From positions 42,446 through 106,445 of the forward strand of contig CBDVDR010000012.1 in the NCBI GenBank assembly GCA_965372795.1: 64,000 nucleotides of DNA, written 5' to 3'. Shown here piece after piece: positions 1 through 64,000 of the stretch. A model generated the notes under the pieces. The model made no database searches and was not told where the DNA came from. It saw only the letters and a program-made list of their open reading frames with translations. Numbering within the stretch: the stretch's first letter is position 1; the number at the start of each line of letters is the position of its first letter. The position numbers were made by a program, and so were the translations under genes. The stretch is from an uncultured bacterium. Its GTDB lineage: Bacteria > Zixibacteria > MSB-5A5 > GN15 > FEB-12.

Positions 1-2063
1 CAAGCTCAACCTGCGCATAGATCAGCGTATCAATACTCATCGTTCCCCGCCCGTCAATATCAGGCAGGATTACAATAGAGATTGAATCTTCAGGAATATT
101 CGCCCGTTCGGTCCCTGCCCCGGGGGTAGCCTCGGGGAATAATTTATCCGTATCAAAATAATTTGATTTTAATTCAAATAGAAACAGCGGTTTCTTCGCT
201 CGGGAACGGTCTATATTTTCAAGCGGAAGCAAATATGGAAACGGGTTGGCAAGTTTCCCTGTAAATGAAATATCACTTGAGGTAAACTTGACGGTCATCT
301 TTTTAACTGTAATCGTATCAGGTGCGATACTAAGTGATGATTCAAAAAGTTCTATCGGTTCCGGAAGAAGGTTATCGTTATACGATCCATTTTTAATTAT
401 TACTTCTCCCTGCGAAATTATCCGTTCCGGCTCTTCCATACTGCCGGCAAGTTTTAACCTGATGGACATCTCCCCCTTGAGTTGCGGGTCACCCTTGGGA
501 GGAAGATATTTCGTCAGATAGGAAAAATCGAGTTCAGAATTAAAATCACCGTCAATTTCAGGATAGATCGGATTTTCTTCAAGGCTGTCAGAAATTAAAT
601 AAGGAATCAATTTGGTGATGCGACCATTAAAATTGAAACTACCTGATGACATTTTTCCGGATAGGTTTTCTATTTTTGCCACTTTCTTATCGATATAGGT
701 ATCAATGGTAAATTCCTCCAACGGCTCTGGCAGCAAACCGGAGGAATAATATCCATCGGTGATTTTTAATTTACCTGAATAATCCATATCTCTCAGCTTT
801 TTGGTCTTACCCGAAATTTTCAAATCAAAATCAGCTATCCCGGAAATATCACCCCGGAAATCATCCGGCAAAAACGGGGTTATAAAAGAAAGATTCAACG
901 AGCCGGCCAGGTTGGCATTTATGGTTGGATTCTTAAAATCATCAATTACCAAATGTCCCCGGAGCGGTTTCCCGTCGAATGTCCCCTTTTCAATATTCAA
1001 CCTCAGGTTGTCCGGTTTAAAATCAATCAAAGCCCGTTCAAATTTTAACACGCCCTCAATATCTTTTTGAGTTAAAATAATATTCCCCAGAATAACCGTC
1101 CCATTGTACGACAAAACCTGTTCGCCATCAGGAACATATTCATAATCAACATCTATCGCCAACCCGCCATCAAATTTATAATCTTTGATGACATCCAATT
1201 TCTTAGCAGGTATAAAATTTAACAAATCATCAATCATCACATTGTCTGATTTCAGATTCCCTTTGACATAAAAATTATTTTTTGCATGTGAAACATTGGC
1301 TTTGATTTTGAGTTTCATACCATTCAAATCAAGGCGCGCCTCACTTAATTCAAGCAAGCCGACATTCATATCATAATTAGCCAAATATTTTAAATCGACC
1401 TTAAATACCGGAAGGTCGGTTTTACTTTTAACAACCAGACTGTCGATAGAAACTTCACCCTTGGATTCAAATATCCCCGGCTTATTATTGGCAAGGCTTG
1501 TGGACAGATTTAATCCCATAATTTGCATCGACAAATCAAGGCTGTCATCCCGATAATTGATAGTGCCATTTTCGATTTCAAAATTATCAAACGACAACGC
1601 TACCGAGGCGGCTTTGGTTTCCGGAGTAAGTTTTTCGGCTATTCCCGGGGGGGCTTTTTCTTCAGCTTTTTTAAAAGTATAGTTATTGAACCCGTTCTTA
1701 TTTTTGTGCATCGAGATAATCGGTTGATTGATTATTAACCGGTCGATTCGGAATTCCCCTGAGAAAAGCGGCAAAATTTGAAGTTTCAGATCAATATTTT
1801 CTGCAGTCAGGAAATTTGTTTCATCAAAATTTTCAGGCGTGCTTATTTGAACCTCGACCAGTTTCAACCCCAATCCGCCCCAGATCGAGAGATCGAGTTT
1901 TTCGATTGAAATTTCCCGTTCGAGTAATTCGCTCCCTTTTTCAATTGCCATTGCCTTAACTTTTTCTGCCGGGAAGAAAAGTTTGAATCCGACAACCACA
2001 ACTAACAAAAGTCCTATAAAAACCCCTGCGGTCCAGAGAGATATTTTCAAAAATTTATTCATA
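1..2063 (-). CDS. AsmA-family outer-membrane biogenesis protein (TamB-like fold). The 3' end is truncated by the window edge. It is absent from the ORF track because no in-window stop occurs on this frame.
   Basis: Reverse-complementing 2063 downward gives ATG then MNKFLKISLWTAGVFIGLLLVVVVGFKLFFPAEK... (N-terminal TM helix), followed by a long open beta-rich frame (…KLDLSIWGGLGLKLVEVQIS…, …GKLKITDGYYSS…) that stays open to position 1. The N-terminal anchor and repetitive beta-strand composition are typical of the AsmA/DUF3971 family. Confidence 0.55.
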
Positions 2064-2130
2064 ATGCTCCACTCCAATTTAACTGTATACAGGCGAGACA
2101 AGTATATCTTCCCAACGCATTAATATCAAT

Positions 2131-2159
2131 AAAAAAGGCAGAGCCAAATTGACTCTGCC
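2131..2159 (-). terminator. Rho-independent terminator downstream of the MBL hydrolase gene
   Basis: Hairpin ggcagagccaaattgactctgcc (2137-2159). On the minus strand it is followed by a T-run (plus-strand aaaaaa at 2131-2136), and it lies 23 nt past the stop at 2182. Confidence 0.6.
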
Positions 2160-2181
2160 TTATATCATAAAATTTTAATAA

Positions 2182-2862
2182 TTAGCCCAAATCGATCATT
2201 TCTCCCGGTTTGAGAATAATTACTTCCGAGCCGGTTACTTTTTCAGCAAATTCTTCCGGTTTTGTTTCAATAATCGGAAACGTATTGTAATGAAACGGCA
2301 CTACTTTTTTCGGTTGAATAAGCTCAACCGCTTTCACAGCATCGTCAATACCCATCGTAAAATTATCACCAATCGGCAAAAAGGCCAGATCAATATCATA
2401 CATAGCGCCGATCAGTTTCATATCGTAAAACAAGCCGGTATCTCCGGGATGATAAATAGTTTTACCGCCCATTGTCACCAGGAACCCAACCGGAGGACCG
2501 GTATATCGGGAAGCATCTTCCCCATAGCCGCCGCCGTGATGCGCGATAGTGAGTTTAACTTTTCCAAAATCGAAATCATGAGCCCCGCCGATATGCATCG
2601 GATGGATTTCAGCGCCTTGACTGGCACACAGATGAGCCAATTCAAAATTCGCTATGATCGTGGCTTTGTTACGTTTGGCAATTTCGACCCCATCCCCCAC
2701 ATGATCGCCATGACCATGAGTAATCAACACATGACTGACTATTACATCTTCAGCTTTGATTGGCGAGAGGGGATTTCCGGTGATGAACGGATCGATTATT
2801 ACGTTATGATTATCATGCTCAAGCATCACACAGGAATGACCTAAGAAAGTAACTTTTGGCAT
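2182..2862 (-). CDS. Metal-dependent hydrolase of the MBL fold (UPF0173/YtkL-like)
   Basis: 226 aa. Carries the THGHGDH metallo-beta-lactamase motif plus the downstream His/Asp ligands (…IAHHGGG…, …YHPGDTG…). Confidence 0.85.
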   Translation of the reverse strand: MPKVTFLGHSCVMLEHDNHNVIIDPFITGNPLSPIKAEDVIVSHVLITHGHGDHVGDGVEIAKRNKATIIANFELAHLCASQGAEIHPMHIGGAHDFDFGKVKLTIAHHGGGYGEDASRYTGPPVGFLVTMGGKTIYHPGDTGLFYDMKLIGAMYDIDLAFLPIGDNFTMGIDDAVKAVELIQPKKVVPFHYNTFPIIETKPEEFAEKVTGSEVIILKPGEMIDLG

Positions 2863-2886
2863 TATAAACTCCTTTGATGTTGCTTT

Positions 2887-2954
2887 TTAAATTCAGTTCG
2901 ATATTAAATTCAGCAACTTTTTAAATTCAGCGACCTTTTAAATTCAGTTCCATT
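2887..2954. repeat. Four tandem copies of a 17-bp unit (ttaaattcagNNNNNtt) in the 5' region of the MBL hydrolase gene
   Basis: The ttaaattcag core starts at 2887, 2904, 2921 and 2938, an exact 17-bp period. The array lies 25-92 bp upstream of the minus-strand start at 2862. Confidence 0.7.
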
Positions 2955-3046
2955 GAATTATCATATATGTAATAAAATATTACAGCCTCAGCCTGATTGT
3001 GTCAATATTTTAAATTTAGGGATATTTTGAATCAACCCTGCCTGAT

Positions 3047-3316
3047 TTGATAATAAACCACCCGAAGGGTGTTCTGTTGGGTCCTGATTTGCCGAAGGGA
3101 AATTGTGACCCTACAGCTTCCAATTGGGGTGGGTTTACTATTCATCCTACAAAGAGAAAATCACCCAAAGGGTGTCATTGCGAGGAGCGAAGCGACGAAG
3201 CAATCTCACACTTCGTGTGTCTATTCGAGGTTTTGCGTGGGCGGCAGACGTCCTCGTCTGCCCCATCCTTCGTTCGATATTTTGGCAGCATCACATTGAT
3301 ATAGCCCTACTTGAAC
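3047..3316. other. GC-rich structured non-coding segment (candidate ncRNA or cassette boundary). It contains caccc-N3/4-gggtg hairpins, a GC hairpin at 3239-3264 and the left inverted repeat at 3172-3219.
   Basis: No credible ORF: three mutually overlapping short ORFs occupy three frames on the same strand. GC is markedly above the window average. Motifs include ccacccgaagggtg, tcacccaaagggtg and gggcggcagacgtcctcgtctgcccc. Confidence 0.35.
3172..3219. repeat. Left terminal inverted repeat (IR-L) of the nuclease/K-channel cassette
   Basis: gtgtcattgcgaggagcgaagcgacgaagcaatctcacacttcgtgtg. Its reverse complement recurs at 5439-5485 (cacaaagtgtgagattgcttcgtcgcttctctcctcgcaaagacaa) with about 42 of 47 positions identical. 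Confidence 0.75.
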
Positions 3317-4141
3317 TTATAAATTTTCATCAGAATCATTCAAACCTGAATTTTCTGAAATTTCTTTGTCATTTATATTAGCATTCTTTATAGTTTTTTT
3401 TCTTTTAATCATAGAGTTGCTTTTCTTAAGTTTCTTTAATACATTTTTTAATTCATCTCCTTCAATCACTTCTCTTTTTAAAACCTCATTTAATAATATT
3501 CGATCTATTTCTTCAGTTGAGACTTTAACACCTGAATAAAACTTTCTTAATTCTCTCTTAATCAAATTTAACACCGGATCGGATTGAATGATTGCGCTTA
3601 TGGTAAAACGATTAACATTCTTAATATGCTCATGAAACGTCTCAATTGCACCTTTATTCAACCCTTCTTTACAGAGCAAGAAAAGGCTTTGATGGTCATC
3701 TTTCCTTTTATTGTTTAATTCGAGAAAATTGAATGAACAAATTAAATCTGAACCAATAGGACGTTCAAATTTAATCTTGTGAATCTCCCAAAATTCTCCA
3801 TTTGTTAAAACAACCCATTGAATTCCCTGATTTGAACCATAATTTAATGCTTGTTGTAAATGATTTTCTTTTAAATTTAAACCTACGGCTTTTACCTCAA
3901 TTATAAATTTAATATTTCCATTCATTTTTATAGCAAGATCACAAAAGGTTCCTTTTATAGCTTGTTCACTAGTAACCTCTACATATTTATCATAGCCAAA
4001 GACCCTTGATAACATATCTGTGATAATTGTTACAGTATCAGATTCGTTCACATCTCTGTCTTTTGCACCTAATATGACTTTTTGAAATCCAGGTATTTCT
4101 TTAGTTAGCCTACTAATAACATTTTTTGGAATATTAATCAT
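3317..4141 (-). CDS. Standalone PD-(D/E)xK nuclease-fold protein resembling the type I restriction enzyme HsdR N-terminal (HSDR_N) domain, with an uncharacterised Lys-rich helical C-terminal half
   Basis: 274 aa. …FCDLAIKMNGNIKFIIEVKAVGLNLKENHLQQALNYG…IQWVVLTNGEFWEI… matches the D…(E/D)xK core followed by the TNG motif of the HSDR_N / Mrr-cat-like family. No ATPase or methylase partner lies nearby. Confidence 0.55.
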   Translation of the reverse strand: MINIPKNVISRLTKEIPGFQKVILGAKDRDVNESDTVTIITDMLSRVFGYDKYVEVTSEQAIKGTFCDLAIKMNGNIKFIIEVKAVGLNLKENHLQQALNYGSNQGIQWVVLTNGEFWEIHKIKFERPIGSDLICSFNFLELNNKRKDDHQSLFLLCKEGLNKGAIETFHEHIKNVNRFTISAIIQSDPVLNLIKRELRKFYSGVKVSTEEIDRILLNEVLKREVIEGDELKNVLKKLKKSNSMIKRKKTIKNANINDKEISENSGLNDSDENL

Positions 4142-4234
4142 ATTACCCTCATAAAATAAATATTATTTTCCCACGTAGAAATAATGCATGAATATTATTA
4201 ATATTATAACTATTATGTATTATTATGTCAATAA

Positions 4235-5032
4235 ATGAAATTTGACATTGAGTTTATAAATCATTATTTTAAATTTATGTTAGACAATATTAAAAACTGG
4301 TTTTTCCAAGCTCTTGATAATTCTGAAGAGCAATCAAAGTGGCAAAAGAGTGTAGGAATATTTATAGTTATCCTCATCACTTTCAATGTTGCAGCAGTTA
4401 TTCTTGAAACTGTAAAAAGTATCAATGCTCAACTTTCTGAATTTTTCTATTATTTTGAAATCTTTTCTGTAGTAATATTTTCATTAGAATATGTCATTCG
4501 TATTTGGAGTTGTACAACTATCCCTAAGTACAAACACCCAATTTATGGACGCATCAAGTACGGATCTACTTTTTTAACTCTGGTTGATCTATTTGCAATA
4601 TTACCTTTCTTTTTGCCAATATTTATTGGGCTTGATTTACGATTTATAAGAATATTAAGAATGTTTAGATTCTTTAGAATTCTAAAATTGGGCAGGTATT
4701 CAAAATCAATGAAAGTTTTGGGAAATGTTTTTAATGCCAAAAAAAGTGAACTCTTTGTAAGTGTTTTTATAGTGATGATTTTATTATTGATCTCTTCAAG
4801 TTTGATGTATTTTGCAGAACATAAATCACAACCCGATATATTCTCAAGTATTCCCGCAACTATGTGGTGGGGTATTGCAACCCTTACTACAGTTGGATAT
4901 GGTGATATGTACCCAATCACTGCTCTTGGAAAATTTCTTGGAGCAATCATTTCATTACTTGGTATAGGAATGGTAGCTCTACCTGCCGGTATTTTAGCCT
5001 CGGGGTTTAGTAACGAATTGAAGGATAATTGA
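4235..5032 (+). CDS. Minimal 6-TM voltage-gated potassium channel (KvAP-like) lacking an RCK or other cytoplasmic domain
   Basis: 265 aa. The S4 voltage sensor has Arg at every third position (RFIRILRMFRFFRILKLGR). A pore helix and the canonical K+ selectivity filter (TLTTVGYGDMYP) are followed by an S6 helix. Confidence 0.85.
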   Translation: MKFDIEFINHYFKFMLDNIKNWFFQALDNSEEQSKWQKSVGIFIVILITFNVAAVILETVKSINAQLSEFFYYFEIFSVVIFSLEYVIRIWSCTTIPKYKHPIYGRIKYGSTFLTLVDLFAILPFFLPIFIGLDLRFIRILRMFRFFRILKLGRYSKSMKVLGNVFNAKKSELFVSVFIVMILLLISSSLMYFAEHKSQPDIFSSIPATMWWGIATLTTVGYGDMYPITALGKFLGAIISLLGIGMVALPAGILASGFSNELKDN

Positions 5033-5140
5033 GTTAGAATTACTCCCCCATTTTCCCCACTAATTCGTTGGTGAATGAGAAACCGTACCCCTATATAAAA
5101 GGAGGAACGGTGAGTTATGTCCAAAATTTATGATTAAAAA

Positions 5141-5600
5141 ATTAAAAATCACCCAAAGTGTACGCCAGAGAAAAACACACAAAGTATGCGAAATACACGA
5201 AGTGTGCAAACGAACCCATTTTCATTGTACAAGGATTCGTCATAATGATTTACAGCAATAAAATGAATATTTTCTGGAGTTTACCAAATGACAGAACTGG
5301 CAGGATCGCAGGGATCACTGCCCTACTTGTTGTCAAAAATGAGGAAACGAACCCAAATAGTTGTAATATTAAATCACAGATGAAGTTACAAGGAAATAAA
5401 AGAAAGAGTTACAAAGATAAACATGATAAATATAAACCACACAAAGTGTGAGATTGCTTCGTCGCTTCTCTCCTCGCAAAGACAAAATTGGCAGGATCAC
5501 AGGGATCACTGCCCTACTTGTTGTCTAAAAGTGAAGAAACGAACCCATTTTCATTGTACAAGGATTCGTCATAATGAGTTACAGCGAAAAAGAAATAATT
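5141..5600. repeat. 480-bp repetitive non-coding region between convergent gene ends. It contains a direct-repeat copy of aaaatcacccaaag, duplicated modules A (5211-5259 / 5537-5585) and B (5299-5355 / 5490-5546), and the right inverted repeat IR-R (5439-5485).
   Basis: Module A is gaaacgaacccattttcattgtacaaggattcgtcataatgaKttacagc. Module B is ggcaggatcRcagggatcactgccctacttgttgtcNaaaa…gaaacgaaccca, whose ends form a ggcag…ctgcc hairpin. Only short overlapping ORFs are present. Confidence 0.7.
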
Positions 5601-5610
5601 TAGCGTGAAA

Positions 5611-6696
5611 TTATGCGATCAAGCCGCCGGCAAGGAGATAATCACCTTCATAAAAGACAACCGATTGACCCGGGGTAATCGCTCGTTGGTGATCCTTAAA
5701 AGTCACCTGCACCCGATCATCCGGCAAACAGACCAACTCCGCCGGCCCGGGGGTGTGAAGATAACGAATTTTCACTTCAGCCGAAAATGCCGAAGCGGTC
5801 GGTTGCATCCCGACCCAGTTAATCTGTTCCGCAATCAATTCAAATCTAAACAGAGAATCGTTTTCGCTGACAACAACCCGATTATTGGCCACATCCAGCT
5901 CTTTAACATAAAGCGGGGTCGGATGAGTTAAGCCCAGACCTTTGCGTTGCCCGATAGTATACAGGGCGGTTCCAAGATGTTGACCGAGGACCTCGCCGTT
6001 TTCGTTAACAATTTCGCCCGGTTCGTAATTTCGGTCCTGTTTATGATGATGCTCGATTAAAAAGCGGCGGTAATTATCATCGGGAATAAAACATATTTCG
6101 CGCGACTCGGCTTTGTCGGCCGTGCGAAGTTTATACTTGCGGGCAATCTCGCGAACTTCGCTTTTGAGCAATCCGCCCAAAGGCATCAGAGTTTTCGAGA
6201 GTGCTTCCTGCGAGACACCCCAGAGAACATACGACTGGTCGCGGGAACCATCGATCCCCTTTTTGATTGTGTATCTTTGATTGGGAAGTTTTTCAATTTT
6301 GGCATAATGACCGGTTGCAATATAATCGCATCCAAGTTCGAGAGCTTTTTTTAAAAAGGTATTCCATTTGACATCGGAGTTACATCGCACACACGGGTTC
6401 GGCGTCCGCCCCTGGTCGTATTCGCTGATAAAATCTTTGATAACAGTATCGCGAAAATGTTCGGACATATTTAAAACATAAAATGGGGCATCAATAGAAT
6501 CACAAACAATCCGGCAATCGGTGATCGAATCAATCGTGCAGCACCGGCCGTCTTTGTAAATATCTGCGCCGACATCAACATAGTCCCACAGTTTCATATG
6601 AGCGCCGACAACTTCGTACCCCTGCTCTTTCAACAGAAAGGCGGCCACAGATGAATCGACACCGCCGGACATAGCTACTAATACTTTTTTACTCAT
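5611..6696 (-). CDS. mnmA: tRNA-specific 2-thiouridylase MnmA
   Basis: 361 aa. N-terminal PP-loop VAMSGGVDSSV, catalytic cysteines, and full-length similarity to MnmA/TrmU. Confidence 0.93.
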   Translation of the reverse strand: MSKKVLVAMSGGVDSSVAAFLLKEQGYEVVGAHMKLWDYVDVGADIYKDGRCCTIDSITDCRIVCDSIDAPFYVLNMSEHFRDTVIKDFISEYDQGRTPNPCVRCNSDVKWNTFLKKALELGCDYIATGHYAKIEKLPNQRYTIKKGIDGSRDQSYVLWGVSQEALSKTLMPLGGLLKSEVREIARKYKLRTADKAESREICFIPDDNYRRFLIEHHHKQDRNYEPGEIVNENGEVLGQHLGTALYTIGQRKGLGLTHPTPLYVKELDVANNRVVVSENDSLFRFELIAEQINWVGMQPTASAFSAEVKIRYLHTPGPAELVCLPDDRVQVTFKDHQRAITPGQSVVFYEGDYLLAGGLIA

Positions 6697-6722
6697 AAGA
6701 TTTCAGATTTTTTGGCAATAGC

Positions 6723-7901
6723 TCAAGTTGCCTGACTTCCTTTTTTATAAACCGGCGATAAATCGCGCAGTCTTTCAATTATCGGTGCCAATTCGGTGAC
6801 TACAAAATCGAGTTGTTCTTTCGTGGTTGATCGTCCCAAAGAAAAACGAATCGCACCCTGGGCTCTAAGCGGTGGAATATTCATCGCCGTTAAAACATGC
6901 GATGGTTCGGTGGCACCCGAAGTACAGGCTGAACCGGATGAGACAGAGATGCCTTTGAGATCAAGCCCGAGAACAATCGACTCACCTTCGGCACCAACGA
7001 ATGACAGATTTACAGTTTGCGGAATCCTATTTGCAGCAGGACTGTTAAGATAAGTATCAGGAATATCGTTTTTGACTTGTTCAATGAAATAATCCGCCAT
7101 TTTTGACAGACGTTCATAATCAGTTTCCCGGCATTTTTCGGCAATCTCCAAAGCTTTGGCAAGTCCAACCGCCCCGGCAACATTTTCAGTCCCCGGTCGG
7201 CGTTTTTTTTCGTGCGACCCGCCATAAATTAACGGTGCGATTTTTACACCGGCACGAATAAACAAAGCACCGGTTCCCTTGGGTCCGTAAATTTTATGAC
7301 CCGTCAACGACATCATATCAACGCCGAGTTCTTTGGCGTCGACCTTGACTTTGCCGATTGACTGGACCGCATCGGTATGAAAAAGGCTTTGCTTCTTTTT
7401 GACAACCTCACAGAGAGCTTTGATATCCTGAATTGCGCCGGTTTCGTTATTGCCGTGCATCACCGAAACAATTGCGGTATTGTCTTTGACTAAACTTTGA
7501 AGTTCATCGACTGATGAAAAACCTTCGCTGTTAACTCCGAGCAGATCCAGCTCGAACTCTTTGTTATGATGCAGGTATTCGGCCGGTTCTAAAATAGCAT
7601 GGTGTTCTGCGGCACCGACGATCAGGTGATTTTTTCTGGCTCCATATTGAAATATGGTGCCGAAGATCGCCATGTTATCCGATTCGGTTCCGCCGGAGGT
7701 GAAGTATAATTCCTGCGGTTCGCAATTTATAATTTCCGCAATAGTTTCTCTTGAGTTTTCCAAAGCAACTTTTGCATCTCTTCCAAAGTTGTGAACCGAG
7801 CTGGCATTGCCGAATTTTTCGGTCAGATAAGGAAGCATCGCTTCGACAACAGCCTCGTCTACGGGAGTAGTAGCATTATGATCAAGATATATTTGTTTCA
7901 T
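6723..7901 (-). CDS. Cysteine desulfurase (class V aminotransferase, IscS/NifS family). It likely supplies sulfur to MnmA.
   Basis: 392 aa. YLDHNATTP N-terminus, PLP-lysine region (SLTGHKIYGPKGTGALF) and the SSGSACTS active-site cysteine loop. Sits immediately upstream of mnmA. Confidence 0.9.
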   Translation of the reverse strand: MKQIYLDHNATTPVDEAVVEAMLPYLTEKFGNASSVHNFGRDAKVALENSRETIAEIINCEPQELYFTSGGTESDNMAIFGTIFQYGARKNHLIVGAAEHHAILEPAEYLHHNKEFELDLLGVNSEGFSSVDELQSLVKDNTAIVSVMHGNNETGAIQDIKALCEVVKKKQSLFHTDAVQSIGKVKVDAKELGVDMMSLTGHKIYGPKGTGALFIRAGVKIAPLIYGGSHEKKRRPGTENVAGAVGLAKALEIAEKCRETDYERLSKMADYFIEQVKNDIPDTYLNSPAANRIPQTVNLSFVGAEGESIVLGLDLKGISVSSGSACTSGATEPSHVLTAMNIPPLRAQGAIRFSLGRSTTKEQLDFVVTELAPIIERLRDLSPVYKKGSQAT

Positions 7902-7967
7902 TTATATTCCTTCTTTATTCCAAACTTATACGCCATCAAGTAATTTTTCTCTAAAGAAAATTGTAAT

Positions 7968-9902
7968 TTAGAAGGCGTACAATATAGTAAAATGCCATCT
8001 ATCCGCAAAGTCAAAATAATCAGTTTTTATCCGGCGAGCATAATCGACTCTGATAGGACCTGCCGGCGAAACTAATTGTAACCCGGTTCCATAACTGAGC
8101 GCAAGATGATTAAAATGAAATCCTCTATGGTCTGAAAATCCGTTACCAACATCAACAAAGACAGACTGCCAGAGGGGAAAAGTTCTAAGAAGATCATTCA
8201 AAACCGGTATGACGCTAAAAAGCTGTAATGTTTTCCAGCGAAATTCCTGATTGAAAACAACCGTAAAATCGGCTCCTAAGGGAAGGTTATCAGACCCAAC
8301 CGGACCAAGGGTGTTTTCTCTGAAAGCTCTTATGCTATTGGCTCCACCCAAATAGAGCCGGTCATTTATTGGAACTACCGAAGAGTTTCCAAAAGCTTCA
8401 ACGGAGCCTAATTTTATTCTTGTAGCCGAGATCCATCCGGGCCAGACAATCATATACCTTGACCAACTAACTTCAAGGTGAGTAAAATTATCATCACCGC
8501 TTAAGATCCCGCCATAATATTCACCAATTATTTCAGTTACGGAACCTCTTCTGGGTAGAAAAATATTGTCCCGGCTATCACGGCGAAAAGTCAGATACAA
8601 CTTTCTACGAACCGAGAGAAGGTTTTCCGCTTTTATAATTTCTTCCAATTCTGCCGAAGCCCCGGAAATTTTAATCGATTCATACTCAAGCCCCACTGTT
8701 GTTCTTATTTTATGTCCGAATCTTTTTTGGGAGGCAACTGATAATGACCACGATCTTATTAAATAGTCCTGTACCGGGTCTTTCAAAGTCGGTTCCCATT
8801 CTCCGGTAATAGCCAGAGGCATTCTTAGACCGATGAACCATGGTTCTGTAAATCGTAAACGATAGCGATGAGTAATTAATTCTACTCCGTCACCTAAAGC
8901 TAAAGAGTAGTCGGCAAGGATATCATATCTTCTGGAACCCAAAAAATTCCGTTTACCAAATCCACTTGAGATGTCCCAGATCAAATCTTTATAGACCGAT
9001 TGACCGGCACCGGTTTGGAGCGTGAAATATTTTGGCTTACGTTCTCGCACTCGAAGGACAAAATCGGGTTGGAGACGGTTAAGGTTTTCTTTTTTATGGT
9101 TTAATTGTAAAGTGCTAAAATACCCGGATTCAAACAACCGTCTTTGTGAATCCAGAATTGTTCTTCGGCGGTAGATGTCGTTATTGTTTATTTTAACTTC
9201 TCGCCGGGCAGTATATTCGGGGTAACGGTCAATCCCTTCAATTTCAACCTTTCCAAAATGAGTCAAAGAATCAGAATCGATATAAAATATTAAGGGAGGC
9301 AAATCATTTATTTTAGCAGTATCAACAATATGACTTATTCGAGCGTAGGGATAGCCTTCGTTGGCAAGAATAGTTTTCATCGCAAAGCCAGCCTGTTGAA
9401 CTTCAAAAAGATTTAATGGTTTTCCTTTTTTCAACCCATCAGCTATTTTATTAAATCCATGTTGAAGCTCTTCGGGATAATTCCCTTTAATCTGCTTATC
9501 GCCATAAAAATATTGTTTCCCTTCGTTGATACCAACTCTGATCAAGGCTGATGAATCTGGTCTCATCTCAAAAAATTCAACAACAGAAATATTAAGAAAT
9601 CCTTTTGAAAGATAAATGAATTTTATCTCAAGCGAATCCCGTTCGGGAGTTTCCCTTTGGATTTTCCTGCGCCGATCTCCTTTGATAACTTTCCAAATGG
9701 AATTTTCCCGGGAGTACATCCTCTTTTTAATATGACTGTCAGTAAAATATTCATTACCTTCAATTACTATAGAATCGATAACAGGTTTGTCTCTCAGCCA
9801 TCTCAAATGGGCTTTATCAACAGCCTGGCTATCTTCTGAAGAAAAGACAGAAAACAAAATCATAAAAAAAAGAACTGATATGAATAAACGAAATCTTATC
9901 AC
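7968..9902 (-). CDS. tamA: Omp85-family outer-membrane protein with POTRA domains (TamA-like)
   Basis: 644 aa. Signal peptide, POTRA-like segments (IDSIVIEGNEYFT…), and a C-terminal beta-barrel ending in an aromatic residue (…FTILYAF). Encoded directly after a TamB-like gene. Confidence 0.7.
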   Translation of the reverse strand: MIRFRLFISVLFFMILFSVFSSEDSQAVDKAHLRWLRDKPVIDSIVIEGNEYFTDSHIKKRMYSRENSIWKVIKGDRRRKIQRETPERDSLEIKFIYLSKGFLNISVVEFFEMRPDSSALIRVGINEGKQYFYGDKQIKGNYPEELQHGFNKIADGLKKGKPLNLFEVQQAGFAMKTILANEGYPYARISHIVDTAKINDLPPLIFYIDSDSLTHFGKVEIEGIDRYPEYTARREVKINNNDIYRRRTILDSQRRLFESGYFSTLQLNHKKENLNRLQPDFVLRVRERKPKYFTLQTGAGQSVYKDLIWDISSGFGKRNFLGSRRYDILADYSLALGDGVELITHRYRLRFTEPWFIGLRMPLAITGEWEPTLKDPVQDYLIRSWSLSVASQKRFGHKIRTTVGLEYESIKISGASAELEEIIKAENLLSVRRKLYLTFRRDSRDNIFLPRRGSVTEIIGEYYGGILSGDDNFTHLEVSWSRYMIVWPGWISATRIKLGSVEAFGNSSVVPINDRLYLGGANSIRAFRENTLGPVGSDNLPLGADFTVVFNQEFRWKTLQLFSVIPVLNDLLRTFPLWQSVFVDVGNGFSDHRGFHFNHLALSYGTGLQLVSPAGPIRVDYARRIKTDYFDFADRWHFTILYAF

Positions 9903-9904
9903 TA

Positions 9905-12900
9905 TTAAAATTCCAAATGCAGTTTTAAGTTCAAGTGATACAATTCTTCTTCATCCCGTCTTCCTTCAACTAAGAAGGCTTTGTTAAAGCGATATTCAAA
10001 GCCAACCTCCTGTCCGCTCTGACCGGATAGCTGGGACTTACCATACACATATAATCCCTGAGTTGTATAAAAACCAACCGTTATTCGAGTACTTAAAGGA
10101 TTTGCCAGAGTTCCCGAGTAAGGTTCGATTTCAAATGTTTCCACTCCCACCCCGAGTTCGTTTAATTGCCGGGCTCCGATTTGCGATACCTGCGATGAAA
10201 GTATTCCGGTAAAGCGTTCTTCAAACTGTCCGGTTGAGGAAGTTGTGTCGCCGCTGTAATAGTTTGCTACAATTAATGGAATGATATCTTCTTTTGAAAA
10301 GGTTGAGCCATCGACAGGATTTATATCCGCAGTATCAAGCGTTCCGGTCACATGTACTCCAAGCTCAATTAAATCTCTGGTTTCATTTTCTTCAAAAGCA
10401 GCTTGTGATAAACCCGGTACTCTGGTGTAGCCGATAAAATCCAGTCGGGGATTAAATCGTTCTTCGCCTTCAAACAACACCAGACCGCCTTGTTCCAGAC
10501 GGAAAGTTTTATCAAACAGATAACCGCGTCCCCGTACAATTTCCATCTCTCCAATAAAACGATACTGACCATCATCACGAAGAAGTTTTACCAGTCCGGA
10601 AAATTCAGCATCAATGTCTTCATTTTTAATCCAGTAATTGGAAAGGATGTCAATATTGATATCAAGGTCCCAAGTATTTTCACCTGATAGTGCCATCATT
10701 ATAGGTGAGCCTTCATCAGGTTCAGCAAAATTCACAAGATACCTCATGGTCAGCAAGGTAATATCACCGGTGACCAAAGGAGGGGTATCGCCTTCTATAT
10801 GCAATTCACCTTCAAGTTTCCCGCGAATATCATCGAGTTCGTAAGCGAAAGGGAAATCCTTTTTAATTTCCACATCAAGATCATAAAAAAGATTATCGAA
10901 AGAGTTTACAACGATATTTCCTTCGAGATTAGCATACCTTTTTTTGCCGCCCCGTTTTTTATTTTCGGTTGAATACATTTCCATATTTTCAATAATGATC
11001 AGATTATCCCTCATTATTGCAGTTGCCGTATCAACAAATATTGGATGTTCCAGATCAAAATATTTTAGGCGGCCGTTTATAATGGTAGCCAGACCTTCAA
11101 GATGCGGTTCTTGAGAAGTACCGCTCAGCCTTATATTAGAATAAAAATCTCCATCAAGCTGTTCTACCGAGGGTAAAATCAGACTGACTAAATCAAAGCG
11201 ATTGTCTTGTGCCGTAACTCGGAAATCCATCGGTTTATCGGGAAGTCTATCAATGTTAGCAGAAGTAAAAGCAAGATCAATCGGGAAATATCCATTACCG
11301 TAATATAGTCCCGGGTCCGAGAAAATCACGACGCTATCGACTGATAGGATATAGTCAGAATAATTTAAGGAGGCTGTCATATTGCCCAGGATGAGATCAC
11401 GATACTCAAGCGAATCAATAGTTCCGTCTACTTTGATTTCGGGTTTAAGGAAGTTTCCTGCGAGTCTACCATCACAAGAAAGTACTCCCCCCAGATCATA
11501 AGAGCCTTCAAATAATTTCACCCATGGTGCAATATCAACCTGTTTTATCAAGATCGCCATATCCATTGATTCATCAAAATTTACTCTGCCCACTGATGAA
11601 AGAAGAGCGTCCTCACTTTTAATGACCGCTTGTAAAAAATCAAAACCAAGAGTATCGACTAAAAATTCAATTTCATATTCATTACTAAAGGTTCGATCAA
11701 AGAGATTTATGTTCAAAGTATCAAGATGTACCTGAAATGGATATTCACCATAATCCAGGTAGCCCTTACTGGTCATTACTGCTAACTCGTTTCTAATATT
11801 CGCAGTATCAATAAATACTAAATTTGAATCAATCGTGATAATTGCTTTAGCGGTATCAAATGGGAGCGACCAGGCTTGACCGGAGAAAAAGTCAACTTCC
11901 ACTTTTCCCTGTTTACCGGTTAAGAACCGATCAATGTCAAAAGTTGAATAAAGGCTGTCGGAATATAATCCATAGATCCAAATCGAATCAGAGATAAAAT
12001 ATCCGCTCAAATCCGGGAAAGCTGTTTTACCGGTCAGGGTTGCTTCGCCATAGCCTCTGCCACCCGGTTGATCGATAAACAATTTCCCGCGATAACGATC
12101 AAGATTGTCGAGGTTCGCAATTATGGCCAGGTCGATATCATTTCTGTATTCTACCTTTCCATTAACAAAAAATCTATTTTCAAAATAGTCGATCCTGAAA
12201 TAATCACTGAACATAATCGAATCAGTTGTGATAGACATCATCCCTTTAGCAGAATGTATCGGATATTTATCAAAAGCTGATTCATACAGATCAGCATCGA
12301 TATCAATTAGCATTCTTTCTTTTTTAAAGGCTCTTCCGCTTAATTCGATATGTCCGGATAAATCAGATTCAAAAGAATTATTGACCATGTTTTTCAAATT
12401 AAAATTTCTTAGATCGGCAGAGACAAGGTATGTTTTTTCAGGTTTCGTAAAATCAATCGCACCCGACCCGTCAACTTTACAATTTCCTAAGAAAGTACCA
12501 TAGATCGTATCAAAGCTTAAATATTTATCGGCATAATTAAAATCTGTGTAAATATTTTGGAAGCTAACCGAAAAGAATTTCCCGCCAATATCTACCGAAC
12601 CATTAAATTTAGCACCCTCAAAAGATATATTACCATTGAGATCAACTTCACCATTTAGTTTGGCGCCTGTAAATTGAGTAACATCGTTTATGTCAATATT
12701 GTCAATTACAAACTCAACATTCCCCTTAAGAATATCCTCAAAGGAAACATTGCCATTAAATTTCATTTTAGTTTTATCAGAGCTTAAAGAGACATCCTGA
12801 AAGACAAGTGTTTTGTTATGATAGGTAAGTTTTCCTTCGGCTGACTCAAGAAAATACTTTTCCTGATTAGACTGGAAAGCTAATGATTTTAACTCAAGAG

Positions 12901-13450
12901 AATAAGTGTTCTCGGTTAATTTTATTCCTGCTCTAAAATTAAAATCATTGACTAAAAGAGTATCTTTGTTATCGATAAATTTAAAATTCAGGTTATTGAT
13001 AATTAACTCATCAACAGCCAGCATTGATAGAATAATTCCGGAACTTTCAGTGTCAGTTTTCTTTGAAAAATCAGGGATCATCATAGCGCCGGTTGAGTCT
13101 TTTTTCAGCATGATTTCGGCTGAGTCAATGGTCAGGTAATCGAAAATATATTTTCTATCCCATAAATTTGAAAAAGAATAGGCTGCCGTAATTTTTGGGA
13201 AATAAATAAGCCGGTAACTGCTGGCTGAATCATCATAGAAGATTGAAAGACTTTTCAGTTCAATACCAGAGAGTATATTCCCATTGATTTCCCCGATAGT
13301 AAATTTAATATCTGATTGTTCTTTAAAGCTTTCGGACAATTGTTTTTGAACAATTTCTTCAAACCCGCCCAGTTCAAATAGAAACAAAAAGGTTCCACTA
13401 ACTAAAAGAACTATTATTATCAGCGATATGTAGATTATTTTTTTTAACAT
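9905..13450 (-). CDS. tamB: Translocation and assembly module TamB-like protein (DUF490 / AsmA-like)
   Basis: 1181 aa. N-terminal TM anchor (IIYISLIIIVLLVSGTFLFLF) and a long beta-rich body. The C-terminal region (…VGFEYRFNKAFLVEGRRDEE…HLEF) is typical of DUF490. Forms a gene pair with tamA. Confidence 0.7.
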   Translation of the reverse strand: MLKKIIYISLIIIVLLVSGTFLFLFELGGFEEIVQKQLSESFKEQSDIKFTIGEINGNILSGIELKSLSIFYDDSASSYRLIYFPKITAAYSFSNLWDRKYIFDYLTIDSAEIMLKKDSTGAMMIPDFSKKTDTESSGIILSMLAVDELIINNLNFKFIDNKDTLLVNDFNFRAGIKLTENTYSLELKSLAFQSNQEKYFLESAEGKLTYHNKTLVFQDVSLSSDKTKMKFNGNVSFEDILKGNVEFVIDNIDINDVTQFTGAKLNGEVDLNGNISFEGAKFNGSVDIGGKFFSVSFQNIYTDFNYADKYLSFDTIYGTFLGNCKVDGSGAIDFTKPEKTYLVSADLRNFNLKNMVNNSFESDLSGHIELSGRAFKKERMLIDIDADLYESAFDKYPIHSAKGMMSITTDSIMFSDYFRIDYFENRFFVNGKVEYRNDIDLAIIANLDNLDRYRGKLFIDQPGGRGYGEATLTGKTAFPDLSGYFISDSIWIYGLYSDSLYSTFDIDRFLTGKQGKVEVDFFSGQAWSLPFDTAKAIITIDSNLVFIDTANIRNELAVMTSKGYLDYGEYPFQVHLDTLNINLFDRTFSNEYEIEFLVDTLGFDFLQAVIKSEDALLSSVGRVNFDESMDMAILIKQVDIAPWVKLFEGSYDLGGVLSCDGRLAGNFLKPEIKVDGTIDSLEYRDLILGNMTASLNYSDYILSVDSVVIFSDPGLYYGNGYFPIDLAFTSANIDRLPDKPMDFRVTAQDNRFDLVSLILPSVEQLDGDFYSNIRLSGTSQEPHLEGLATIINGRLKYFDLEHPIFVDTATAIMRDNLIIIENMEMYSTENKKRGGKKRYANLEGNIVVNSFDNLFYDLDVEIKKDFPFAYELDDIRGKLEGELHIEGDTPPLVTGDITLLTMRYLVNFAEPDEGSPIMMALSGENTWDLDINIDILSNYWIKNEDIDAEFSGLVKLLRDDGQYRFIGEMEIVRGRGYLFDKTFRLEQGGLVLFEGEERFNPRLDFIGYTRVPGLSQAAFEENETRDLIELGVHVTGTLDTADINPVDGSTFSKEDIIPLIVANYYSGDTTSSTGQFEERFTGILSSQVSQIGARQLNELGVGVETFEIEPYSGTLANPLSTRITVGFYTTQGLYVYGKSQLSGQSGQEVGFEYRFNKAFLVEGRRDEEELYHLNLKLHLEF

Positions 13451-13461
13451 AATTCAAACAG

Positions 13462-14124
13462 CTAATTAAGCTCATCTATAATTGAGCAGGCACTTTTATA
13501 TCCATCACCGGCCGAGATACTGATATCTTCAACAACTTGCCGAACCATCGCAAGGGATGCGCCCACATTTAAAGAACCTTTAATGTGTGAATAAAGTTGC
13601 TTATATTTATTCTCCACCGTTAAAATTGCTACAATTGCAAGTTCACGATCAATGATCCCTAATTGGTCTCTTGATAAAACCTTTCCATAACCTTCTACAA
13701 CCATCCAGCGAAAAATCTCCGGTGCTATTTTTTCAACTTTGTTTTTTAAAGAATCAAATTTATCAGTGTAAACCAGATTACATAAATTCATACCTCGTTT
13801 AAACCATGAATTAGCTTCATCCTCGGTAATTGGATTTAGGCTTACCTGTCCGGGATTAACCGGATTGTATTTATCGAGGAATTCCGCAGCGATTAACATC
13901 CGGGGGAATCCAAGAAAGAGATATGATTGCAGCATGATTTCATATAAATACTCTGATGGAACCAATAGTTGTTTAGATTTTCCCAATATAATTTTAGATG
14001 ATGATTCATCAGCGAAGGCAATTGCAGCAGCATACATTGACAGGGTACGGCTGAGGATATTTTCATCCGGTGAAAAGTTGTCAAGCCTTCGATGGAATTC
14101 GCCAATGTCTGCTGTTAAATTCAT
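13462..14124 (-). CDS. Carboxymuconolactone-decarboxylase-like (AhpD-fold) protein with non-canonical active-site residues
   Basis: 220 aa. RELAIVAILTVENKYKQLYSHIKGSLNVGAS resembles the CMD helix-turn motif but lacks the usual Cys. The assignment is tentative. Confidence 0.3.
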   Translation of the reverse strand: MNLTADIGEFHRRLDNFSPDENILSRTLSMYAAAIAFADESSSKIILGKSKQLLVPSEYLYEIMLQSYLFLGFPRMLIAAEFLDKYNPVNPGQVSLNPITEDEANSWFKRGMNLCNLVYTDKFDSLKNKVEKIAPEIFRWMVVEGYGKVLSRDQLGIIDRELAIVAILTVENKYKQLYSHIKGSLNVGASLAMVRQVVEDISISAGDGYKSACSIIDELN

Positions 14125-14169
14125 ACTGTAAAGAAAGATAATATTATAAAAGATAGCAATGTCAAATTA

Positions 14170-15354
14170 CTATTTTAAGCGGATCAATTTTTTTTCAAGT
14201 TTATACAATGCCGATTTAAGTGAATTTATTTCATTTAGGAGGGATTCTCTAGAAGATTTTGATAAAATTCTATTAGCCTGATTATTAACTGATGGCCTTT
14301 CGATATTCAAACTTCCACTGCCGATAGTCATTTTTACAAAAAACGGTATATTTTTACGAATTAACCCGATCTCAACAATCGTTCCCGGAGTCGTGCGAAT
14401 AATCTCTTTTTTTAGCCCGGCAGCGGAACTTATGTTTACACCATTATATTTAAATAACAGGTCACGTTTCATCAGACCTGCTTTTTTAGCCGGTGAATTT
14501 GGATCAATGTCGGTAATCAGAAGTCCTCGACTAATCATCAGACCGCTTCTGTTACTGACGTTAATTATCTCACCGGGAAGATTTATGACGATTCCGGGTG
14601 AAATTTCAATCTCTGAGGTTGTTATTCCGATAAAACCTGCTAATCGGCTTCCATACCTTAAAATATGCTGAACAACAGCCGGAATCAGATGTGCCGGAAT
14701 AGCAAGTCCTGCACCCGGGCTGTCGGGAGAATTTATACTACCGGATATAATACCAACAAGATTACCTGTAAGGTCGAATAAACCTCCACCAATAGTTCCA
14801 GATGTTAAAGCACCGGAATATTGGATTAAACCTTCCGGGCGAACTCCAGCGCAAAAGCCTAAGGTTGGACTTGAGCGAAGCCCATAGGCATTGCCCAAAG
14901 CTATAATCAGTTGTCCCCCGCATAAATATTGTTTTGAAATTTGGGCTGGTTGTCCGATACGTTTATCAATTTCAAGTAGTGCCAAACCGGTTTGGTAATC
15001 AATTCCAAGCAATTTTGCCGGAAGGGTATGCTGATTAAAATGAACCGCTATTTTATCTGAACCGGCGACACTCTTGGCTGAAGTGATAATATGGCCGAGG
15101 CTGTCATAGATAATGCCCGAAGAAATCATGCTATGAACCAGCTCTTCCCCGCTTCCAAAATAATTTGTATATGAAACAGGTTTGATTACTTCAACAGTGA
15201 CAACCGAACCAGACAGATTGTAGATTAGATCGTTTATTTCTGATTCAATAGAATAAAGCGTACTGTCTGACGAGTATGTGGAAGTTGTAAAAAAGACCGT
15301 TAGAATAACGCCTGACAGACAAGCTCTAACGGTCCTGTAAAAATTCGTTAGCAT
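14170..15354 (-). CDS. HtrA/DegP-fold protein with a C-terminal PDZ domain. It is predicted catalytically inactive because all three triad positions appear substituted.
   Basis: 394 aa. A by-eye alignment to E. coli DegP gives TSAKSV versus TNNHVV (His to Lys), TGLALLEI versus SDIALIQI (Asp to Gly) and GTIGGGL versus GNSGGAL (Ser to Ile). The GLAIPA segment and the PDZ region (ITDIDPNSPAKKAGL) are conserved. Confidence 0.6.
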   Translation of the reverse strand: MLTNFYRTVRACLSGVILTVFFTTSTYSSDSTLYSIESEINDLIYNLSGSVVTVEVIKPVSYTNYFGSGEELVHSMISSGIIYDSLGHIITSAKSVAGSDKIAVHFNQHTLPAKLLGIDYQTGLALLEIDKRIGQPAQISKQYLCGGQLIIALGNAYGLRSSPTLGFCAGVRPEGLIQYSGALTSGTIGGGLFDLTGNLVGIISGSINSPDSPGAGLAIPAHLIPAVVQHILRYGSRLAGFIGITTSEIEISPGIVINLPGEIINVSNRSGLMISRGLLITDIDPNSPAKKAGLMKRDLLFKYNGVNISSAAGLKKEIIRTTPGTIVEIGLIRKNIPFFVKMTIGSGSLNIERPSVNNQANRILSKSSRESLLNEINSLKSALYKLEKKLIRLK

Positions 15355-15355
15355 T

Positions 15356-16066
15356 TTAGTATCCTTGCGGTGCCTCCTTGTTATTCAATGATTTTGGAGA
15401 CACATAGACTTTGATAATCGGTCTAATTTTAAAATATCCTTTTAGATATGGTAACGGAATCTGTTGGAATTCAATCGAACTATGCCGATGAGTGCTTGAT
15501 CTGTGGAAACCATCATTAGTACTGGAACTGGTAAGAGTATTAGAAAGTCTCATCATTCGCTCATTTTTAGCCATCTGCTGGTTGAAAGACCAGTTTTTAT
15601 CAACATTGGCGACACGAGTAGCATAATTAGGATTGTTAGTCGGCATCGCGGTGAGATATGAATCATCAAGATGAGTATGTTCGGCAGCAAGTTGAGTCGG
15701 GTTAGAATCCAGATCAATGTTACTAACAGTTAAGTAAGTTGCAACAAAGAGAATACAAACGGTTGCAACCGCTGATACAAGTTTGGGCCATGACAACAAT
15801 GGTGGATTTTTTGGAAGATAAGCTTTGCTTCTTGTTTCAGCAAAGCGTTCATGAGCAATTCGATCCATCAATTTGTTATTAAAATCCGAAGATACTTTAA
15901 ATTTAGGTATCTCTCGGCTGTTGTCCAGCATGGAACGGTAGACCGCTTCCTCCTTGCGACAGTCAGCACACTCGGTTAGGTGCGCACTGATTTCTTCTGC
16001 CTTGCGAGGATTCAGCTCATCGCTACAAAAAGCTGACAGGAAGAAGCGTGTTTTTCGACAACGCAT
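15356..16066 (-). CDS. Zinc-finger anti-sigma factor (RseA/ChrR-like) with a single TM helix and a Ser/Thr/Asn-rich periplasmic tail
   Basis: 236 aa. HLTECADCRKEE is an HxxxCxxC zinc motif. TM helix LVSAVATVCILFVATYLTV. The start overlaps the sigma gene stop by 44 nt and has a GGAGGAA RBS. Confidence 0.7.
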   Translation of the reverse strand: MRCRKTRFFLSAFCSDELNPRKAEEISAHLTECADCRKEEAVYRSMLDNSREIPKFKVSSDFNNKLMDRIAHERFAETRSKAYLPKNPPLLSWPKLVSAVATVCILFVATYLTVSNIDLDSNPTQLAAEHTHLDDSYLTAMPTNNPNYATRVANVDKNWSFNQQMAKNERMMRLSNTLTSSSTNDGFHRSSTHRHSSIEFQQIPLPYLKGYFKIRPIIKVYVSPKSLNNKEAPQGY

Positions 16067-16625
16067 TATATTCCTCCACTCTGGGTTTTAATTTATCTCG
16101 CAACATCAACCTTGCCCGATTAACTCTTGATTTTACAGTTCCAAGAGGCACATCCAGCACTTTTGCTACTTCGTCGTATGCCATCTCCTGGACATCACGT
16201 AACATAAAGGCGGTACGGTATTTTTCGGGTAAGCTTGATATTGCTTCATTAAGGACTTCCGGGAGTCTTGTCGGGATTTTCATCTCAACGGCAAACTCCT
16301 TTTCGTTCCCTTTCATTTCAGTAATATCGTAATGTTTAAATTTCTTTCTTTTTCGCAATTCATTGCGACCTAAATTTAACCCGATAGTGTAAATCCAGGT
16401 TGACAGACAATGCTGGAAATTGAATGATTGACGATGTTGATAAACACGGATAAATGTTTCCTGAACAATATCCTCGGCTTCTTCGGTCGAATTGACCATC
16501 CGCCCAATAACATTCATAAGTCGGTCTTTGTATCGGTCGACCAATTCGTTGAAGGCAACCATATCGCCGTTTTGCACGGCTTTCATCAACCTAAAATCAA
16601 TATCTTTTTCAGATTCTTTCGCCAT
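16023..16625 (-). CDS. ECF (group IV) sigma-70 factor, RpoE-like
   Basis: 200 aa. Region 2 (…ETFIRVYQHRQSFN…) and region 4 HTH (…YDEVAKVLDVPLGTVKSRVNRARLMLRDKL). Confidence 0.9.
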   Translation of the reverse strand: MAKESEKDIDFRLMKAVQNGDMVAFNELVDRYKDRLMNVIGRMVNSTEEAEDIVQETFIRVYQHRQSFNFQHCLSTWIYTIGLNLGRNELRKRKKFKHYDITEMKGNEKEFAVEMKIPTRLPEVLNEAISSLPEKYRTAFMLRDVQEMAYDEVAKVLDVPLGTVKSRVNRARLMLRDKLKPRVEEYNALSKNTLLPVSFL

Positions 16626-16866
16626 AAATACCTTTCAGTCTGCTTAAATATAATACCCACAGACGAATTTAAAGTTCCAAAAATAGCCGTGAAAGATAAA
16701 AATTTTATCTGGCTGTATTACAGCCACTTACGAGGGCTATTTGGGCCGGTTTTTGGGTCTTATGCGCCAATTTCTGGAATTAATACAAATTGGAGGTAGA
16801 TTTCTTCCCAAAAAGTGGGGAAAAGTTGAAGGAGGGACGGATCCGCCGAAGAGGATTGCCATAGAA

Positions 16867-16904
16867 CAAAGACTGGATCCCCGCGTTCGCGAGGATGACA
16901 ATAG
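16867..16904. repeat. Copy 1 of a 36-38-nt palindromic repeat (caaagactggatccccgcgttcgcgaggatgacaatag). A degenerate partial copy lies just upstream at 16835-16864.
   Basis: Identical 38-mer at 17350-17387 and a 33/36 match at 17441-17473. The core atccccgcg-ttc-gcgaggat forms an imperfect hairpin. Confidence 0.8.
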
Positions 16905-17062
16905 GGTCGCAGGTTTTAAACAAATGAATGGTTTATTTAATTGCGAAATTCTTAGAAACGGCTAATTACAAATTTTTAATTTACAAAATGATTTAATACT
17001 ATTATTTAAATAACAATTCTCAGATAATGTCATTCCTGTGAAAACAGGAATCCAGTGTTAAT

Positions 17063-17347
17063 TTACAGACTATTATATAAGTCTTCCCAATTCGGATTAT
17101 CTTTTTCAATCAATTCTAATTTCCAAATTCTTTTCCAATTCTTCAATTGTTTCTCTCTGATGATAGCTTGAGTTATATCTTCATGAATTTCATAATAAAC
17201 TAATTTATGTACATTATATTTTGCTGTGAACCCCTTAACCAAATTATTTTTATGCTCGTAAATTCTTTTTATCAGATCATTTGTTACCCCAACATAAAGA
17301 GTACCATTTTTTCTACTGGCTAATATGTAGACAAAATACTGTTTCAT
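17063..17347 (-). CDS. Small GIY-YIG nuclease superfamily protein (UPF0213/YhbQ-like)
   Basis: 94 aa. YFVYILASRKNGTLYVGVTNDLIKRIYEHK is a canonical GIY-YIG motif. Repeat copy 2 begins 3 nt upstream of its start codon. Confidence 0.8.
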   Translation of the reverse strand: MKQYFVYILASRKNGTLYVGVTNDLIKRIYEHKNNLVKGFTAKYNVHKLVYYEIHEDITQAIIREKQLKNWKRIWKLELIEKDNPNWEDLYNSL

Positions 17348-17349
17348 AA

Positions 17350-17387
17350 CAAAGACTGGATCCCCGCGTTCGCGAGGATGACAATAG
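17350..17387. repeat. Copy 2 of the 36-38-nt palindromic repeat
   Basis: Exact match to copy 1, 483 bp away. Confidence 0.8.
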
Positions 17388-17440
17388 AGAGTCTTCCTTT
17401 TAAGATTTTATTAACTAAACTCCTCGTTATTATATATAAG

Positions 17441-17473
17441 CAAGACTGGATCCCCGCGTTCGCGAGGATGACA
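17441..17473. repeat. Copy 3 of the palindromic repeat. Its 3' end is divergent.
   Basis: caagactggatccccgcgttcgcgaggatgaca, 90 bp from copy 2, ending 19 bp before the stop of the downstream permease gene. Confidence 0.75.
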
Positions 17474-17491
17474 CCAGCATAGCTGGTCTTA

Positions 17492-18748
17492 CTACCCGGC
17501 GAACAAATCGCCCCAGCCGATAAGATATAGAATTATGCCGGCAGTCATTAACAAAAGTACAAGAGGAATTAGTCGTTTGTAAACTTTCATTAAGTCACTT
17601 CCAAAGTATTCGTTAGTCAGTATCAAACAGAGATGGCTTGGAGAAAGCATCACCCCAACAAAACCTGACAAGTAAGCAATCATCATTAGACCGGGATTTA
17701 AACCGTTTTGATATAAAAATCCGGCTAAAATTGTATAGCCCAAGCCGACATAAGCCGAGACCATGCCGGTCAAAATACCAATGGTAAACGGGACCAGAAA
17801 AACAACAAACTCTTTGGGGAAATTGTAGGTGGTGGCTAATTCCGGAATAAAATCAACAGCATGAGCTAATTCAATGACCATTTGGAATGAAAGGACCCCA
17901 CAAACAAGAAAAATAAGATTAGGTGCAAAGGCGCGTTTTAAAGATTTTTTGATAATTTCTGTACTTGGGCGAGTTATAACCATTAGTAAAATTGATGAGA
18001 TTAAAACCGACAAGGAGAGGTCGACCTTCAGGACTCCATAGAGAAAGATTGATAATAAAATCGACCAGAGGGGTGTTAGTACCCGATACAAAGAGACAAA
18101 CAATGATCCGTTTTTTTGCGAGTTGTTTTGAATTTTGCGAATATAAATAAAATAACCAATGGTTGCCATCCCAATTGATAATGGAAATTGCATCATTGAA
18201 ACCTGCAACATCGGTAGCCCGGTAATAGCTTCAGATAGAATCACTCCGGCATACAGGGGCCAGAAAAATTCAGCCAGATGTCGGAACCAGTAATTCACAA
18301 CGAGTTTGAATTCAGGCGAATGGTTTTTATTTTTAAGAACATTATCAACTAAAGGAGCCGACATTAATGATCCGCCCGGCATAGGCATCATCCCAATCAA
18401 AGGAGGTAAGGCTGCCACGGCAGTTTTACTTCCGCCCGGTAGACCCTGAACCGCGACTGACAACCGCTCAAGAAAGCCGAGTTCTTTTAGTAACGAGCCA
18501 AGATAGGTAATGAAAATCACAACCAGCGTCAGCATTATAAACGTTTGTGATTTAACGAGATCCAAATAGCCTTGAGTTAAATCTGTAAAGGGGACATCAA
18601 AAAGAAGAGCCATCAGCAGCCCGGCAAAAAACAGAGAAATTCCGACCGAGACATTTTTTTTCAGCGCAATAACTATGACAGCAAATATTAAGAGCAGTTT
18701 TAACGTTTCCATAGGTGTGTAATAACGATGAAAGTTTATAAAAGTCAA
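17492..18748 (-). CDS. Polytopic integral membrane permease, about 12 TM (DUF401-like). The start is possibly at the internal Met (METLK).
   Basis: 418 aa, highly hydrophobic, with a Gly/Pro-rich re-entrant-like segment GLPGGSKTAVAALPPLIGMMPMPGGSLMSAPLV. Confidence 0.45.
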   Translation of the reverse strand: MTFINFHRYYTPMETLKLLLIFAVIVIALKKNVSVGISLFFAGLLMALLFDVPFTDLTQGYLDLVKSQTFIMLTLVVIFITYLGSLLKELGFLERLSVAVQGLPGGSKTAVAALPPLIGMMPMPGGSLMSAPLVDNVLKNKNHSPEFKLVVNYWFRHLAEFFWPLYAGVILSEAITGLPMLQVSMMQFPLSIGMATIGYFIYIRKIQNNSQKNGSLFVSLYRVLTPLWSILLSIFLYGVLKVDLSLSVLISSILLMVITRPSTEIIKKSLKRAFAPNLIFLVCGVLSFQMVIELAHAVDFIPELATTYNFPKEFVVFLVPFTIGILTGMVSAYVGLGYTILAGFLYQNGLNPGLMMIAYLSGFVGVMLSPSHLCLILTNEYFGSDLMKVYKRLIPLVLLLMTAGIILYLIGWGDLFAG

Positions 18749-18802
18749 ACTGTCTAAAAGGAATTACTTGACTTAGAGCCTAACAAATATAGCTTTTCTA
18801 AA

Positions 18803-20143
18803 GTGATGAGTAAAATTGCTGAAATAAATAAAAAGATTAACCAAATTAACCTGCTGGCATCTTTTAAAAAGATAGCCAAAGATTATGGTTCTGTCTGGTT
18901 GGATTCTTCTTTGAGTTTTGAGGATCGGGGTCGGTTTTCTATAATTGCCCGTGACCCTATCGGGTCGGTATCCCTTTGCAATAATGAAATTGTTTTGAAG
19001 CAATTTAATCAGCAACTTGTAATCAAAGCACCCGGTCAGATTTTTGAATATTTGGAACAATACTGGAAGGACCCCCAGTATATTTCAATCGGGTACTTCT
19101 CCTATGAATCATCGCTTAACTTTTTAAAACTTGGACATCTGGCAGCAACAGAGAATTTAGTTCCTGAAATTAATTTTTTGATTTATGACTCGGCTTTAAT
19201 ATATGACCATTTACTGGACGAAATAAACGCGACTAATCCTGATCTGGATGATTATTCGGATATGCTAACAACTGATATATCTGTTATACATAAGCCAAAA
19301 AGTGATACAGCAACAGTATTAGCATCACTAACAAAAGCTGAGTACCTTGAGAAAATTAAAAAAATCAAGGGTCATATTAAAGAAGGCGACATTTATCAGG
19401 CAAATTTCACAACCCGTTTTGAAGTAGAATCAGCGACCGATCCATTTGAAGTTTATAAAAAACTTCGTGAGTTAAATCCGGCGCCATATTCAGCTTATAT
19501 GAATTTGGGTGACTATAATATTTTGTCGTCATCGCCGGAACGGATGTTTAAAAAGGATGGTGATTCAATTACAACTGGTCCAATCAAGGGGACGGTTGAA
19601 CTTGGAAACAGTGAAAAAGAGATAATGGGAAACAAGCAACGCCTGCTTGATTCTGATAAAGATAAAGCCGAGCTTTTGATGATTGTTGATCTGGAACGTA
19701 ACGATTTAGGGAAAATTGCAAAGACCGGATCGGTTGAAGTTGAGACTTTGTTTAAGCCTGAGATTTATTCTTCTTTAATCCATTTAGTCAGCGATATTAA
19801 GGCAAAACTCCCTGATGATATTGAATATACTGATATAATTCAAGCGATGCTTCCCGGAGGATCCATAACAGGGGCTCCCAAAAAAAGAGCGGTTGAAATC
19901 ATTCAATCACTTGAGACGGTTCCCCGTTCAATTTACACCGGATCTATCGGATATATCTGGGATAATAAAGCTGATTTTAATATAGCGATTAGAACGATCT
20001 TGCATAAAGACAAAAAATATTATATACATGCCGGCGGCGGAATTGTTGCTGACAGTCAGGCTGAGGCAGAGTATAATGAGATGCTGCTGAAGGCAAAAAA
20101 TCTTTTTAAAGCGGTAGGTGTAGTTAATAAATGCAACTGGTAA
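18803..20143 (+). CDS. pabB: Aminodeoxychorismate synthase component I (chorismate-binding enzyme, PabB-like)
   Basis: 446 aa. Chorismate-binding C-terminal domain (…LPGGSITGAPKKRAVEII…SIYTGSIGYI…). The next gene is a class IV aminotransferase-fold protein consistent with PabC. Confidence 0.75.
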   Translation: MMSKIAEINKKINQINLLASFKKIAKDYGSVWLDSSLSFEDRGRFSIIARDPIGSVSLCNNEIVLKQFNQQLVIKAPGQIFEYLEQYWKDPQYISIGYFSYESSLNFLKLGHLAATENLVPEINFLIYDSALIYDHLLDEINATNPDLDDYSDMLTTDISVIHKPKSDTATVLASLTKAEYLEKIKKIKGHIKEGDIYQANFTTRFEVESATDPFEVYKKLRELNPAPYSAYMNLGDYNILSSSPERMFKKDGDSITTGPIKGTVELGNSEKEIMGNKQRLLDSDKDKAELLMIVDLERNDLGKIAKTGSVEVETLFKPEIYSSLIHLVSDIKAKLPDDIEYTDIIQAMLPGGSITGAPKKRAVEIIQSLETVPRSIYTGSIGYIWDNKADFNIAIRTILHKDKKYYIHAGGGIVADSQAEAEYNEMLLKAKNLFKAVGVVNKCNW

Positions 20144-20970
20144 CTTCGATAAACGGTAAAATTGTTAAACGCGGACAGGATAAAATTTCTGTTTTTGATA
20201 ATTCGTTGTTATATGCTGATGGTTTATTTGAAACCTGTCTGGCGATTGACAATGAGATAATTTTCCTCAAAGAACATATTGATCGTTTATTTAGAGGTGC
20301 AAAAGTAACCGGATCAAAAATCCCGATTGATAAAGAAACCTTGAAAAGCTGGATTCAATCTATATCAAAAAAACATCCTTCTAAGATCCAAAAGATACGC
20401 TTAACAGTAACTGCCGGAGAAGCTGCTCGATGGCTTGGGGAACAGGGGCAACCACAAGTTATCATTTCGGCGGCACCTCATGTGATGCCGACCAAGCCTT
20501 TTAAGCTTCATTTGTCTGATTTCAGAGTGGATCAGGATTCAGTTTTCAGACGGATTAAAACCCTTTCTTATGCAATTCATGCGGCAGCCTTACGTCAGGC
20601 GTTTTTGAAAAAATGTGATGATTCATTGCTTTTAAATGAGATTGATAATATTGCTGAAGTGACTTCTGCGAATATATTCTGGGTTAAGAAAAATAAAATC
20701 TACACTCCCCCGCTTACCTCAGGTTGTCTTGAAGGGATAACTCGCAAAATTGTCATGCATGAAGCTCGTAAGTTAGGACATGAAATTATTGAACGAGATA
20801 CTAATTTAGTTAAACTTTCAAACGCAGATGAGATTTTTATTTCCAGTTCATTAAAGCTGATAGTCGGCGTCTCTTTGATTAAAGCTAATCGCATAAATTT
20901 AAAATTCTCTGATGGTCCGTTTACAAAATTGTTTCAAAAACATTTTTATTCTTTAATCAATCTATCATAA
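20131..20970 (+). CDS. pabC: Aminotransferase class IV-fold protein, probable 4-amino-4-deoxychorismate lyase PabC
   Basis: 279 aa. N-terminal …SVFDNSLLYADGLFETC… and the conserved …EVTSANIFWVKKNKIYTPP… fold-IV PLP motifs. Overlaps pabB by 13 nt. Confidence 0.65.
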   Translation: MQLVTSINGKIVKRGQDKISVFDNSLLYADGLFETCLAIDNEIIFLKEHIDRLFRGAKVTGSKIPIDKETLKSWIQSISKKHPSKIQKIRLTVTAGEAARWLGEQGQPQVIISAAPHVMPTKPFKLHLSDFRVDQDSVFRRIKTLSYAIHAAALRQAFLKKCDDSLLLNEIDNIAEVTSANIFWVKKNKIYTPPLTSGCLEGITRKIVMHEARKLGHEIIERDTNLVKLSNADEIFISSSLKLIVGVSLIKANRINLKFSDGPFTKLFQKHFYSLINLS

Positions 20971-21061
20971 TCAAACATAACTACTTTCTGAGATCATGTT
21001 TTAATTGACTTGAAAAATTCAATTCATGACATTTGTGATAACATTATAAAGAGGATTAAAA

Positions 21062-21850
21062 ATGAAAAAGATAATATTATCATTGATGATGATTGCTATA
21101 TTTGCAAGGGTTGGCTTTGGTCAGGATTATATGCTTGATGAGTCAAGCACAACCTTTGAACTCCCTCCCCGTCAATTAGTTGACATGCCTACTGCCGGAA
21201 CGCTGCCAAGAGCACATTATCAAATCGGTTTCAGATTTTATCCTTCGGGTGGTGCCATTGGGTTCACAGATATTGCATTGTCGGACCGGTTTATGCTCGG
21301 TATCTCTTATGGTGCTGATAATGTTATCAGTAATAAAAGTCCTCACTGGAATCCACGAATAGAGTTTAATATTAAATTTCGTTTGATTGATGAAGTGGAT
21401 TATTTCCCAGCCTTAGCAGTCGGTTTTACTTCTCAAGGATTTGGGGAATGGAATATTGATAATGATCGTTATGCTTTTAAATCACGCGGCTTTTATGGTG
21501 TAATAAGCCGAAGCTTCTATTTATATAACATGGTGGCTGGCTGGCATGGCGGAATAAATTACTCGCTTGAGAACGATATTGATGAAGATAAGGCGGTAAA
21601 TTTGTTTGTCGGTTTTGATATGACTTTCAAATACAATCTTGCTCTGCTATTTGAATACGATGCGGCTTTAAACGATGACAAATCGCTTGAGTACTCCGGT
21701 AAAGGTCGCGGTTATTTGAATATGTCGGTAAAATGGATATTCACTGAAAAACTTGAACTTGAAGCCCTGTTGAAAGATTTTCTTCTCAACCGAAGAGAAT
21801 CAACAACATTCACCCGAGAGATTAGATTGGCTTATATAAATAAGTTTTAG
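21062..21850 (+). CDS. Predicted outer-membrane beta-barrel protein (hypothetical)
   Basis: 262 aa. Signal peptide, alternating hydrophobic beta-strand pattern, C-terminal Phe. Confidence 0.45.
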   Translation: MKKIILSLMMIAIFARVGFGQDYMLDESSTTFELPPRQLVDMPTAGTLPRAHYQIGFRFYPSGGAIGFTDIALSDRFMLGISYGADNVISNKSPHWNPRIEFNIKFRLIDEVDYFPALAVGFTSQGFGEWNIDNDRYAFKSRGFYGVISRSFYLYNMVAGWHGGINYSLENDIDEDKAVNLFVGFDMTFKYNLALLFEYDAALNDDKSLEYSGKGRGYLNMSVKWIFTEKLELEALLKDFLLNRRESTTFTREIRLAYINKF

Positions 21851-21866
21851 GGAAATAGACTAAGTC

Positions 21867-22601
21867 TTATAGCCCGAATTTTTTCCAACGGCTAAGTATC
21901 ATTTCGGTAAAATCGCCAACTTCATTGATGACTTTTCCACGATATTCTTTGGCCTGTTTTTCATCAAAATTCGGATAACCTTCACCTTCATTATATAGAA
22001 GAATTGAGCCCGGAACCGGGTAGATATCTCCACCGGGGCGATAATAATAAGCCAGATCGGGGTCATAAGAACTTTTATCAACAAATTCCGGATCAATCGC
22101 CTGAACCATGGCTGTTTCATCGGTGCCGGCATGCCCGCCCGAGTGTCCAAAAAACTCTTTGGTCATCTTACCGCAGAGTTCCCACCAGTGAATAACCGCT
22201 ACGTTGGTTAATCTTTCGCGATGAAAATCTGAGGCAACTTCTTTTAAAGAAGAGTTGTTGCCGCCATGTCCGTTCATGATAATAATATTATTAAAACCAC
22301 TATCATTTAAAGAGTCCAGAATTTCCCGAACAATTAACTTATAACTATTAGGATTGAGAGTAATGCCGCCGTTGTAACGATAAAGTGATTTTGTTATCCC
22401 ATAGTTTAATATTGGAGCAACCAGAGCATTTAAACGGTCAGCCAAATTTAGCGAGATATCTTCTGGAATATAATTATCGGTTCCGATACAGGCAGAGCCA
22501 TGACCTTCAATAGTTCCAACCGGAAGAATGACAGTATCAATTTTTTCGGGGACAAGTTCTTGAACTTTTAACCAACTTAGTTTTTGCAATTCACGCTGCA
22601 T
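21867..22601 (-). CDS. Creatininase-family amidohydrolase
   Basis: 244 aa. …ILPVGTIEGHG… and …IIMNGHGGN… metal-binding motifs of the creatinine amidohydrolase family. Confidence 0.8.
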   Translation of the reverse strand: MQRELQKLSWLKVQELVPEKIDTVILPVGTIEGHGSACIGTDNYIPEDISLNLADRLNALVAPILNYGITKSLYRYNGGITLNPNSYKLIVREILDSLNDSGFNNIIIMNGHGGNNSSLKEVASDFHRERLTNVAVIHWWELCGKMTKEFFGHSGGHAGTDETAMVQAIDPEFVDKSSYDPDLAYYYRPGGDIYPVPGSILLYNEGEGYPNFDEKQAKEYRGKVINEVGDFTEMILSRWKKFGL

Positions 22602-23387
22602 CTATGATTCCAGTCTTGAGAGAATTCTTTCCAGTACCAATTCAGTTTCATGCGAGGTCGCTTCATCACCTTCAAAACGGAACTGGTTGATATCACGAGC
22701 CATCATCTCAAGGTCGTCCGATGTTTCAACGGCGTACCAGATTTCAAGTTCCGCCCAAGCGAGCTCTTTAGAAGTAAAAGCCTGGGAAACTTCCAGATAA
22801 ATCATCGGAGATTTCCAGTCGAAATCAGAAAGTTTGATATGATCATCACCCGACATTCCGATTAAATAATATCTTCCCTCAGGAGTCGGTCCGAAGATAG
22901 CATCAGACTCGTTTAAAGCTTTTAAAGCGGTAGAGATTTTTTTTGAAGAAACGGTAGGAGTTCTACTTCCGATTAAAAGTACGTTCTGATAATTATTATC
23001 AAAGCAGTCTCTGTAAATTTTTTCAATTCTAATGCCCCAGCGTTCTTTTTCTAACGGTACGGCTTCGAAATTATTTTTCAATCGTTCAGCTTTTACTCCG
23101 GTCAATTTCTTTGTCAAATACTCAGTTACAATTTTAACCAGCTTATTCCGTTCAGCAGAGTCGATGTAGTATAAACGAAAATCTGTGTCATCAACTCCTA
23201 AGGCATGACTTATCGTATCAGTTATAAAAGCCTGGTGTAAAAAGCGTACATCATCACCTTTGATAACACCAAAGTCCATAGTTGAACCGTCTTCGTAAGG
23301 TTCTTGTATACAAATTGCAATGACATCTTTTTTATTCTTAGGCGACATATATCCCCACAGGTATAATAGTTTTGAAACAATATACAC
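22602..23387 (-). CDS. DUF2064-like (GT-A-like) transferase family protein
   Basis: 261 aa. …VLLIGSRTPTVS…DAIFGPTPEGRYYLIGMS… resembles the TIGR04282/DUF2064 signature. The start may be at an internal Met. Confidence 0.45.
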   Translation of the reverse strand: MYIVSKLLYLWGYMSPKNKKDVIAICIQEPYEDGSTMDFGVIKGDDVRFLHQAFITDTISHALGVDDTDFRLYYIDSAERNKLVKIVTEYLTKKLTGVKAERLKNNFEAVPLEKERWGIRIEKIYRDCFDNNYQNVLLIGSRTPTVSSKKISTALKALNESDAIFGPTPEGRYYLIGMSGDDHIKLSDFDWKSPMIYLEVSQAFTSKELAWAELEIWYAVETSDDLEMMARDINQFRFEGDEATSHETELVLERILSRLES

Positions 23388-23462
23388 GGGTCAAATTTGG
23401 TAGTCAAGTATGGGAACTGAAAATATTTAATAAATTTCAAGAAAATTAATTCAAAAATAATT

Positions 23463-25361
23463 CTATGTTACTTTGTTCAATTCCTGAATAAAATCATCCG
23501 GCCCAATCACACCCTGAATCGTTTTTCTAACATTACCCTGAGAATCTAATATCAATATCGTAGGCAGTGAATAATGTTTCATATTAAATTTTTTCATAAA
23601 TATTTTTGTTTGAGGAGAATCCGCGGTTTCGAGTTGAGCTTTGATAGCCACGAATCTTTTTGATTCCTGAATAACAGCCAGGTTGCTAAAGGTTTTCTTA
23701 TCCAACACTTTACAATTTGCACACCAGGTTGCCCAGGTATCTATAATGACCGGCTTGTTTGTTTTTTTTGCCAGAGCTAAACCGGAATTAAGATCCTTTT
23801 CCCATTGAATTTTTTCTTTTTCTACCGCAGTTGTAGTTCCGGCAGGAAGGATTTCAGAAACAGGCGGAAGGATTAATCCTTCGGTTAAGATAACTCCCGC
23901 AATCAGATAAATACCAATCAATAAGGCTAATAGACCTATGAATTTTTTGAGTCTTAAAAAGAAACCTGCCTCCGGTGTTAAGCGATCAAGCCCACCTCCA
24001 AAGACACCAAACGCCAAGAGTAATAATCCGGTCAGTATGGCAACCAAAGTTACTGATATAATTGTGCTTAGGAAATAAATAGCCATCAAGAGAAGAATAA
24101 ATCCGAAGAATTTTTTAACCGTTTCCATCCAACCTCCGGAACCAGGCAATTGGTTCAAGGTCGAAGAGAATGTACCAATAATGATATATAAAGTACCTAG
24201 TCCCATCGCAAAGACAAAGAGTACAATAAATCCTATAAAAGGTGATCCACTGGTTGCAACATAAAGCAGAATACCGGCAACAAAAGGACCGACACATGGT
24301 GAAACAACTAAGGCTGCTATGACACCGAGGATAATTGATCCAAGAATACCTCCATCACCTTTGGCTGCTGTGCCAAGTTTCTGCCTAAGTGACATGGGTA
24401 CATTTAACTCATACACTCCGAACATCGAAAGCGAGAAGATAACAAAAACTATGGCAATACCAATTACAACGGGCGGGCTTGCCAGCCAGGCTCCGAAGAC
24501 ACCACCTACCAATGCGACAACTAATCCCATTAGACCATAAACTGTTGCCATTGAACCAACATAGAATAGCGACAGGAAAAAACCTCGGCCAACCGAACGA
24601 TTTTGACCTGCAAAGATACTAACTGTTATGGGAATCATTGGGTAGGTGCAGGGTGAAAAAGATAATACTAATCCGGTTACAAAGGCCAGTCCCAAGGCAA
24701 TAAAATAGCCCCATATTCCATGTTTATCAATCAGTTGCTGAATTTCGTTATCGGCTACTGTAGTTGAGGCTACCTGAACCGGTTGATTCTCTTCTGTATT
24801 TAAAGAAGCAAATATTTCGGTGTGGGTCGGTACACCTTCCGGGCCGACAATTATTGCCAAAGAAGCTGTCAGAGATTCAGGGGCACGGCATTCTCTGTCA
24901 TTACAAGGCTGGAAAGTCAATGTTACCGGAAGTTTATATTCGCCCGGGGTCAGATTATTATCGATTGTAACATTAAAACTGAAAACTGCTTCACCGCTAT
25001 ATAATGAAAACTTGTCTTCTCCGACAAAACCATCCTCACCTTTTGGGTATTTCACTGAATTGACTTTAATTCCTGAAATAGTAGCAAAATCTAATTTAGC
25101 GGCAATTAACCAATCTTCATAAGGAGCAGCAGAATTTATATGCCAGCCTTTAGAAATGTCAGCAATCAGGACAGCCTTATAATTCCCACCCGGAGCAGCT
25201 TGAGATATTGAGAATAAAGATTTAACCTGAACCAGTTCTTCCTCATTTAAAAATGAAGAGCCACCAAATTCAAGATCTTGAGATAAGAGGGGTATTGAAA
25301 TTAAAGAGAATATTAAACTGAATGTAATAGCAATACTGAATATTTTGAAACTTCTGGTCAT
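23463..25361 (-). CDS. dsbD: Thiol:disulfide interchange protein DsbD
   Basis: 632 aa. N-terminal periplasmic domain, a central TM domain with the Cys pair (…LSFSPCTYPMIP…) and a C-terminal thioredoxin domain (WATWCANCK). Confidence 0.9.
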   Translation of the reverse strand: MTRSFKIFSIAITFSLIFSLISIPLLSQDLEFGGSSFLNEEELVQVKSLFSISQAAPGGNYKAVLIADISKGWHINSAAPYEDWLIAAKLDFATISGIKVNSVKYPKGEDGFVGEDKFSLYSGEAVFSFNVTIDNNLTPGEYKLPVTLTFQPCNDRECRAPESLTASLAIIVGPEGVPTHTEIFASLNTEENQPVQVASTTVADNEIQQLIDKHGIWGYFIALGLAFVTGLVLSFSPCTYPMIPITVSIFAGQNRSVGRGFFLSLFYVGSMATVYGLMGLVVALVGGVFGAWLASPPVVIGIAIVFVIFSLSMFGVYELNVPMSLRQKLGTAAKGDGGILGSIILGVIAALVVSPCVGPFVAGILLYVATSGSPFIGFIVLFVFAMGLGTLYIIIGTFSSTLNQLPGSGGWMETVKKFFGFILLLMAIYFLSTIISVTLVAILTGLLLLAFGVFGGGLDRLTPEAGFFLRLKKFIGLLALLIGIYLIAGVILTEGLILPPVSEILPAGTTTAVEKEKIQWEKDLNSGLALAKKTNKPVIIDTWATWCANCKVLDKKTFSNLAVIQESKRFVAIKAQLETADSPQTKIFMKKFNMKHYSLPTILILDSQGNVRKTIQGVIGPDDFIQELNKVT

Positions 25362-25420
25362 AGCTTTTCCTTATAAGGATTTATTATCTCTTAAACAAAG
25401 GATAAGTAAATTTGTTACAA

Positions 25421-26638
25421 TTAAAAATTATTTTTTTGAGATTGAGCGATAATTTCCCGTTTTAATAAAACGAGTAATTTTTCGGTATCAATTTTTGCAG
25501 TAATTTTTTCCGCAATTTTTTCAGCTAAGTCTTTGGTGAATTGGCGTGTAAAAATGCCCAGCTGGTCAGCAGTCATTTGTTCTAATTTTTCTTCCCAAGC
25601 CATTGACTTGTCTTCAACTGAAGGAGTTGTGTCAGTTTCTTTTAATAATATACTTTCCGGGGACTCAGTATGTATTTTTTCAACTTCCTTTTTAAACTCT
25701 TCAATAAAATGTTCGACACCCTCGTGTTTTTGATCTATCTGGGGTTGTTTGATCGGCGAGTCAGGTGCCGGGGTAACCGGGTCAATAATTTCTGAGTTGG
25801 CAGCAATATTCAGTTTTACTGATTTATTGCTAATATTTGAATTATCAGGCGCAGGATCATTATTATCACTCTGCATAGAATTTATAAACCATTGATAATC
25901 ATGATCAGCATCGGCGTCAGCATCATCTAAAGAATTGGATTCTACTAATCCGTATTGATCAGAAAGAATATCGAGTTTTCCGGTTATATTTTTTGGATCG
26001 ATATTCGATTGTTTTGTTCGCTGGACAATATCGGTACTATCTGCAGTGATAACTACTGATTCAACTTTACCGCTATCTGAGGAATCGGTGTCTTCTTTTA
26101 AAATATGTGACATTCCAACCATTTTGTCGGCTGATTGTCTTTTCTCTAAATTAGGAAGAACGGTTTTATCCATAACTTCTGAATCGGTTACTTCAATTTG
26201 ATCCAAACCTAAGGCAGCATCAAGGAATTCATCCTCCAGATCTGCCTCGGATAAAGGATTATTTTTAGCACTCTTCACTATTTCCTGTTGTGAAGTAATC
26301 TGAGTAACAGTTTCTATAAATCTTTTTGGATCCAATGGCAGCTCAATCTCGATTTCCTTTGGATAGTTAAAGGATATTTCATTTTGAGAGCTGAAAAGTA
26401 ATTTTGGGATTGAACCGGTTTTAGCTTCCTTACAGAATCTTTCATAAAGGTACTGATTTCCGCCGGATTTTATTTCAGAGCCAACAATAATCAAATCAGG
26501 ATTAGTAAATTCAATGACTTCAAGGGCTTTTTCAGAGGTAGAAACCGAAATCACTTCATAACCATTTTGTCTTAAAACTGTTTCGGCAACACCACGGGTT
26601 GCATCGGATTCTTCAACTAATAAAACTCTTTTATGCAT
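25421..26638 (-). CDS. Receiver-like (CheY-fold) domain protein lacking the canonical phospho-acceptor Asp, followed by a long acidic low-complexity region
   Basis: 405 aa. The N-terminus KRVLLVEESDATR…PDLIIVGSEIK aligns to receiver domains, with LLVEE replacing LLVDD and Gly at the D57-equivalent position. The remainder is D/E/S-rich and probably disordered. Confidence 0.5.
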   Translation of the reverse strand: MHKRVLLVEESDATRGVAETVLRQNGYEVISVSTSEKALEVIEFTNPDLIIVGSEIKSGGNQYLYERFCKEAKTGSIPKLLFSSQNEISFNYPKEIEIELPLDPKRFIETVTQITSQQEIVKSAKNNPLSEADLEDEFLDAALGLDQIEVTDSEVMDKTVLPNLEKRQSADKMVGMSHILKEDTDSSDSGKVESVVITADSTDIVQRTKQSNIDPKNITGKLDILSDQYGLVESNSLDDADADADHDYQWFINSMQSDNNDPAPDNSNISNKSVKLNIAANSEIIDPVTPAPDSPIKQPQIDQKHEGVEHFIEEFKKEVEKIHTESPESILLKETDTTPSVEDKSMAWEEKLEQMTADQLGIFTRQFTKDLAEKIAEKITAKIDTEKLLVLLKREIIAQSQKNNF

Positions 26639-26640
26639 TG

Positions 26641-27459
26641 CTATTTATCTTTTTTTGAAAGTTCAGAAGATGCTTCTTCAAGTATTTTCCGTTCTGCTTT
26701 AGTCAATTTCTCAATACCATCTCTATTTATCTTATCGAGAATAGAATCAACTTTCTTCATCATATCTTCAGCATTTTGCCGGTTTTTTTCAAATTTTTTC
26801 TGTTGTTTCTTAAACTTCATACTTTTTAATTTTGAAGACAGAACTCCAAACCTTAGATCCGCTTTCAAATATAACAAAGCAAATAGAATTCCGCCTAAAT
26901 GAGCCATATGGGCAATATTTGCTCCTGAGAATAAAAATCCAAGCAGCATCATACCGGGGACTGCCCATTTTACTTTGACTGGAAAAACAAAGTAAATATA
27001 AAGCATCCGATTAGGAAACATCATCCAATATGCGGTTAGGACGCCATAAATAGCAGCTGAGGCTCCAATTGTAGGGACATTTTGGTTCGTATGGACGATT
27101 AATGTAAGAATTGCTCCGGCTAAACCGGCTATAAAATAAAATCGACTAAAAGACTTACTTCCCCAGGTATGCTCAATTTCAGTTCCAAACATCCATAGAG
27201 CAAACATATTAAAGAATATATGTCCAAATCCGCCATGGAGAAACATGTAGGTGAATGGTTGATATAAGAGGTTTGGGAAATCCGAAAAAAACAGAGCCGG
27301 CACTAAGCCAAGTTGTCTTGATAATCCGCTTATAAAAAACTGTATAACAAAAACCGCCACGTTTACAATAATCATTGCCTTAATAAATGGCGGTAAGTTT
27401 CCGGGTCCAAAACTTGGCCGGCGACTTCCAGAAAAGTTGTTAAAATTATTTTGTCTCAT
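26641..27459 (-). CDS. Rhomboid-family intramembrane serine protease with a C-terminal Lys-rich coiled-coil tail
   Basis: 272 aa. Catalytic GxSxxxxG (GASAAIYGVL) and downstream His (AHLGGILFALL) in TM helices. Confidence 0.85.
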   Translation of the reverse strand: MRQNNFNNFSGSRRPSFGPGNLPPFIKAMIIVNVAVFVIQFFISGLSRQLGLVPALFFSDFPNLLYQPFTYMFLHGGFGHIFFNMFALWMFGTEIEHTWGSKSFSRFYFIAGLAGAILTLIVHTNQNVPTIGASAAIYGVLTAYWMMFPNRMLYIYFVFPVKVKWAVPGMMLLGFLFSGANIAHMAHLGGILFALLYLKADLRFGVLSSKLKSMKFKKQQKKFEKNRQNAEDMMKKVDSILDKINRDGIEKLTKAERKILEEASSELSKKDK

Positions 27460-27780
27460 TTAGTTTTACTATCGGCTAAATAAGCTTTCAATTAAAATAA
27501 ATCTACTCTTTGTCACTATTATCGTCATTTTTTTTATCTTCAGACTGAAGATGGTTGGGCGGAAGCGCTCAGCCACCGACTCCAAATTTTGGTAGAACCT
27601 TTTTTACCAAAAAGATCCAGACGACTATAAAGACTACTAAAAATATGATATCAATAAAATCCATAAATCTTCCTTAAGTTAATCATTATTTTCTTATAAT
27701 TCTACAAAAATACACTCATCAATAAAATAATTATTGGGAAGCAAATGTTCCAAAAATATTGATAATTTCAATAAAAGCAC

Positions 27781-27809
27781 AAAAAAACCGGCTCAAATAA
27801 TTGAGCCGG
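27781..27809 (-). terminator. Rho-independent terminator of trxA
   Basis: ccggctcaaataattgagccgg hairpin followed on the minus strand by TTTTTTT, about 20 nt past the trxA stop. Confidence 0.75.
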
Positions 27810-27830
27810 CTAAATTCAATTACTTCTTAT

Positions 27831-28154
27831 TTAAAGAATACCATCAATTTTTTGAGTTAATTGAGCTTTTGGAATAGCTCCCACTACCTGCTCCACCACT
27901 TCACCGTTCTTAAAGAAAAGCAGCGAAGGGATTGACATAATGTTGTACTTCCCAGCAGTTGCATTATTCGAGTCAACATCAAGTTTGGTAACTTTCACTT
28001 TATCACCATATTCTGAAGCAATTTCTTCAAGAATTGGGGCAATCATTTTACAGGGTCCACACCATGTAGCCCAGAAATCAACAATAACCGGTTTTTCAGA
28101 TTGAAGAACTTCCTTTTCAAACGTGTCATCTGTTATGTTAATAGGTTGGCTCAT
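27831..28154 (-). CDS. trxA: Thioredoxin
   Basis: 107 aa. WATWCGPCK active site. Confidence 0.95.
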   Translation of the reverse strand: MSQPINITDDTFEKEVLQSEKPVIVDFWATWCGPCKMIAPILEEIASEYGDKVKVTKLDVDSNNATAGKYNIMSIPSLLFFKNGEVVEQVVGAIPKAQLTQKIDGIL

Positions 28155-28382
28155 ATTTCCTCCAATTTATAAAAATATTTTTCATTTCGAATATTAATAA
28201 CAATTCAGGGTGAAAACTGTTCCCAATTAGATAGAGAAATCACCACAACAATTGAATTATAAAATTTAACAAACAGAAATCAACACATTTCCTCAACTAT
28301 TTAACAGCTTTGCATATTTTTTTTCAATTCCTTGTCTTTTAAAAAGCAGCCTATATATTATGCAGTTTAAAAGGATAAACAG

Positions 28383-28826
28383 ATGCGTATTCTATTACAG
28401 AGAGTTAAAAATTGTGAGGTTTGGATAGATGATAAGTTGTTTAGCCAAACCGAGTTTGGTTTGCTTCTTTTCCACGGCACCCATACTGAAGACAAAGAAG
28501 AATCCTGTGGAATATTGGCAGATAAAGCCGTAAATTTACGAATATTTGAGGATTCAGATGAAAAGATGAACCTTTCGGCACTTGATATTGGAGCTGAAAT
28601 AATGATTGTATCTCAGTTTACTCTTTATGCGGATACACAGAAAGGCCGTCGTCCTTCTTTTGGAGATGCAATGCATCCGGAGAAGGCTGAAAAATTGTAT
28701 CACCGTTTTATAGAGCTCGTTAAAGCATCGGAACTTAAGGTTTCGACAGGATCTTTTGGAGCAAAGATGGATATAAAATTGATAAACCACGGACCAGTGA
28801 CCATACTGCTTGAACATGGCATTTGA
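28383..28826 (+). CDS. dtd: D-aminoacyl-tRNA deacylase
   Basis: 147 aa. SQFTLYADT and NHGPVT motifs. Full-length match to Dtd. Confidence 0.9.
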   Translation: MRILLQRVKNCEVWIDDKLFSQTEFGLLLFHGTHTEDKEESCGILADKAVNLRIFEDSDEKMNLSALDIGAEIMIVSQFTLYADTQKGRRPSFGDAMHPEKAEKLYHRFIELVKASELKVSTGSFGAKMDIKLINHGPVTILLEHGI

Positions 28827-29427
28827 AGACTTAAAGGCATTAGCCTCCAAGCATAAGATAGTCCTCGGTTCAGGTTCTCCTCGACGAGTTAAGTTATTAA
28901 ACGAGATTGAGATCGAATTTACTCAGATCAAGCCTGAAATTGAAGAAAATCAAAATAAAAACGAATTACCTTACGATTTTGCAGAAAGGCTGGCTTGTGA
29001 AAAAGCGATTGCTGTTTCTAATTTTCTCTCTGATTCAGAGATAGTTATTGGTTGTGACACAATTGTAGTGCTTGAAAATCAGGTTTTGGGCAAACCAATT
29101 GATGAACAGGAAGCTTTTAAAATTTTGTCGCTTCTTTCCGGGAAAATGCATACGGTTTGCACCGCAGTCGCTTTGGCGAAAAACGGTAATATTTTAAAAA
29201 GCGGTTTTGAGTTAACCGATGTTTATTTTAACCGTGTTTCTGAAAAAGAAATAAAAAAATATATAGCTTCCGGAGAGCCGTCAGATAAGGCCGGAGCCTA
29301 CGGAATACAGGGAATGGGCGCCTTTTTAGTTGACAGAATCGATGGTAATTTAGATAATGTGATTGGATTACCGCGCATGATTTTGTCGCGGATTGCCTCA
29401 GAAATTATAAAAAATTTAAACGAATAG
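28810..29427 (+). CDS. maf: Maf-like nucleoside triphosphate pyrophosphatase
   Basis: 205 aa. LGSGSPRR N-terminal motif and conserved Maf core. Confidence 0.9.
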   Translation: MNMAFEDLKALASKHKIVLGSGSPRRVKLLNEIEIEFTQIKPEIEENQNKNELPYDFAERLACEKAIAVSNFLSDSEIVIGCDTIVVLENQVLGKPIDEQEAFKILSLLSGKMHTVCTAVALAKNGNILKSGFELTDVYFNRVSEKEIKKYIASGEPSDKAGAYGIQGMGAFLVDRIDGNLDNVIGLPRMILSRIASEIIKNLNE

Positions 29428-29434
29428 CAGGTAC

Positions 29435-30370
29435 ATGAGCGAAACACAAATCAAACTTGGTGAGTTAATTCGACTGGAACGGGAACGTCAGGGAATTTCA
29501 ATAGAGGATTTTTCAACCCAGTTAAAAATAAGCATGAGTAATCTGGAATGTATTGAATCCGGACGATCTGACACCCTGCCCTCAGAATTATACTTTAATC
29601 TTTTTTCAAAATCATGCTGTGAAGCCCTTGGAATTGATTATTCCCGTACTGTAGATGCAATTAAATCTGAAATAGAAGAGACAGAGCTGACAAATAATGA
29701 CGCTCAGTCCTCAAAATCCAATAATAAAAAAAATAAATCAAAAAAATCAGATGATGACAACGGAACTGACTCAAAACTATTAAAGAAATTGATATATCTT
29801 TTTGCCGGTATAATTGTAGTATTTGCCATTTACCTGACAACGGTTAAGTTATTTTTTGATAGCGGCACACCAATAACTGATTCTGAGGGAGGCATTTCTT
29901 CTGAAAATTCCTCTGATCTTTCAAGTGAAAGCAGCAAAACCGCTAAATATGGTAATTATGATTGGAATGTTCCTGAGTATTCTCCACCCGGACCTCTCAA
30001 ATTAAGATTAGTTGCCCGTGAAGCAAGTTGGGCAACAATAATGGCAGATGGTGACACAGCGATATTTCGCAGTCTAAAACCGGGCAGAATATATGATGTG
30101 GAAGCGAAGCATAGACTTCGGATCTCGGTAGGTATCCCCCGAGTGGTTGACATTCAGCTAAATGGAAAGTATGTTGATCTGGTCAACCCGGAAACGAAAA
30201 GAATATCGAGAGTGAAAATTAACCAGATGAATCTAAAATCTTTTCTTGTAGATAAACAGGAATCTGCTTCAACTATAACCAAAACTATTGAACAATCTCA
30301 AACCGAACCTGAGAGAATTGCCAACCCTGATAGTACAAATGAAAGCGATGAAGTTGTTCAGGGAGAATAG
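29435..30370 (+). CDS. rodZ: RodZ-like cytoskeleton protein (HTH-XRE N-terminus, single TM, C-terminal DUF4115)
   Basis: 311 aa. HTH (LGELIRLERERQGISIEDFSTQLKIS…), TM LIYLFAGIIVVFAIYLTTV, and a C-terminal beta domain (…LRLVAREASWATIMADGDT…). Confidence 0.65.
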   Translation: MSETQIKLGELIRLERERQGISIEDFSTQLKISMSNLECIESGRSDTLPSELYFNLFSKSCCEALGIDYSRTVDAIKSEIEETELTNNDAQSSKSNNKKNKSKKSDDDNGTDSKLLKKLIYLFAGIIVVFAIYLTTVKLFFDSGTPITDSEGGISSENSSDLSSESSKTAKYGNYDWNVPEYSPPGPLKLRLVAREASWATIMADGDTAIFRSLKPGRIYDVEAKHRLRISVGIPRVVDIQLNGKYVDLVNPETKRISRVKINQMNLKSFLVDKQESASTITKTIEQSQTEPERIANPDSTNESDEVVQGE

Positions 30371-30922
30371 ATGAAGATAAAAAGTTTAGTTGCAGGGATC
30401 AAATTGTCCCGGATGAAGAAACGGATTGATCCGGTTTTATTTGATTTTCCAAAAGCACTTAATAAACCGAATAATATTCTGGTCTGCCTGCCAAAGGGAT
30501 TAAGGGAATTAACCGTTGTAAAACAGTTTCTCCCTACTATTACCGAAATGTTCAAGAATGCCAAGGTCACTTTAATATCGACCCCGGGAATTAAGGTCAC
30601 AGATATTTATCCCCGGAAAGGATTTAATATCCTCTCCCCTACTTCGGATCAGCTAACCTGGTCAGGACTTCCCAAAAAAAGTTATATAAGTAATTTGCAG
30701 GATAATAAATTTGATATGGTTATAGATTTAAACTTTGAGGAATCATCATTCGTCTCCGGCATTCTGCTTGGTTTTCCCAAAGCCTTAAGAGTCGGCAAAG
30801 GCAATCACCTTGGCGAACCATATTATAATTTGGAAATAAAGACAAAGTTTTTACGAGATGAACGTAATATTTATCGTTCGTTATTTGAAACTTTGGGGGC
30901 TTTGAAGAATAAAAATAATTGA
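30371..30922 (+). CDS. Hypothetical protein
   Basis: 183 aa. No recognisable motif. Its start abuts the rodZ stop (TAGATG). Confidence 0.4.
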   Translation: MKIKSLVAGIKLSRMKKRIDPVLFDFPKALNKPNNILVCLPKGLRELTVVKQFLPTITEMFKNAKVTLISTPGIKVTDIYPRKGFNILSPTSDQLTWSGLPKKSYISNLQDNKFDMVIDLNFEESSFVSGILLGFPKALRVGKGNHLGEPYYNLEIKTKFLRDERNIYRSLFETLGALKNKNN

Positions 30923-30963
30923 TACAGTAGTATGCTGACATCTGGGACTAATTTGGAGGAAAA

Positions 30964-33900
30964 GTGTATTTAAAACGACTTGAGATATTAGGGTTCAAAT
31001 CCTTTGCAAATAAAACAACCGTTAAATTTTCCAATGGCATAACGGCGATTGTTGGACCAAACGGCTGCGGAAAGACAAATATTCTTGATGCGCTTCGCTG
31101 GGTTTTAGGCGAACAAAAGGTTTCTCTTTTACGCGGCAGTAAGATGGAAGAAATCATTTTTAATGGCACTCGTGACTTAAAACCGCTGGGAATGTCAGAA
31201 GTTACTCTTTCTTTGGTTAATGATCGGGGAGTTTTACCAACTGAATATACTGAAGTACAAATAACCCGTCGCCTTTTCCGCAGTGGTGAATCTGAATACC
31301 TACTGAACAAAATCCCCTGCCGACTTAAAGATATTACCGAACTGTTTTTTGATACCGGATTAGGACCACATTCTTATTCAGTCATCCAGCAGGATATGAT
31401 TGATGCGGTCATATCTGACAAAGCTGAAGAACGAAGATTCCTTTTTGAAGAAGCAGCCGGAATCACCAAATATAAACAGCGCAAAAAAGCAGCGATGCGA
31501 AAACTTGAAGCAACCGAACAGGATCTATTGCGCCTTCGGGATATTCATTCGGAAGTTAAGACTCGGGTCAACTCATTAAACAGGCAATACAAAAAGGCTG
31601 AGCGTTATCAGTTAATTAAAGAAGATATAAAAAACTGGGAGATTTATCTCTCCGGGAAACAAATTCGAACTATCGAACAGGAACGGCGTGAAATTCGTTC
31701 TAAGATTGATGAGTTATCTAATATTATCGTTGATCGTGATACCGGCATCAACAGACTATCGGCAGAACTTGAGGCAGAACGAAAAAGTCAAATAGATTTA
31801 GAACACGAACTTAATGAGATCAGCTCAACGGTTTATTCAATAACTGAACAAGCCCATGACATTGAAAAACAAATTTCAATTAATCAGGAAAAATCAGCCA
31901 ACTCAAAATCACTTATTGAGCGGGACACCAATGATATCGAAGCATTGGTAAATCGTTCCAAAATTTTGAAAGAGCAAATTACCGAATCTCATACTGAGAA
32001 TGAAAAGAACCAGCAGGAGTATTCTGGAATAATTACTCAGCTTCGTGATGCTGAACTTAAGCAGGATGAAGCTGACAAAAAATTATTGCTTAGTCGAAAT
32101 CAAAAAGATACAGAAAACCAAAAACTGATTGAACTTGAAGGTAAAATTTCTTCCGGTATAACTGAAGATGATGGTCTAAAGAAACAAGAAGATGAGTTTA
32201 ATACTCAAATTGAAAGTCTTAACGTTCAATTAAGTGAAAACACGACTTCCCAATTAGATTTGAGAAGTAAGCAGGATGAATCGAAACAAAGCCTTAGCAA
32301 GAAAAATGCTGTTAAATATAAAGCCGAAGAAACTCGTCAGACTTTAACAGTAGAGCTTGAATCCTTAGTTGAGCAAAATGAAGAGCTTAATGAAGAAATT
32401 TCAAGTTTGAGTGCATCTATTGAAGCTTGTCAGGCTCGTAAAGATCTTCTTGAAGAGATGATACTTCAATTTGAAGGATACGAATCAGGGCTTGTGGCGG
32501 CGATGGAAGTCAAAGAACGCTGGCCCGGTATTGCCGGAACTGTTGCCGATAATTTTGTGCCGGTTGAAGGTATGGAAGTCGCTTTGGAAGCTGCTCTGGG
32601 AGAGATATCCGGCTTTATGATCTGCAAAGAGCGTACAACCGCTGAACAGATAGTCAGCTATTTAAAAGCCGAGAAAAAAGGCAAGATTGGAATCTTAGTT
32701 GAAGATTCAGGAACCCTTAATCCACTGGTAAAACGTCCGGAACTTGATATGCCGGAATTTATAGGCTGGCTGGATAACTTTGTCTCGACCGAAGAAAATT
32801 TAAAACATATGAAGCAGGCTGTCCTTTCCCATATCGCTGTTTTTAAAGAAGGACACTCACCGCAGGAAATTTTAACCCATCTCCCCTATGGATTTAAAGC
32901 TGTCTCAACATGTGGCGATGTATACAGCCGGAATGTGATTACCGGCGGCTCAGATGATAGTCTTCCATTATTTAGAAGAAAAGAAAAAGTTGCTGATGAA
33001 CAGCAGATGATTGAAGATATCACAGTCAAACTTGAACATTCACGGGAAGAGAAGAATCGAGTTAATGCCCGGATTGCCGAAGCACGAGCCGAGTCAGCTG
33101 AAGTGGTTCAGAGAATAGAATCTATAACTGAAGAAATCAATGCAAATCAAAAAGAACATGACAATATAAGCTACAATTTGCGTACGGCAGAAACTGAATC
33201 ACAACGTATTCAGAAAGAAATTCAATTCCAAAAAGGGCGTGTTGAAAAAATAAAATCACGCCAGTATTCACTGGGGCTTGATTTTGATCAGTTGAAAGAT
33301 TTAAAAGAAAATCTTCTGAATAACATGACTCAAGCTGGTGAACAGTTAGACAGCCTTGAAAACAATGCTCATAATTCTTCATCGCTGGTCTCCTCTCTCC
33401 AGATTAAAATTGTTGAGACTCAGAGCAAAATTGATCAGATCGAGAATAAGATAACTCATCAACAGGAACTTCAAGCTGACATAGCAAACACGATTAGGAC
33501 AAAACAGGAAGAAATAGAACGGGCTCACACTGAGGCTCGTAGTGCAGTAGAAAAAAACCATACTCTTGAAATTGAGCTTAAATCGGTTTTCGAAAAGCGA
33601 GAAGTATTAACAAACGGCCAGACAGAATTGAAAACCAAACAGTCGGATATTCAACAACATGCTTCTGCCAAAGAAGACACATTGAAGCGACTGCGTTCAG
33701 AAAAAGATGAATCAAGCAATAAACACCATGAGTTTGACATTCGCTTAAATACAATTGAATCTGAAGTAAATGTAACTGCGGAGAAGATACAGGAAGAATA
33801 TGAACTCGATATTCGATCTCTTGAAACAGCCTGCCCAAATGAAGAGATGTCCGATGTGGAAGCCCGTACTCATCTGAATGATCAAAAAGAAAAGCTTAGA

Positions 33901-34674
33901 AAATTCGGAGCTGTTAATCTGCTTGCCCTGGAAGAATACGATGAAGCCGCCGAACGTGAGAAATTCCTTGATGAACATCTGACCGATTTAACGACCGCAA
34001 AGAATGATCTTGAAACAACAATCGGTAAAATCAATATAACTGCCCGTCAATTATTCATTGAAACATTTGCCAAAGTACAAGAGAACTTTAAAAAGCTTTT
34101 CATTGAGCTATTTAGCGGCGGTGAGGCAAGCTTGAAGCTTGAAGACCCCAATAACCCGCTGGAATCAAATATTGAAATCATCGCCCGTCCCCGCGGAAAA
34201 AAACTATTGTCAATTACTATGCTTTCCGGCGGAGAAAGAGCGTTGACAGCAATTTCATTGTTATTCTCTCTATATCTTGTAAAACCTTCGCCATATTGTA
34301 TTCTTGATGAAATAGATGCTCCGCTTGATGATGCTAACTGTCACAGATTCCTGAAAATGATTGCTTCATTCTCGGGGCAGACACAGTTTATCACGATTAC
34401 CCATAACAAGATCACGATGGAAGCTGCCAACAATCTTTACGGTGTCACAATGGAACAGCCAGGGATATCTAAACTTGTAGGAGTGAAATTTAACGAAGCT
34501 CCTGCTGATCAGGATTCAGTAGAAATTGTAATAACTTCTGATAGATCAGATGATGAGAACGAGTCAATGAAAATCAGTTCAACTCCCGATGAAATCGAAC
34601 TTCCGGATGCTGTTGTCAGCAGAATTTCTTCCAACATCAATACCGGCGATGATGAACTTCCAGAGCAGAACTGA
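30964..34674 (+). CDS. smc: Chromosome segregation protein SMC
   Basis: 1236 aa. Walker A GPNGCGKTN, long coiled coils, hinge, and a C-terminal signature/Walker B (LSGGERALTAISL…ILDEIDAPLD). Confidence 0.95.
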   Translation: MYLKRLEILGFKSFANKTTVKFSNGITAIVGPNGCGKTNILDALRWVLGEQKVSLLRGSKMEEIIFNGTRDLKPLGMSEVTLSLVNDRGVLPTEYTEVQITRRLFRSGESEYLLNKIPCRLKDITELFFDTGLGPHSYSVIQQDMIDAVISDKAEERRFLFEEAAGITKYKQRKKAAMRKLEATEQDLLRLRDIHSEVKTRVNSLNRQYKKAERYQLIKEDIKNWEIYLSGKQIRTIEQERREIRSKIDELSNIIVDRDTGINRLSAELEAERKSQIDLEHELNEISSTVYSITEQAHDIEKQISINQEKSANSKSLIERDTNDIEALVNRSKILKEQITESHTENEKNQQEYSGIITQLRDAELKQDEADKKLLLSRNQKDTENQKLIELEGKISSGITEDDGLKKQEDEFNTQIESLNVQLSENTTSQLDLRSKQDESKQSLSKKNAVKYKAEETRQTLTVELESLVEQNEELNEEISSLSASIEACQARKDLLEEMILQFEGYESGLVAAMEVKERWPGIAGTVADNFVPVEGMEVALEAALGEISGFMICKERTTAEQIVSYLKAEKKGKIGILVEDSGTLNPLVKRPELDMPEFIGWLDNFVSTEENLKHMKQAVLSHIAVFKEGHSPQEILTHLPYGFKAVSTCGDVYSRNVITGGSDDSLPLFRRKEKVADEQQMIEDITVKLEHSREEKNRVNARIAEARAESAEVVQRIESITEEINANQKEHDNISYNLRTAETESQRIQKEIQFQKGRVEKIKSRQYSLGLDFDQLKDLKENLLNNMTQAGEQLDSLENNAHNSSSLVSSLQIKIVETQSKIDQIENKITHQQELQADIANTIRTKQEEIERAHTEARSAVEKNHTLEIELKSVFEKREVLTNGQTELKTKQSDIQQHASAKEDTLKRLRSEKDESSNKHHEFDIRLNTIESEVNVTAEKIQEEYELDIRSLETACPNEEMSDVEARTHLNDQKEKLRKFGAVNLLALEEYDEAAEREKFLDEHLTDLTTAKNDLETTIGKINITARQLFIETFAKVQENFKKLFIELFSGGEASLKLEDPNNPLESNIEIIARPRGKKLLSITMLSGGERALTAISLLFSLYLVKPSPYCILDEIDAPLDDANCHRFLKMIASFSGQTQFITITHNKITMEAANNLYGVTMEQPGISKLVGVKFNEAPADQDSVEIVITSDRSDDENESMKISSTPDEIELPDAVVSRISSNINTGDDELPEQN

Positions 34675-34679
34675 CGCTG

Positions 34680-35591
34680 ATGTTTGGAGCATTTGAAAAA
34701 CTTAAGAATTCTCTTTCAAAAACTAAAGAGAATATACTCGGCAAAGTCAGCAAATTAGTTTTACGCCGTAAGCTTGATGACGACCTTCTTGAAGAAATAG
34801 AAGAAATTCTGATTGAAGCTGATATCGGTGTAAAAGCAACAATGCGAATCATTGAAAGTCTTTCCATAAGAGCTCGTGAAGAAAAAAAGACCGAAGGCGA
34901 AGAAGTTCTTGTGCTATTAAAAGATGAAATTTCTAAAATTCTAATTAATAAAGAAGTCAAGCATCACGAGAACGAAAACAACAAACCGGAAATTTGGCTA
35001 ATTGTCGGTGTTAATGGAGTTGGTAAGACAACAACCATTGGCAAACTTGCCATGCACCTTTCAGCTCAAGGTAAAAAAGTTGTTATCGCCGCTTGTGATA
35101 CGTTTCGTGCGGCTGCAATTGATCAGATTTCGATTTGGGCTGAGCGAAGTAATGTTGATATAATTAAATCACAGGAGGGTTCTGACCCCTCGGCAGTTGC
35201 CTTTGATGCTTCCAAGGCGGCGGTTGCTCGCGGCATTGATATTTTGCTGATTGACACAGCCGGCCGATTGCATACAAAATCTAATTTGATGGAAGAATTA
35301 AAAAAAATTAAGCGGGTTGTTCAAAAAGCCGCCCCTGACTCCCCGGTTTACAGCAAATTGATTATAGACGGCTCTACCGGACAAAATGCTCTTAATCAGG
35401 TTAAAGTATTTACAGATGCGGTTGGATGCGAAGGTTTGATTATCACCAAGTTGGATGGTACAGCCAAAGGCGGAGTTCTACTGGCTATCTCTGAAGAACT
35501 TGATGTGCCGGTTGATTTTATTGGCATCGGAGAAGGTGTCAACGATTTACAAAAATTTGATCCAAAACAGTTTGCGGATGCTTTATTTTAG
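34680..35591 (+). CDS. ftsY: Signal recognition particle receptor FtsY
   Basis: 303 aa. NG domain with GVNGVGKTTTIGKLA, DTAGR and TKLDGTAKGG motifs. Confidence 0.93.
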   Translation: MFGAFEKLKNSLSKTKENILGKVSKLVLRRKLDDDLLEEIEEILIEADIGVKATMRIIESLSIRAREEKKTEGEEVLVLLKDEISKILINKEVKHHENENNKPEIWLIVGVNGVGKTTTIGKLAMHLSAQGKKVVIAACDTFRAAAIDQISIWAERSNVDIIKSQEGSDPSAVAFDASKAAVARGIDILLIDTAGRLHTKSNLMEELKKIKRVVQKAAPDSPVYSKLIIDGSTGQNALNQVKVFTDAVGCEGLIITKLDGTAKGGVLLAISEELDVPVDFIGIGEGVNDLQKFDPKQFADALF

Positions 35592-35594
35592 AAA

Positions 35595-35993
35595 ATGAAT
35601 ACAATTGAAGTTGCAACTCACAAACGTGAAGAACTGATTGACATAACGTCCCGAATCCAAAATATTATAAGTAAAAGCAATTGTGATTCCGGGCAGGTGT
35701 TCTGTTTTGTCCCTCATACCACGGCAGCAATAACAATCAATGAAAACGCCGACCCTGATGTTCAGCGTGATATTATTTATAAACTGAATAAAGAGATTCC
35801 TCAAAGCGATGGCTACCATCATGGTGAAGGTAATTCCGATGCCCATATCAAAGCATCATTATTCGGTTTTTCAGAACAAATTTTATTTGAAAATAAAAGG
35901 CTCATTTTAGGTACTTGGCAGGGAATTTATTTTTGTGAGTTTGACGGACCTAGAAATAGAAAATTGATCGTAAAGGTTATCCCTTTTGCTTAA
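35595..35993 (+). CDS. yjbQ: YjbQ/UPF0047 family protein (secondary thiamine-phosphate synthase-like)
   Basis: 132 aa. …VPHTTAAITINENADPDV… and …HIKASLFG… signature. Confidence 0.8.
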   Translation: MNTIEVATHKREELIDITSRIQNIISKSNCDSGQVFCFVPHTTAAITINENADPDVQRDIIYKLNKEIPQSDGYHHGEGNSDAHIKASLFGFSEQILFENKRLILGTWQGIYFCEFDGPRNRKLIVKVIPFA

Positions 35994-36456
35994 GATTCAA
36001 ATAATATCAATCGGGAAACACAAGGATCAATGGGTTAAAGACAGTTGTGATCATTTTATAAAGCTTTTAAAAAAATATTCTCAAGTAGAACTAACTACTA
36101 TAAATGCAAATAACATTGCCGCTACCCTTTCTGTATCGGAAAAAAAGGTACGCGAGAAGCATTTACTTAATAAAGAAATTAAATCCGGGTTATTGGTAGC
36201 TCTTACCGATAGAGGGCAACAATATGACAGCATTTCATTTTCCAAACAGTTAGAAAAATGGCAATCAATCAGTCATGGAAAAATTAATTTCATCATTGGG
36301 GGACCGTATGGACTTGCTGATGAGCTTTTAAAAACTTCCGATTTTCAATTATCGTTATCGCCCCTTACTTTCTCCCACCAACTGATCAGACCGGTCTTAT
36401 TAGAACAGTTGTTTCGCGCTTTTTCAATTATTCAGGGAACTGATTACCACAAATAA
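35986..36456 (+). CDS. rlmH: 23S rRNA (pseudouridine1915-N3)-methyltransferase RlmH (SPOUT)
   Basis: 156 aa. …LVALTDRGQQYDSISFSKQL…INFIIGGPYGL… matches RlmH. Confidence 0.85.
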   Translation: MLKIQIISIGKHKDQWVKDSCDHFIKLLKKYSQVELTTINANNIAATLSVSEKKVREKHLLNKEIKSGLLVALTDRGQQYDSISFSKQLEKWQSISHGKINFIIGGPYGLADELLKTSDFQLSLSPLTFSHQLIRPVLLEQLFRAFSIIQGTDYHK

Positions 36457-36516
36457 CGAAGCGTCTCATATAATTAATAGGAAACGCTTCAGAGGATAGA
36501 TAAGGGAGGGATCTTT

Positions 36517-39500
36517 TTATTTAAGTAATAGCATCTTCTTGGTTTTACTAAAGTTGTCTGTTTTCAAACGATAGAGATAGACACCGGAAGCAACCTGTGA
36601 GCCGGTACTGTTGGTACCATCCCACTGGATCGAGACGACACCGGCATCAGCAGACCCATCAAATTTTCTTACCAAGGCACCATTGATATTGTAAACTGTA
36701 ATTGACCAGTCAGATGGTTTTGGAAGAGCAAAATCAATATTAGTAATCGGATTAAACGGGTTAGGGTAGTTCTGATGCAATTCAAAAGCCGTCGGCAATG
36801 AGGTTCCTTTGAATACGGCATCAAATGGACGACCCTGATAATCAACGATTTCGACTTCTACAAATTCTATTGAGCCTGATCCATTGAACGGAATTTCAAA
36901 AATGTCATTTTTACCGGCATCAATCCGGTTATTACCAATATCAAATAAAATCACCAGTAACTGATCATCTACCACATTATGCAACAACTGCATCCCTTCG
37001 GCACCTTCGGCAACCCGTGGCTGTTGAATATCTACATCGCCAATCAGGTCAAACTTAAAGAGAGCACCGCCAATACTTGAAGCAGCATCAGTCGTAACTG
37101 TTTTAACACCTTTTTCAACAACATCTGTTATAGCCAGATTCTCTTCATTCGGAATAACTTTAGGAATCGGAAGAGCATCACCGACGATGATTCTAATAAG
37201 TAGAACCAGATCAGCAATTGTCAGAGTCAATCCATCAGCGTTTACATCTGTAGCAGCGACCTGCCCAACCGGATCAACTACAAAGACAGCCAGACCTCGA
37301 ATAAAGTAGTTTGAAAATACAACAGCATCAGCAATTTCGTATGGAACTCTATTTAAGTTTACATCTCCCCTTGAGCTATACTCTTCAAGAGGTAAAATAC
37401 AGATACCGCCATTATAATATTCTATACACCGTTCAGGGTTAGGTAGAGTTGAATTATTCAAACAACCATTTGAACCACCCATACCAAAAGGACGACTCAA
37501 TTCAGGGAAGTTTATGTCATCTTCCTCATCCCAAATCAAAATTCCTTCGGCATTATAAATCTTATTATTAAAATATGTCACATCACCATTAAGGGATGTA
37601 AAGGTATTATTATTACAAGCATACGTGAAGAATTTGATTGGTAGGAATTGGTTGCTTAGATTTTGATCATTGGCTATTCTAAATGAAATATCAATCAATA
37701 CATCTTGAGGTTTCAGAGATACATTTGGCGGGATAATTTCTCCGTCACCAAGACCAGCTATTCCTAAAAACTGAACTAAGCCAGACGGGCAAGCATTTCC
37801 ACAACTTTCTTCGCCAAGTCGGAAAGAGAAATATTCCCATCCAGCGATATCACTATTTGTAGTATCCGCTGACTGGAAAGACATGACTGTTTTATCATAT
37901 TCAATCATTATATTAAAACTGGTTATATAGTCGTTGGATTCAATCTTTAAAGATACATTATGAGCAACACCGACCCCATCGCACTCTCCGCCATCAATGG
38001 TCAAGCGGACACAAACATCACAGTCGCCTTTATCAACAACATTGACAAAGAAAGATTTGGATATTGTTTTACAACCATCGGTTGATTCAAAACAGAACTC
38101 ATAGTTACCAACTGTGTCCGGGCGGAAACAGACCTGACCAGTATCAGCATCTGTTAACTCCAGAGTCCCATCTCCGCAAGTCATTGTAATAAATGATTGT
38201 GATCTTGTATCAGTACTGAAAATGCCGTCAAAACATTTAAGAGTGGTATCCTGAGGACACCAGATAATGGTTGTATCGGCAGGCAGAGAAAGAATCGGGG
38301 CTTGATCATCAATAACATTCACGACCACATAACAGGTATCAGCACCGCATTGATTATCAGCGATAATTTGAATTTCATAGAATCCGGCGGTGTCGACCGG
38401 GAAACAAATTTCATTGCCGTTATATACACCAAGGGGGCTAATTGAAATATCTAAATCGGTTCCGGTGATAGTAATCGGTACGCAAATGGTTCCCAAAGTA
38501 TCAATACAAACTAATGTATCAATCGGCGGGGCACATACAACCAGAGGTTTCACGGGAATATGAATATCAAGATCAAAGCTGCAGGTGTCCGTCTGACATT
38601 GTGTCAGAGCAACAACCTCAACCGAACGTAAGCCTTCTTCTATAATATAAAGTGCTAAAGTCTGACTGGCAGCGTCGTAAACACCATTATCAACCGTTAC
38701 AATAGCATAATCAGGTTCTACAACAAAATTTTCAATATAGACAGTATCCGGTCCGCAGATGGTATCATAAACAATAGTTTGCGGGCAATTTATTGCGGCA
38801 AACCCACCAAGTTTATAATCTATTATAAGAGTATCAGAATATATTTCATTACAGGCATCAGTGACTGTTAGAATAATCGTATGCAGACCATAATCGTCCG
38901 GGGTAAAGAAATATTGGGTGCCTACTATAGAATCAACATTGGGCGAGGCAACTACCGAAGTAATATTATTATCATTGTCATAAAGATTAAATGAGAATGA
39001 TTTCTGAATCAAACCACATTCAGAGATAGAAATATCATCTCCCATAGATATGAATGGCGATGAATTAAAATCAGTCATAATATTGAATGAACATTGTTCA
39101 ATTCCACAAACACTATAAGCAGTCATGGAAATTTCCATGCTTCCTTGTGCCAGAACGGGTACGTAAACTTTGCCATCCATCAGATAAGCAGGTTCGGTAA
39201 CTTTGACCGAATCAACCAGCATTGAAGTTTGATAGTCAAAAGCTAAAGTATCAGGACCGCATAAGAACAACGGACCAACATCTCCGGGACAAACAATTCT
39301 ATCATCAATTGTTACAACAACAGTTGCATTAACGGTGACAGAATTACATTCGGCATTAGCTGTTATTTCAATATTATAAGTACCGGCGGTATCAGCATCA
39401 AAGCAGACTTCCCCGTTACTATATGTACCATAGTTTATAATCAACTCATCGTAAATACCGGTAAGATTTAGCGGAAGACAGATAATATCCGGCTGGCATA

Positions 39501-41667
39501 AATTCACTACCGAATCAGAAACTTGGGCAGTAATAGAATTACCTTCAGTAACAGTTACAAAAACCGTGTCACGGTCAACTTCCATACAAGCATCATAGAC
39601 CGAAACAATTATCTCATGAATACCATAACTATCAGGTGTAAAGCAGATCACGTCATTATTTATAAGACCATGAGTTGAAACTATCGAGTCGATATTGTTA
39701 TCCGGGTCACTATAAGAAATCGGATCCAGACATATTTCTGCAAGATCACATTGGCGAACTTCAAAATCAGCACCGGCTGTAATTATCGGGGAGCTGTTAA
39801 ATTCAGTACTGACATCAAAAGAACAAACGTCCTCTCCACAGACAGAAAAGGCTGTCATTGTAATAGTTTGAACACCGGGAGATAAAACAGGCACCATTAC
39901 CTGATTACCTACAAGATATGCCGGAGAAGAAACTTTGACCGAATCAACTAACGGCGAGATTTGATAATCAAAGACTAAGGTGTCAGCCTCGCATAATAAT
40001 AGTAAATCAGTGCTTGGCGGACAGGTAATCCGATCATCCATATGGACATCAACGGTGGCAGTGCTTACCGAAGTATTACATTCTGCTACAGCTGTAATTT
40101 CGATTGTGTATAGACCGGCAGTATCAGCCGGGAAACAAATAAATCCGTTGTCGTAGGTTCCAAAATTTGTATTTATGGTCTGATAGATTCCTGTAATAGA
40201 AACCGGCAGACATATATTATCAGGACCACAAAGATGAGCAAGAGAATCAGAAACATTTACAGTAACATAATCACCTTGTTCAACAGTTAACTCAATCAAC
40301 ACCTGATCGGTTTCGCCACACTCATCTTCGGCAACGACAATGATTGAATAATCACCAGCGGTATCAGGTGTAAAACAGTATTGACCGGAGACATAATTGT
40401 AATAACCAACGGTTCCGGTAACAGAAACAAGATTATTATCAATGTCGCTAACATCAACCGGCAAACAGATTTCTTCAAACACACACTGGCGGAAATAAGT
40501 TGTCGAAGGAGTATAGCTAAGAACCGGCGCCGTATTAGCAAAGATTGTTACATCAACAAAATCAGTGCTGATTTCGCCACACTCATCTATTACAGAAACC
40601 TGTACGGTATAAGTACCGAGAGTGTCAACGGTGAAACATATATAGTTAAATTTTGGATTATAAACAAATCCGTTGGCTAAATCCGTTTGGACATCAACAA
40701 TATTGTTATCATAATCAGAGATGCCAACCGGAACACAAACCTGTCCACCAATACAGGCGGCTAATGAATAATTTGCCGGGAGCGCAACCAGTGGAGGCTG
40801 GTTACAAAGGATTGTAACCGTAAAATTTTTCTCGTAAGTACCACAGGGTGTTGCGACAGTGATAGAGATCGGATTGGTAATACCACAGGATGAAGAGAAT
40901 GCAATCGCCTTAAGATCTGGATCATACCAGGTATTGATACCGGTAATAGTTGTATCAGAACCGGGAGGAACATTTTCAAGAGTAATCGGGAAATAATAGG
41001 TTCCGGTTTCACAAACAAAAACAGTAGTATCGTTCGGAACCTCAAAATCGATCTGGAAATCGGTTTGGATATAAATATTAGCCGTATCAGCTGAAACTTC
41101 ACCACATTCATCAGTGGCAGTAATTATAACTTCATAATAACCGGTGTCATAAGAAACAAACTGTAAAGTACTGGTCGTTAAATTCAGATAACCAAGATTG
41201 TTGGTAATACCTACAATGTTAGAATCGGGATCTGAAATAGTTACCGGTACATAGATCCAACCCGGGGCACATTGATAGTAGAGACTATCATTCATGCCGC
41301 TTACTACCGGCGGACGATTATCAGAAAGCTGATCAGTCATGTATGCCTGAACTAAGTTAGTGCCATCGGAAACCGAGACATGGAATAAATAAGTTCCGGC
41401 AGAACCGGGCGTGTAAGTAATTAATCCGGTAGAAGAATTGATACTTCCCGGACCAGATATTAATTCATATGTTAATGGATCATTTTCAGGATCAGTTGCA
41501 ACAACTTGAATTGTTCTATCCTGAACATTCCCGCAATAGCCGCCGAAGAAACCCTGGTCCTGAAATACAGGAGAGGCTCCTATTACATTACCGGCAGTAA
41601 ACCCGGAAATTATTAATAATAGAAAAAGTATTCTAGATTTTGAATAGTTTCTAAAAATCCCTATCAA
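36517..41667 (-). CDS. Giant secreted cell-surface protein. It has a signal peptide, multiple Cys-containing Ig-like/HYR-like repeats, a dockerin-like double Ca-binding module, and a C-terminal type IX secretion sorting domain.
   Basis: 1716 aa. Recurrent …CFTPDTAG.Y…V…DECGE… units. Dockerin-like segments DVNLNRVPYEIADAVVFSNYFI and DVNADGLTLTIADLVLLIRIIVG. The terminal ~80 aa (…NGALVRKF…SGVYLYRLKTDNFSKTKKMLLLK) match the T9SS CTD pattern. Confidence 0.8.
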   Translation of the reverse strand: MIGIFRNYSKSRILFLLLIISGFTAGNVIGASPVFQDQGFFGGYCGNVQDRTIQVVATDPENDPLTYELISGPGSINSSTGLITYTPGSAGTYLFHVSVSDGTNLVQAYMTDQLSDNRPPVVSGMNDSLYYQCAPGWIYVPVTISDPDSNIVGITNNLGYLNLTTSTLQFVSYDTGYYEVIITATDECGEVSADTANIYIQTDFQIDFEVPNDTTVFVCETGTYYFPITLENVPPGSDTTITGINTWYDPDLKAIAFSSSCGITNPISITVATPCGTYEKNFTVTILCNQPPLVALPANYSLAACIGGQVCVPVGISDYDNNIVDVQTDLANGFVYNPKFNYICFTVDTLGTYTVQVSVIDECGEISTDFVDVTIFANTAPVLSYTPSTTYFRQCVFEEICLPVDVSDIDNNLVSVTGTVGYYNYVSGQYCFTPDTAGDYSIIVVAEDECGETDQVLIELTVEQGDYVTVNVSDSLAHLCGPDNICLPVSITGIYQTINTNFGTYDNGFICFPADTAGLYTIEITAVAECNTSVSTATVDVHMDDRITCPPSTDLLLLCEADTLVFDYQISPLVDSVKVSSPAYLVGNQVMVPVLSPGVQTITMTAFSVCGEDVCSFDVSTEFNSSPIITAGADFEVRQCDLAEICLDPISYSDPDNNIDSIVSTHGLINNDVICFTPDSYGIHEIIVSVYDACMEVDRDTVFVTVTEGNSITAQVSDSVVNLCQPDIICLPLNLTGIYDELIINYGTYSNGEVCFDADTAGTYNIEITANAECNSVTVNATVVVTIDDRIVCPGDVGPLFLCGPDTLAFDYQTSMLVDSVKVTEPAYLMDGKVYVPVLAQGSMEISMTAYSVCGIEQCSFNIMTDFNSSPFISMGDDISISECGLIQKSFSFNLYDNDNNITSVVASPNVDSIVGTQYFFTPDDYGLHTIILTVTDACNEIYSDTLIIDYKLGGFAAINCPQTIVYDTICGPDTVYIENFVVEPDYAIVTVDNGVYDAASQTLALYIIEEGLRSVEVVALTQCQTDTCSFDLDIHIPVKPLVVCAPPIDTLVCIDTLGTICVPITITGTDLDISISPLGVYNGNEICFPVDTAGFYEIQIIADNQCGADTCYVVVNVIDDQAPILSLPADTTIIWCPQDTTLKCFDGIFSTDTRSQSFITMTCGDGTLELTDADTGQVCFRPDTVGNYEFCFESTDGCKTISKSFFVNVVDKGDCDVCVRLTIDGGECDGVGVAHNVSLKIESNDYITSFNIMIEYDKTVMSFQSADTTNSDIAGWEYFSFRLGEESCGNACPSGLVQFLGIAGLGDGEIIPPNVSLKPQDVLIDISFRIANDQNLSNQFLPIKFFTYACNNNTFTSLNGDVTYFNNKIYNAEGILIWDEEDDINFPELSRPFGMGGSNGCLNNSTLPNPERCIEYYNGGICILPLEEYSSRGDVNLNRVPYEIADAVVFSNYFIRGLAVFVVDPVGQVAATDVNADGLTLTIADLVLLIRIIVGDALPIPKVIPNEENLAITDVVEKGVKTVTTDAASSIGGALFKFDLIGDVDIQQPRVAEGAEGMQLLHNVVDDQLLVILFDIGNNRIDAGKNDIFEIPFNGSGSIEFVEVEIVDYQGRPFDAVFKGTSLPTAFELHQNYPNPFNPITNIDFALPKPSDWSITVYNINGALVRKFDGSADAGVVSIQWDGTNSTGSQVASGVYLYRLKTDNFSKTKKMLLLK
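38814..40278. repeat. Internal tandem duplication (2 x ~732 nt, 244 aa each) inside the giant T9SS protein gene
   Basis: Protein residues ~464-707 (GDYVTVNVSDSLAHLCGPDNICLPV…TVFVTVTE) and ~708-951 (GNSITAQVSDSVVNLCQPDIICLPL…) align colinearly with high identity. The unit junction at nt 39546 was confirmed (DRDTVFVTVTEG). Confidence 0.7.
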
Positions 41668-42257
41668 CGTTATCTTCCTCCAAAGAGCTATAAGCCCTTG
41701 TTCACAAACTAAGAATATATTGGTATCCCAATAACCAATTCCTCAGCGACGTACCTATCCTCTTCAGTCAAATACTGGCAATTCCCTCTATAACATTTCA
41801 TCTTCCAATTAAAGGCTACCCTGTAGAAATTAAAACGGTAGTAAAATACGGTAAGTATGTTAATTTTGTCAGCGTCCACAATATACCTTTATTGCCTGAA
41901 AAGTCAAGACATTATGACTTCTGAGAGCTGTAATGCAAGAATCCTGCCAAGTTTCTAAGTTGTTAAAATCGTTCATGTTAATGACTTTAGAATGGTTTCT
42001 GAAAAGGTCCATTCGCTAATTGTGAAAGCTGTTGCAGATTATTTGCGCAAAATAATACATTATTGAAATAGGCAGCAGGTACAGCAATTTTCTGAATAAT
42101 GAGCAAAACAAAAAGGTGCCTTTTAACGCAAACACTGCGCTGTTCAGGACGTTATAAATTGATAACTCTGAAAATAAATCTAAATGGCTCAAATTCGTAA
42201 AATTGCTGGTTGACTTAAAGGACTATTTTAGTAGATATTATATTATTATCAAAATAA

Positions 42258-44234
42258 TTGGGAGTAACTATGGCAAAAAAAATATCCTCCAAAAAAACAA
42301 CTGTCCAAACAATTGACACTTTGTTAACTGAAAAACGGAAATTTAAACCATCAGCGTCTTTTGTAAAACAATCGAATATATCTAAAAAGACAATTTATGC
42401 TCAGGCAAAGGCTAATCCGGTTAAATTTTGGGAAAAAATGGCTTCCGAATTAGTCTGGAAAAAGAAGTGGACTAAAGGATTATCATGGAATCCACCGGAT
42501 GCAAAATGGTTTGTAGGCGGCAAGCTTAATATCACCGAGTCCTGCCTTGATCAGCATATTCATAATGGACGTCGCAATAAAGCAGCTCTGATTTGGGAAG
42601 GTGAGCCGGGAGATAAACAGACCTATACTTATTTTGATTTATACCGTCAGGTTAATAAATTTGCTAATGTTTTAAAAAATCTCGGAATAAAAAAGGGCGA
42701 CAGGGTAGCTATCTATTTGCCTATGATCCCAGAACTGGCCGTGGCTATGCTTGGATGCGCAAGAATAGGTGCAATTCATTCGGTTGTTTTTGGAGGCTTC
42801 TCCCCCGAATCTCTCCGTGACAGGATTCAGGATTTAGAGGCTAAACTATTGATAACCGCCGATGGCGGATACCGACGCGGACAGATTATACCTTTGAAAC
42901 ATGATGCCGATGTTGCCATTGCAGACTGTCCTTCTATAGAGCATGTCATAATTGTCAAACGTGGAGATTTCCTTCTTCGAATTAAAGAAGGTCGGGATCA
43001 CTGGTATCATCGACAGATGCAGGAAGCTGATAATTATTGCCCGCCGGTATATGTTGATGCTGAACACCCTCTCTTTATCTTATATACCTCAGGTACCACC
43101 GGAAAACCAAAAGGGATAATGCACACCTGCGGGGGTTACTTAACCGGAGTTTATGCAACTACCAAATTTGTGTTTGATGTTAAAGATGATGATGTTTACT
43201 GGTGTACGGCAGATATCGGATGGATTACCGGACATTCATATATAGTCTATGGACCAATGGCAAATGGTGTTACTCAAGTTATGTATGAAGGGGCTCCTAA
43301 CTGGCCTGATCAAGATCGGTTCTGGCAAATTGTCGAGGATTACGGGGTGACAATATTTTATACCGCTCCAACGGCAATCAGATCATTTATGAACTGGGGT
43401 CGAAAATGGCCGGACAATCATGATTTGAGTTCGTTACGCCTTTTGGGTACGGTTGGTGAACCGATAAATCCGGAAGCCTGGATGTGGTATCATGAGGTAA
43501 TCGGTCATAAAAAATGCCCGATTGTTGATACCTGGTGGCAAACTGAAACCGGCCATATAATGATAACTCCTCTTCCGGGTATTACAACCACCAAACCCGG
43601 ATCAGCGACTCATACATTCCCCGGAATTTCGGCTGTCATTCTTGATGAAGATGGCAAAGAAGTTAAAAAAGGTGGCGGATATTTGGCGATCAATAAACCA
43701 TGGCCCGGGATGCTTCGCGGTATTTGGGGTGACCGTGAAAGATTCGTTGAAACATACTGGACAAAATGGAAAGATATTTATTTCCCCGGCGATGGAGCCA
43801 AAATCGATGAAGAAAAATATTTATGGATTCTTGGACGAGTTGATGATGTTATCAATATCTCCGGACACAGACTTTCAACTATGGAGGTTGAGTCAGCCCT
43901 GGTTGAACATCAAAATGTAACAGAAGCTGCCGTGGTTGGGATACCCCATAAGATAAAAGGTGAATGTCTGGTGGCATTTGTTACTCTTGAACAAGGGCTT
44001 GAATTTACCGAAAGGCAAAACGCTCAACTAAGAGATTTTGTAGCCCGAAAAATCGGTGCCATTGCTAAACCAGAAAAAATAATATTTACATCCGATTTGC
44101 CCAAAACCAGATCAGGGAAAATTATGCGGCGGCTCCTAAGGGATATTGCAACCGGTAAAATTATGGGTGACACGACAACTTTGGCCGATCCTGATGTTCT
44201 GAATAAAATTAAAGCGAGATATGAAGAAGATTAA
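42258..44234 (+). CDS. acs: Acetyl-CoA synthetase (acetate--CoA ligase). The start may be at 42270 (MAKK).
   Basis: 658 aa. AMP-binding [11 protein letters not shown], the conserved …WWQTETG… and C-terminal …GKIMRR… lysine motif. Confidence 0.95.
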
Positions 44235-44295
44235 AAAATAGCTGATGAAATCAGCTTTATATTGACCGGAACGTAATTCTACAGTAATCTTTAGA

Positions 44296-45000
44296 ATGAT
44301 TTATAAAACCGGCCTGGAAATTATTGAACCTGATAACTGGGTAAACTTCGTTTTTGATCTTCCGGGCTGCTTTTCTCAAGCCCGTACAAAAAAAGATGCT
44401 ATTGATAACAGTACCGAATCCATCAAAGAATATCTAAACTGGCGTGAAGGGTATAATTACTCAGAATCAAATCAAACGGAACCGATTCAATTTGAAATTG
44501 TAGAAAAATTTGATAAACTAATTTATGAAGGTAATTATATAATCAATGCTTTTTTTGAAGCTGACAAACAAATTTTCTTACCTGAAGAAATTTATCAAAT
44601 AGAATGGTTATTGGATTGCAGCAGAAATGACCTTGCTAATATCCTCAAAACTTTAACAACGGATCAACTTGACCAAACTATTAAAGGAGAAGTACAGAAA
44701 AATATCAGAGGCGTTCTAAGACATATCGCAACAGCAGAAGTCTGGTTATTAGAAAGTATTAATCTTGCTTTTGACCGTTCAGAGATTCCTGTTGAAACAT
44801 TTGAAGCTCTTAGTAAAACAAGAAATTATACTGTCAGTATTTTAGAAAAATTTATTAACAATGATACAATTGCGATTCGAAAATCCGAGCAGTGGTCACC
44901 CCGAAAAGTTATAAGGCGGATGCTCTGGCACGAACGCATTCATACTCAGCAAATTAGAAAATATTTAAAATTATTAAATTCGGGTATTGTCAATGAATAG
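44296..45000 (+). CDS. DinB/YfiT-like (DinB_2) domain protein with a HicB/UPF0150-like N-terminal segment
   Basis: 234 aa. The N-terminus (…IIEPDNWVNFVFDLPGCFSQARTKKDAI…) is HicB-like. The C-terminal half has His-containing helices (…VLRHIATAEVW…MLWHERIHTQQI…) typical of DinB_2. Confidence 0.4.
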   Translation: MIYKTGLEIIEPDNWVNFVFDLPGCFSQARTKKDAIDNSTESIKEYLNWREGYNYSESNQTEPIQFEIVEKFDKLIYEGNYIINAFFEADKQIFLPEEIYQIEWLLDCSRNDLANILKTLTTDQLDQTIKGEVQKNIRGVLRHIATAEVWLLESINLAFDRSEIPVETFEALSKTRNYTVSILEKFINNDTIAIRKSEQWSPRKVIRRMLWHERIHTQQIRKYLKLLNSGIVNE

Positions 45001-46159
45001 AAAAATTATCATCCCTCTCATGCTAATAATGTTGGTAGTTAGCATAAATATTAATGCTGAAATTGTTGATTCGTTTCAACAGGCAAAAACAGCCGCCTCC
45101 AATTCTGGGAATGTTATCCTGGTTGAATTGTATGATACACAATGTAAGAGTTGCAGAGTAATTGAAGATGCTAAAGATTCAGATAAGTCAATTAGCGTAT
45201 TATTTTCAAAATTCATCCTTTTTTCTGCAAATGTAACTGAGAAAGAGGGAAAATCTCTTGCAAGACAATATAAAGCCGGTCAAAATTTTCCGGTTTTTTT
45301 ATTACTGGATAAAGAAGGCAAAGTTTTAAACAAATGGATTAGCTACCGGAGTATTACTTTTTTTCTCAGAACTTTAAGAAAAAATCTAATTGGAACAATG
45401 ACTGTTGATGAAAAAGTATCATTTTACCATGAAAGCCCTACCGACGAACTCGCCTTTCTTCTGGCCAAAGATTTTGCCAGTCATAATAAATATTCTGAAG
45501 CGATAAAATATTTTAAAGAAGCAAGAAAATTAAAAGGAAATAATAAAAAAGATTTCAGCTATGCTATTTTCAATAATAGCGCCAAGGCTGTCTTAAACAA
45601 CGACATACCATTTGAGCAACTTCTTCTGGCTGCAGATGAAATGGTTGAGTTCACTACCAACAAAAAAAATATTATTAAATCTATCATTACCCTTACCGGA
45701 GTTGCTAAAGAAAAAAACAAGACCAGTATGCTTGGCAAGTATTTAGAAGCGGGTATAAATGCTTCAAACAACAGTCAAACACCCAAGGATAAAGGATTTG
45801 CTGCTGATTTTGAAGCTGACTTAGCCCTCTATATTGATTTAGATATTGAAAAAGCAATAGCGATCAAGAAAAAATATATGGGACTCGGATGGCGGATGGA
45901 TCCAAAATTATATTTCCCTTTTGCAAATTGGTGCCTGGATCGAAAGATAAATCTTAAAGCAGCAGAGAAATATGCACGAGAGGCATCAGTAGATGCTACC
46001 GGAGGTCAATTCAGAGGATTCGTTTTTAATGTGATTGCTGAATTATGTTATGAGCAAGGGAAAATTGACGAAGCAACTGCAAATATCAGAAAAGCTTTAA
46101 ATGAGGACCCTAATAATAAAGATTTTAAGGCGAATCTAAAAAAATATACCAAGAGATAG
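44987..46159 (+). CDS. Secreted thioredoxin-like fold protein fused to TPR repeats (hypothetical)
   Basis: 390 aa. Signal peptide, CKSC CxxC motif in a thioredoxin-like N-terminal domain, and TPR-like helical repeats at the C-terminus. Confidence 0.45.
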   Translation: MSMNRKIIIPLMLIMLVVSININAEIVDSFQQAKTAASNSGNVILVELYDTQCKSCRVIEDAKDSDKSISVLFSKFILFSANVTEKEGKSLARQYKAGQNFPVFLLLDKEGKVLNKWISYRSITFFLRTLRKNLIGTMTVDEKVSFYHESPTDELAFLLAKDFASHNKYSEAIKYFKEARKLKGNNKKDFSYAIFNNSAKAVLNNDIPFEQLLLAADEMVEFTTNKKNIIKSIITLTGVAKEKNKTSMLGKYLEAGINASNNSQTPKDKGFAADFEADLALYIDLDIEKAIAIKKKYMGLGWRMDPKLYFPFANWCLDRKINLKAAEKYAREASVDATGGQFRGFVFNVIAELCYEQGKIDEATANIRKALNEDPNNKDFKANLKKYTKR

Positions 46160-46201
46160 AATAAAATGTCAGTTAATGTGCTTAAATAGCATAAAATAAA
46201 A

Positions 46202-46237
46202 GGCTGGTTTCTGTAAAAGAGACCAGCCTGTTTTTTT
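46202..46237. terminator. Bidirectional rho-independent terminator between convergent genes
   Basis: ggctggtttc-tgtaaaa-gagaccagcc hairpin with T-runs on both strands (tgttttttt on plus, ttttattt on minus). Confidence 0.7.
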
Positions 46238-46260
46238 AATTTCTTTTGTGACTATGTCAC

Positions 46261-47073
46261 TTACTTGCCAGTATCACCGCTAAGAATAATTGGTAAAGAA
46301 CCGGCGTCATTACCGATAACAATGATCTTGGAATTAGGAGATTCAGCAATTTTCAAAGTAGCTTCAATACCTTTCCATTTCAACAGTGAGTTAGTAATTC
46401 CCGCACTCACGATTTTTTGGAAGTCAGCAATACCTTGAGCTTCAATTCTTTTTCTATCAGCTTCAAGTCTCTCTTTTTCAATGGTAAAGACCATCTTCTG
46501 AGATTCTTGTTCAGCGGTAAGTTTAAAATTAATAGCTTCAGAAATTTTTTGTGGAATTTGTACATCACGGATGATTACATTTTCGATCTCTACATATTTG
46601 TCAGCAATTACTGATTTTAGATCGGCTCTGATTTTATTTGTAACTTCTTCCCTTTTTGTTGAGTAAATCTCTTCCGGAGTAAAGTTACCGGCAACCGAAC
46701 GGGCAATACCCCGAACCTGCGGAGCAACCGCTACCTGATAATAATTTTGTCCGATTTGTACTTGCAATGAATCAAGTTTAGTCATAATCGGACGAAACAT
46801 AATTGACATTTCCATTCTAATCGTAGCACCATCTGATGATAATACTGTTACAACTTCTTTGCTTTCCTGAAGCTGAACTTTGTAGACAAAAATATTATTC
46901 CAAGGCAAATGCCAGGAGAAACCTTCAGTGTAGATTTTTCCAAATTCTGTACCAGCACCGAATTTTGCATAAAAAACGCCTTTGTGTCCGGATGGAATCT
47001 GGGTGCCACAGCCGATTGCGCCTAATGCTAAAATTACAATCATTAGCATTGGTAGTAATTTTAATCGCTTCAT
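46261..47073 (-). CDS. SPFH/band-7 (prohibitin/HflC-like) family lipoprotein
   Basis: 270 aa. Lipobox (LGAIGCG), SPFH core and a C-terminal coiled-coil. Confidence 0.8.
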   Translation of the reverse strand: MKRLKLLPMLMIVILALGAIGCGTQIPSGHKGVFYAKFGAGTEFGKIYTEGFSWHLPWNNIFVYKVQLQESKEVVTVLSSDGATIRMEMSIMFRPIMTKLDSLQVQIGQNYYQVAVAPQVRGIARSVAGNFTPEEIYSTKREEVTNKIRADLKSVIADKYVEIENVIIRDVQIPQKISEAINFKLTAEQESQKMVFTIEKERLEADRKRIEAQGIADFQKIVSAGITNSLLKWKGIEATLKIAESPNSKIIVIGNDAGSLPIILSGDTGK

Positions 47074-47262
47074 AAACTTATTACCTCCGTGTTATTTGTT
47101 TCGATTTTATACTGAGTTGACTAATCTAAATGATATACTGTCAATATAAAAGCATATTCACAAGTAAAGCCTATTTTAATATTAAAATAATAGGAATATT
47201 CAAAAAGGGACAAAAATAAGCAGGTTTATTCATTATTTTAATTTGAAATCAAAATATATAAG

Positions 47263-48126
47263 CTATTGCAAGTTAACCCTATATGGAATACACCAGGTCC
47301 GGATATGCTGACCTGCGGGCAAAGTTCCGTCAAATGATTGAATCGTAATAATATTCCAAAGCCGGTTATTATTTGAAGGAGTTGAGACAGTATCAATTGA
47401 GTTTGTACCATTAATATATTTCATAGGGTATGTTAGAAATCCTTTATCTGATTCTGCAGAAATAATATGATATTCAGCAGTAGGAGCAGTTCTTTCGGCT
47501 TTAATTTCAAGTTTCATTCCCTTTTCAATTAAAGGAAAATCCTCGAGTTTAATATATGGGAGATTAAAGCCTACGGTCCGGTTGCGATATGAGCGAGAAT
47601 CCCCATCAAATTGGACAGAGTTATCTGTAGATTTACCTTCGATAGTAACCGGAGCCGGGATCAAACCGAGGCTGTTGAAACCATACATTTTCCATCCCAG
47701 AAAAGCTCGGCTGTCATCGCCAAGTTTTAAAAAATAAGCATACCGAATTATTGAACGAGTTGATTCGCCGGAAGTAGTATCATTACCGGTGTACCTGAAT
47801 GTTTTGACAGTATAAAAATCTTCAACAATGGCTATTGCTTCTCTTACAAATCCGATATTCTCAATCTCAGAGACATCTCCAATAGTAATATTTACATTTC
47901 TTCTGTTAGACTGGAACACGTCCTTGTAAAGGGCATTATCAAACGGCACACTATACAAGGTTTCATCAAATAATGAATCAATCCGAAACAGCTCGACACC
48001 TTCTTCGGTATTTTCAAGATAACTTAATAACTGATCTTCGTCTGAAATGACAGGAATTTCGATTTCTTCACATCCAATAATGAATAGTAAAGCAATTGCT
48101 GAGAAAATAAGAATCTTCTTTGTCAT
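47263..48126 (-). CDS. Hypothetical lipoprotein
   Basis: 287 aa. Signal peptide with lipobox (FIIGCEE). No recognisable domain. Confidence 0.45.
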   Translation of the reverse strand: MTKKILIFSAIALLFIIGCEEIEIPVISDEDQLLSYLENTEEGVELFRIDSLFDETLYSVPFDNALYKDVFQSNRRNVNITIGDVSEIENIGFVREAIAIVEDFYTVKTFRYTGNDTTSGESTRSIIRYAYFLKLGDDSRAFLGWKMYGFNSLGLIPAPVTIEGKSTDNSVQFDGDSRSYRNRTVGFNLPYIKLEDFPLIEKGMKLEIKAERTAPTAEYHIISAESDKGFLTYPMKYINGTNSIDTVSTPSNNNRLWNIITIQSFDGTLPAGQHIRTWCIPYRVNLQ

Positions 48127-48184
48127 AATACTTTCTGCTAAAATTTAATTAACTTTATAACGAATTTATACTCGTATAACGAAT

Positions 48185-50221
48185 TTATACCCGTTTTGTT
48201 TTTTTCTTTTTCATTTTATTTTTCAATTCATCAATCTCATCCCGAATAAGGGTAGCTGTTTCAAAATCAAGATTTTCCGCTGCTTTTTTCATTGTTTTCA
48301 TCAAAAACTGAACCTGATCTTCACGCCCCATGGCTTCAAATCCGGTTGGTTTTACAAATTTGGCTTCTTCTTCGGTTTTACTGTCAGCGAAGCTTGTTGA
48401 ACGAAGAATTTCTTCACGGGTTTTGAAAACTGTTTCGGGATTGATATTATTTTCTAAGTTATAAGCTGCCTGTTTATCCCTACGCCGGTTGGTTTCATCA
48501 AGTGCTATTTGCATAGAATTAGTAATTTTATCCGCATAAAATATAACTTCACCATCTTTATTCCGCGCGGCTCGTCCGGCAGTTTGAATAAGCGCCCTCG
48601 CTGATCTCAAGAAGCCTTCTTTGTCAGCATCCAAAATGGCAATTAGAGAAACTTCGGGCAGATCAAGTCCTTCTCTTAGGAGATTAACGCCCACTAAAAC
48701 ATCAAATTCAGCCAGCCTTAGATCACGAATAATCCCGGTGCGTTCAATAGCTGCAATTTCACTATGTACATATCTGGCACGAATTCCATTTTTATTTAAA
48801 TAATCGGTAAGGTCTTCAGACATTCTTTTTGTTAAGGTAGTGACTAAAACCCGATCTCCTTTTTCTTTCCTGATTCGGGTTTGTTCAAGGAGGTCGTCAA
48901 CCTGGGTAGCCAATGGTTTAACTATAATTTTTGGGTCAAGCAGACCGGTTGGTCGGATAATCTGGTCGACAATCACCCCTTCGCTTTTTTCAAGCTCATA
49001 ATCAGCCGGGGTCGCCGAGACATAGATTACTTTATTCATCATATTTTCAAATTCCTCAAAAAACAGAGGTCTGTTGTCCAATGCTGAGGGAAGTCTGAAA
49101 CCATGTTCGACAAGGGTGGTTTTCCGGCTGCGATCACCGGCAAACATCCCTCGAACCTGTGGAATAGATTGATGGGATTCATCAATAATTGTAATAAAAT
49201 CGTCCGGGAAAAAATCTATTAAAGTAAATGGACGTTCACCTTCTTTTCTTCCGGATAGATGGCGGGAATAATTCTCAACTCCCGAACAATAACCAATCTC
49301 TTTCAGCATTTCCAGATCGTACTTGGTTCGGCTATCAAGACGTTGAGCCTCAAGGAGTTTGTCTTGTGATCTGAAAAATTCTAACCTTTGGGCAAGCTCG
49401 CTTTCAATTAATTTGATGGCACCTTTTAACTGTTCGGGTGAGGTTATAAAATGTTTAGCAGGATAGATAGACACTCGTTCCCGTTCTGAAATAACTTCCC
49501 CCGTGAGTGGATTAATTTCAGAAATTCGCTCTATTTCATCACCATAAAACTCAATTCTAAATGCATGTTCATGGTAAGCCGGAATCAGTTCAATGGTATC
49601 ACCCCTAACCCGAAACTTTCCCCGTGAAAAATCTATTTCATTTCGAACATAGTGGATTTTTATCAAATCCCGGATCATTTCATCGCGGTCAATGATACTG
49701 TTTTTGTTTATCACCAAAAGTTGATTTTTATATTCTTCAGGAGAACCAAGTCCATAAATACAAGAGACCGAGGCGACAATGATGACATCACTCCGGTCCA
49801 GAAGTGATGCGGTGGCACGCAATCTTAACCGGTCAATATCCTCATTTATGGCTGTGTCTTTCTCGATATAAACATCTGTGGTCGGCACATAAGCTTCCGG
49901 CTGGTAATAGTCATAATAGCTTATGAAGAATTCAACCGCATTATTTGGGAAAAAAGCCTTTAGTTCTCCATAAAGCTGAGCTGCAAGAGTTTTATTATGA
50001 GACATAACGAGAGCCGGTTTGCCATATTGGGCGATAGTATTAGCAATTGTAAAAGTTTTACCGGATCCGGTTACTCCTAAAAGAGTTTGATGCTTTAAGT
50101 TAGAGTTCAGCCCGTCTAATAATTCTTTAATCGCCTGTGGCTGGTCCCCTTTTGGAGTAAAATTTGACTTCAATTCGAAATCAATTTTTTCAGGCATTAT
50201 GTATATTTTATCATTTTTCAT
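48185..50221 (-). CDS. uvrB: Excinuclease ABC subunit B
   Basis: 678 aa. Helicase motifs ([12 protein letters not shown]), beta-hairpin region, and the C-terminal UVR coiled-coil (…[19 protein letters not shown]). Confidence 0.95.
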
Positions 50222-50456
50222 AATTTAGCAAATTTCAGTTTAATTTGTAGTATAGCTTAAGTTGTCTGATTGGACAATCACAAATCAGATGTTAAATTGG
50301 AACTTCTTGTAATCAATATAGTTTAAAATTCAGATTTAAGATGCTTTAACAAGCTTAAAGAGTATATTTTTGCCTTGACTTATGTGTGTAAATTGTTAGT
50401 TTTGTAGGCTTAACTCATTATAAGTTAGTAAATTCTATTTTGGAGGTTGATATATA

Positions 50457-50777
50457 ATGTATGCAGTTTTTGAAGTTTCCGGTTTCCAATTCAATGTTGA
50501 AGAAGGCGCTGTCTTAAGAGTTCCTCTTCAGGATGCTGAAAAAGGCAGTAAAATTGATCTTGATCAGATATTGATGATTAAAAATAATGATAATGTTCTG
50601 GTTGGCACTCCTCTGGTTGAAGGTGCTAAAATTGAGGCAGAAGTTCTTAGTCACGGTAAAGATGATAAAGTACTGATATATAAGTACAAACGTCGTACCA
50701 AATATCGCAGAACTCAAGGGCATCGCCAGGGTTTCAGCGAAATTAAGATCAATAAGATAATTGCACCGGCAAATTAA
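50457..50777 (+). CDS. rplU: 50S ribosomal protein L21
   Basis: 106 aa. MYAVFEVSGFQF… N-terminus and a basic C-terminus typical of bL21. Confidence 0.93.
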   Translation: MYAVFEVSGFQFNVEEGAVLRVPLQDAEKGSKIDLDQILMIKNNDNVLVGTPLVEGAKIEAEVLSHGKDDKVLIYKYKRRTKYRRTQGHRQGFSEIKINKIIAPAN

Positions 50778-50785
50778 ACAGTAAA

Positions 50786-53290
50786 GTGATGAGTCTACGT
50801 AGAGCATGGATAGCTCTCATATTTATATTCAGCATTAGTCTGTTTGCCGGGTCGCTATCCGCCCAAGGAAATTATACTATTGTCGGTATTGAAGTAGAAG
50901 GCAATAGAAAAGCCAGTCGTTCTTTAATCTTAGGTGTATCCTCATTAGATATCGGATCGGCTATCTCCCCTACAGATATCACTGCTACTATCCAGCGTTT
51001 ATATGGTCTTGGTATTTTTTCAGATGTTATTATCGAAGCCGAAGAAGTCCCCGGCGGATTAAAAGTTTACATCGTTTTAAAGGAATTGCCTAAACTTATC
51101 GGATTAAATTTTGAAGGTAATGACAAAATAAAAGATAAAGATCTGAAGGATAAACTTGGACTTGGCGTTGGGGGGTATATTTCTCCGCATTTAATAAGTG
51201 AAAAAAAGAATAAGATTAAATCTATCTATGCTGATAAAGGATATTTCCAGGCTGAGATAACCTCCGAATTAATACATAATACTGATTCAACCGAAGCATC
51301 TTTATTATTTAACATTAAAGAACATGACAAGATTAAAGTTAAAGAAGTAATTGTAACTGGTAACAGCCGTGTTTCTACATCAAGTCTTATCAAAAAAATG
51401 CGCAACCGCAAACGCGGATTTCTGAAAAGCTCTGACTTCGCTCAGGAAAAGTACGTTGAAGATTTACAGAAGGTCATTGAGACTTATCATAACAAAGGTT
51501 TTATCGATGCCTTTATGATTTCAGATTCAATTCGTATTGATAGCCTCGATAATAAAATGATTGTCTATCTTGAAGTTTTTGAAGGTCCCATGTATTACTT
51601 TGGTAATACCGAGTTTGTTGACAATAAAAAACTAAATACTCACTACCTGACCAGAAAACTGAAGCATAAAGAAGGTCAACCGTTTAAGCAGGAAAATTAT
51701 GACGAGTCGATCTATGAACTTTATTCAGCCTATCAGGATATTGGCCATCTTCATGTTCAGATAACAGATGATCGGGTAACCAGATCTGATTCTATTATAG
51801 ATATTTCTTATAGCTTTTCCGAAAATCTCCCCTCAAAAATAAATGAAGTTCGGATTCTTGGTAATACTAAGACAAAAGATTATGTTATCAGACGTGAGAT
51901 TTCGACCCTTCCGGGGCAAACATTTAACCGCTCCCTTCTTATTCGTTCAGTTCGTGATGCGATGGCTTTGAACTATTTTACCAATGTTATGCCGATCCCT
52001 ATAAATCTTCCAAATGGCGATGTTGATGTTGAGTTTCAGGTTGAAGAAAAACAGACCGGACAAATTTCTGCCGGTGCCGGATATAATAGTCAGGATAAAC
52101 TGGTCGGTACTCTGGGAATGGCAATTCCAAATTTCAGAGGCAATGGGCAGAATGTTTCATTCAATGTTGATTTTGGCAGTCGAAGAAACTCATTTATGCT
52201 TTCTTTTACTGAACCATGGTTAATGGGCAGACCTACTTTGTTAGGATCGGATGCTTACACTACTAACCGTCGATGGTTTGATGATTATATTGAAGGCCGT
52301 CAGGGTGGCTCAATAAAACTTGGACGTCGTTTACGCTGGCCCGATAATTATTTCAGAGTGTTTACTTCTTATCGTTTAGAAAGAAATAGATTTTATGATT
52401 TTGATGATGCTTATTTATTAGAGAATTCTCAGAAGCATTATAATCAATATACTTTTGATAGAGTAATTATTGATGACGAGACAGGTCTTGAGGAAACAAT
52501 TACCGTTGACACAACTATCATAGTTGCAAGAGATCCTTTCCCCGGATCGATTATTGAATATAAAGAAGAATGGCTGACCTCTTCCCGGTTTTCTATATCT
52601 CTGACCCGAGATTCTCGTAATTTACCTGAATTTGCAACCAGTGGCTCACTGTTTCAATATACTTTTGAAAATACCGGTGGAATCTTAAGTGGATTTTGGG
52701 AATATCAAAAACACTCAATCTCTTTTGCGAAGTTTTTCCCGATTTACAAAAATATTGCATTTGCGGCCAAGGCTCAATATACTTTCACAACTTCCCCAAA
52801 GGGTGATGATCGCGTGTTGATTTCTGATCGATTTACTCCCGGTGGCACAGCTTATGACGGAATTGTTCGCGGTTATGAAGATGGTTCATTAACACCTGAC
52901 TCAGTAATTTCTTTTGCTGACACTTCTAATTTCTATACTGGTGAGCCTGGTGGAAGTGTAACTTTAGATAGCACTCTTGAACGAAGCTCAAGCTCATTTA
53001 CAACTCGAGTTCGCGGTAAATATATGTTAATTACAAACCTCGAACTTCAAGTTCCAATTGTACAAAATCAAATATATGGTTTAGCTTTTTTTGATGCTGG
53101 AGATACCTGGTTGATGAAAGAAGATATCAAACCATTTTATATGCATCGTTCTTTAGGTTTTGGGTTCCGAGTAGTCGTTCCGGGAATTGGAACGATTGGT
53201 TTTGACTTTGCCAAACGACTCGACAGTTCAACATCGGGCGAAAAAGGCGGTTGGAAACCACATTTCCAAATGGGTACCACATTTAGGTAA
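50786..53290 (+). CDS. bamA: Outer membrane protein assembly factor BamA
   Basis: 834 aa. Five POTRA-like repeats and a C-terminal Omp85 barrel. Followed by skp and lpxD, the canonical neighbourhood. Confidence 0.88.
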   Translation: MMSLRRAWIALIFIFSISLFAGSLSAQGNYTIVGIEVEGNRKASRSLILGVSSLDIGSAISPTDITATIQRLYGLGIFSDVIIEAEEVPGGLKVYIVLKELPKLIGLNFEGNDKIKDKDLKDKLGLGVGGYISPHLISEKKNKIKSIYADKGYFQAEITSELIHNTDSTEASLLFNIKEHDKIKVKEVIVTGNSRVSTSSLIKKMRNRKRGFLKSSDFAQEKYVEDLQKVIETYHNKGFIDAFMISDSIRIDSLDNKMIVYLEVFEGPMYYFGNTEFVDNKKLNTHYLTRKLKHKEGQPFKQENYDESIYELYSAYQDIGHLHVQITDDRVTRSDSIIDISYSFSENLPSKINEVRILGNTKTKDYVIRREISTLPGQTFNRSLLIRSVRDAMALNYFTNVMPIPINLPNGDVDVEFQVEEKQTGQISAGAGYNSQDKLVGTLGMAIPNFRGNGQNVSFNVDFGSRRNSFMLSFTEPWLMGRPTLLGSDAYTTNRRWFDDYIEGRQGGSIKLGRRLRWPDNYFRVFTSYRLERNRFYDFDDAYLLENSQKHYNQYTFDRVIIDDETGLEETITVDTTIIVARDPFPGSIIEYKEEWLTSSRFSISLTRDSRNLPEFATSGSLFQYTFENTGGILSGFWEYQKHSISFAKFFPIYKNIAFAAKAQYTFTTSPKGDDRVLISDRFTPGGTAYDGIVRGYEDGSLTPDSVISFADTSNFYTGEPGGSVTLDSTLERSSSSFTTRVRGKYMLITNLELQVPIVQNQIYGLAFFDAGDTWLMKEDIKPFYMHRSLGFGFRVVVPGIGTIGFDFAKRLDSSTSGEKGGWKPHFQMGTTFR

Positions 53291-53322
53291 AAATAATTTT
53301 CATATGATAGGGAGTTTTATTA

Positions 53323-53859
53323 ATGCGTCTTTTTAAAAACTATTTAATTGCCACTCTAATTTTAACCGTCGTCTGTTTTTCTGCAATAGGATCAGTTTCA
53401 GCACAAGGTTTGAAAATGGGTTTCGTAAATGACGAACGGATTAAAGTAGAGTATAAAGCCTGGCAAAAGGCTCAGGATGATTGGGAATTAGAAGCCAAAG
53501 CCTGGGAAGATGAAGCTGTTCAGATGCAGCAGGATCTACAGGATTTAGTTGATGAATTTGAAAAACAAAAGCTGATTCTTTCTGAAGAAAAGAAAAAAGA
53601 GAAAGAAGCTGCTATTAATGTCAAGACAGACGCCCTTGATAACTACACTCGTCGAATATTCGGTCCAAATGGGGAAGCTGAACGCAAACAGGCGCAATTG
53701 CTTCAGCCATTACTTGAAAAAGTAACTCAGTCAATTGAGGCGGTTGCTATTGAACAAAATTATGATGTAATTTTCACCCTTCAAAGCGGTTTGGGATATA
53801 TCAAGGAAAGTTACGACCTGACAGACAAAGTCCTTGAGTATCTTGACAATCTGGAATAA
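53323..53859 (+). CDS. skp: OmpH/Skp periplasmic chaperone
   Basis: 178 aa. Signal peptide and a long coiled-coil Skp-like body. Confidence 0.8.
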   Translation: MRLFKNYLIATLILTVVCFSAIGSVSAQGLKMGFVNDERIKVEYKAWQKAQDDWELEAKAWEDEAVQMQQDLQDLVDEFEKQKLILSEEKKKEKEAAINVKTDALDNYTRRIFGPNGEAERKQAQLLQPLLEKVTQSIEAVAIEQNYDVIFTLQSGLGYIKESYDLTDKVLEYLDNLE

Positions 53860-53865
53860 AATATT

Positions 53866-54873
53866 ATGCAGTTAACCCTCAAAGAAATTGCCGAACGCAT
53901 CGAGGGAACTGTACAAGGTAACGGCGACGCTATTATAAATGGTGTCGCCCCTATCTCTACAGCCAACAACAACGAAATCACCTTCATTGCGAATAAAGAA
54001 TATCTTAAATACTTAAGCGATACAAATGCCGGTGCGGTAGTGCTTGACCCGGATGCACCCGAAACTTCCATTCCTTCAATTCGTATTAAAAATCCATACC
54101 TGGCCTTTTCATATATAATTGATATTTTTAATCCTATCAAACCAAGAGTTGCTTCCGGAATTCATCCAACTGCGATAATCGGAGACAATGCAAAGATTGA
54201 CGACTCTGCAGGAATCGGAGCTTTTTGTCATTTTGAAAAAAACAGCAAAATTGGAAAGAACTGTCAATTTGTATCCTCTGTTTATATTGGAAAAAACGCA
54301 ACCATCGGTGATAATTGTCTGATTTACCCCGGGGTGAAAATAATGGATGACACCAAAATTGGTGATAATGTTATTATCCACGCTGGGACTGTGATTGGAT
54401 CGGATGGATTTGGATATGCCGAGAGCCCGATGGGTCTTAAAAAAATCCAACAAATTGGCTGGGTTGAAATTGGCAACAATGTCGAAATCGGCTCAAATGT
54501 GTCAATTGATCGGGGAGCATTGGGTCCGACAAAAATAGGTGACCGGACCAAAATTGATAATTTGGTGCAAATCGCTCATAATGTCGAAACGGGAACGGAC
54601 TGCATTATTATCAGTCAGGTTGGCATTGCCGGATCAACTAAACTTGGGAATAGAGTTATCCTTGCCGGTCAAGTTGGCTTAGTCGGACATATTACAATTG
54701 GTGATGATACAAAGGTTGGGGCTCAGTCCGGAGTCAAAAAGAATCTCGAAGCCGGTAAGACATATTTCGGTTCCCCTGCTCGTGAATTTATAGAAACATC
54801 TCGGATTGAGGCTTCTCTCAAACGACTTCCTGAATTATTAAAGAGAGTTAAAAAACTCGAAAAAGATCAGTAA
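53866..54873 (+). CDS. lpxD: UDP-3-O-acylglucosamine N-acyltransferase
   Basis: 335 aa. Left-handed beta-helix hexapeptide repeats. The lpxD-specific N-terminus and the catalytic His region are present. Confidence 0.93.
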   Translation: MQLTLKEIAERIEGTVQGNGDAIINGVAPISTANNNEITFIANKEYLKYLSDTNAGAVVLDPDAPETSIPSIRIKNPYLAFSYIIDIFNPIKPRVASGIHPTAIIGDNAKIDDSAGIGAFCHFEKNSKIGKNCQFVSSVYIGKNATIGDNCLIYPGVKIMDDTKIGDNVIIHAGTVIGSDGFGYAESPMGLKKIQQIGWVEIGNNVEIGSNVSIDRGALGPTKIGDRTKIDNLVQIAHNVETGTDCIIISQVGIAGSTKLGNRVILAGQVGLVGHITIGDDTKVGAQSGVKKNLEAGKTYFGSPAREFIETSRIEASLKRLPELLKRVKKLEKDQ

Positions 54874-54891
54874 TTAAAAAGACTATTCTAT

Positions 54892-54918
54892 AAAAAAAGC
54901 CGCTTTGAGCGGCTTTTT
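54892..54918. terminator. Bidirectional rho-independent terminator (lpxD / ssb)
   Basis: aaaaaaa-gccgctttgagcggc-ttttt. A perfect hairpin flanked by A- and T-runs. Confidence 0.8.
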
Positions 54919-54939
54919 ATTTATCTAAACTAAAATTCT

Positions 54940-55371
54940 TTAGAAAGGAAGGTCATCATCTTCCCCGGTATTTCCCGGAGGAGCAGCTGGTGGTGTTTGA
55001 CTGTCAGAACTCTGTGATTGTGCAGGAGCACCGCCGGTGTCTCCCCGACCACCAATAAATTGGAAATTCTGTACAACGACTTCTGAGATATACTTTTTAT
55101 TACCCTCTTTATCATCATAGCTGCGATTAGCAATACGGCCTTCCAGGTAGATTTCACGACCTTTAGCCATATATTCTTTAATGATTTCAGCCGGTTTACC
55201 CCAGACAACAATATTGTGCCAGGTAGTACTCTCATTTTTCTGACCGTCTTGACCAGTCCATCTCTCACTGGTGGCTAATGAAAAAGTTGTGACCGCTTTA
55301 CCGCTGGGGGTATATCTTAATTCAGGATCCTTCCCCAATCTGCCAATCAGAATCGCTTTGTTTACACTCAT
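54940..55371 (-). CDS. ssb: Single-stranded DNA-binding protein
   Basis: 143 aa. OB-fold N-terminus (AILIGRLGKDPELRYTPSG) and an acidic tail ending DDDLPF. Confidence 0.95.
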   Translation of the reverse strand: MSVNKAILIGRLGKDPELRYTPSGKAVTTFSLATSERWTGQDGQKNESTTWHNIVVWGKPAEIIKEYMAKGREIYLEGRIANRSYDDKEGNKKYISEVVVQNFQFIGGRGDTGGAPAQSQSSDSQTPPAAPPGNTGEDDDLPF

Positions 55372-55505
55372 CGTTTCCCCTTGTTATTTTAATTTAGAAG
55401 AATATTACAATAGATTTATCTGGCTGTCAAGTGTTGGAATATTTTCCTTGAATAAGAATGTGAAATCTTTTATCGTATATAATTGATAATGATATAAGGG
55501 GAAAT

Positions 55506-56315
55506 ATGAAGAATTATTTGAATTTAGATAATGCGACAAAAACCAGCAAACGATTTATTACCGGCAAACTTAACCAATCCGGATTAGAGGGCTATGTAAT
55601 TGGGCTTTCCGGCGGTATCGATTCGGCAGTCTCGGCTACTCTGGCGGTTGAAGCGATTGGAAAAGAGAAGGTATATGGGCTTTTGATGCCCTATAGCACA
55701 TCATCTGAATCATCAGTGACTGATGCAATGGTATTGGTTGAAAAACTTGGTATTGATTATCAAAAATATGATATATCGCCGATGATTGATGCTTATTTTG
55801 AAGATATTTCCAAAGTTAATCGACTTCGAGCCGGAAATAAAATGGCACGTGAAAGAATGTCAATTCTATTTGATATTGCTTATGGTAAAAACTACCTCGT
55901 CCTTGGAACCGGTAACCGAACTGAAATATGCCTCGGATATACGACCTGGTATGGCGACGCCGCCTGTTCAATTGACCCGATAGGAGAATTTTATAAAACC
56001 GAAGTTAAAATGATTGCGAAAAAATTGGACATCCCGGAATCTATAATCTCAAAACCGCCGTCGGCTGATCTTTGGGAAGGTCAAACTGATGAGGACGAGA
56101 TCGGTGTTACTTATGACCAGATTGATAAACTTCTTGAATCAATCATTGATAACGGAATAATTTCAATGAAAGAATTAGTTTCCCAAGGCTTCAATCAAAT
56201 CGACATAAGCCGGGTGATTTCTCTTTTGAACAGATTTAGTTTCAAACGGAGGATGCCCGATGTTGCTCCTCTTGGTCGCATTGCTATTCCTGAATATATA
56301 AAGATTGAAGAATAA
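55506..56315 (+). CDS. nadE: NH3-dependent NAD+ synthetase
   Basis: 269 aa. PP-loop GLSGGIDSAV and the NadE core. Confidence 0.9.
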   Translation: MKNYLNLDNATKTSKRFITGKLNQSGLEGYVIGLSGGIDSAVSATLAVEAIGKEKVYGLLMPYSTSSESSVTDAMVLVEKLGIDYQKYDISPMIDAYFEDISKVNRLRAGNKMARERMSILFDIAYGKNYLVLGTGNRTEICLGYTTWYGDAACSIDPIGEFYKTEVKMIAKKLDIPESIISKPPSADLWEGQTDEDEIGVTYDQIDKLLESIIDNGIISMKELVSQGFNQIDISRVISLLNRFSFKRRMPDVAPLGRIAIPEYIKIEE

Positions 56316-57033
56316 CTTACGAATGACTAACAAAGGCAAATTATACCTCATCCCCACTCCGATAGGAAATTTGGGTGATATCACCCGTAGAGCCCTTGAG
56401 ATTCTTGAGGAGGTCGATCTGATCGCCTGTGAAGATACAAGGCACAGCGGGTCGTTACTAAAAAAACTTGGAATAAGTAAAAAGTTAATCAGCTATCATG
56501 ATTTCAATGAATCTCAGCGAGCCGGGCAACTATTGGAAAATTTAAATTCCGGTCAGTCTATTGGTGTCATAACCGATGCCGGTTCACCGGGAATTTCTGA
56601 CCCTGCTTATAGGATAGTCAGAATTGCCGTTGATAACGGGATCGAAATAATTCCACTTCCCGGAGCCTCGGCAATAATCCCTGCCCTGACTGGTTCCGGT
56701 TTGCCAACCGACCGATTTTATTTTGAAGGATTTCTGCCCCATAAAGGTGCTGCCAGAAAAAAAAGACTGGGCGCATTGGAAAATATGGAATGTACGCTTC
56801 TTTTTTATGAATCACCTCATCGGGTTTTAAAATCATTAATCGACATCAAAGAAGTTTTAGGCAATCGACAGGCGTGTCTGGCGCGAGAAATTAGTAAGAT
56901 TTATGAAGAGTTCATCCGCGGGACAGTCGAAGAAATCATAGAAATAATATCTAATCGAACTATTAAAGGTGAAATCGTTTTGATTGTTGCCGGATTCGAG
57001 GCTAAAAAAGAACGCAAATCTAAATATGAATAA
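56305..57033 (+). CDS. rsmI: 16S rRNA (cytidine1402-2'-O)-methyltransferase RsmI
   Basis: 242 aa. GKLYLIPTPIGNLGDIT…IACEDTRHSG tetrapyrrole-methylase-like motifs. Confidence 0.9.
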   Translation: MKNNLRMTNKGKLYLIPTPIGNLGDITRRALEILEEVDLIACEDTRHSGSLLKKLGISKKLISYHDFNESQRAGQLLENLNSGQSIGVITDAGSPGISDPAYRIVRIAVDNGIEIIPLPGASAIIPALTGSGLPTDRFYFEGFLPHKGAARKKRLGALENMECTLLFYESPHRVLKSLIDIKEVLGNRQACLAREISKIYEEFIRGTVEEIIEIISNRTIKGEIVLIVAGFEAKKERKSKYE

Positions 57034-57913
57034 AAAACAACTGAAGCTTCTTCCTTTTGACTGGCTATTAATCGGCTATTCAACTTTAATGATTTCACTA
57101 ATTATTGTTTTTGCAAGACCATTTACTGAATACGTTGATGATATCCTATTTTATGCCTCAATGATTCTGACGGTTTATGTTATTGTAAAGTTTGCCAACG
57201 AACGCGAAATCCGCTGGAAATATTTTATAAGATTATTATATCCGGTATTTCTGTTTACTTTTTTATATAACCGAACCGGTGAATTCATGTTTTTGCTGTT
57301 TGATCATTTTCTGGATGCTCAATTGGTAGCTTTTGAAAAATCTATCTTCGGTTTTAATCCAACCTTGTATATTGATGCAAATTTACTTTCTGTGATTCCG
57401 AACGAAATTTTATCATTCTGTTATTTCTGTTACTATTTTATGATTCCCGTCTTTTTTATTAGTCTGTTTTTGAAAAAGGAATACTTAATTACCAAGCAGG
57501 CTATGACGGCAGTTTGTTTGACATTTTTCCTTTCGTATTTACTATTCTTTTTATATCCAATTCAGGGACCAAGATATCATTATGCCGGACAGTATATAAA
57601 TAATATTGAGGGTCCGGTTTTTCGTCAGATAGTTGAATATATTATTCATAACGGCGCTGTCCGGGGCGGTTGCATGCCATCAACCCATTTTGCCGTTGCC
57701 CTTGTAATTAATTTGTTCTGTTTCAAACATTTTAAAACATTTGGCTGGATTCTATTGTTTATTAATATCGGGATGGCGATTGGAACTTTCTGGGGAAGGT
57801 TTCATTATGTTTACGATGTATTTATTGGCGGGCTTATCGGATTGGGAGCAACTTTTTTAGTTTGGAATCAGTACAACAAATGGACATCTTGTGAAGAGAA
57901 TTTAAATGAATAA
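57026..57913 (+). CDS. PAP2-superfamily membrane protein (phosphatase or lipid-phosphate transferase-like)
   Basis: About 296 aa from the Met overlapping the rsmI stop (ATGAATAA). Multiple TM helices and a PSTH…R motif (CMPSTHFAVAL) resembling PAP2 motif C2. Confidence 0.6.
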   Translation: MNKKQLKLLPFDWLLIGYSTLMISLIIVFARPFTEYVDDILFYASMILTVYVIVKFANEREIRWKYFIRLLYPVFLFTFLYNRTGEFMFLLFDHFLDAQLVAFEKSIFGFNPTLYIDANLLSVIPNEILSFCYFCYYFMIPVFFISLFLKKEYLITKQAMTAVCLTFFLSYLLFFLYPIQGPRYHYAGQYINNIEGPVFRQIVEYIIHNGAVRGGCMPSTHFAVALVINLFCFKHFKTFGWILLFINIGMAIGTFWGRFHYVYDVFIGGLIGLGATFLVWNQYNKWTSCEENLNE

Positions 57914-57928
57914 GGATTATATTTAAGA

Positions 57929-58729
57929 ATGTACCCTGAGCTGTTTCATATTGGACCTATTCCAATTCGTGGTTACGGAGTAATGCTGGCTGCTTCATTT
58001 TTCCTTGGAGTATTATATATAAAATGGATTGCCAAACGCGATGACAAACCATTCGAGGAGTATCTTGCAATCGCCTATATCATGATTTTCGGCGGAGTGA
58101 TTGGGGGACGGTTATCATATGTTCTATTTCATCTTGATGATTTTGCAAATGACTGGACTTCTACTTTTAATCCCTTCAGTTCCGGTCAATTTGGCATTGC
58201 CGGTTTAAATTTATATGGTGGAGTATTACTGGCTCTTTTGGGCACTTTTATTTATTGCCGTATAAAAAAAATATCTGTTCTTGATACCTTCGATTATTTC
58301 TCACCCACAATGGGAATCGGCTTAGCTCTTGGACGCGTTGGATGTTTATTAAACGGATGTTGTTTTGGAACGCCTACGGAACTTCCCTGGGGAATCAATT
58401 ATTCTTTGGGTTCAATACCATATATGATCTATGGTGATATTTCTTTGCACCCATCACAAATTTATAGTTCTCTATATGGATTGGGTTTATTTGTTCTTCT
58501 TAATGCATTGTTGAAAAAAAGAAAGTTTATTGGACAACCAATTGGTATCTACTTAATGATTGAAGCCCTATTTAGAATCGGGATTGAATACGTTCGGTAT
58601 TATGAGGATGCTATGTATTTTGCCTTTGGAAGTGTTCAAATTACATATAATTATTTGATAGCTCTATTCCTGTTCTCGCTTGGATTAGTTATCTATATTA
58701 CTCAAAAGAAAAACATTATAATAAAGTAA
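57929..58729 (+). CDS. lgt: Prolipoprotein diacylglyceryl transferase
   Basis: 266 aa. N-terminal …IGPIPIRGYGVMLA… and the Lgt signature region (…GRVGCLLNGCCFG…). Confidence 0.9.
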   Translation: MYPELFHIGPIPIRGYGVMLAASFFLGVLYIKWIAKRDDKPFEEYLAIAYIMIFGGVIGGRLSYVLFHLDDFANDWTSTFNPFSSGQFGIAGLNLYGGVLLALLGTFIYCRIKKISVLDTFDYFSPTMGIGLALGRVGCLLNGCCFGTPTELPWGINYSLGSIPYMIYGDISLHPSQIYSSLYGLGLFVLLNALLKKRKFIGQPIGIYLMIEALFRIGIEYVRYYEDAMYFAFGSVQITYNYLIALFLFSLGLVIYITQKKNIIIK

Positions 58730-58909
58730 TCATTTTACTTTTCAATGACTTCTATTTGCAAATGATTTCTATTTGCAAATAGAATTAAATTTCATTCAAA
58801 ATAAAACTTTATTTGTGAATAATTTATCTTTATTTACATAAAGATATTGACAAAAGAGTACCTTTTTGGTTTCATTTGTAAATGAAAATATATTTAACGG
58901 AGGTATAGA

Positions 58910-59653
58910 TTGAAACAACCTCGTATTCCTCAACAAGTCATTCCATTGGTAATCATATTTATAATTTTGATTGCTACCTTCATTTCAGTACGAACGGTTT
59001 TTGAACCGGAGTCCTTTGGTGAACTGGGACATTACCGTGCTGATGCCATTGGTGAGAATATGGACTTGGAACTAGTTTATGCCGGTTACGAAGCATGTTA
59101 TGACTGTCATGATGACATTTATGAAGAGAAACAGGATGCAAACCATCGATCAGTTTCGTGTGAAGTTTGTCATGGTCCAGCAGCAAAGCATGTTGAAGAA
59201 CCGGAAGAATTCACACCAACGGCACCCAGGGAAAGAGGTCAGTGTCCCCTTTGCCATGGATACAATGCCGCCCGTCCTTCAGGATTTCCTCAAATTTTAC
59301 CTGAACAGCATAACCTTGGAAAACCTTGTATGTCTTGCCATAACCCCCACAGCCCTACGACACCTAGTGCAATAGAAGATTGTAATGCTTGTCATAGAAA
59401 AATTTCACGGGTTATGAATGTCTCGCATCATACAACATTATCCTGTGAACAGTGTCATGTCGTACCTAAAGAACATTTCACTAATCCAAGATCAGTAGAC
59501 GCACAAAAACCAGTTTCTCGGAAATTATGTGGTTCTTGTCATGATAAGCAATCAAAAATAGCTGCAGGAATTCCCAAAATTAACATGATGACACATAATG
59601 AACGATACATGTGCTGGGATTGCCATTACGCACATTCTCCGGAGGCAAATTGA
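58910..59653 (+). CDS. Membrane-anchored octaheme c-type cytochrome
   Basis: 247 aa. N-terminal TM helix and eight CxxCH motifs (CYDCH, CEVCH, CPLCH, CMSCH, CNACH, CEQCH, CGSCH, CWDCH). Confidence 0.85.
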   Translation: MKQPRIPQQVIPLVIIFIILIATFISVRTVFEPESFGELGHYRADAIGENMDLELVYAGYEACYDCHDDIYEEKQDANHRSVSCEVCHGPAAKHVEEPEEFTPTAPRERGQCPLCHGYNAARPSGFPQILPEQHNLGKPCMSCHNPHSPTTPSAIEDCNACHRKISRVMNVSHHTTLSCEQCHVVPKEHFTNPRSVDAQKPVSRKLCGSCHDKQSKIAAGIPKINMMTHNERYMCWDCHYAHSPEAN

Positions 59654-60423
59654 TGAAATTTACCATACCAAAATTTCCACGTCGTGACTTTTTGAAAACA
59701 ATTTTCAAAAAAGCACCTACGATGGCAATTTTATTTTCAGGTATAGGCGCAACCAAATTATTTGGTCAGGACAATAGTGATTATGTTGCAGAAGATCATG
59801 ACTATGCAATGGGTATTGATATTCATAAATGTATCGGTTGTGGTCGATGCGCTGACGCCTGCAAAAATGAAAACAAAGTACCGCGGGAAAAACATTTTTT
59901 CAGAACCTGGGTTGAGAGATATATTATCCCGACTAAAGGAGAAACTATCGTTGAAAGCCCTAACGGTGGAATTGATGGTTTTCCGAAAGTAGATGAAAAA
60001 ATTGACGCCCTTAGAATGTTTTTTGTACCAAAGCTTTGCAATCATTGTAAAAATGCACCTTGTGTTCAGGTCTGTCCGGTAGGTGCAACATTTACTACAC
60101 CTGACGGAGTAGTTCTTGTCGACGAAAGTTATTGTGTAGGGTGTCGCTATTGTATTCAGGCTTGTCCATATGGCGCTCGTTATCTGCACCCTGAAAAAAT
60201 GACAGCTGACAAATGTACTTTCTGTTATCATAGAATTAGACAAGGTAAAGTACCGGCTTGTGTTGAAGTTTGTCCGACCAAAGCCAGGGTCTTTGGTGAA
60301 GTTGGTGAACATAGCAGCCCATTAAGACGGTTTATGCGTTTTAATGATGTAGTCGTATTAAAACCAGGATTGAATACCGAACCCAAAGTATTTTATTCCG
60401 GAGCAAACGGGGAGGTAAGATAG
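59653..60423 (+). CDS. Tat-exported 4x[4Fe-4S] ferredoxin-type subunit (NrfC/PsrB-like). The start was re-assigned to 59653.
   Basis: Twin-arginine signal MKFTIPKFPRRDFLKT preceded by GGAGG. Four Cys clusters (CIGCGRCADAC, CNHCKNAPCVQVCP, CVGCRYCIQACP, CTFCYHRI…CVEVCP). Its ATG overlaps the upstream TGA by 1 nt (TGATG). Confidence 0.85.
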   Translation: MKFTIPKFPRRDFLKTIFKKAPTMAILFSGIGATKLFGQDNSDYVAEDHDYAMGIDIHKCIGCGRCADACKNENKVPREKHFFRTWVERYIIPTKGETIVESPNGGIDGFPKVDEKIDALRMFFVPKLCNHCKNAPCVQVCPVGATFTTPDGVVLVDESYCVGCRYCIQACPYGARYLHPEKMTADKCTFCYHRIRQGKVPACVEVCPTKARVFGEVGEHSSPLRRFMRFNDVVVLKPGLNTEPKVFYSGANGEVR

Positions 60424-60424
60424 T

Positions 60425-61651
60425 ATGGATCCTGCCGCATTAGCAACAACAATGAATGAACTATCCGGAATCACCGGTTATATGTATCCAAATGAATATG
60501 AACTTCACTGGGGCATCCTGGTTGTTGTTTACCCTTATTTAACCGGATTGGTTGCCGGTGCCTTCATATTAGCTTCACTTGAAAGAGTTTTCAATGTTGA
60601 AGCTTTGAAACCGGTTTATCGTTTATCCTTGTTAACAGCCCTGTCATTTATGCTGATTGCCCCGCTTCCTCTTCTGGCTCATTTGGGTCATCCTGAAAGA
60701 TCTCTTGAAATGTTTTTAACACCTCACAGTAAATCCGCGATGGCAATGTTTGGTTTTGTATATGTCTGGTATTTGATGGTCGTACTCCTTCTCGAGATTT
60801 GGTTCGACTATCGAAAAGATATTATTGACATGGGTAACAGAAATACTGGAATCAAAAAATGGTTCTACAAACTTCTTGCTCTGGGTACAACTGATATTTC
60901 CCCTAAAGCACTTGCGATAGATGATAAGATTGGTAAAACAATTACGATTATCGGTATTCCCTCAGCCTTTTTACTTCATGGCTATGTTGGATTTATTTTT
61001 GGATCAATTAAAGCAAACCCGTGGTGGAGTTCAGTTTTGATGCCGATTGTATTTCTTTTCTCCGCGATTGTTTCTGGAATTGCGTTGATGCTTCTCATCT
61101 ATATGATTACCACAATGTTTAGGTGGAAGCAGATAAACATGAAATGTCTGAATAAGCTGGCTGAATTTTTATTATATGCAATTTTGATTGATTTCTCATT
61201 AGAATTACTCGATTTCATCCATCGCCTTTATGAATCTGAGGAATCAATTCATATTTTAACTCAACTGATTTCCAACAGGCTATTTATTAGTTTGATAATA
61301 GCTCAAATTCTCCTGGGGACAATAGTACCGATTATCGGTCTTGCAACCGCCAGATTCGGAAAATTCCCGCCTGAGATGAGAAGAATGATCTACTTTATCG
61401 CTGCCTTACTGGTTCAGGTAGGAATCTTCAGCACTCGCTGGAATGTAGTTATCGGTGGACAATTATTCTCAAAAAGTCTTCGAGGTTTAACCGTCTATAA
61501 AATGGAATTGTTCGGTATTGAGGGACTACTGGTTTCAGTGACGTTGATGATTATTCCGTTAATAATCCTTTATGTCCTGGTAAAGATTTTTCCTCCATGG
61601 GTACATGAAGAAAAAGAAAAACCCTCCGAACGGAAACTTGCAGAAATTTAA
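60425..61651 (+). CDS. NrfD/PsrC-family polytopic membrane quinol-interacting subunit
   Basis: 408 aa, about 8-10 TM helices. N-terminal …ELHWGILVVVYPYLTGLVAGAFILASL… typical of the NrfD family. Its start is 1 nt after the FeS gene stop. Confidence 0.85.
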   Translation: MDPAALATTMNELSGITGYMYPNEYELHWGILVVVYPYLTGLVAGAFILASLERVFNVEALKPVYRLSLLTALSFMLIAPLPLLAHLGHPERSLEMFLTPHSKSAMAMFGFVYVWYLMVVLLLEIWFDYRKDIIDMGNRNTGIKKWFYKLLALGTTDISPKALAIDDKIGKTITIIGIPSAFLLHGYVGFIFGSIKANPWWSSVLMPIVFLFSAIVSGIALMLLIYMITTMFRWKQINMKCLNKLAEFLLYAILIDFSLELLDFIHRLYESEESIHILTQLISNRLFISLIIAQILLGTIVPIIGLATARFGKFPPEMRRMIYFIAALLVQVGIFSTRWNVVIGGQLFSKSLRGLTVYKMELFGIEGLLVSVTLMIIPLIILYVLVKIFPPWVHEEKEKPSERKLAEI

Positions 61652-61681
61652 AATTAGTTATTCAATGATAGATATAATAAA

Positions 61682-61713
61682 AGCCAATCACTTTAAAGTG
61701 ATTGGCTTTTTTC
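61682..61713. terminator. Bidirectional rho-independent terminator between the convergent cytochrome operons
   Basis: aaaagccaatcactttaaagtgattggctttttt. A 10-bp stem with A- and T-runs on either side. Confidence 0.75.
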
Positions 61714-61740
61714 AAAGCTGTCAATCAAAGAAAGAATTTA

Positions 61741-63732
61741 TTAAGAACCTGACTCAAGGTTCTTATATTTCTGAATCATCTCATCCATGATCCGAATATA
61801 TTCTTCGTTATTATGAATCCCGTAAGATTTATCCTTTTTGATTTTCTTAAAGGATTTTAAATCCTTATTAAAATTGTTGGATTGAAGTTTGTTCAATGGA
61901 AGCTCTTTAGCAAGCTCAATAACGATTTCCAACTCATCAATTTTATCTTTAACTTCTGCCTGCCAATTATCACCAATGTCGACATATTCGCTTTCATGGC
62001 AGTTTTCACAAGATTGCATATGAGGACGCACTATTTTTTCGTCTTCCGAAGTGTGGCATTCTTCACAGCTAATTTCAGCTTCAGCCATCACGCTTGTTTC
62101 AAAAACAAAGCCATTAAACTTGCCGCCATTATATGCTTTAGCCTGAAGTTCATGACATCTGTTACAGTCGCCGGCTGTTGCTTTTTGATGGTGACAACTC
62201 TGACAATCTTTTACGAATTTAAAGGTTTGACCGTGCCTTCTCTGGTGAGTATGACAATCGGCACATTCTTTACCGGCTTTCAAATGAAGACCGTGTTCAA
62301 AGCTCCTATTGGGAAGTTCAACAGTAATATTATCAATAGTAGCATGACAGTTTTTACAGTCACTCGGCACCATCTGTTTTTGTGAGAATAAAGTAGTCGG
62401 ATCGACAAATATTTCCAGCTTTTTACCGGCTTTACTAAGATCATCAAAAGATGAGAATAACAGTTCGTTAGAATAGACAATATTATGAACCGGTTTTCCA
62501 TAGCGAACTATATCAAGATTTGTTCTGGCATTTTTAATCAGTGGAATTACTTCACTAAAGTTAGATTTACTGGACTTATCATAACTGTTTTCAACTTTGT
62601 TCATTAGTTTGCTGAGATACTGAACTTTATTCTTAATTGTTTTATTCCACTGAACTAAAAGGCGATCATACCCTTTACCATGACATGGTTCACAGGAATT
62701 TTCACCGGCAATAAAGGTCGTTCCGCCATTAGGCATAGTTTCGGTAGCATGTTGCACATGACATCCCTGGCAGGACATCGAAATATTATACATCGGATTA
62801 GGATGATTTTTGACACCAATACCACCCTCGCCACTAAATAATTTTAACTGATTTTGATGCATTCCCTGATGACAGCCACCACAATGTTCGGCAGCATTTT
62901 CAGGAGTTGTCCATTTATGCTCCATCGGGCTATGACATTGTTCACACTCAATTTTATTTTCTGTAATATGTTTGCGGTGCATTAGCTCAGAATCATTAAA
63001 CTTACTTAACCGGTCTTGATCCCAGTGACAGAAATAGCATCCTTTATCATTTACAGCACCGTCACCTACAAGCATATTTCCGTGACAGCGACGACAGTCG
63101 AGTGAATCAGCTAAAATCTTGGTATGATCATATCCCTGTTCTGTAATACTTTTCGGTTCAACCGAAGGATCATGGCATAGGCGACAATCATCAGTATCCA
63201 TTTCGCCTTCATGTTTTTCTGTTTCTTTGAAGTGACACAATACGCATGTAGAAGCGGTTACAGTCATGTGTTCACCCTGTACAATCTGAGAGTGACAGGA
63301 GGTACAACGAAGTTTTCTTCCTCGTCTTAGTTCTGACAAATGGGGACCATGATCAAACTTTACATTGCCAAACATGACTTCACCTTGAAGAAGTCGAGTA
63401 TCGTGGCATCCTTCTCTTAAGCAGGAAGCATCATCAATTTCAGCCCAGGGTTTACTTTTACGATAGGCGTTTGTAGCATATTTTACCAGCTGATTGATAT
63501 CATGGATTTTACCCATGATCATATTTTCATATCCGGGAGTGTAATGGCATAAATCGCACGAAACATCTTTGTGGCTGGATTCTTTCCAGGCATCGTAATA
63601 AGGTTCCATATAATGGCATGACCGACAGAAATCCGGTCGATTTGTGAATTCTATCATTCCAACGGTTCCACCAACAATAAGAAGGATGAAACCCCCGAAG
63701 TAGATTAGAATTTTTTTAACTTTTTTATGCAT
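61741..63732 (-). CDS. Large membrane-anchored multiheme c-type cytochrome (about 17 CxxCH plus one CX4CH) with a NapC/NirT/NrfH-type N-terminal module
   Basis: 663 aa. N-terminal TM helix, then …FTNRPDFCRSCHYMEPYYDAWKESSHKDVSCDLCHY… (NapC/NrfH-like). Further motifs: CTSCH, CVLCH, CRLCH, CRRCH, CYFCH, CEQCH, CGGCH, CQGCH, CEPCH, CKNCH, CADCH, CQSCH, CNRCH, CEECH, CENCH, and an atypical CLREGCH. Confidence 0.85.
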   Translation of the reverse strand: MHKKVKKILIYFGGFILLIVGGTVGMIEFTNRPDFCRSCHYMEPYYDAWKESSHKDVSCDLCHYTPGYENMIMGKIHDINQLVKYATNAYRKSKPWAEIDDASCLREGCHDTRLLQGEVMFGNVKFDHGPHLSELRRGRKLRCTSCHSQIVQGEHMTVTASTCVLCHFKETEKHEGEMDTDDCRLCHDPSVEPKSITEQGYDHTKILADSLDCRRCHGNMLVGDGAVNDKGCYFCHWDQDRLSKFNDSELMHRKHITENKIECEQCHSPMEHKWTTPENAAEHCGGCHQGMHQNQLKLFSGEGGIGVKNHPNPMYNISMSCQGCHVQHATETMPNGGTTFIAGENSCEPCHGKGYDRLLVQWNKTIKNKVQYLSKLMNKVENSYDKSSKSNFSEVIPLIKNARTNLDIVRYGKPVHNIVYSNELLFSSFDDLSKAGKKLEIFVDPTTLFSQKQMVPSDCKNCHATIDNITVELPNRSFEHGLHLKAGKECADCHTHQRRHGQTFKFVKDCQSCHHQKATAGDCNRCHELQAKAYNGGKFNGFVFETSVMAEAEISCEECHTSEDEKIVRPHMQSCENCHESEYVDIGDNWQAEVKDKIDELEIVIELAKELPLNKLQSNNFNKDLKSFKKIKKDKSYGIHNNEEYIRIMDEMIQKYKNLESGS

Positions 63733-64000
63733 CGATATTTCCTCTATTTGACCTACTCATCTCTTTCGAGGAGAAAACATAACAAATATCATTTAGATGT
63801 CAATACAAATAATACAAATTTAGTGTTATTTTTCACAAACTTATTTATTTCAACCTTTATTTTCAAGGCTTTACAGTAATTTATATTTCAATGATCTCTA
63901 ATCAATGAGAATTATATCATTATAAGACAAAATATATCCTGATATTTTATGAAAAAATAATACCGTATCATCACTTATTCCATAGACTTAGAAATTAATA

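Follow-up and report, generated by a model that had tools for sequence, protein, structure and literature searches.

The defense systems Zorya and Kiwa each join a membrane component to a cytoplasmic effector: Zorya combines the ZorAB membrane ion-channel/motor complex with the nuclease-helicase effectors ZorC/ZorD, and Kiwa combines the membrane sensor KwaA with the DNA-binding effector KwaB. The locus described here resembles both in general terms, with an ion-conducting or membrane-sensing component encoded beside a cytoplasmic DNA-targeting effector in small operon-like modules of patchy, horizontally spread distribution, and it recalls RexAB and ion-channel abortive infection in the notion of a cytoplasmic partner that would sense DNA alongside a membrane channel. 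The locus lies in a 64-kb stretch of a Zixibacteria genome (the window, meaning the whole stretch of DNA analyzed) and differs from each of these systems in its parts. There is no homology to Zorya or Kiwa, and PADLOC-DB 2.0, whose models include Zor and Kwa, returned 0 families at E ≤ 0.1 for both the nuclease and the channel of the window. The membrane part is predicted to be a tetrameric K+ channel of the canonical Kv type, bearing an S4 voltage sensor, and, in contrast to Zorya, no MotAB-like stator; the predicted nuclease is a standalone PD-(D/E)xK protein of 274 aa. RexAB shows no homology either, RexB is no K+-selective voltage-gated channel, and the cytoplasmic partner in the window has an intact nuclease site. 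We found no description of the pair in PADLOC, NCBIfam or the literature searched.

The accessory slot and its two genes

The pair occupies the slot between mnmA and a gene for an MBL-fold hydrolase, a 2.7-kb intergenic segment with two divergently transcribed genes and the following features.

2182–2862, minus strand: MBL-fold hydrolase gene (Lactamase_B_2, 4e-26), left edge of the variable slot
2880–2964, unstranded: tandem 17-nt repeats (CTTTTTAAATTCAGNNN, 4–5 copies, spacing 17, 17, 17) upstream of the MBL gene
3059–3071, unstranded: small hairpin CACCCGAAGGGTG; the 3059–3114 region holds a terminator-like site
3082–3114, unstranded: 33-nt hairpin GGGTCCTGATTTGCCGAAGGGAAATTGTGACCC (DNA fold z = −3.2 for the 3059–3114 region)
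3240–3266, unstranded: GC-rich hairpin GGGCGGCAGACG-TCCT-CGTCTGCCCC (DNA fold −10.8 kcal/mol, z = −3.4)
3317–4141, minus strand: predicted standalone HsdR-N/RecB-type PD-(D/E)xK nuclease, 274 aa, HSDR_N_2 match
4142–4276, unstranded: divergent control region with promoter-like motifs for both genes
4235–5032, plus strand: predicted voltage-gated K+ channel with six TM segments, 265 aa when started at ATG 4235, Ion_trans 109.5 bits
5611–6696, minus strand: mnmA (tRNA_Me_trans, 3.4e-73), right edge of the variable slot, with synteny in L153, L154 and L156

Among related Zixibacteria, the 2.26-Mb contig L156 (MnmA 74% identical) carries the order TamB–Omp85–IscS–MnmA–[141 nt]–MBL–AsmA, so that mnmA directly adjoins the MBL gene across the 141-nt gap with neither the cassette nor its repeats, and in L153 (MnmA 78% identical) the slot is occupied by another AT-rich gene, DUF3187. 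In the window, the nuclease and channel genes have a GC content of 27–30% against 40–50% in the flanking genes; taken together, the pair stands at 0.29 against 0.40–0.42 for its flanks. Because one relative has an empty site, another holds other cargo and the GC is lower than in the flanks, the mnmA–MBL segment is an accessory insertion in the Zixibacteria genome. The first-pass annotation had proposed a mobile or recombination-delimited accessory cassette; the accessory insertion stands, and the reading of its repeats as specific mobile-element boundaries does not, as described below. The annotation had correctly placed the pair between these two genes in repeat-laden noncoding DNA and had correctly reported no transposase, integrase or resolvase: none of the genes in the 10 kb to the left or right of the pair carries an annotation to these families. 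The repeats on the left are 17-nt tandem copies and GC-rich hairpins, and those on the right include 63-nt and 53-nt direct repeats. No tRNA genes lie within positions 1–20000 of the window. By eye, a hairpin similar to the one at 3059–3114, in reversed orientation, marks the place where the L004 channel gene is truncated.

The nuclease protein, described at first pass as a standalone HsdR_N-like enzyme, scores 29.4 bits against HSDR_N_2 (PF13588), where the cutoff is 25, and 22.6 bits against HSDR_N, short of that profile's cutoff of 25.1. Residues D68, E82-x-K84 and Q97xxxY101 are invariant in 24 homologs and make up the D...ExK...QxxxY motif shared with HSDR_N/HSDR_N_2 enzymes; this full catalytic motif argues for a real DNA-cutting enzyme. 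C-terminal to the nuclease domain are a helical part and a Lys/Arg-rich tail. An AF2 model has a pLDDT of 84–94 over most of residues 1–160 and 64–77 at residues 51–70, and its weak top Foldseek matches are the RE-fold proteins DrdV, HsdR fragment 3h1t, TT1808 and Cas4, all at E ≥ 0.013. We predict a cytoplasmic HsdR-N/RecB-type nuclease with its catalytic motif intact. Identity as a Type I HsdR was rejected, as the 274-aa protein consists of a nuclease domain with no helicase/translocase domain; no HsdM/HsdS, methylase or specificity genes lie within 10 kb. A PD-(D/E)XK survey (PMC3424549) groups HSDR_N_2 and COG2810 under predicted Type IV enzymes, and JGI names the homologs 'predicted type IV restriction endonuclease'; the Type IV label, taken from JGI and COG2810, is a prediction only, and a Pfam search found no modified-base reader domain in the nuclease. 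What sets this family apart from Type I HsdR and the predicted Type IV enzymes is that no member is characterized: a PDB sequence search was empty, and the best Foldseek E was 0.013.

The divergent gene had been annotated as a voltage-gated K+ channel, an assignment borne out by matches to Ion_trans (PF00520; 109.5 bits, 2e-31) and Ion_trans_2 (2.3e-12). Its S4 has an Arg at every third residue (RFIRILRMFRFFRILKLGR), its selectivity filter reads TTVGYGD, and residues R122/125/128/131/134, K137, R140 and T-x-G-Y-G-D are invariant across 20 homologs. The product is predicted to be a canonical voltage-gated, K+-selective 6-TM channel. With the voltage-gated K+ channels of prokaryotes (KvAP/KvLm type; NCBIfam K_channel_Meth) it shares the Ion_trans architecture of six TM segments, the ladder of S4 arginines and the TVGYGD filter. 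It differs from those channels in its link to a nuclease gene, from K_channel_Meth in scoring 43 bits against an equivalog cutoff of 300, and from its closest homologs in lacking the C-terminal CPHCG tail of their consensus. Homologs align from about residue 13–16 of the 4235 ORF, and ATG 4277, giving 251 aa, is the more likely start. The control region holds a perfect sigma-70 TTGACA-17-TATAAT promoter for the nuclease gene (4231→4203, minus strand) and, on the plus strand at 4242–4270, a TTGACA-17-TATTTT motif positioned for a near-leaderless channel mRNA from ATG 4277.

Recurrence of the nuclease–channel pair

Homolog searches returned 5895 matches for the nuclease, the closest 67% identical, and more than 7600 for the channel, the closest full-length channel 64% identical. 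We sampled 80 nuclease loci from species-representative genomes, taken non-randomly as best matches to one query alignment. A full-length channel directly adjoins the nuclease in 8 of these 80 loci (L010, L013, L016, L032, L039, L055, L064 and L080), and two remnants, decayed channel–nuclease junctions in L017 and at a second site in L039, bring the total to 10/80. Three more pairs lie beyond the 80 loci (L127, L278 and L283, the last with a nuclease 30% identical), of which L278 has the head-to-head arrangement of the window and neighbors IS110, Shedu SduA_C and SIR2+HerA. Altogether the pairs span at least nine phyla. Within the 20-kb loci sampled, full-length channels occur only directly beside the nuclease; other channel matches are an adjacent fragment in L057 and, in L047/L049, weak hits resembling a voltage sensor that lie a few genes off. 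The channel is the top Pfam neighbor family of the nuclease loci and, on clustering of neighbors, the only substantial recurrent cluster, with eight members against three for the next and pairs for the rest.

Paired channels fall into four subtypes with <40% mutual identity, their nucleases are 40–68% identical and scattered across the nuclease family tree, and all gene orders and orientations are found. In L010, L032, L055 and L080 the two called ORFs overlap where the genes meet, and stop and start codons overlap in several pairs. Because the two families are linked in many unrelated bacteria, the nuclease and channel probably work together as a functional unit and not as chance neighbors, a reading that counters the fortuitous pairing offered as an alternative in the first-pass annotation. 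The partnership is optional, since most homologs of both genes are unpaired, including ~90% of the sampled nuclease loci, 79/80 viral-contig channel loci and two of the three closest channel homologs examined.

Adjacency without functional meaning, in which both genes would be common passengers of similar genomic islands, co-transferred or juxtaposed by chance, strikes us as very unlikely. Both families are large and widely transferred, most of their members are unpaired and both belong to PHROG families of unknown function (the nuclease matches phrog_17239 at 277 bits), all of which chance could accommodate; it accounts poorly for adjacency at this frequency, for full-length channels confined to the position beside the nuclease, for four divergent channel types in all orientations with overlapping ORF calls, for pairs in so many phyla, or for the fact that no other neighbor family recurs to such an extent.

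Repeats around the pair

The segment is framed by several classes of repeat, one of which also occurs around a small nuclease gene elsewhere in the window.

3157–3170, plus strand: first copy of the 14-nt direct repeat, contributing to hairpin CACCCAAAGGGTG (3162–3174)
3173–3219, plus strand: left inverted-repeat arm, 34-nt unit GTCATTGCGAGGAGCGAAGCGACGAAGCAATCTC (3174–3207) and hairpin CACACTTCGTGTG (3207–3219)
5145–5158, plus strand: second copy of the 14-nt direct repeat, a degenerate hairpin CACCCAAAGTGTA
5200–5591, plus strand: direct-repeat mosaic with copies on either side of the right arm
5438–5484, minus strand: right inverted-repeat arm, hairpin CACACAAAGTGTG and 34-nt unit (5450–5483)
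16868–17472, minus strand: GIY-YIG locus including its bounding hairpin units, architecture as in L205 and L168
17063–17347, minus strand: small GIY-YIG nuclease gene, 94 aa (GIY-YIG, 8e-17), 12 kb from the pair

The inverted repeat, reported at first pass as about 45 nt, measures 47 nt with arms 94% complementary (44/47) and 2218 nt between them, and is the strongest inverted repeat of the 64-kb window. Its 32-nt core is found at only two sites in the window at ≤3 mismatches, where shuffles expect 0, and the right 34-nt unit differs from the left by two mismatches inside this core. The 14-mer AAAATCACCCAAAG, placed at 3157 and 5145 by the first-pass annotation, matches exactly at these two positions and nowhere else in the window (1 of 100 shuffles gives two matches); the simple bracket around both genes that the annotation proposed does not hold, because the 14-mer belongs to a small-hairpin family (AAAnCACnC-AAA-GnGTG; copies at 3053, 3156, 5144 and 5432, related sequences at 5172, 5190 and 3207) and is placed asymmetrically, the left copy outside the left arm and the right copy inside the right arm. 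The first copy, read on the minus strand, forms a terminator-like hairpin with a T-run downstream of the nuclease gene. A role for the 14-nt repeat as a target-site duplication was rejected on the same grounds, hairpin-family membership and an offset, asymmetric position relative to the arms. No direct repeat abuts the outer arm ends, where the left flank ending in CCAAAGGG and the right flank beginning with AAATTGGC differ. Two further modules cross the right arm, a 63-nt module at 5200–5262 and 5529–5591 (90%) and a 53-nt hairpin module at 5287–5339, inside the arm, and 5478–5530, outside it (91%).

The core of the arms is a 34-nt unit, GTCATTGCGAG...GCAATCTC, present in at least 120 metagenome contigs of 28–74% GC, and the upstream GTCATTGCGAG is common to 123 of 132 copies of the core. 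Because the core is generic in so many contigs of unrelated composition, the proposal that the inverted and direct repeats mark cassette boundaries is unsupported, and the generic-repeat outcome that the first-pass annotation had named as telling against it applies in part: the arms are copies of a ubiquitous 34-nt palindromic unit with no cassette-specific ends. Elsewhere the unit has sharp ends, and its copies are usually either closely spaced in inverted pairs, GTCAT facing outward, or placed around a small gene for a GIY-YIG nuclease, as in L205 and L168 with the same polarity as the arms in the window. The window's own GIY-YIG locus carries units GTCATCCTCGCGAACGCGGGGATCCAG (minus strand; first base G at about 16899, 17382 and 17472) and GTCATTCCTGTGAAAACAGGAATCCAG (17029–17055).

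The 34-nt unit resembles REP/BIME elements with RAYT, and MITEs, in being short, palindromic, intergenic, multi-copy and often in inverted pairs, and it further resembles the REP/BIME–RAYT arrangement in its tie to a small nuclease gene itself flanked by units. The associated gene, however, encodes a 94-aa GIY-YIG protein and no Y1 (IS200/IS605-like) RAYT; the unit is nearly identical across contigs of 28–74% GC, unlike species-specific REPs; and, in contrast to REP/BIME elements and MITEs, the window locus shows no target-site duplication and only six units in 64 kb. The MITE-like alternative of the first-pass annotation describes the arms better than a plain REP would, given that the unit occurs in the same polarity around GIY-YIG genes elsewhere and that the window encodes such a gene 12 kb away. 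No description of this element class, a 34-nt unit with a small GIY-YIG gene, was found in the literature searched. Terminal inverted repeats, here 47 nt and 94%, also recall a transposon, IS or MITE, from which the locus differs by the lack of a target-site duplication. No transposase lies within 10 kb and no second cassette copy was found in the collections searched; the GIY-YIG gene with its related units lies 12 kb away. In integron gene cassettes every ORF is followed by a directly oriented attC site, together with either an integron integrase or an array of such sites; the repeats here are inverted and no integrase is nearby.

An active non-autonomous element, with the pair moved in trans by an enzyme acting on the 34-nt unit and the small GIY-YIG nuclease as candidate, would be compatible with the account we prefer and is, we judge, quite unlikely. 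It would explain why the arms share the GTCAT-outermost polarity of the L205/L168 flanks and of the common tight inverted pairs, although a match in polarity would arise by chance half the time (50%). A GIY-YIG gene of this type, bounded by related units, is present in the window, and all eight close GIY-YIG relatives sit among GTCAT-hairpin units, yet only 2 of 120 unit-bearing contigs hold the gene. Repeats tightly bracket the pair in two other genomes (a 28-nt inverted repeat in L080 and a 40-nt direct repeat in L055), but these are unrelated in sequence. The empty site in L156 fits mobility; the missing target-site duplication, the repeat modules crossing the right arm and the lack of a second cassette copy in the collections searched, with no nuclease or full-length channel closer than the homologs given above, speak against it. 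We know of no transposition mechanism or role for small GIY-YIG proteins.

Possible roles in defense or potassium physiology

We place about even confidence in an account in which the 2.7-kb segment would be a horizontally acquired insertion flanked by generic unit arms, its cargo a self-contained divergent two-gene module of nuclease and channel acting together, likely in defense. The position of the cargo between two 34-nt units in their usual polarity would fit insertion into, or recombination at, a unit pair. The role would most likely be defense against phages or other invading DNA, with the nuclease as the DNA-cutting effector and the channel coupling it to the state of the membrane. The voltage sensor might detect depolarization or K+ leak at phage DNA entry and license the nuclease; alternatively, nuclease engagement might open the channel and drain K+ as an abortive back-up, for which a K+-selective channel would be an unusual killing device. 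It is improbable, in our view, that the nuclease and Kv channel form a physical complex constituting a new anti-phage system, in which depolarization or K+ leak at injection would switch the nuclease on at the entry site or, in reverse, K+ efflux would be abortive.

A defense or abortive-infection role is plausible from genomic context. Nuclease homolog loci often lie in defense or mobile islands, and the family occurs on 67 IMG/VR contigs, on Leptospira plasmids and in a Thermus phage, with TIR, NERD, SNase, methylase, ZorD-like helicase and toxin-antitoxin genes, IS elements and an AAA_15 ATPase matching PADLOC AriA among its neighbors; a fusion of TerD to the nuclease is also in line with such a setting. 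Against defense, some pair loci are surrounded by housekeeping genes, and the L010 channel gene follows one for a KUP K+ transporter.

A KUP gene beside the pair (L010, KUP–channel–nuclease on one strand) or beside the nuclease alone (L056, where KUP abuts the nuclease and the channel is absent) points to K+ physiology and away from defense. The nuclease-fold protein could then be an accessory or a regulator in K+ transport, for instance as a cytoplasmic Kv subunit or a DNA enzyme tuned by cytoplasmic K+, with the pair serving ion homeostasis or stress, and we consider this unlikely. A KUP gene 7 kb away in L061, a P-type ATPase adjoining the pair in L055, a fusion of the nuclease to TerD, a cation-binding stress domain, and the housekeeping flanks of several pair loci are in keeping with it, but the KUP counts are small (3/80). 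Such a role sits poorly with a fully invariant catalytic nuclease motif, with a patchy, horizontally spread family whose members occur in phages, IMG/VR contigs and plasmids and frequently neighbor toxin-antitoxin, IS and defense genes, and with a pair GC below that of the flanks in 5 of the 9 loci that have flanks.

The inverted repeat led to a near-invariant 34-nt unit, spread over contigs of 28–74% GC and tied to small GIY-YIG genes. The cargo brings a voltage-gated K+ channel, a class whose purpose in bacteria is still largely open, repeatedly next to a nuclease of restriction type in at least nine phyla, in some cases with coding sequences that overlap, and yields the testable hypothesis of a coupling between DNA cleavage and either membrane voltage or K+ flux. 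Should the nuclease and channel form an anti-phage complex, voltage-gated K+ channels of prokaryotes would gain a defined physiological role. A pair that protects against phages would be a type of system absent from current catalogs and would extend the theme of membrane sensor and DNA effector seen in Zorya and Kiwa.

A nuclease–channel cassette at the mnmA|MBL junction

The two genes of the cassette lie within the top-scoring inverted repeat of the whole window, whose 47-nt arms are 94% complementary and have a core that is absent from the remainder of the 64-kb sequence.

Features of the cassette (window coordinates)
3157 and 5145: exact copies of the 14-mer AAAATCACCCAAAG
3173-3219 and 5438-5484: inverted-repeat arms
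3317-4141, minus strand: HSDR_N_2 nuclease gene (274 aa)
4235-5032, plus strand: Ion_trans channel gene (265 aa)

The repeats are flanked by the MBL-fold gene and mnmA, genes within 10 kb have no recorded transposase, integrase or resolvase family, and a search of positions 1-20000 for tRNA genes or tRNA attachment sites found none, confirming in the sequence the first-pass description of two genes and repeats without a transposase. The nuclease and channel genes have a GC content of 27-30% compared to 40-50% in adjoining genes, and both encoded proteins look intact.

The window belongs to a 337.5-kb metagenome scaffold (ENA ERZ23498685, ZORZ22-1 scaffold_4). Its MnmA shares a cluster of at least 90% identity with a Candidatus Zixiibacteriota protein, and the closest MnmA orthologs are 74-78% identical, with a conserved block encoding a sigma factor, anti-sigma factor, protease, TamB, Omp85, cysteine desulfurase and MnmA. 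The contig of one relative with an MnmA at least 90% identical (L005) ends inside mnmA. In a 2.26-Mb contig of related Zixibacteria (L156), mnmA is followed by a 141-nt spacer, the MBL gene and an AsmA-like gene, and the window's repeats are all absent from the spacer. In L153, the closest long-contig relative (MnmA 78% identical), the slot is filled by an AT-rich DUF3187 gene (341 aa, 11130-12155). The junction between mnmA and the MBL gene is thus a slot of variable content, an accessory-gene hotspot where the window genome carries an inserted two-gene cargo, and the empty site in L156 together with the alternative occupant in L153 bears out the earlier proposal of an accessory cassette.

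The nuclease and channel genes form a recurrent unit

We collected 80 loci encoding nuclease homologs (45-63% identical, the best matches to one query alignment) on one-genome-per-species contigs totaling ~1.2 Mb, and searched these loci with the window channel and a channel HMM. In 8 of the 80, the nuclease gene has a full-length channel gene as its immediate neighbor, and further pairs occur in L127, L278 and L283.

Loci with adjoining nuclease and channel genes (locus, source, arrangement)
L010, Zixibacteria: channel then nuclease, ORF calls overlapping
L013, Proteobacteria: nuclease then channel
L016, Omnitrophota: nuclease then channel
L032, Kiritimatiellales: channel then nuclease, ORF calls overlapping
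L039, Acidobacteriota: convergent
L055, Planctomycetota: channel then nuclease, ORF calls overlapping
L064, Betaproteobacteria: nuclease then channel
L080, Hydrogenedentota: channel then nuclease, ORF calls overlapping
L127, viral contig beyond the 80: convergent
L278, among the three closest channel homologs examined: divergent (head-to-head), as in the window
L283, best channel match in a set of 80 channel loci from viral contigs: nuclease (30% identical) precedes the channel

The L278 pair neighbors IS110, a Shedu SduA_C protein and SIR2+HerA. Remnants of the arrangement also occur: L039 carries the C-terminal part of a channel and, after it, the N-terminal part of a nuclease (15962-16443), 5 kb from its intact convergent pair, L017 encodes a 48-aa channel pore fragment (9731-9874) upstream of an intact nuclease, and both sites are decayed channel-then-nuclease junctions. 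Throughout the 80 loci, full-length channels are found solely adjoining the nuclease; the remaining channel matches are an adjacent fragment in L057 and, on two Pontiella contigs, weak voltage-sensor-like matches at a distance of a few genes. All-against-all clustering of the 154 immediate neighbors yielded a channel cluster of eight members, a next largest cluster of three and otherwise pairs, mostly from closely related genomes, making the channel the sole family of any size to recur; it is also the top Pfam family among these neighbors.

Chance adjacency of two sparsely distributed families, the fortuitous pairing that the first-pass annotation had weighed, cannot explain this pattern: in addition to the eight abutting pairs, the paired channels comprise four subtypes less than 40% identical to each other, the paired nucleases are 40-68% identical, gene order varies, the channel-linked nucleases are scattered over the family tree, and in five of the nine loci that include flanking sequence the GC content of the pair is below that of the flanks. 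A freestanding homing endonuclease as the reason for the link was likewise rejected, given the variable gene order and the stronger conservation of the nuclease relative to the channel. Together, these data show that the nuclease and channel genes are a recurrent, often co-transcribed unit.

About 90% of the sampled nuclease loci have no channel, indicating that the partnership is optional and that the nuclease is presumably able to act alone. The channel is absent from the closest nuclease homologs with usable contigs (L002, L003 and L280/L281) and is not annotated in the one plasmid neighborhood inspected (H2). P0004 and P0170 come from contigs of equal length (3025 bp), which proved to be coincidence, with no channel detected in L002.

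Repeat units, GIY-YIG genes and mobility of the cassette

The arms had been read as cassette-specific ends, with the caveat that they might be generic elements unrelated to its boundaries, and for the core of the inverted repeat the generic case holds. At least 120 metagenome contigs (L157-L276), ranging from 28% to 74% GC, contain exact copies of the 23-nt arm core GAGMGAAGCGACGAAGCAATCTC. In 123 of the 132 copies listed, the core is preceded by the 11-nt sequence GTCATTGCGAG (one mismatch allowed), and similarity among copies breaks off sharply at either end, together defining a 34-nt unit GTCATTGCGAGGAGCGAAGCGACGAAGCAATCTC (window 3174-3207 and 5450-5483) that is almost invariant among the at least 120 contigs. 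The arms thus belong to a family of generic units with a wide distribution. An inverted relative GAGATTGC...CTCGCAATGAC lies within 120 nt downstream in 52 of the 132 listed copies, with a median gap of 23 nt. The 34-nt unit alone folds no better than shuffled sequences (z = -1.1) and was therefore rejected as a self-contained hairpin; Rfam contains no model for it, and a literature search found no published description. Both arms carry an extra 13 nt ACACTTYGTGTG that is absent from the metagenome copies, making the two arms each other's closest relatives.

Units within the window are confined to the cassette arms and a second locus (16868-17472), where related units GTCATCCTCGCGAACGCGGGGATCCAG and GTCATTCCTGTGAAAACAGGAATCCAG bound one gene.

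17063-17347, minus strand: small GIY-YIG nuclease gene (about 94 aa; Pfam 8e-17)

Two of the at least 120 unit-bearing contigs listed, L205 (613-888) and L168 (1864-2142), encode a GIY-YIG homolog, and in both a unit and its inverted partner directly flank the 94-aa gene with GTCAT outermost, a polarity that the cassette arms share. A single-protein scan for GIY-YIG genes in viral contigs was empty; an alignment query recovered close relatives (L363-L370), eight of eight of which lie among GTCAT-hairpin-ATGAC units. The stems of the GIY-YIG-associated units vary by lineage and the GTCAT...ATGAC ends recur in most, and the relationship of GIY-YIG genes to solitary units looks like that of autonomous to MITE-like elements.

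The smaller repeats do not delimit the cassette in the way first supposed. The 14-nt direct repeat, described as its bracket, belongs to a hairpin-motif family (AAAnCACnC-AAA-GnGTG) with at least four in-register copies (3053, 3156, 5144 and 5432) and further relatives, and lies asymmetrically, with the left copy outside the left arm and the right copy inside the right arm. It was accordingly rejected as a target-site duplication; we looked for such a duplication at the arms and found none, and the bases abutting the outer arm ends mismatch. On the minus strand, the left 14-mer copy forms a short terminator-like hairpin with a T-run downstream of the nuclease gene. The right flank has a mosaic structure: two modules, one of 63 nt and the other a 53-nt hairpin, are each present in two copies, one inside and one outside the right arm, which accordingly does not mark a sharp boundary of foreign against native DNA. 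When we compared both flanks to all 362 fetched loci by blastn, the 34-nt unit was the sole recurring element, with no recurrence of the 53-nt, 63-nt or other flank modules, and an Rfam scan of 2800-5700 returned nothing relevant. Two further repeat arrays lie in the window.

2880-2964: four to five tandem copies of the 17-nt repeat CTTTTTAAATTCAGNNN, directly upstream of the MBL-fold gene and overlapping promoter-like sites; possible operator sites or iterons
38358-40140: direct repeats of 52-86 nt that have diverged to 73% identity (spacing 732 and 1731 nt), probably reflecting repeated domains in a large coding region

Insertion into a palindromic unit pair, or recombination at one, would fit the empty site, the low GC content and the polarity of the units. 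Active mobility of the segment bounded by the inverted repeat is possible but unproven: two other pairs are closely bracketed by repeats unrelated to those of the window, in L080 by a 28-nt inverted repeat (93%; 1703-1730 and 3435-3462) and in L055 by a 40-nt direct repeat (92.5%; 8882-8921 and 10933-10972), but the cassette lacks a target duplication and the collections searched contained no further copy of it, the closest proteins there being 64-67% identical. We know of no mechanism for GIY-YIG-driven movement.

The two proteins and their possible role

The nuclease has a complete HsdR/RecB-type motif (D68, E82-x-K84 and Q97xxxY101) that is invariant in 24 homologs with a mean column identity of 64%. 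Its AlphaFold model has pLDDT values of 84-94 across most of residues 1-160, falling to 64-77 at residues 51-70, and a helical, less certain C-terminal part. Foldseek returned weak matches to restriction-endonuclease folds, and a PDB sequence search matched no solved structure. The family is large, with 5895 matches in a word-indexed search, at least 586 loci in GTDB representative genomes and, at E <= 1e-30, 393 clusters of 50% identity; it spans many phyla and extends to 67 IMG/VR contigs, Leptospira plasmids and one Thermus phage; it corresponds to phrog_17239 and is labeled a predicted Type IV restriction endonuclease, COG2810, in JGI and a PD-(D/E)XK survey (PMC3424549). Three homologs have additional regions: an N-terminal TerD domain (5e-29) in P0379 (471 aa), a C-terminal DUF4268 in P0432 (407 aa), and a 93-residue N-terminal extension with no assigned domain in P0396 (339 aa).

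The channel is a canonical Kv protein: it has six transmembrane segments, an arginine at each third residue of S4 and the filter TTVGYGD, features that do not vary among its homologs. The nuclease gene has a perfect TTGACA-17-TATAAT promoter, and a second promoter-like site suggests that channel translation starts at ATG 4277. The window channel stops right after S6, without the C-terminal ICPHCG zinc-ribbon-like tail found in the consensus of its closest homologs (alignment A3), including the paired channels of L010, L013 and L278. One of the four nuclease-linked subtypes has a TGEYGD rather than TVGYGD filter and a C-terminal coiled coil (L032 387-1139, L055 9238-10002 and L080 1769-2548), with ORF calls that overlap those of the nuclease, and may differ in ion selectivity. 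An 88%-identical channel copy in L004 (1-1861; ENA ERZ27227322 k141_1841707) is 5′-truncated at the S3/S4 boundary (~1128), immediately downstream of a hairpin GGGTCACAATCCACCTTCGGTGAATCAGGACCC that by eye resembles window 3082-3114 reversed; its neighbors are a methyltransferase and a partial gene, GyrA-like by eye, with no nuclease.

Neither protein matched any PADLOC system, leaving the proposed defense module without a counterpart among those models, and NCBIfam scans of both gave no equivalog. From the family to which the nuclease belongs, its patchy and mobile occurrence and the genes that often neighbor it, we infer a role for the pair in conflict with invading DNA. These neighbors include TIR, NERD, SNase, cytosine methylase, BrnT/CopG, HigB, PIN and IS elements, as well as an AAA_15 ATPase matching PADLOC AriA and a ZorD-like helicase. 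In a working model, the channel would couple the nuclease to membrane state: its voltage sensor could report depolarization or K+ leak at phage DNA entry and license the nuclease, or the nuclease could trigger K+ efflux as an abortive arm. The nearest analogs in logic are Zorya and Kiwa, which have no homology to the pair.

The leading alternative is that the pair is linked physiologically to K+ handling, an idea favored by a KUP-channel-nuclease array on one strand in L010 (7151-10843; KUP before the channel), a KUP gene that abuts the nuclease convergently with the channel absent in L056 (7046-9916), and the TerD-nuclease fusion. Separately, a KUP-type K+ transporter gene lies 7 kb from the nuclease in L061 (8335-10161).

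The first-pass interpretation was partly right: the cassette is accessory and the pairing more than fortuitous, but its repeats are generic units. Our literature search found no published description of a nuclease-channel pair, and the recurrent nuclease-Kv channel module, which appears undescribed in the resources searched, merits experimental testing.

What the first reader, a model, noticed from the sequence alone, without database searches (positions are those of the whole stretch)
14170..16625. ECF sigma / zinc anti-sigma operon terminating in an HtrA-fold PDZ protein with a fully substituted catalytic triad
The three genes overlap or abut (sigma stop overlaps the anti-sigma start by 44 nt; 1-nt gap to the third gene). 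Aligned by eye to DegP, the third protein has His to Lys (TSAKSV vs TNNHVV), Asp to Gly (TGLALLEI vs SDIALIQI) and Ser to Ile (GTIGGGL vs GNSGGAL), while the fold and PDZ domain are retained. A pseudo-protease in the DegS position suggests an envelope-stress sensor that binds unfolded OMP C-termini or the anti-sigma without cleaving. That would be an RseB-like or decoy role carried out by a DegS-derived scaffold.
Basis: partly seen in the sequence, partly recalled or inferred. Interest (0 to 1): 0.55.

Follow-up and report, generated by a model that had tools for sequence, protein, structure and literature searches.

The report
Dead HtrA protease partnering an anti-sigma
An envelope-stress-type sigma factor and its membrane anti-sigma factor are always followed, in Zixibacteria and related uncultured phyla, by a secreted HtrA-like protein that has lost its catalytic residues, and the anti-sigma always ends in an aromatic residue of the kind the partner's PDZ domain could bind, which points to an undescribed, non-proteolytic way of controlling the sigma factor.

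Summary
Three minus-strand genes, an ECF sigma (16023-16625), a zf-HC2 single-pass anti-sigma (15356-16066) and an HtrA-fold protein with one PDZ domain (14170-15354), overlap by 44 nt and abut with a 1-nt gap. Alignments to E. coli DegQ and DegS put K94, G123 and I188 at the His, Asp and Ser positions.

The loss is ancient. All 155 relatives scoring at least 280 bits lack both His and Ser, yet the dead protease domain is better conserved than the PDZ domain.

The gene order DUF401, sigma, anti-sigma, pseudo-HtrA, CMD-like, TamB, TamA-like holds in about 60 of 65 Zixibacteria genomes. More distant triad-defective relatives, one from candidate division KSB1, also follow a sigma/anti-sigma pair. 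Three intact-triad controls do not.

New findings:
- The protein has a signal-peptide-like N-terminus and is probably soluble, unlike membrane-anchored DegS.
- It carries a family-specific C-terminal coiled-coil-like helix.
- The anti-sigma's periplasmic tail is predicted disordered and ends in Tyr or Phe in 69 of 69 independent homologues.
- The PDZ carboxylate-binding loop is retained.
- A conserved promoter (TGGAACTTT-N12-GGGTAyTA) precedes the sigma gene.

Best reading, which is inferred and untested: a periplasmic, RseB-like, non-catalytic partner holds the anti-sigma tail through its PDZ domain. I rate it a new variant of a known kind.

The parts
16647..16681 (-). ECF-type promoter TTTGGAACTTTAAATTCGTCTGTGGGTATTATATT (-35 GGAACTT, -10-like GGGTATTA), presumably autoregulatory
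   Evidence: GGAAC-N17-GTA lies 28-45 nt upstream of the sigma start in 51 of 54 related loci. The PWM score here is 32.5. The next best score in the 64-kb window is 12.9, and the best in 20 shuffles is 17.9.
16023..16625 (-). ECF sigma factor, 200 aa, RpoE/SigW-like
   Evidence: Sigma70_r2 3e-16 and Sigma70_r4_2 7e-17. Below the equivalog cutoffs for SigW (141 against 209) and RpoE (132 against 236). It is 73-88% identical across 61 related loci.
15356..16066 (-). Single-pass zf-HC2 (ZAS-type) anti-sigma factor, 236 aa. Cytoplasmic anti-sigma domain, TM at about 93-115, periplasmic tail about 116-236 ending in ...QGY
   Evidence: zf-HC2 2.7e-6. C3, H29, C33 and C36 are invariant in 50 homologues. 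One hydrophobic 19-mer window peaks at residue 96. In the AF2 model helices 3-81 and 93-115 are confident, the periplasmic part has low pLDDT except helix 161-179, and the tail 180-236 is disordered. The last residue is Tyr in 60 and Phe in 1 of 62 loci, and Tyr in 67 and Phe in 2 of 69 independent clusters.
14170..15354 (-). Secreted HtrA-fold pseudoprotease, 394 aa. Signal-peptide-like 1-30, helix 28-48, degenerate protease domain about 51-235 (K94/G123/I188), one PDZ about 236-345, linker, C-terminal amphipathic helix 367-393
   Evidence: for domains, fold and triad. for conservation of the loss. for the N-terminus. for the retained PDZ loop F241-I242-G243-I244 (family [YF]-[ILV]-G-[IVL], with G present in 65 of 65). 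for the C-terminal helix in distant relatives.
13462..14124 (-). CMD/AhpD-like protein, 220 aa, no signal peptide. Conserved neighbour, role unknown
   Evidence: Weak Pfam CMD match (8e-4, below cutoff) and PcaC 1.6e-7. Present directly downstream in 56 of 65 loci. A strong sigma-70-like hexamer pair, TTGACA-16-TATTAT, lies in the 45-nt gap upstream at 14165-14138.
9905..13450 (-). TamB-like protein, 1181 aa
   Evidence: Pfam TamB 4.4e-37. Downstream in 60 of 65 loci.
7968..9902 (-). TamA-like Omp85/POTRA outer-membrane protein, 644 aa, ending in ...ILYAF
   Evidence: Omp85 8.6e-42 and POTRA 7e-18. C-terminus.

Best explanation
This is the conserved core ECF module of Zixibacteria and related FCB-group candidate phyla. 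It is an autoregulated RpoE/SigW-like sigma factor held at the membrane by a zinc-finger (zf-HC2) single-pass anti-sigma factor.

The third gene encodes a secreted, probably soluble and probably trimeric HtrA-fold protein that cannot cleave peptide bonds, because its His, Asp and Ser are all gone. It still keeps its substrate-cleft scaffold and a working-looking PDZ domain.

The proposed mechanism is inferred, not shown:
1. In unstressed cells the pseudoprotease binds the disordered periplasmic tail of the anti-sigma. Its PDZ domain captures the invariant aromatic C-terminus, and the dead protease domain probably clamps an upstream conserved motif.
2. This shields the tail from a site-1 protease, as RseB or MucB do for RseA or MucA.
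3. When outer-membrane assembly fails, exposed C-termini of unassembled outer-membrane proteins, which end in Phe in this genome, compete for the PDZ domain.
4. The anti-sigma tail is released and degraded, and the sigma factor is freed.
5. The sigma factor then transcribes its own operon and probably the adjacent TamB/TamA assembly genes.

Shown here: gene structure, fold, loss of the triad and its conservation, synteny, the promoter motif, the aromatic C-terminus and the retained PDZ loop. Inferred: binding, the direction of regulation, competition by outer-membrane proteins, and the identity of the site-1 protease.
For: - The triad is replaced and has never been restored in 155 family members, while the protease domain is the best conserved part (48% mean identity against 38% for the PDZ). 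This indicates selection for a non-catalytic function.
- The sigma, anti-sigma, pseudo-HtrA order holds in 61-62 of 65 Zixibacteria loci.
- The same order holds in 7 of 7 distant triad-defective relatives with enough flanking DNA, while TamB and CMD are not always present. The trio is therefore the invariant unit.
- Three intact-triad HtrAs used as controls have no sigma or anti-sigma neighbour.
- The junction is tight, a 1-nt gap or an overlap, and an AAGGAGG Shine-Dalgarno sequence lies inside the anti-sigma's last codons. This suggests coupled, stoichiometric synthesis.
- The anti-sigma ends in Tyr or Phe in 61 of 62 loci and in 69 of 69 independent clusters. Both TAC and TAT codons are used.
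- It also ends in Tyr or Phe in 7 of 9 very divergent loci where the genes are 15-80 nt apart. Only 1 of 49 window ORFs ends in Tyr.
- The PDZ carboxylate-binding loop that binds C-termini in DegS (Y258-I259-G260-I261) is kept as [YF]-[ILV]-G-[IVL], with Gly in 65 of 65.
- The anti-sigma periplasmic region is predicted mostly disordered, with short conserved motifs, as expected for a tethered ligand.
- The N-terminus is signal-peptide-like with no TM-strength segment, so both partners meet in the periplasm.
- The -35 element GGAACTT and the adjacency to TamB/TamA fit an outer-membrane stress regulon.
- The sigma-E, RseA, RseB and DegS logic that serves as the template is established (PMC8103513).
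Against: - No interaction was tested.
- The aromatic C-terminus could equally be read by a different PDZ protein, such as a DegS/AlgW-type or Prc/CtpA-type protease.
- The direction of regulation is unknown. The MamO precedent shows that an HtrA-like pseudoprotease can activate a partner protease rather than protect a substrate (PMC4794232).
- DegS-type PDZ ligands usually end in Phe with Tyr at position -2, and no -2 preference is visible here.
- Two of nine distant anti-sigmas end in Pro or His.
- Some distant relatives keep the Ser (SNS, GNS and SDS patterns) with an intact GNSGG motif, so residual or unusual chemistry in those branches cannot be excluded.
- Only one promoter match was found in 64 kb, so the regulon is undefined.
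Confidence: 0.5

Rival explanations
1. Positive adaptor. The pseudoprotease does not protect the anti-sigma. Instead it recruits or allosterically activates a separate active protease on the anti-sigma tail, either an HtrA paralogue in mixed trimers or a tail-specific protease. It would then be needed for sigma activation, much as MamO promotes MamE-dependent proteolysis.
For: - MamO is an HtrA-family pseudoprotease that activates MamE-dependent proteolysis (PMC4794232).
- Residues that form the DegS activation cluster remain conserved in the dead domain: Y162 as Y/F in 60 of 65, P183 as P in 51 of 65, and Q191 as Q in 63 of 65.
- The conserved aromatic tail and the PDZ loop fit delivery as well as they fit shielding.
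Against: - No active HtrA is encoded in the window or in any of the 66 loci.
- The extra N- and C-terminal helices are specific to this family, which would make mixed trimers with ordinary HtrAs less likely. This point is inference.
- The gene sits in the rseB/mucB slot, and the proteins known to occupy that slot are negative regulators.
Confidence: 0.2
2. Effector, not regulator. The protein is a periplasmic holdase-type chaperone for outer-membrane or TamAB clients, using the well-known protease-independent chaperone side of the HtrA fold. It is simply the first regulon member encoded in the sigma operon, and the anti-sigma's aromatic end is read by some other protease.
For: - HtrA proteins have dual chaperone and protease activity (PMC8671199 and PMC12826053 abstracts).
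- TamB and a TamA-like Omp85 protein follow in most loci.
- Active HtrAs are encoded in sigma operons elsewhere. One is mucD in the algT(algU)-mucABD operon, whose name and membership come from the title and abstract of PMC6264809.
Against: - TamB and TamA are missing next to several distant trios, whereas the sigma/anti-sigma link is constant.
- The tight junction with the anti-sigma gene and the aromatic anti-sigma C-terminus that accompanies it are unexplained by this reading.
- Losing all three catalytic residues is not needed for chaperone function.
Confidence: 0.15
3. Decaying gene. The triad loss marks a pseudogenised or functionless remnant of an ancestral operon-encoded HtrA.
For: All three catalytic residues are replaced.
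Against: - The reading frame is intact and full length in all 66 loci, and the set contains well over 150 clusters at 90% identity.
- 35 columns are invariant across sequences only 38-51% identical to the window protein.
- The protease domain is more conserved than the PDZ domain.
- Family-specific additions are conserved even in distant branches.
Confidence: 0.02

Closest known systems
E. coli rpoE-rseA-rseB-rseC with DegS and RseP (sigma-E envelope stress response)
   Same: - An ECF sigma with a GGAACTT -35 element.
- A single-pass anti-sigma with a largely unstructured periplasmic part.
- A secreted third protein encoded directly after the anti-sigma.
- PDZ-based reading of aromatic C-termini as the stress logic (PMC8103513).
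   Different: - The anti-sigma is zf-HC2 type, not RseA type.
- The third protein has the HtrA fold of DegS rather than the RseB fold, but is catalytically dead and apparently soluble.
- degS is unlinked in E. coli.
- Here the aromatic C-terminus sits on the anti-sigma itself.
Pseudomonas aeruginosa algU(algT)-mucA-mucB-(mucC)-mucD with AlgW and MucE
   Same: - An HtrA-family protein, MucD, is associated with the sigma/anti-sigma operon. MucD is among the structural matches (8k2y).
- The AlgW PDZ domain reads C-termini of MucE or outer-membrane proteins (PMC8545111 abstract; PMC6264809 and PMC13608001).
   Different: - MucD is described as an HtrA-like serine protease. From my own knowledge it has an intact triad and two PDZ domains.
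- It is separated from mucA by mucB(C).
- The protein here has one PDZ domain, no triad, and directly follows the anti-sigma.
MamO and other magnetosome HtrA-like pseudoproteases
   Same: HtrA/trypsin-2 scaffold with a degenerate triad kept under selection for non-catalytic roles, including control of a partner's proteolysis (PMC4794232).
   Different: - Unrelated context (magnetosome island), with a metal-binding di-histidine motif and a TauE transporter domain.
- The match to the MamO NCBIfam model is only 23 bits against a cutoff of 800.
- No link to a sigma factor.
Mycobacterial sigE-rseA-htrA(-tatB) locus (my own knowledge, not checked here)
   Same: An ECF sigma, a zinc-type anti-sigma and an HtrA-like gene in a row.
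   Different: The mycobacterial HtrA has an intact triad and is membrane-anchored. The organism is a different kind of diderm and has no TamB/TamA.

Membership tests
HtrA / S1C serine proteases (DegP/DegQ/DegS) | Chymotrypsin-like protease domain fold followed by at least one PDZ domain | tested here: met
   Trypsin_2 6.4e-14 and PDZ_2 5e-9. The AF2 model matches DegP, DegQ, DegS, AlgW and MucD at E about 1e-23 to 1e-20.
HtrA / S1C serine proteases (DegP/DegQ/DegS) | His-Asp-Ser catalytic triad | tested here: not met
   K94, G123 and I188 occupy the DegS H96, D126 and S201 columns. His and Ser are absent in 155 of 155 family members.
HtrA / S1C serine proteases (DegP/DegQ/DegS) | Score above the curated family cutoffs (TIGR02037 Do family 416 bits; TIGR02038 DegS 423 bits) | tested here: not met
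   133 and 109 bits respectively.
DegS-type site-1 protease | N-terminal transmembrane anchor | tested here: not met
   No 19-residue window exceeds Kyte-Doolittle 1.5. The N-terminus has a charged n-region, an h-region of about 12-14 residues and an AxA-like site before the conserved DS-SL. SignalP was not available.
DegS-type site-1 protease | PDZ carboxylate-binding loop able to bind C-terminal peptides | tested here: met
   DegS Y258-I259-G260-I261 aligns with F241-I242-G243-I244. Gly is present in 65 of 65. Binding itself was not tested.
RseB/MucB family | Sequence or fold homology to RseB (MucB_RseB domains) | tested here: not met
   No Pfam or NCBIfam RseB/MucB match. The fold is HtrA. 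Only the gene position and the proposed role resemble RseB.
ECF (group 4) sigma factors | Regions sigma-2 and sigma-4 only | tested here: met
   Sigma70_r2 and Sigma70_r4_2. TIGR02937 scores 95.7 bits against a cutoff of 42.9.
RpoE or SigW equivalogs | Score above the equivalog cutoff | tested here: not met
   RpoE TIGR02939 scores 132 against 236. SigW NF007223 scores 141.5 against 209.
Zinc-binding (ZAS, zf-HC2) class I anti-sigma factors | H-x3-C-x2-C motif in an N-terminal helical anti-sigma domain | tested here: met
   zf-HC2 scores 27.8 bits against a cutoff of 22.2. H29, C33 and C36, plus C3, are invariant in 50 homologues. Helices 3-52 and 62-81 have pLDDT of 85-98 up to residue 70, dropping to 73 for residues 71-80. 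Zinc binding was not tested.
MamO-type pseudoproteases | Membership of the MamO clade, di-histidine metal site | tested here: not met
   The NCBIfam MamO model scores 23 bits against a cutoff of 800. The context is different.

The most novel reading that the evidence does not exclude
A previously unrecognised class of three-component ECF signalling module. A catalytically dead HtrA trimer acts as the periplasmic receptor, holding the anti-sigma factor by its own aromatic C-terminus, which mimics the end of an outer-membrane protein. Unassembled outer-membrane proteins displace the tail by competition. This would be a ligand-competition sensor that replaces the allosteric protease DegS. It would be ancestral to several FCB-group phyla, and branches that have lost His but still keep Ser would record stepwise loss of catalysis.
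Probability: 0.3. Interest if true: 0.8.

Novelty: new variant of a known kind. Interest (0 to 1): 0.62.

Why it matters
Envelope-stress signalling through ECF sigma factors is understood almost entirely from Proteobacteria and Firmicutes, where an active protease starts the cascade. Here a whole phylum, and at least one neighbouring one, keeps a dead copy of the sensor-protease fold welded to the sigma/anti-sigma pair, and the anti-sigma carries the kind of C-terminus that such PDZ domains read.

If the proposed binding is real, it shows how a protease sensor can be converted into a pure binding switch. It would also be the first HtrA-fold pseudoenzyme, to my knowledge, tied to transcription control.

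Public records name these proteins 'S1C family serine protease', 'serine protease Do' or 'DegQ'. That is misleading, because they cannot be serine proteases of the classical kind.

The hypothesis can be tested with peptides and recombinant protein, without culturing the organisms.

Tried and rejected
- **Second HtrA:** I looked for an active HtrA in the window and in the 66 loci and found none. Whether these genomes encode an intact-triad paralogue elsewhere stays open. Cluster names for the nearest intact-triad hits gave no Zixibacteria assignment.
- **P0042 fusion:** This 600-aa anti-sigma/pseudo-HtrA fusion looked like a Rosetta-stone link. It lacks the anti-sigma's last ~12 residues, would place a second hydrophobic segment mid-protein, and is a single sequence on one contig. 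I treat it as a probable assembly or gene-calling artefact and did not use it.
- **Complex modelling:** Not possible.
- **Regulon scan:** Scanning the window with the promoter PWM found only the operon's own site. The second-best hit (10083-10117, 12.9 bits) is within the range of shuffled sequence.
- **Promoter in distant loci:** The motif is recognisable in only 3 of 8 distant loci, two of which (L070 and L071) carry the identical sequence.
- **Literature:** Searches for a pseudo-HtrA linked to ECF sigma factors, for ECF sigma factors in Zixibacteria, and in the ECF reclassification paper found nothing relevant. That paper's supplementary tables were not available.
- **DegS R178 and D320:** I tried to map these allosteric residues. 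The alignment around R178 is ambiguous because of a loop deletion, and the D320 column is variable, so I make no claim.
- **Other scans:** Rfam and tRNA scans of the window were empty.
Full report
**1. What is in the sequence**

- A 200-aa ECF sigma factor, 16023-16625.
- A 236-aa protein, 15356-16066, whose start overlaps the sigma stop by 44 nt.
- A 394-aa protein, 14170-15354, that starts one base after the second gene's stop.

Pfam assigns Sigma70_r2 and r4_2 to the first. It assigns zf-HC2 to the N-terminus of the second, and Trypsin_2 (residues 79-202) plus one PDZ domain (271-335) to the third. NCBIfam places the third protein in the Do/DegS/DegQ neighbourhood, but far below every curated cutoff: 133 bits against 416 for the Do family and 109 against 423 for DegS.

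**2. The triad**

HMMER alignments to solved DegQ chains agree with a MAFFT alignment that includes genuine E. coli DegS and DegQ translated from NC_000913.3. DegS H96, D126 and S201 align with K94, G123 and I188.

An AF2 model built on 36 homologues has mean pLDDT 80. Its best PDB matches are DegP, DegQ, DegS, AlgW and MucD, so the fold is retained.

**3. Is the loss conserved?**

Yes, and it is old.
- Among 120 homologues at 38-51% identity, the His column is never His (mostly S, P, Q, A). The Asp column is mostly Gly. The Ser column is V, I or L and never Ser.
- A profile search of 1.84 billion representatives, followed by re-alignment, shows that all 155 proteins scoring at least 280 bits lack both His and Ser. 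Intact HDS proteins first appear at 214 bits or less.
- The gene is not decaying. 35 columns are invariant, and the dead protease domain is more conserved (48% mean identity to the window protein) than the PDZ domain (38%).

No alternative conserved nucleophile-base pair is evident. Lys94 itself is not conserved. This last point is inference from the alignment.

**4. Context**

A scan of one genome per species found 66 loci. 65 of them are from Zixibacteria or similarly labelled FCB-group MAGs. Counts out of these 65 loci:

| Gene | Loci |
|---|---|
| DUF401 (upstream of sigma) | 35 |
| sigma | 61 |
| anti-sigma | 62 |
| pseudo-HtrA | 65 |
| CMD-like | 56 |
| TamB | 60 |

All lie on one strand. 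Absences are mostly at contig ends. In the window a TamA-like Omp85/POTRA gene follows TamB.

Across these loci the sigma is 73-88% identical to the window's, while the anti-sigma and the pseudo-HtrA are only about 40% identical.

The sole non-Zixibacteria locus (L066, Verrucomicrobiota) has an intact HDS triad and no sigma or anti-sigma neighbour.

**5. The module extends beyond the phylum**

Nine more distant HtrA-like proteins with defective triads were looked up on their contigs. Their patterns include SEL, SGV, SNS, RES, GNS and SDS, and they score 182-272 bits.
- All seven with enough flanking DNA sit immediately after an ECF sigma and a protein of about 185-310 aa with one hydrophobic, TM-strength segment. 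That protein is zf-HC2-positive in five of the seven.
- The two short contigs are compatible with the same arrangement.
- One of these clusters is annotated as candidate division KSB1.
- TamB/Omp85 and CMD follow in some of these loci but not in others, so the trio is the constant unit.
- The two best-scoring intact-triad proteins have unrelated neighbours.
- Some distant branches keep the Ser and a perfect GNSGG motif but lack His. This looks like an intermediate stage of degeneration, though that is inference.

**6. New anatomical points**

(a) *N-terminus of the pseudo-HtrA.* It has a charged n-region, a hydrophobic core of about 12-14 residues (consensus LAVFF) and an AxA-like site before a conserved DS-SL. 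No 19-residue window reaches TM-like hydrophobicity. It therefore looks secreted and soluble, unlike membrane-anchored DegS. SignalP could not be run.

(b) *Family-specific helices.* There is a helix at 28-48 and an amphipathic, heptad-like C-terminal helix at 367-393. The C-terminal helix is also present in the distant relatives.

(c) *The anti-sigma.* It has invariant C3, H29, C33 and C36, one TM segment at about 93-115, and a periplasmic part that AF2 predicts as mostly disordered apart from a helix at 161-179. Short conserved motifs are DDSYLTVQP..NPN, WSL..QLA..ER..RIS and YYR.RPV.R.Y.

(d) *The anti-sigma's last residue.*
- It is Tyr in 60 and Phe in 1 of 62 loci, encoded by both TAC and TAT.
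- It is Tyr in 67 and Phe in 2 of 69 independently retrieved 90%-identity clusters.
- In the nine distant loci the rest of the periplasmic sequence is unrelated and the genes are 15-80 nt apart, yet seven still end in Tyr or Phe.
- Only one of 49 window ORFs ends in Tyr.
- The conserved K-E a few residues upstream is explained by the AAGGAGG ribosome-binding site for the next gene, but the terminal aromatic residue is not.

(e) *The PDZ loop.* The carboxylate-binding loop that holds C-termini in DegS (YIGI) is retained as [YF]-[ILV]-G-[IVL], with Gly in 65 of 65.

(f) *Outer-membrane proteins in the window.* They end in Phe: TamA-like ...ILYAF and a 262-aa protein ...AYINKF.

**7. Promoter**

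GGAAC-N17-GTA (consensus TGGAACTTT-N12-GGGTAyTA) lies 28-45 nt upstream of the sigma start in 51 of 54 loci. In the window it is at 16647-16681(-) and scores 32.5 bits. That compares with 12.9 for the next best site and a maximum of 17.9 in shuffles.

The -35 element is the classic sigma-E-type GGAACTT; that attribution is my own knowledge. This indicates autoregulation.

A strong sigma-70-like hexamer pair lies in the gap between the pseudo-HtrA and the CMD-like gene (14165-14138). The downstream TamB/TamA genes may therefore also have their own promoter.

**8. Interpretation**

The evidence shows a conserved, secreted, non-catalytic HtrA-fold protein genetically welded to a sigma/anti-sigma pair. 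The anti-sigma has a disordered periplasmic tail ending in the kind of residue that HtrA-family PDZ domains bind.

The most economical mechanism is a guardian role like that of RseB. The PDZ domain holds the tail end, and probably the dead cleft holds an upstream motif, which blocks site-1 proteolysis. Unassembled outer-membrane proteins would compete for the PDZ domain and release the tail. The template for this logic is the established sigma-E pathway (PMC8103513).

Binding, direction and competition are all inferred. The main rival is a positive adaptor role, as MamO has for MamE (PMC4794232). A pure chaperone-effector role explains the tight sigma/anti-sigma linkage and the aromatic tail less well. 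Gene decay is excluded by the conservation pattern.

**9. Comparison and novelty**

HtrA genes next to sigma/anti-sigma genes are known. One example is mucD, linked with algT(algU)-mucAB. Another, from my own knowledge, is mycobacterial sigE-rseA-htrA. Those HtrAs are active proteases. HtrA-like pseudoproteases are also known (MamO), but in an unrelated setting.

I found no paper that describes a triad-less HtrA as a conserved partner of an ECF sigma/anti-sigma pair, or the aromatic anti-sigma C-terminus. The searchable library is incomplete, and the supplementary tables of the ECF classification were not available.

Public annotation calls these proteins 'S1C family serine protease', 'serine protease Do' or 'DegQ'. 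I rate the finding as a new variant of a known kind.

It is wrong in detail, because the protein is neither DegS-like in anchoring nor a DegS orthologue, and the operon continues beyond this gene.

Noticed in passing
L010, L012, L018, L036 (for example L012:5910-5975): In one Zixibacteria clade the pseudo-HtrA ATG start is replaced by CCG, yet the upstream codons still encode the conserved signal-peptide N-terminus (P-L-[TK]-I-S-F...). An ATT three codons downstream is conserved in all four loci. This suggests a non-canonical ATT start or some form of coupling with the anti-sigma stop. Gene callers start these proteins at a downstream TTG, which leaves them without a usable signal peptide.
   Followed up: partly
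window 16023-16066 and the same overlap in related loci: The 44-nt sigma/anti-sigma overlap is conserved across the phylum. Both reading frames are conserved at the protein level there: the sigma tail ...ALSKsTLLpVslL and the anti-sigma start MRCRKVRS.LSAYC. This is a dual-coding stretch under double constraint.
   Followed up: partly
window 13462-14124 (-): The conserved CMD/AhpD-like neighbour (56 of 65 loci) shows no CxxC motif in its family consensus (...QL.SH..GAlNvGa). It may be another catalytically altered member of an enzyme family. It has no signal peptide, and its role in the locus is unknown.
   Followed up: no
window 17063-17347 (-): A 94-aa GIY-YIG domain gene sits between DUF401 and the sigma promoter in the window. 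In most related loci DUF401 ends about 150-250 nt upstream of sigma with no gene between. This looks like a lineage-specific insertion.
   Followed up: no
about 55-60 nt upstream of the -35 element in many loci (for example L005, L041, L056: GTTAACTTATTATATGACA); window about 16715-16740: A second conserved element, roughly TAACTTaTTaTAt..CA, lies upstream of the ECF promoter in many Zixibacteria loci. It could be a housekeeping promoter or a regulator binding site.
   Followed up: no
pseudo-HtrA residues C145 and C168 (window about 14851-14922): C168 is invariant and C145 nearly invariant in the family. They lie on neighbouring strands of one beta-hairpin (149-156 and 159-171 in the model), at positions where DegS has Ile. 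This could be a periplasmic disulfide. Distances could not be measured because no coordinates are returned.
   Followed up: no
P0042 (600 aa, one JGI contig): A single database protein fuses the anti-sigma, minus its last ~12 residues, directly to the pseudo-HtrA start. It is probably a deletion or assembly artefact. If real, it would be a natural fusion of the two proposed partners.
   Followed up: partly
window 50786-54873 (+): A BamA (five POTRA domains plus Omp85), Skp/OmpH and LpxD cluster is present. The organism is therefore a classical diderm with an LPS and OMP assembly pathway. No match to the ECF promoter motif lies upstream of it.
   Followed up: partly
window 14138-14165 (-): A near-consensus sigma-70-type promoter (TTGACA-16-TATTAT, 11 of 12) fills the 45-nt gap between the pseudo-HtrA and the CMD-like gene. 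It suggests separate constitutive expression of CMD, TamB and TamA. The gap is only about 10 nt in some related loci, so this is not universal.
   Followed up: no

Follow-up and report, generated by a model that had tools for sequence, protein, structure and literature searches.

The DNA analyzed here is a 64-kb stretch (64,000 nt, hereafter the window) of a Zixibacteria-like metagenome-assembled genome in which the region between a DUF401 gene and an ECF sigma factor gene holds a very small GIY-YIG nuclease gene, here called ssn, surrounded by short palindromic repeats. This arrangement raises the questions of (i) which system, if any, the repeats and the gene jointly represent; (ii) whether the same combination of gene and repeats is present at other loci; and (iii) whether such a unit can move. 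An earlier interpretation made from the letters alone (the sequence-only reading) had placed three possibilities side by side: a REP/MITE-type element family in which the GIY-YIG gene is embedded, a homing-endonuclease-like unit, or a set of cassette-recombination sites.

Repeats and hairpins around the gene

The repeat is represented by a 38-mer, CAAAGACTGGATCCCCGCGTTCGCGAGGATGACAATAG, that is found exactly at 16867–16904 and at 17350–17387, with no such pair expected from shuffled sequences. The exact identity spans 40 nt (16865–16904 and 17348–17387), extending 2 nt further left than the 38-mer. A third copy, at 17440–17477, matches the 38-mer at 34 of its 38 positions and includes an unbroken 33-nt core (17442–17474), while a degenerate copy retains 24 identical positions in an alignment with three gaps. 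Folded as DNA, the intact copies form hairpins of 8 pairs with energies between −5.4 and −8.0 kcal/mol; in the degenerate copy the hairpin has been lost (z 0.14).

In these respects the sequence-only reading had described the region accurately, reporting an identical repeat at 16867 and 17350, a near-identical copy at 17441, a degenerate copy abutting the first of them, and an imperfect hairpin. The distances it gave are likewise reproduced: its first copy (d in Table 1) ends 158 nt past the ssn stop codon, the 38-mer of its second copy (b) lies 2 nt from the ATG, and its third (a) follows 90 nt further on. Its count of three copies plus a degenerate one stands for those four but omits an inverted copy, c.

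Copy c, TGTCATTCCTGTGAAAACAGGAATCCAG, lies on the opposite strand, 7 nt past the ssn stop codon, and has a folding energy of −6.6 kcal/mol (z −4.0). Its flanking tags are those of the other copies; three of its stem pairs are changed from C-G to T-A in a compensatory manner, and the position of the C.A mismatch in the main-copy stem is occupied by a C-G pair. The two ends of ssn carry two different stem types. All four intact copies have the form TGTCAT-stem-loop-stem-ATCCAG, each with its GTC tag and with the C that follows the palindrome. A hairpin with the core of copy c is also seen downstream of the gene at one of the homologous loci (L070).

Read in the orientation of the gene, two forward hairpins come first, then ssn, an inverted hairpin, a further forward hairpin, and finally the decayed one. 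The outermost upstream copy, a, starts 18 nt beyond the end of the DUF401 ORF and has a folding energy of −8.0 kcal/mol (z −2.6); the core of copy b ends 8 nt ahead of the ssn ATG, so that copies b and c bracket the gene in the fashion of terminal inverted repeats, and about 130 nt of AT-rich DNA separate inverted hairpin c from forward hairpin d.

When all 64 kb of the window were scanned for hairpins of this architecture, no further convincing copy was revealed; one weak, unrelated match at 47378 is without the flanking tags. The four intact copies and the decayed one all lie inside 650 nt, and all at ssn, so that nothing in these 64 kb points to a genome-wide role of the kind seen in Neisseria. 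The sequence-only reading had named as evidence against itself a repeat that is ubiquitous at loci unrelated to the gene; in the 64 kb covered by the window, no repeat is found away from the gene. At the gathering threshold, Rfam families are absent from the entire window. On the repeats themselves, the only Rfam matches are sub-threshold ones to FtrB, which we discarded.

Table 1. Positions of ssn and its putative SRM copies, numbered from the first letter of the window
Feature	Positions	Strand	Description
ssn	17063..17347	-	94-aa single-domain GIY-YIG nuclease, predicted Ssn family; ORF and Pfam
SRM copy a	17446..17473	-	Distal upstream of ssn, forward on gene strand; TGTCATCCTCGCGAACGCGGGGATCCAG
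SRM copy b	17356..17383	-	Proximal upstream, forward; SRM motif match, hairpin folds
SRM copy c	17028..17055	+	Inverted, divergent stem; inverted-repeat pairs and hairpin scan
SRM copy d	16873..16900	-	Downstream, forward; SRM motif match, 40-nt exact repeat of copy b
Decayed SRM copy e	16835..16864	-	Abuts copy d; gapped alignment
Whole Ssn/SRM block	16835..17478	-	~645 nt; approximately what the window has in excess of syntenic relatives without the unit

Assignment to the Ssn/SRM system

A gene-repeat pair of similar design has been characterized in N. meningitidis, where SsnA, a GIY-YIG protein of 94 aa that has a single domain and belongs to CDD family cd10448, binds the NTS repeat CGTCATTCCCGCGMAVGCGGGAATCYRG (the oriented form of dRS3) as single-stranded DNA only and cuts a few nucleotides upstream of it (Chenal et al., Nat Commun 2025, PMC11893778). 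SsnA does not act on double-stranded DNA, RNA, or the reverse strand, RNA not even being bound, and its cutting is abolished by the substitutions Y6A, Y17A, and E64A (PMC11893778). Cleavage depends most on the three nucleotides 5' of the palindrome and binding most on the C just 3' of it, and altering the stem can abolish activity even when the hairpin is preserved (PMC11893778). With ssDNA-specific cleavage confirmed for three further homologues, four members of the family have been characterized in all, and the repeat has been generalized to "Ssn-related motifs" (SRM), which lie near the gene in 71% of homologues and on both sides of it in 42% (PMC11893778). In N. meningitidis, the Ssn system results in less integration of transforming DNA that bears the repeat (PMC11893778).

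The protein encoded in the window matches the Pfam GIY-YIG family over residues 3–74 (E 8e-17), with no other domain found, and no second ssn-like gene is present in the 64-kb window. As a reference standing in for N. meningitidis SsnA, we used a 94-aa ORF of N. gonorrhoeae (L090:2998-3282), taken from two 2.17-Mb gonococcal records that are included in a plasmid collection but are really chromosomes. We consider this ORF the SsnA orthologue on the basis of its length, the presence of Y6, Y17, and E64, and the NTS clusters around it, nine canonical NTS copies lying within about 1.5 kb. By BLASTP, the window protein is 58% identical to this orthologue over 89 ungapped residues, with an E-value of 2e-41, against the published homology threshold for the SsnA family of E < 1e-10 (PMC11893778). 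A tblastn search of a 7.3-Gb database also recovered the gonococcal match, at E 3e-30. Residues Y7, Y18, and E65 of the window protein align to Y6, Y17, and E64 of the orthologue and are invariant in an alignment of 20 family sequences.

Homologues of this protein are numerous: a large protein collection contains more than 8000 of them at 65–79% identity, distributed across phyla. The best 120 of these are 68–79% identical to the window protein and about 95 aa long, and the names of their sources include Phycisphaerae, Omnitrophota, Patescibacteria, Zixibacteria, KSB1, Nitrospirota, and Bipolaricaulota. No sequence relatives were found in the PDB at E ≤ 0.01.

A GIY-YIG domain together with a patchy, horizontally transferred distribution would also suit a free-standing homing endonuclease of the I-TevI type whose target is the repeat, as the sequence-only reading had considered, and the only NCBIfam match of the protein is indeed to a group I intron endonuclease model, TIGR01453. 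That match, however, is weak and sub-threshold, reaching 24.1 bits where the cutoff is 56.05, and it covers residues 5–44 only. What is encoded at the locus is a bare nuclease domain; a DNA-binding domain, an intron, and an intein are all absent, and there are no homologues in 50,697 phage records. The characterized members of the family do not cut double-stranded DNA (PMC11893778). We judge a homing endonuclease to be very unlikely here.

The repeats lead to the same family as the protein. We searched the window with the published SRM motif, HGTCWYN(0-2)YYVSBRHN(0-5)WNVSBRGN(0-2)RNCYNB (PMC11893778), and obtained three matches where 0.07 are expected from 100 dinucleotide shuffles. All three are on the gene strand and correspond to copies a and b, upstream of ssn, and to copy d, downstream of it; copy c fails to match at a single stem position. 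Taking protein and repeats together, we conclude that the locus is very probably (probability about 0.92, as judged from sequence comparison) an Ssn/SRM module of the NTS-ssnA-NTS type, in which the protein would be an Ssn-family ssDNA endonuclease and the repeats its SRMs. The REP/MITE-type reading with an embedded GIY-YIG gene was therefore right in essence, the element being the one described as Ssn and SRM (PMC11893778). The system as such is already published, and the locus adds one further member to it.

Repeats of this kind had been catalogued before their nuclease was known as such: dRS3 and the Rickettsia repeats RPE-4 and RPE-6 were grouped in 2013 as "CGTC-tagged REPs", with families CGTC-1 to CGTC-4 (Di Nocera et al., BMC Genomics, PMC3733652). 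They have CCA-type tails, mostly form dimers, and occur in several phyla, and the survey concluded that they are without a dedicated transposase, having found no RAYT or IS200 gene flanked by CGTC-type units (PMC3733652). The window copies carry TGTC where these families have CGTC (3/4), along with the tail CCAG and a GC-rich hairpin. The T as first base of the tag fits an SRM, because the later SRM definition allows H at this position.

Short extragenic palindromes that form inverted pairs, and in other genomes gene-less doublets, resemble REPINs, and it could accordingly be proposed that a RAYT-type (HUH Y1) transposase mobilizes the repeats as a REP/REPIN family and that the GIY-YIG gene is a mere passenger or neighbor. 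Against this, the genes called within ±10 kb include no Y1 transposase, the tag is TGTC or CGTC rather than GTAG, CGTC-type units flank no RAYT or IS200 gene (PMC3733652), and across phyla it is the GIY-YIG gene that has the repeats at its sides. We regard a RAYT-driven family as highly improbable.

Homologous loci, genomic origin, and possible mobility

We examined 80 homologous loci from many phyla, obtained by scanning species-representative genomes, for hairpins of the form TGGAY-stem-loop-stem-RTGA. In 54 of the 80 loci the gene has such a hairpin no more than 150 nt away, and in 33 it has one on each side; hairpins number 4.38 per kb in this zone as compared with 0.088 per kb beyond 1 kb. 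Their orientation follows a strict rule: of the hairpins in the final 25 nt ahead of the start codon, 21 of 22 have GTCAT...CCAG on the gene strand, as copy b does, and of those in the initial 25 nt after the stop codon, 31 of 32 have CTGG...ATGAC, as copy c does. In a search that used only the tags and did not require pairing, 66% of 273 matches nevertheless pair with at most one mismatch, whereas only 1.2% do so when their interiors are shuffled, and the paired matches comprise 49 distinct stem sequences; the structure is therefore conserved while the stem varies. Several genomes additionally contain gene-less inverted hairpin doublets, 17–40 nt apart, in the same relative orientation as around the gene. 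The sequence-only reading had proposed comparing relatives, a gene that occurs without the repeats being an argument against the association; gene and repeats are found together in many phyla, and neither of the two refuting situations it had named therefore holds.

These results bear on two further interpretations of the hairpins. The first is that they are attC-type sites, integron-like or of another cassette-recombination system, flanking a gene cassette, a possibility also raised by the sequence-only reading; imperfect hairpins that would act as single-stranded DNA and that flank a small, promoter-proximal gene are in keeping with it. The called genes in the ±10 kb around the unit include no integrase or any other recombinase, however, the repeat has SRM tags and matches the SRM motif, and instead of variable cassettes it is the same gene family that is flanked in many phyla (54 of 80 loci). 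Cassette recombination is accordingly an explanation to which we attach next to no weight.

The second interpretation is that the hairpins serve the DUF401, ssn, and ECF sigma genes as ordinary terminators, attenuators, or mRNA-stabilizing stem-loops and are repeated by chance or through local duplication. The three genes are co-directional and one terminator-like site overlaps copy a, but a single site compares with 0.6 expected, its pairing differs from that of the conserved stem, and U-runs are missing from the copies. Neither the non-palindromic tags nor the strict orientation and cross-phylum conservation would be explained by such a function, and SsnA binds no RNA (PMC11893778). We thus think it most improbable that the hairpins exist as transcript structures.

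With respect to how the module came to its present site, two syntenic Zixibacteria relatives (L093 and L094), reached through the large protein collection, are informative. They have in common with the window the gene order DsbD, DUF2064, creatininase, aminotransferase, DUF401, ECF sigma, anti-sigma, protease, and TamB, and their DUF401 proteins are 64% identical to that of the window. The intergenic region between DUF401 and ECF sigma, however, is 866 nt long in the window and 194 nt in both relatives, where it contains neither ssn nor an SRM. The interval of about 645 nt accounts for this difference. About 209 nt of repeat-free DNA separate the unit from the sigma start codon, confirming the position upstream of the ECF sigma operon that had been noted before; this length is similar to the 194 nt that the entire intergenic region measures in the relatives.

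The ssn protein and its DUF401 neighbor also differ in their relationships. The best matches of DUF401 are from Zixibacteria, at no more than 70% identity, which makes this candidate phylum the probable source of the window, and in a metagenome scan with DUF401 the relatives found were at most 31% identical over most of the protein. The Ssn protein, by comparison, is 74% identical to sequences from Phycisphaerae, Omnitrophota, and Patescibacteria, and its closest relative (79%) is located in an unrelated neighborhood, beside LepA and a DpnI-like gene. The Ssn protein thus has closer counterparts in other phyla (74%) than DUF401 has in its nearest known homologue (70%). The unit looks to have been horizontally acquired, as a compact element, by a Zixibacteria-like genome. 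Loss by deletion in the lineage of the two relatives, in place of gain here, is a formal alternative, as the intergenic DNA of these relatives is too diverged to be aligned with that of the window, which also leaves the insertion junctions undefined.

Several other loci are consistent with a unit that is transferable as a whole. One genome (L034) has two copies 2.3 kb apart that are 98% identical over 355 nt, a stretch running from TTGTCAT to ATGAC (GGGAATGAC) and so bounded by the outer edges of both SRMs. Units from Acetothermia (L012) and from a Dehalococcoidia single-cell genome (L032) are 91% identical over 415 nt only; their right end coincides with the SRM edge, past which they diverge. 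Likewise, a unit from Nitrospirae (L016) and one labeled Proteobacteria (L051) share 94% identity over 479 nt only. A comparison of filled and empty sites on Rhizobium plasmids gave no such boundaries: the similarity to related plasmids ended before the gene, and adjacent canonical SRMs are absent there. Errors in MAG binning could affect the taxon labels of the cross-phylum pairs, but not the fact that their flanks differ.

By analogy with the four characterized homologues, the Ssn protein of the window would recognize an SRM only when it is single-stranded and folded into a hairpin. Recognition would involve the stem sequence together with the GTC tag on its 5' side and the C that directly follows it on the 3' side, and the nick would fall a few nucleotides 5' of TGTCAT, on whichever strand carries GTCAT...ATCCAG. 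Cuts are predicted on the minus strand near 17476–17480 (copy a), 17386–17390 (copy b), and 16903–16907 (copy d), and on the plus strand near 17022–17026, 5' of copy c, so that the cuts at b and c would lie on opposite strands and immediately beyond the two ends of the hairpin-gene-hairpin unit. Both the cleavage chemistry and the cut positions are those that we infer from these homologues.

The resemblance of NTS-ssnA-NTS to an insertion sequence was remarked on in the 2025 study, in which mobility was not demonstrated (PMC11893778), and no later paper on the mobility of Ssn units was found in the literature searched. We tentatively consider, at clearly less than even odds, that hairpin-ssn-hairpin is an autonomous mobile element whose GIY-YIG ssDNA nickase cuts outside two inverted SRMs, that doublets and arrays are its non-autonomous progeny, and that it moves between phyla. 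Its copying would probably rely on host recombination or repair, and gene-less SRM doublets already in place may serve as targets. GIY-YIG enzymes are hydrolytic nucleases, whereas Y1 transposases use a covalent tyrosine-DNA intermediate, and GIY-YIG enzymes are not known to form such an intermediate; because of this difference, host functions would be needed for any copying. The duplicated unit, the cross-phylum units, the presence or absence at syntenic sites, and the doublets are compatible with a compact transferable unit and do not amount to proof of transposition.

Significance and relation to known systems

The assignment means that a gene annotated as "GIY-YIG nuclease family protein" and its surrounding repeats can be named as a putative Ssn nuclease with SRM sites, and that spurious ORFs reading through the repeats can be discounted. 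It also provides a Zixibacteria-like example of what may be the minimal state of the system, with the gene's own flanking hairpins only and with two stem types, a state more in keeping with a unit that arrived recently than with a domesticated genome-wide system. Ssn/SRM pairs are candidate sequence-specific cutters of single-stranded DNA, for which the stem CCTCGCG/CGCGGGG would add a new specificity of some practical value. If the mobile reading is true, the units would represent a new mechanistic type of mobile element.

Compared with the published Ssn/SRM system (PMC11893778), the locus is alike in encoding a 94-aa protein with a GIY-YIG domain only, in which the residues mutated in SsnA are kept, in the GTC 5' tag and CCAG 3' tail of the repeats, in having repeats upstream as well as downstream of the gene, and in the wide distribution of the protein over bacterial phyla. 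It differs in (i) the tag, TGTC instead of CGTC; (ii) the stem, CCTCGCG/CGCGGGG with one mismatch; (iii) the host, a Zixibacteria-like MAG; (iv) the two stem types at the gene ends; and (v) copy number, with 4–5 copies in 64 kb as against hundreds per genome in pathogenic Neisseria. The CGTC-tagged REPs (PMC3733652) have the short GC-rich palindrome, the unpaired 5' tag, and the CCA-type tail in common with the window copies and are often inverted dimers, but while they constitute high-copy families, the copies in the window are few, have T rather than C as first base of the tag, and flank the gene of their putative cognate nuclease.

The likeness to REP/REPIN-RAYT systems and to IS200/IS605 elements lies in the placement of a small nuclease gene between subterminal hairpins that are recognized as single-stranded DNA, and also in gene-less doublets that are dispersed in some genomes, the relation between autonomous and non-autonomous forms looking similar. 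However, the HUH Y1 fold and chemistry of these systems are unrelated to those of Ssn, which has neither an HUH motif nor a covalent tyrosine-DNA intermediate, and to our knowledge transposition of an Ssn unit has never been demonstrated. With GIY-YIG homing endonucleases such as I-TevI, finally, the locus shares the catalytic superfamily and a selfish-looking, horizontally mobile distribution, whereas those enzymes have a separate DNA-binding domain, cut double-stranded DNA, and reside in introns or phages, none of which applies at the locus, where the gene of a single-domain protein is bracketed by hairpins beside which that protein would cut.

Gene order and reading frames at the Ssn unit

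Where the window has the ECF sigma operon downstream of DUF401, the two loci with the closest DUF401 genes (L091, 70%; L092, 68%) have a Tricorn_N/peptidase S9 gene as the next neighbour, so that gene order breaks at the junction that holds the Ssn unit in the window. Copy d of the Ssn-related motif (SRM), the hairpin repeat that flanks the nuclease gene ssn, is read through by a 74-aa ORF whose translation includes 'LDPRVREDDN'. We consider that this ORF is almost certainly not a gene, and that it belongs to the same class of artefact as those seen at L090, the gonococcal locus with an SsnA orthologue, where copies of the NTS (the Neisseria form of the SRM) are traversed by ORFs containing 'LDSRLRGNDG', 'SFPRRRESR' and 'VIPAQAGIQ'. 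Two N. gonorrhoeae records in PLSDB, NZ_CP119140.1 and NZ_CP119142.1, are labelled as plasmids; these 2.17-Mb, almost unannotated sequences (12 features are listed for NZ_CP119140.1) are evidently chromosomes.

In the Rfam search, both SRMs upstream of ssn were matched below threshold by FtrB (Francisella sRNA B), with scores of 18-21 bits vs a gathering score of 66, which suggests that this family may include an SRM-like hairpin.

Coordinates of ORFs, repeats and Ssn-associated features in the window and at other loci
Feature	Location	Strand	Remarks
74-aa ORF	window 16741-16965	+	listed in the source assembly as a gene of 67 aa
FtrB matches, sub-threshold	window 17331-17395 and 17432-17490	-	Rfam search
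17-nt unit (CTTTTTAAATTCAG...)	window 2883-2964		about 4 tandem copies
Direct-repeat pairs A and B	window 5200-5591		order A-B...B-A; non-coding
mnmA-like gene	window 5611-6696	-	
Recurring segments of 52-86 nt	window 38358-40140		732 and 1731 nt apart; about 73% identity
Ssn homologue	L096 2501-2785		60% identity; Planktothrix agardhii plasmid NZ_LR882964.1
Tandem array of SRM 3' half-sites (CAGGAATGACA)	L097 3740-3930		upstream of the Ssn homologue gene
Doublets of two different SRM types	L055 5349-5744		3 repeats, 151-nt period; downstream of ssn, Nitrospirales chromosome

Other repeats in the window

The mnmA-like gene is preceded by about 480 nt of non-coding DNA. Within it, repeat A (63 nt, 90%) lies at 5200 and 5529, and repeat B (53 nt, 91%), which includes the hairpin ggcaggatc[g/a]cagggatcactgcc, at 5287 and 5478; Rfam returned no match for the A/B repeat region. 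The window also contains a short tandem repeat and, further along, a set of recurring segments that are probably diverged tandem paralogous genes.

Ssn homologues and SRM variation at other loci

On the Planktothrix plasmid, the Ssn homologue has an MmeI-type restriction-modification gene on one side and drmA, the DISARM helicase gene, on the other, a setting that looks like a defence island, and the repeats around it are of a different type (GTCATTCTGAG...). At L097, which encodes the closest homologue of the window's Ssn protein (79% identity), the SRM 5' halves that would match the half-site array are absent, and a variant SRM (TTGTCACCCCTGCGAAAGCAGGGGTCTAGG) lies 11 nt 5' of the ATG. At L055, the doublet repeats, together with several further SRM copies within +/-5 kb, give that genome an expanded repeat state, unlike the window.

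The loop of the SRM downstream of ssn at the Acetothermia locus L012 holds a second, unrelated GC-rich hairpin (TAAGCCTGCCCCTGCACAGGCAGGG), which is missing from the 91%-identical unit of L032, a Dehalococcoidia single-cell genome. The SRM loop has been reported to tolerate insertions (PMC11893778), and the nested hairpin fits this published property.
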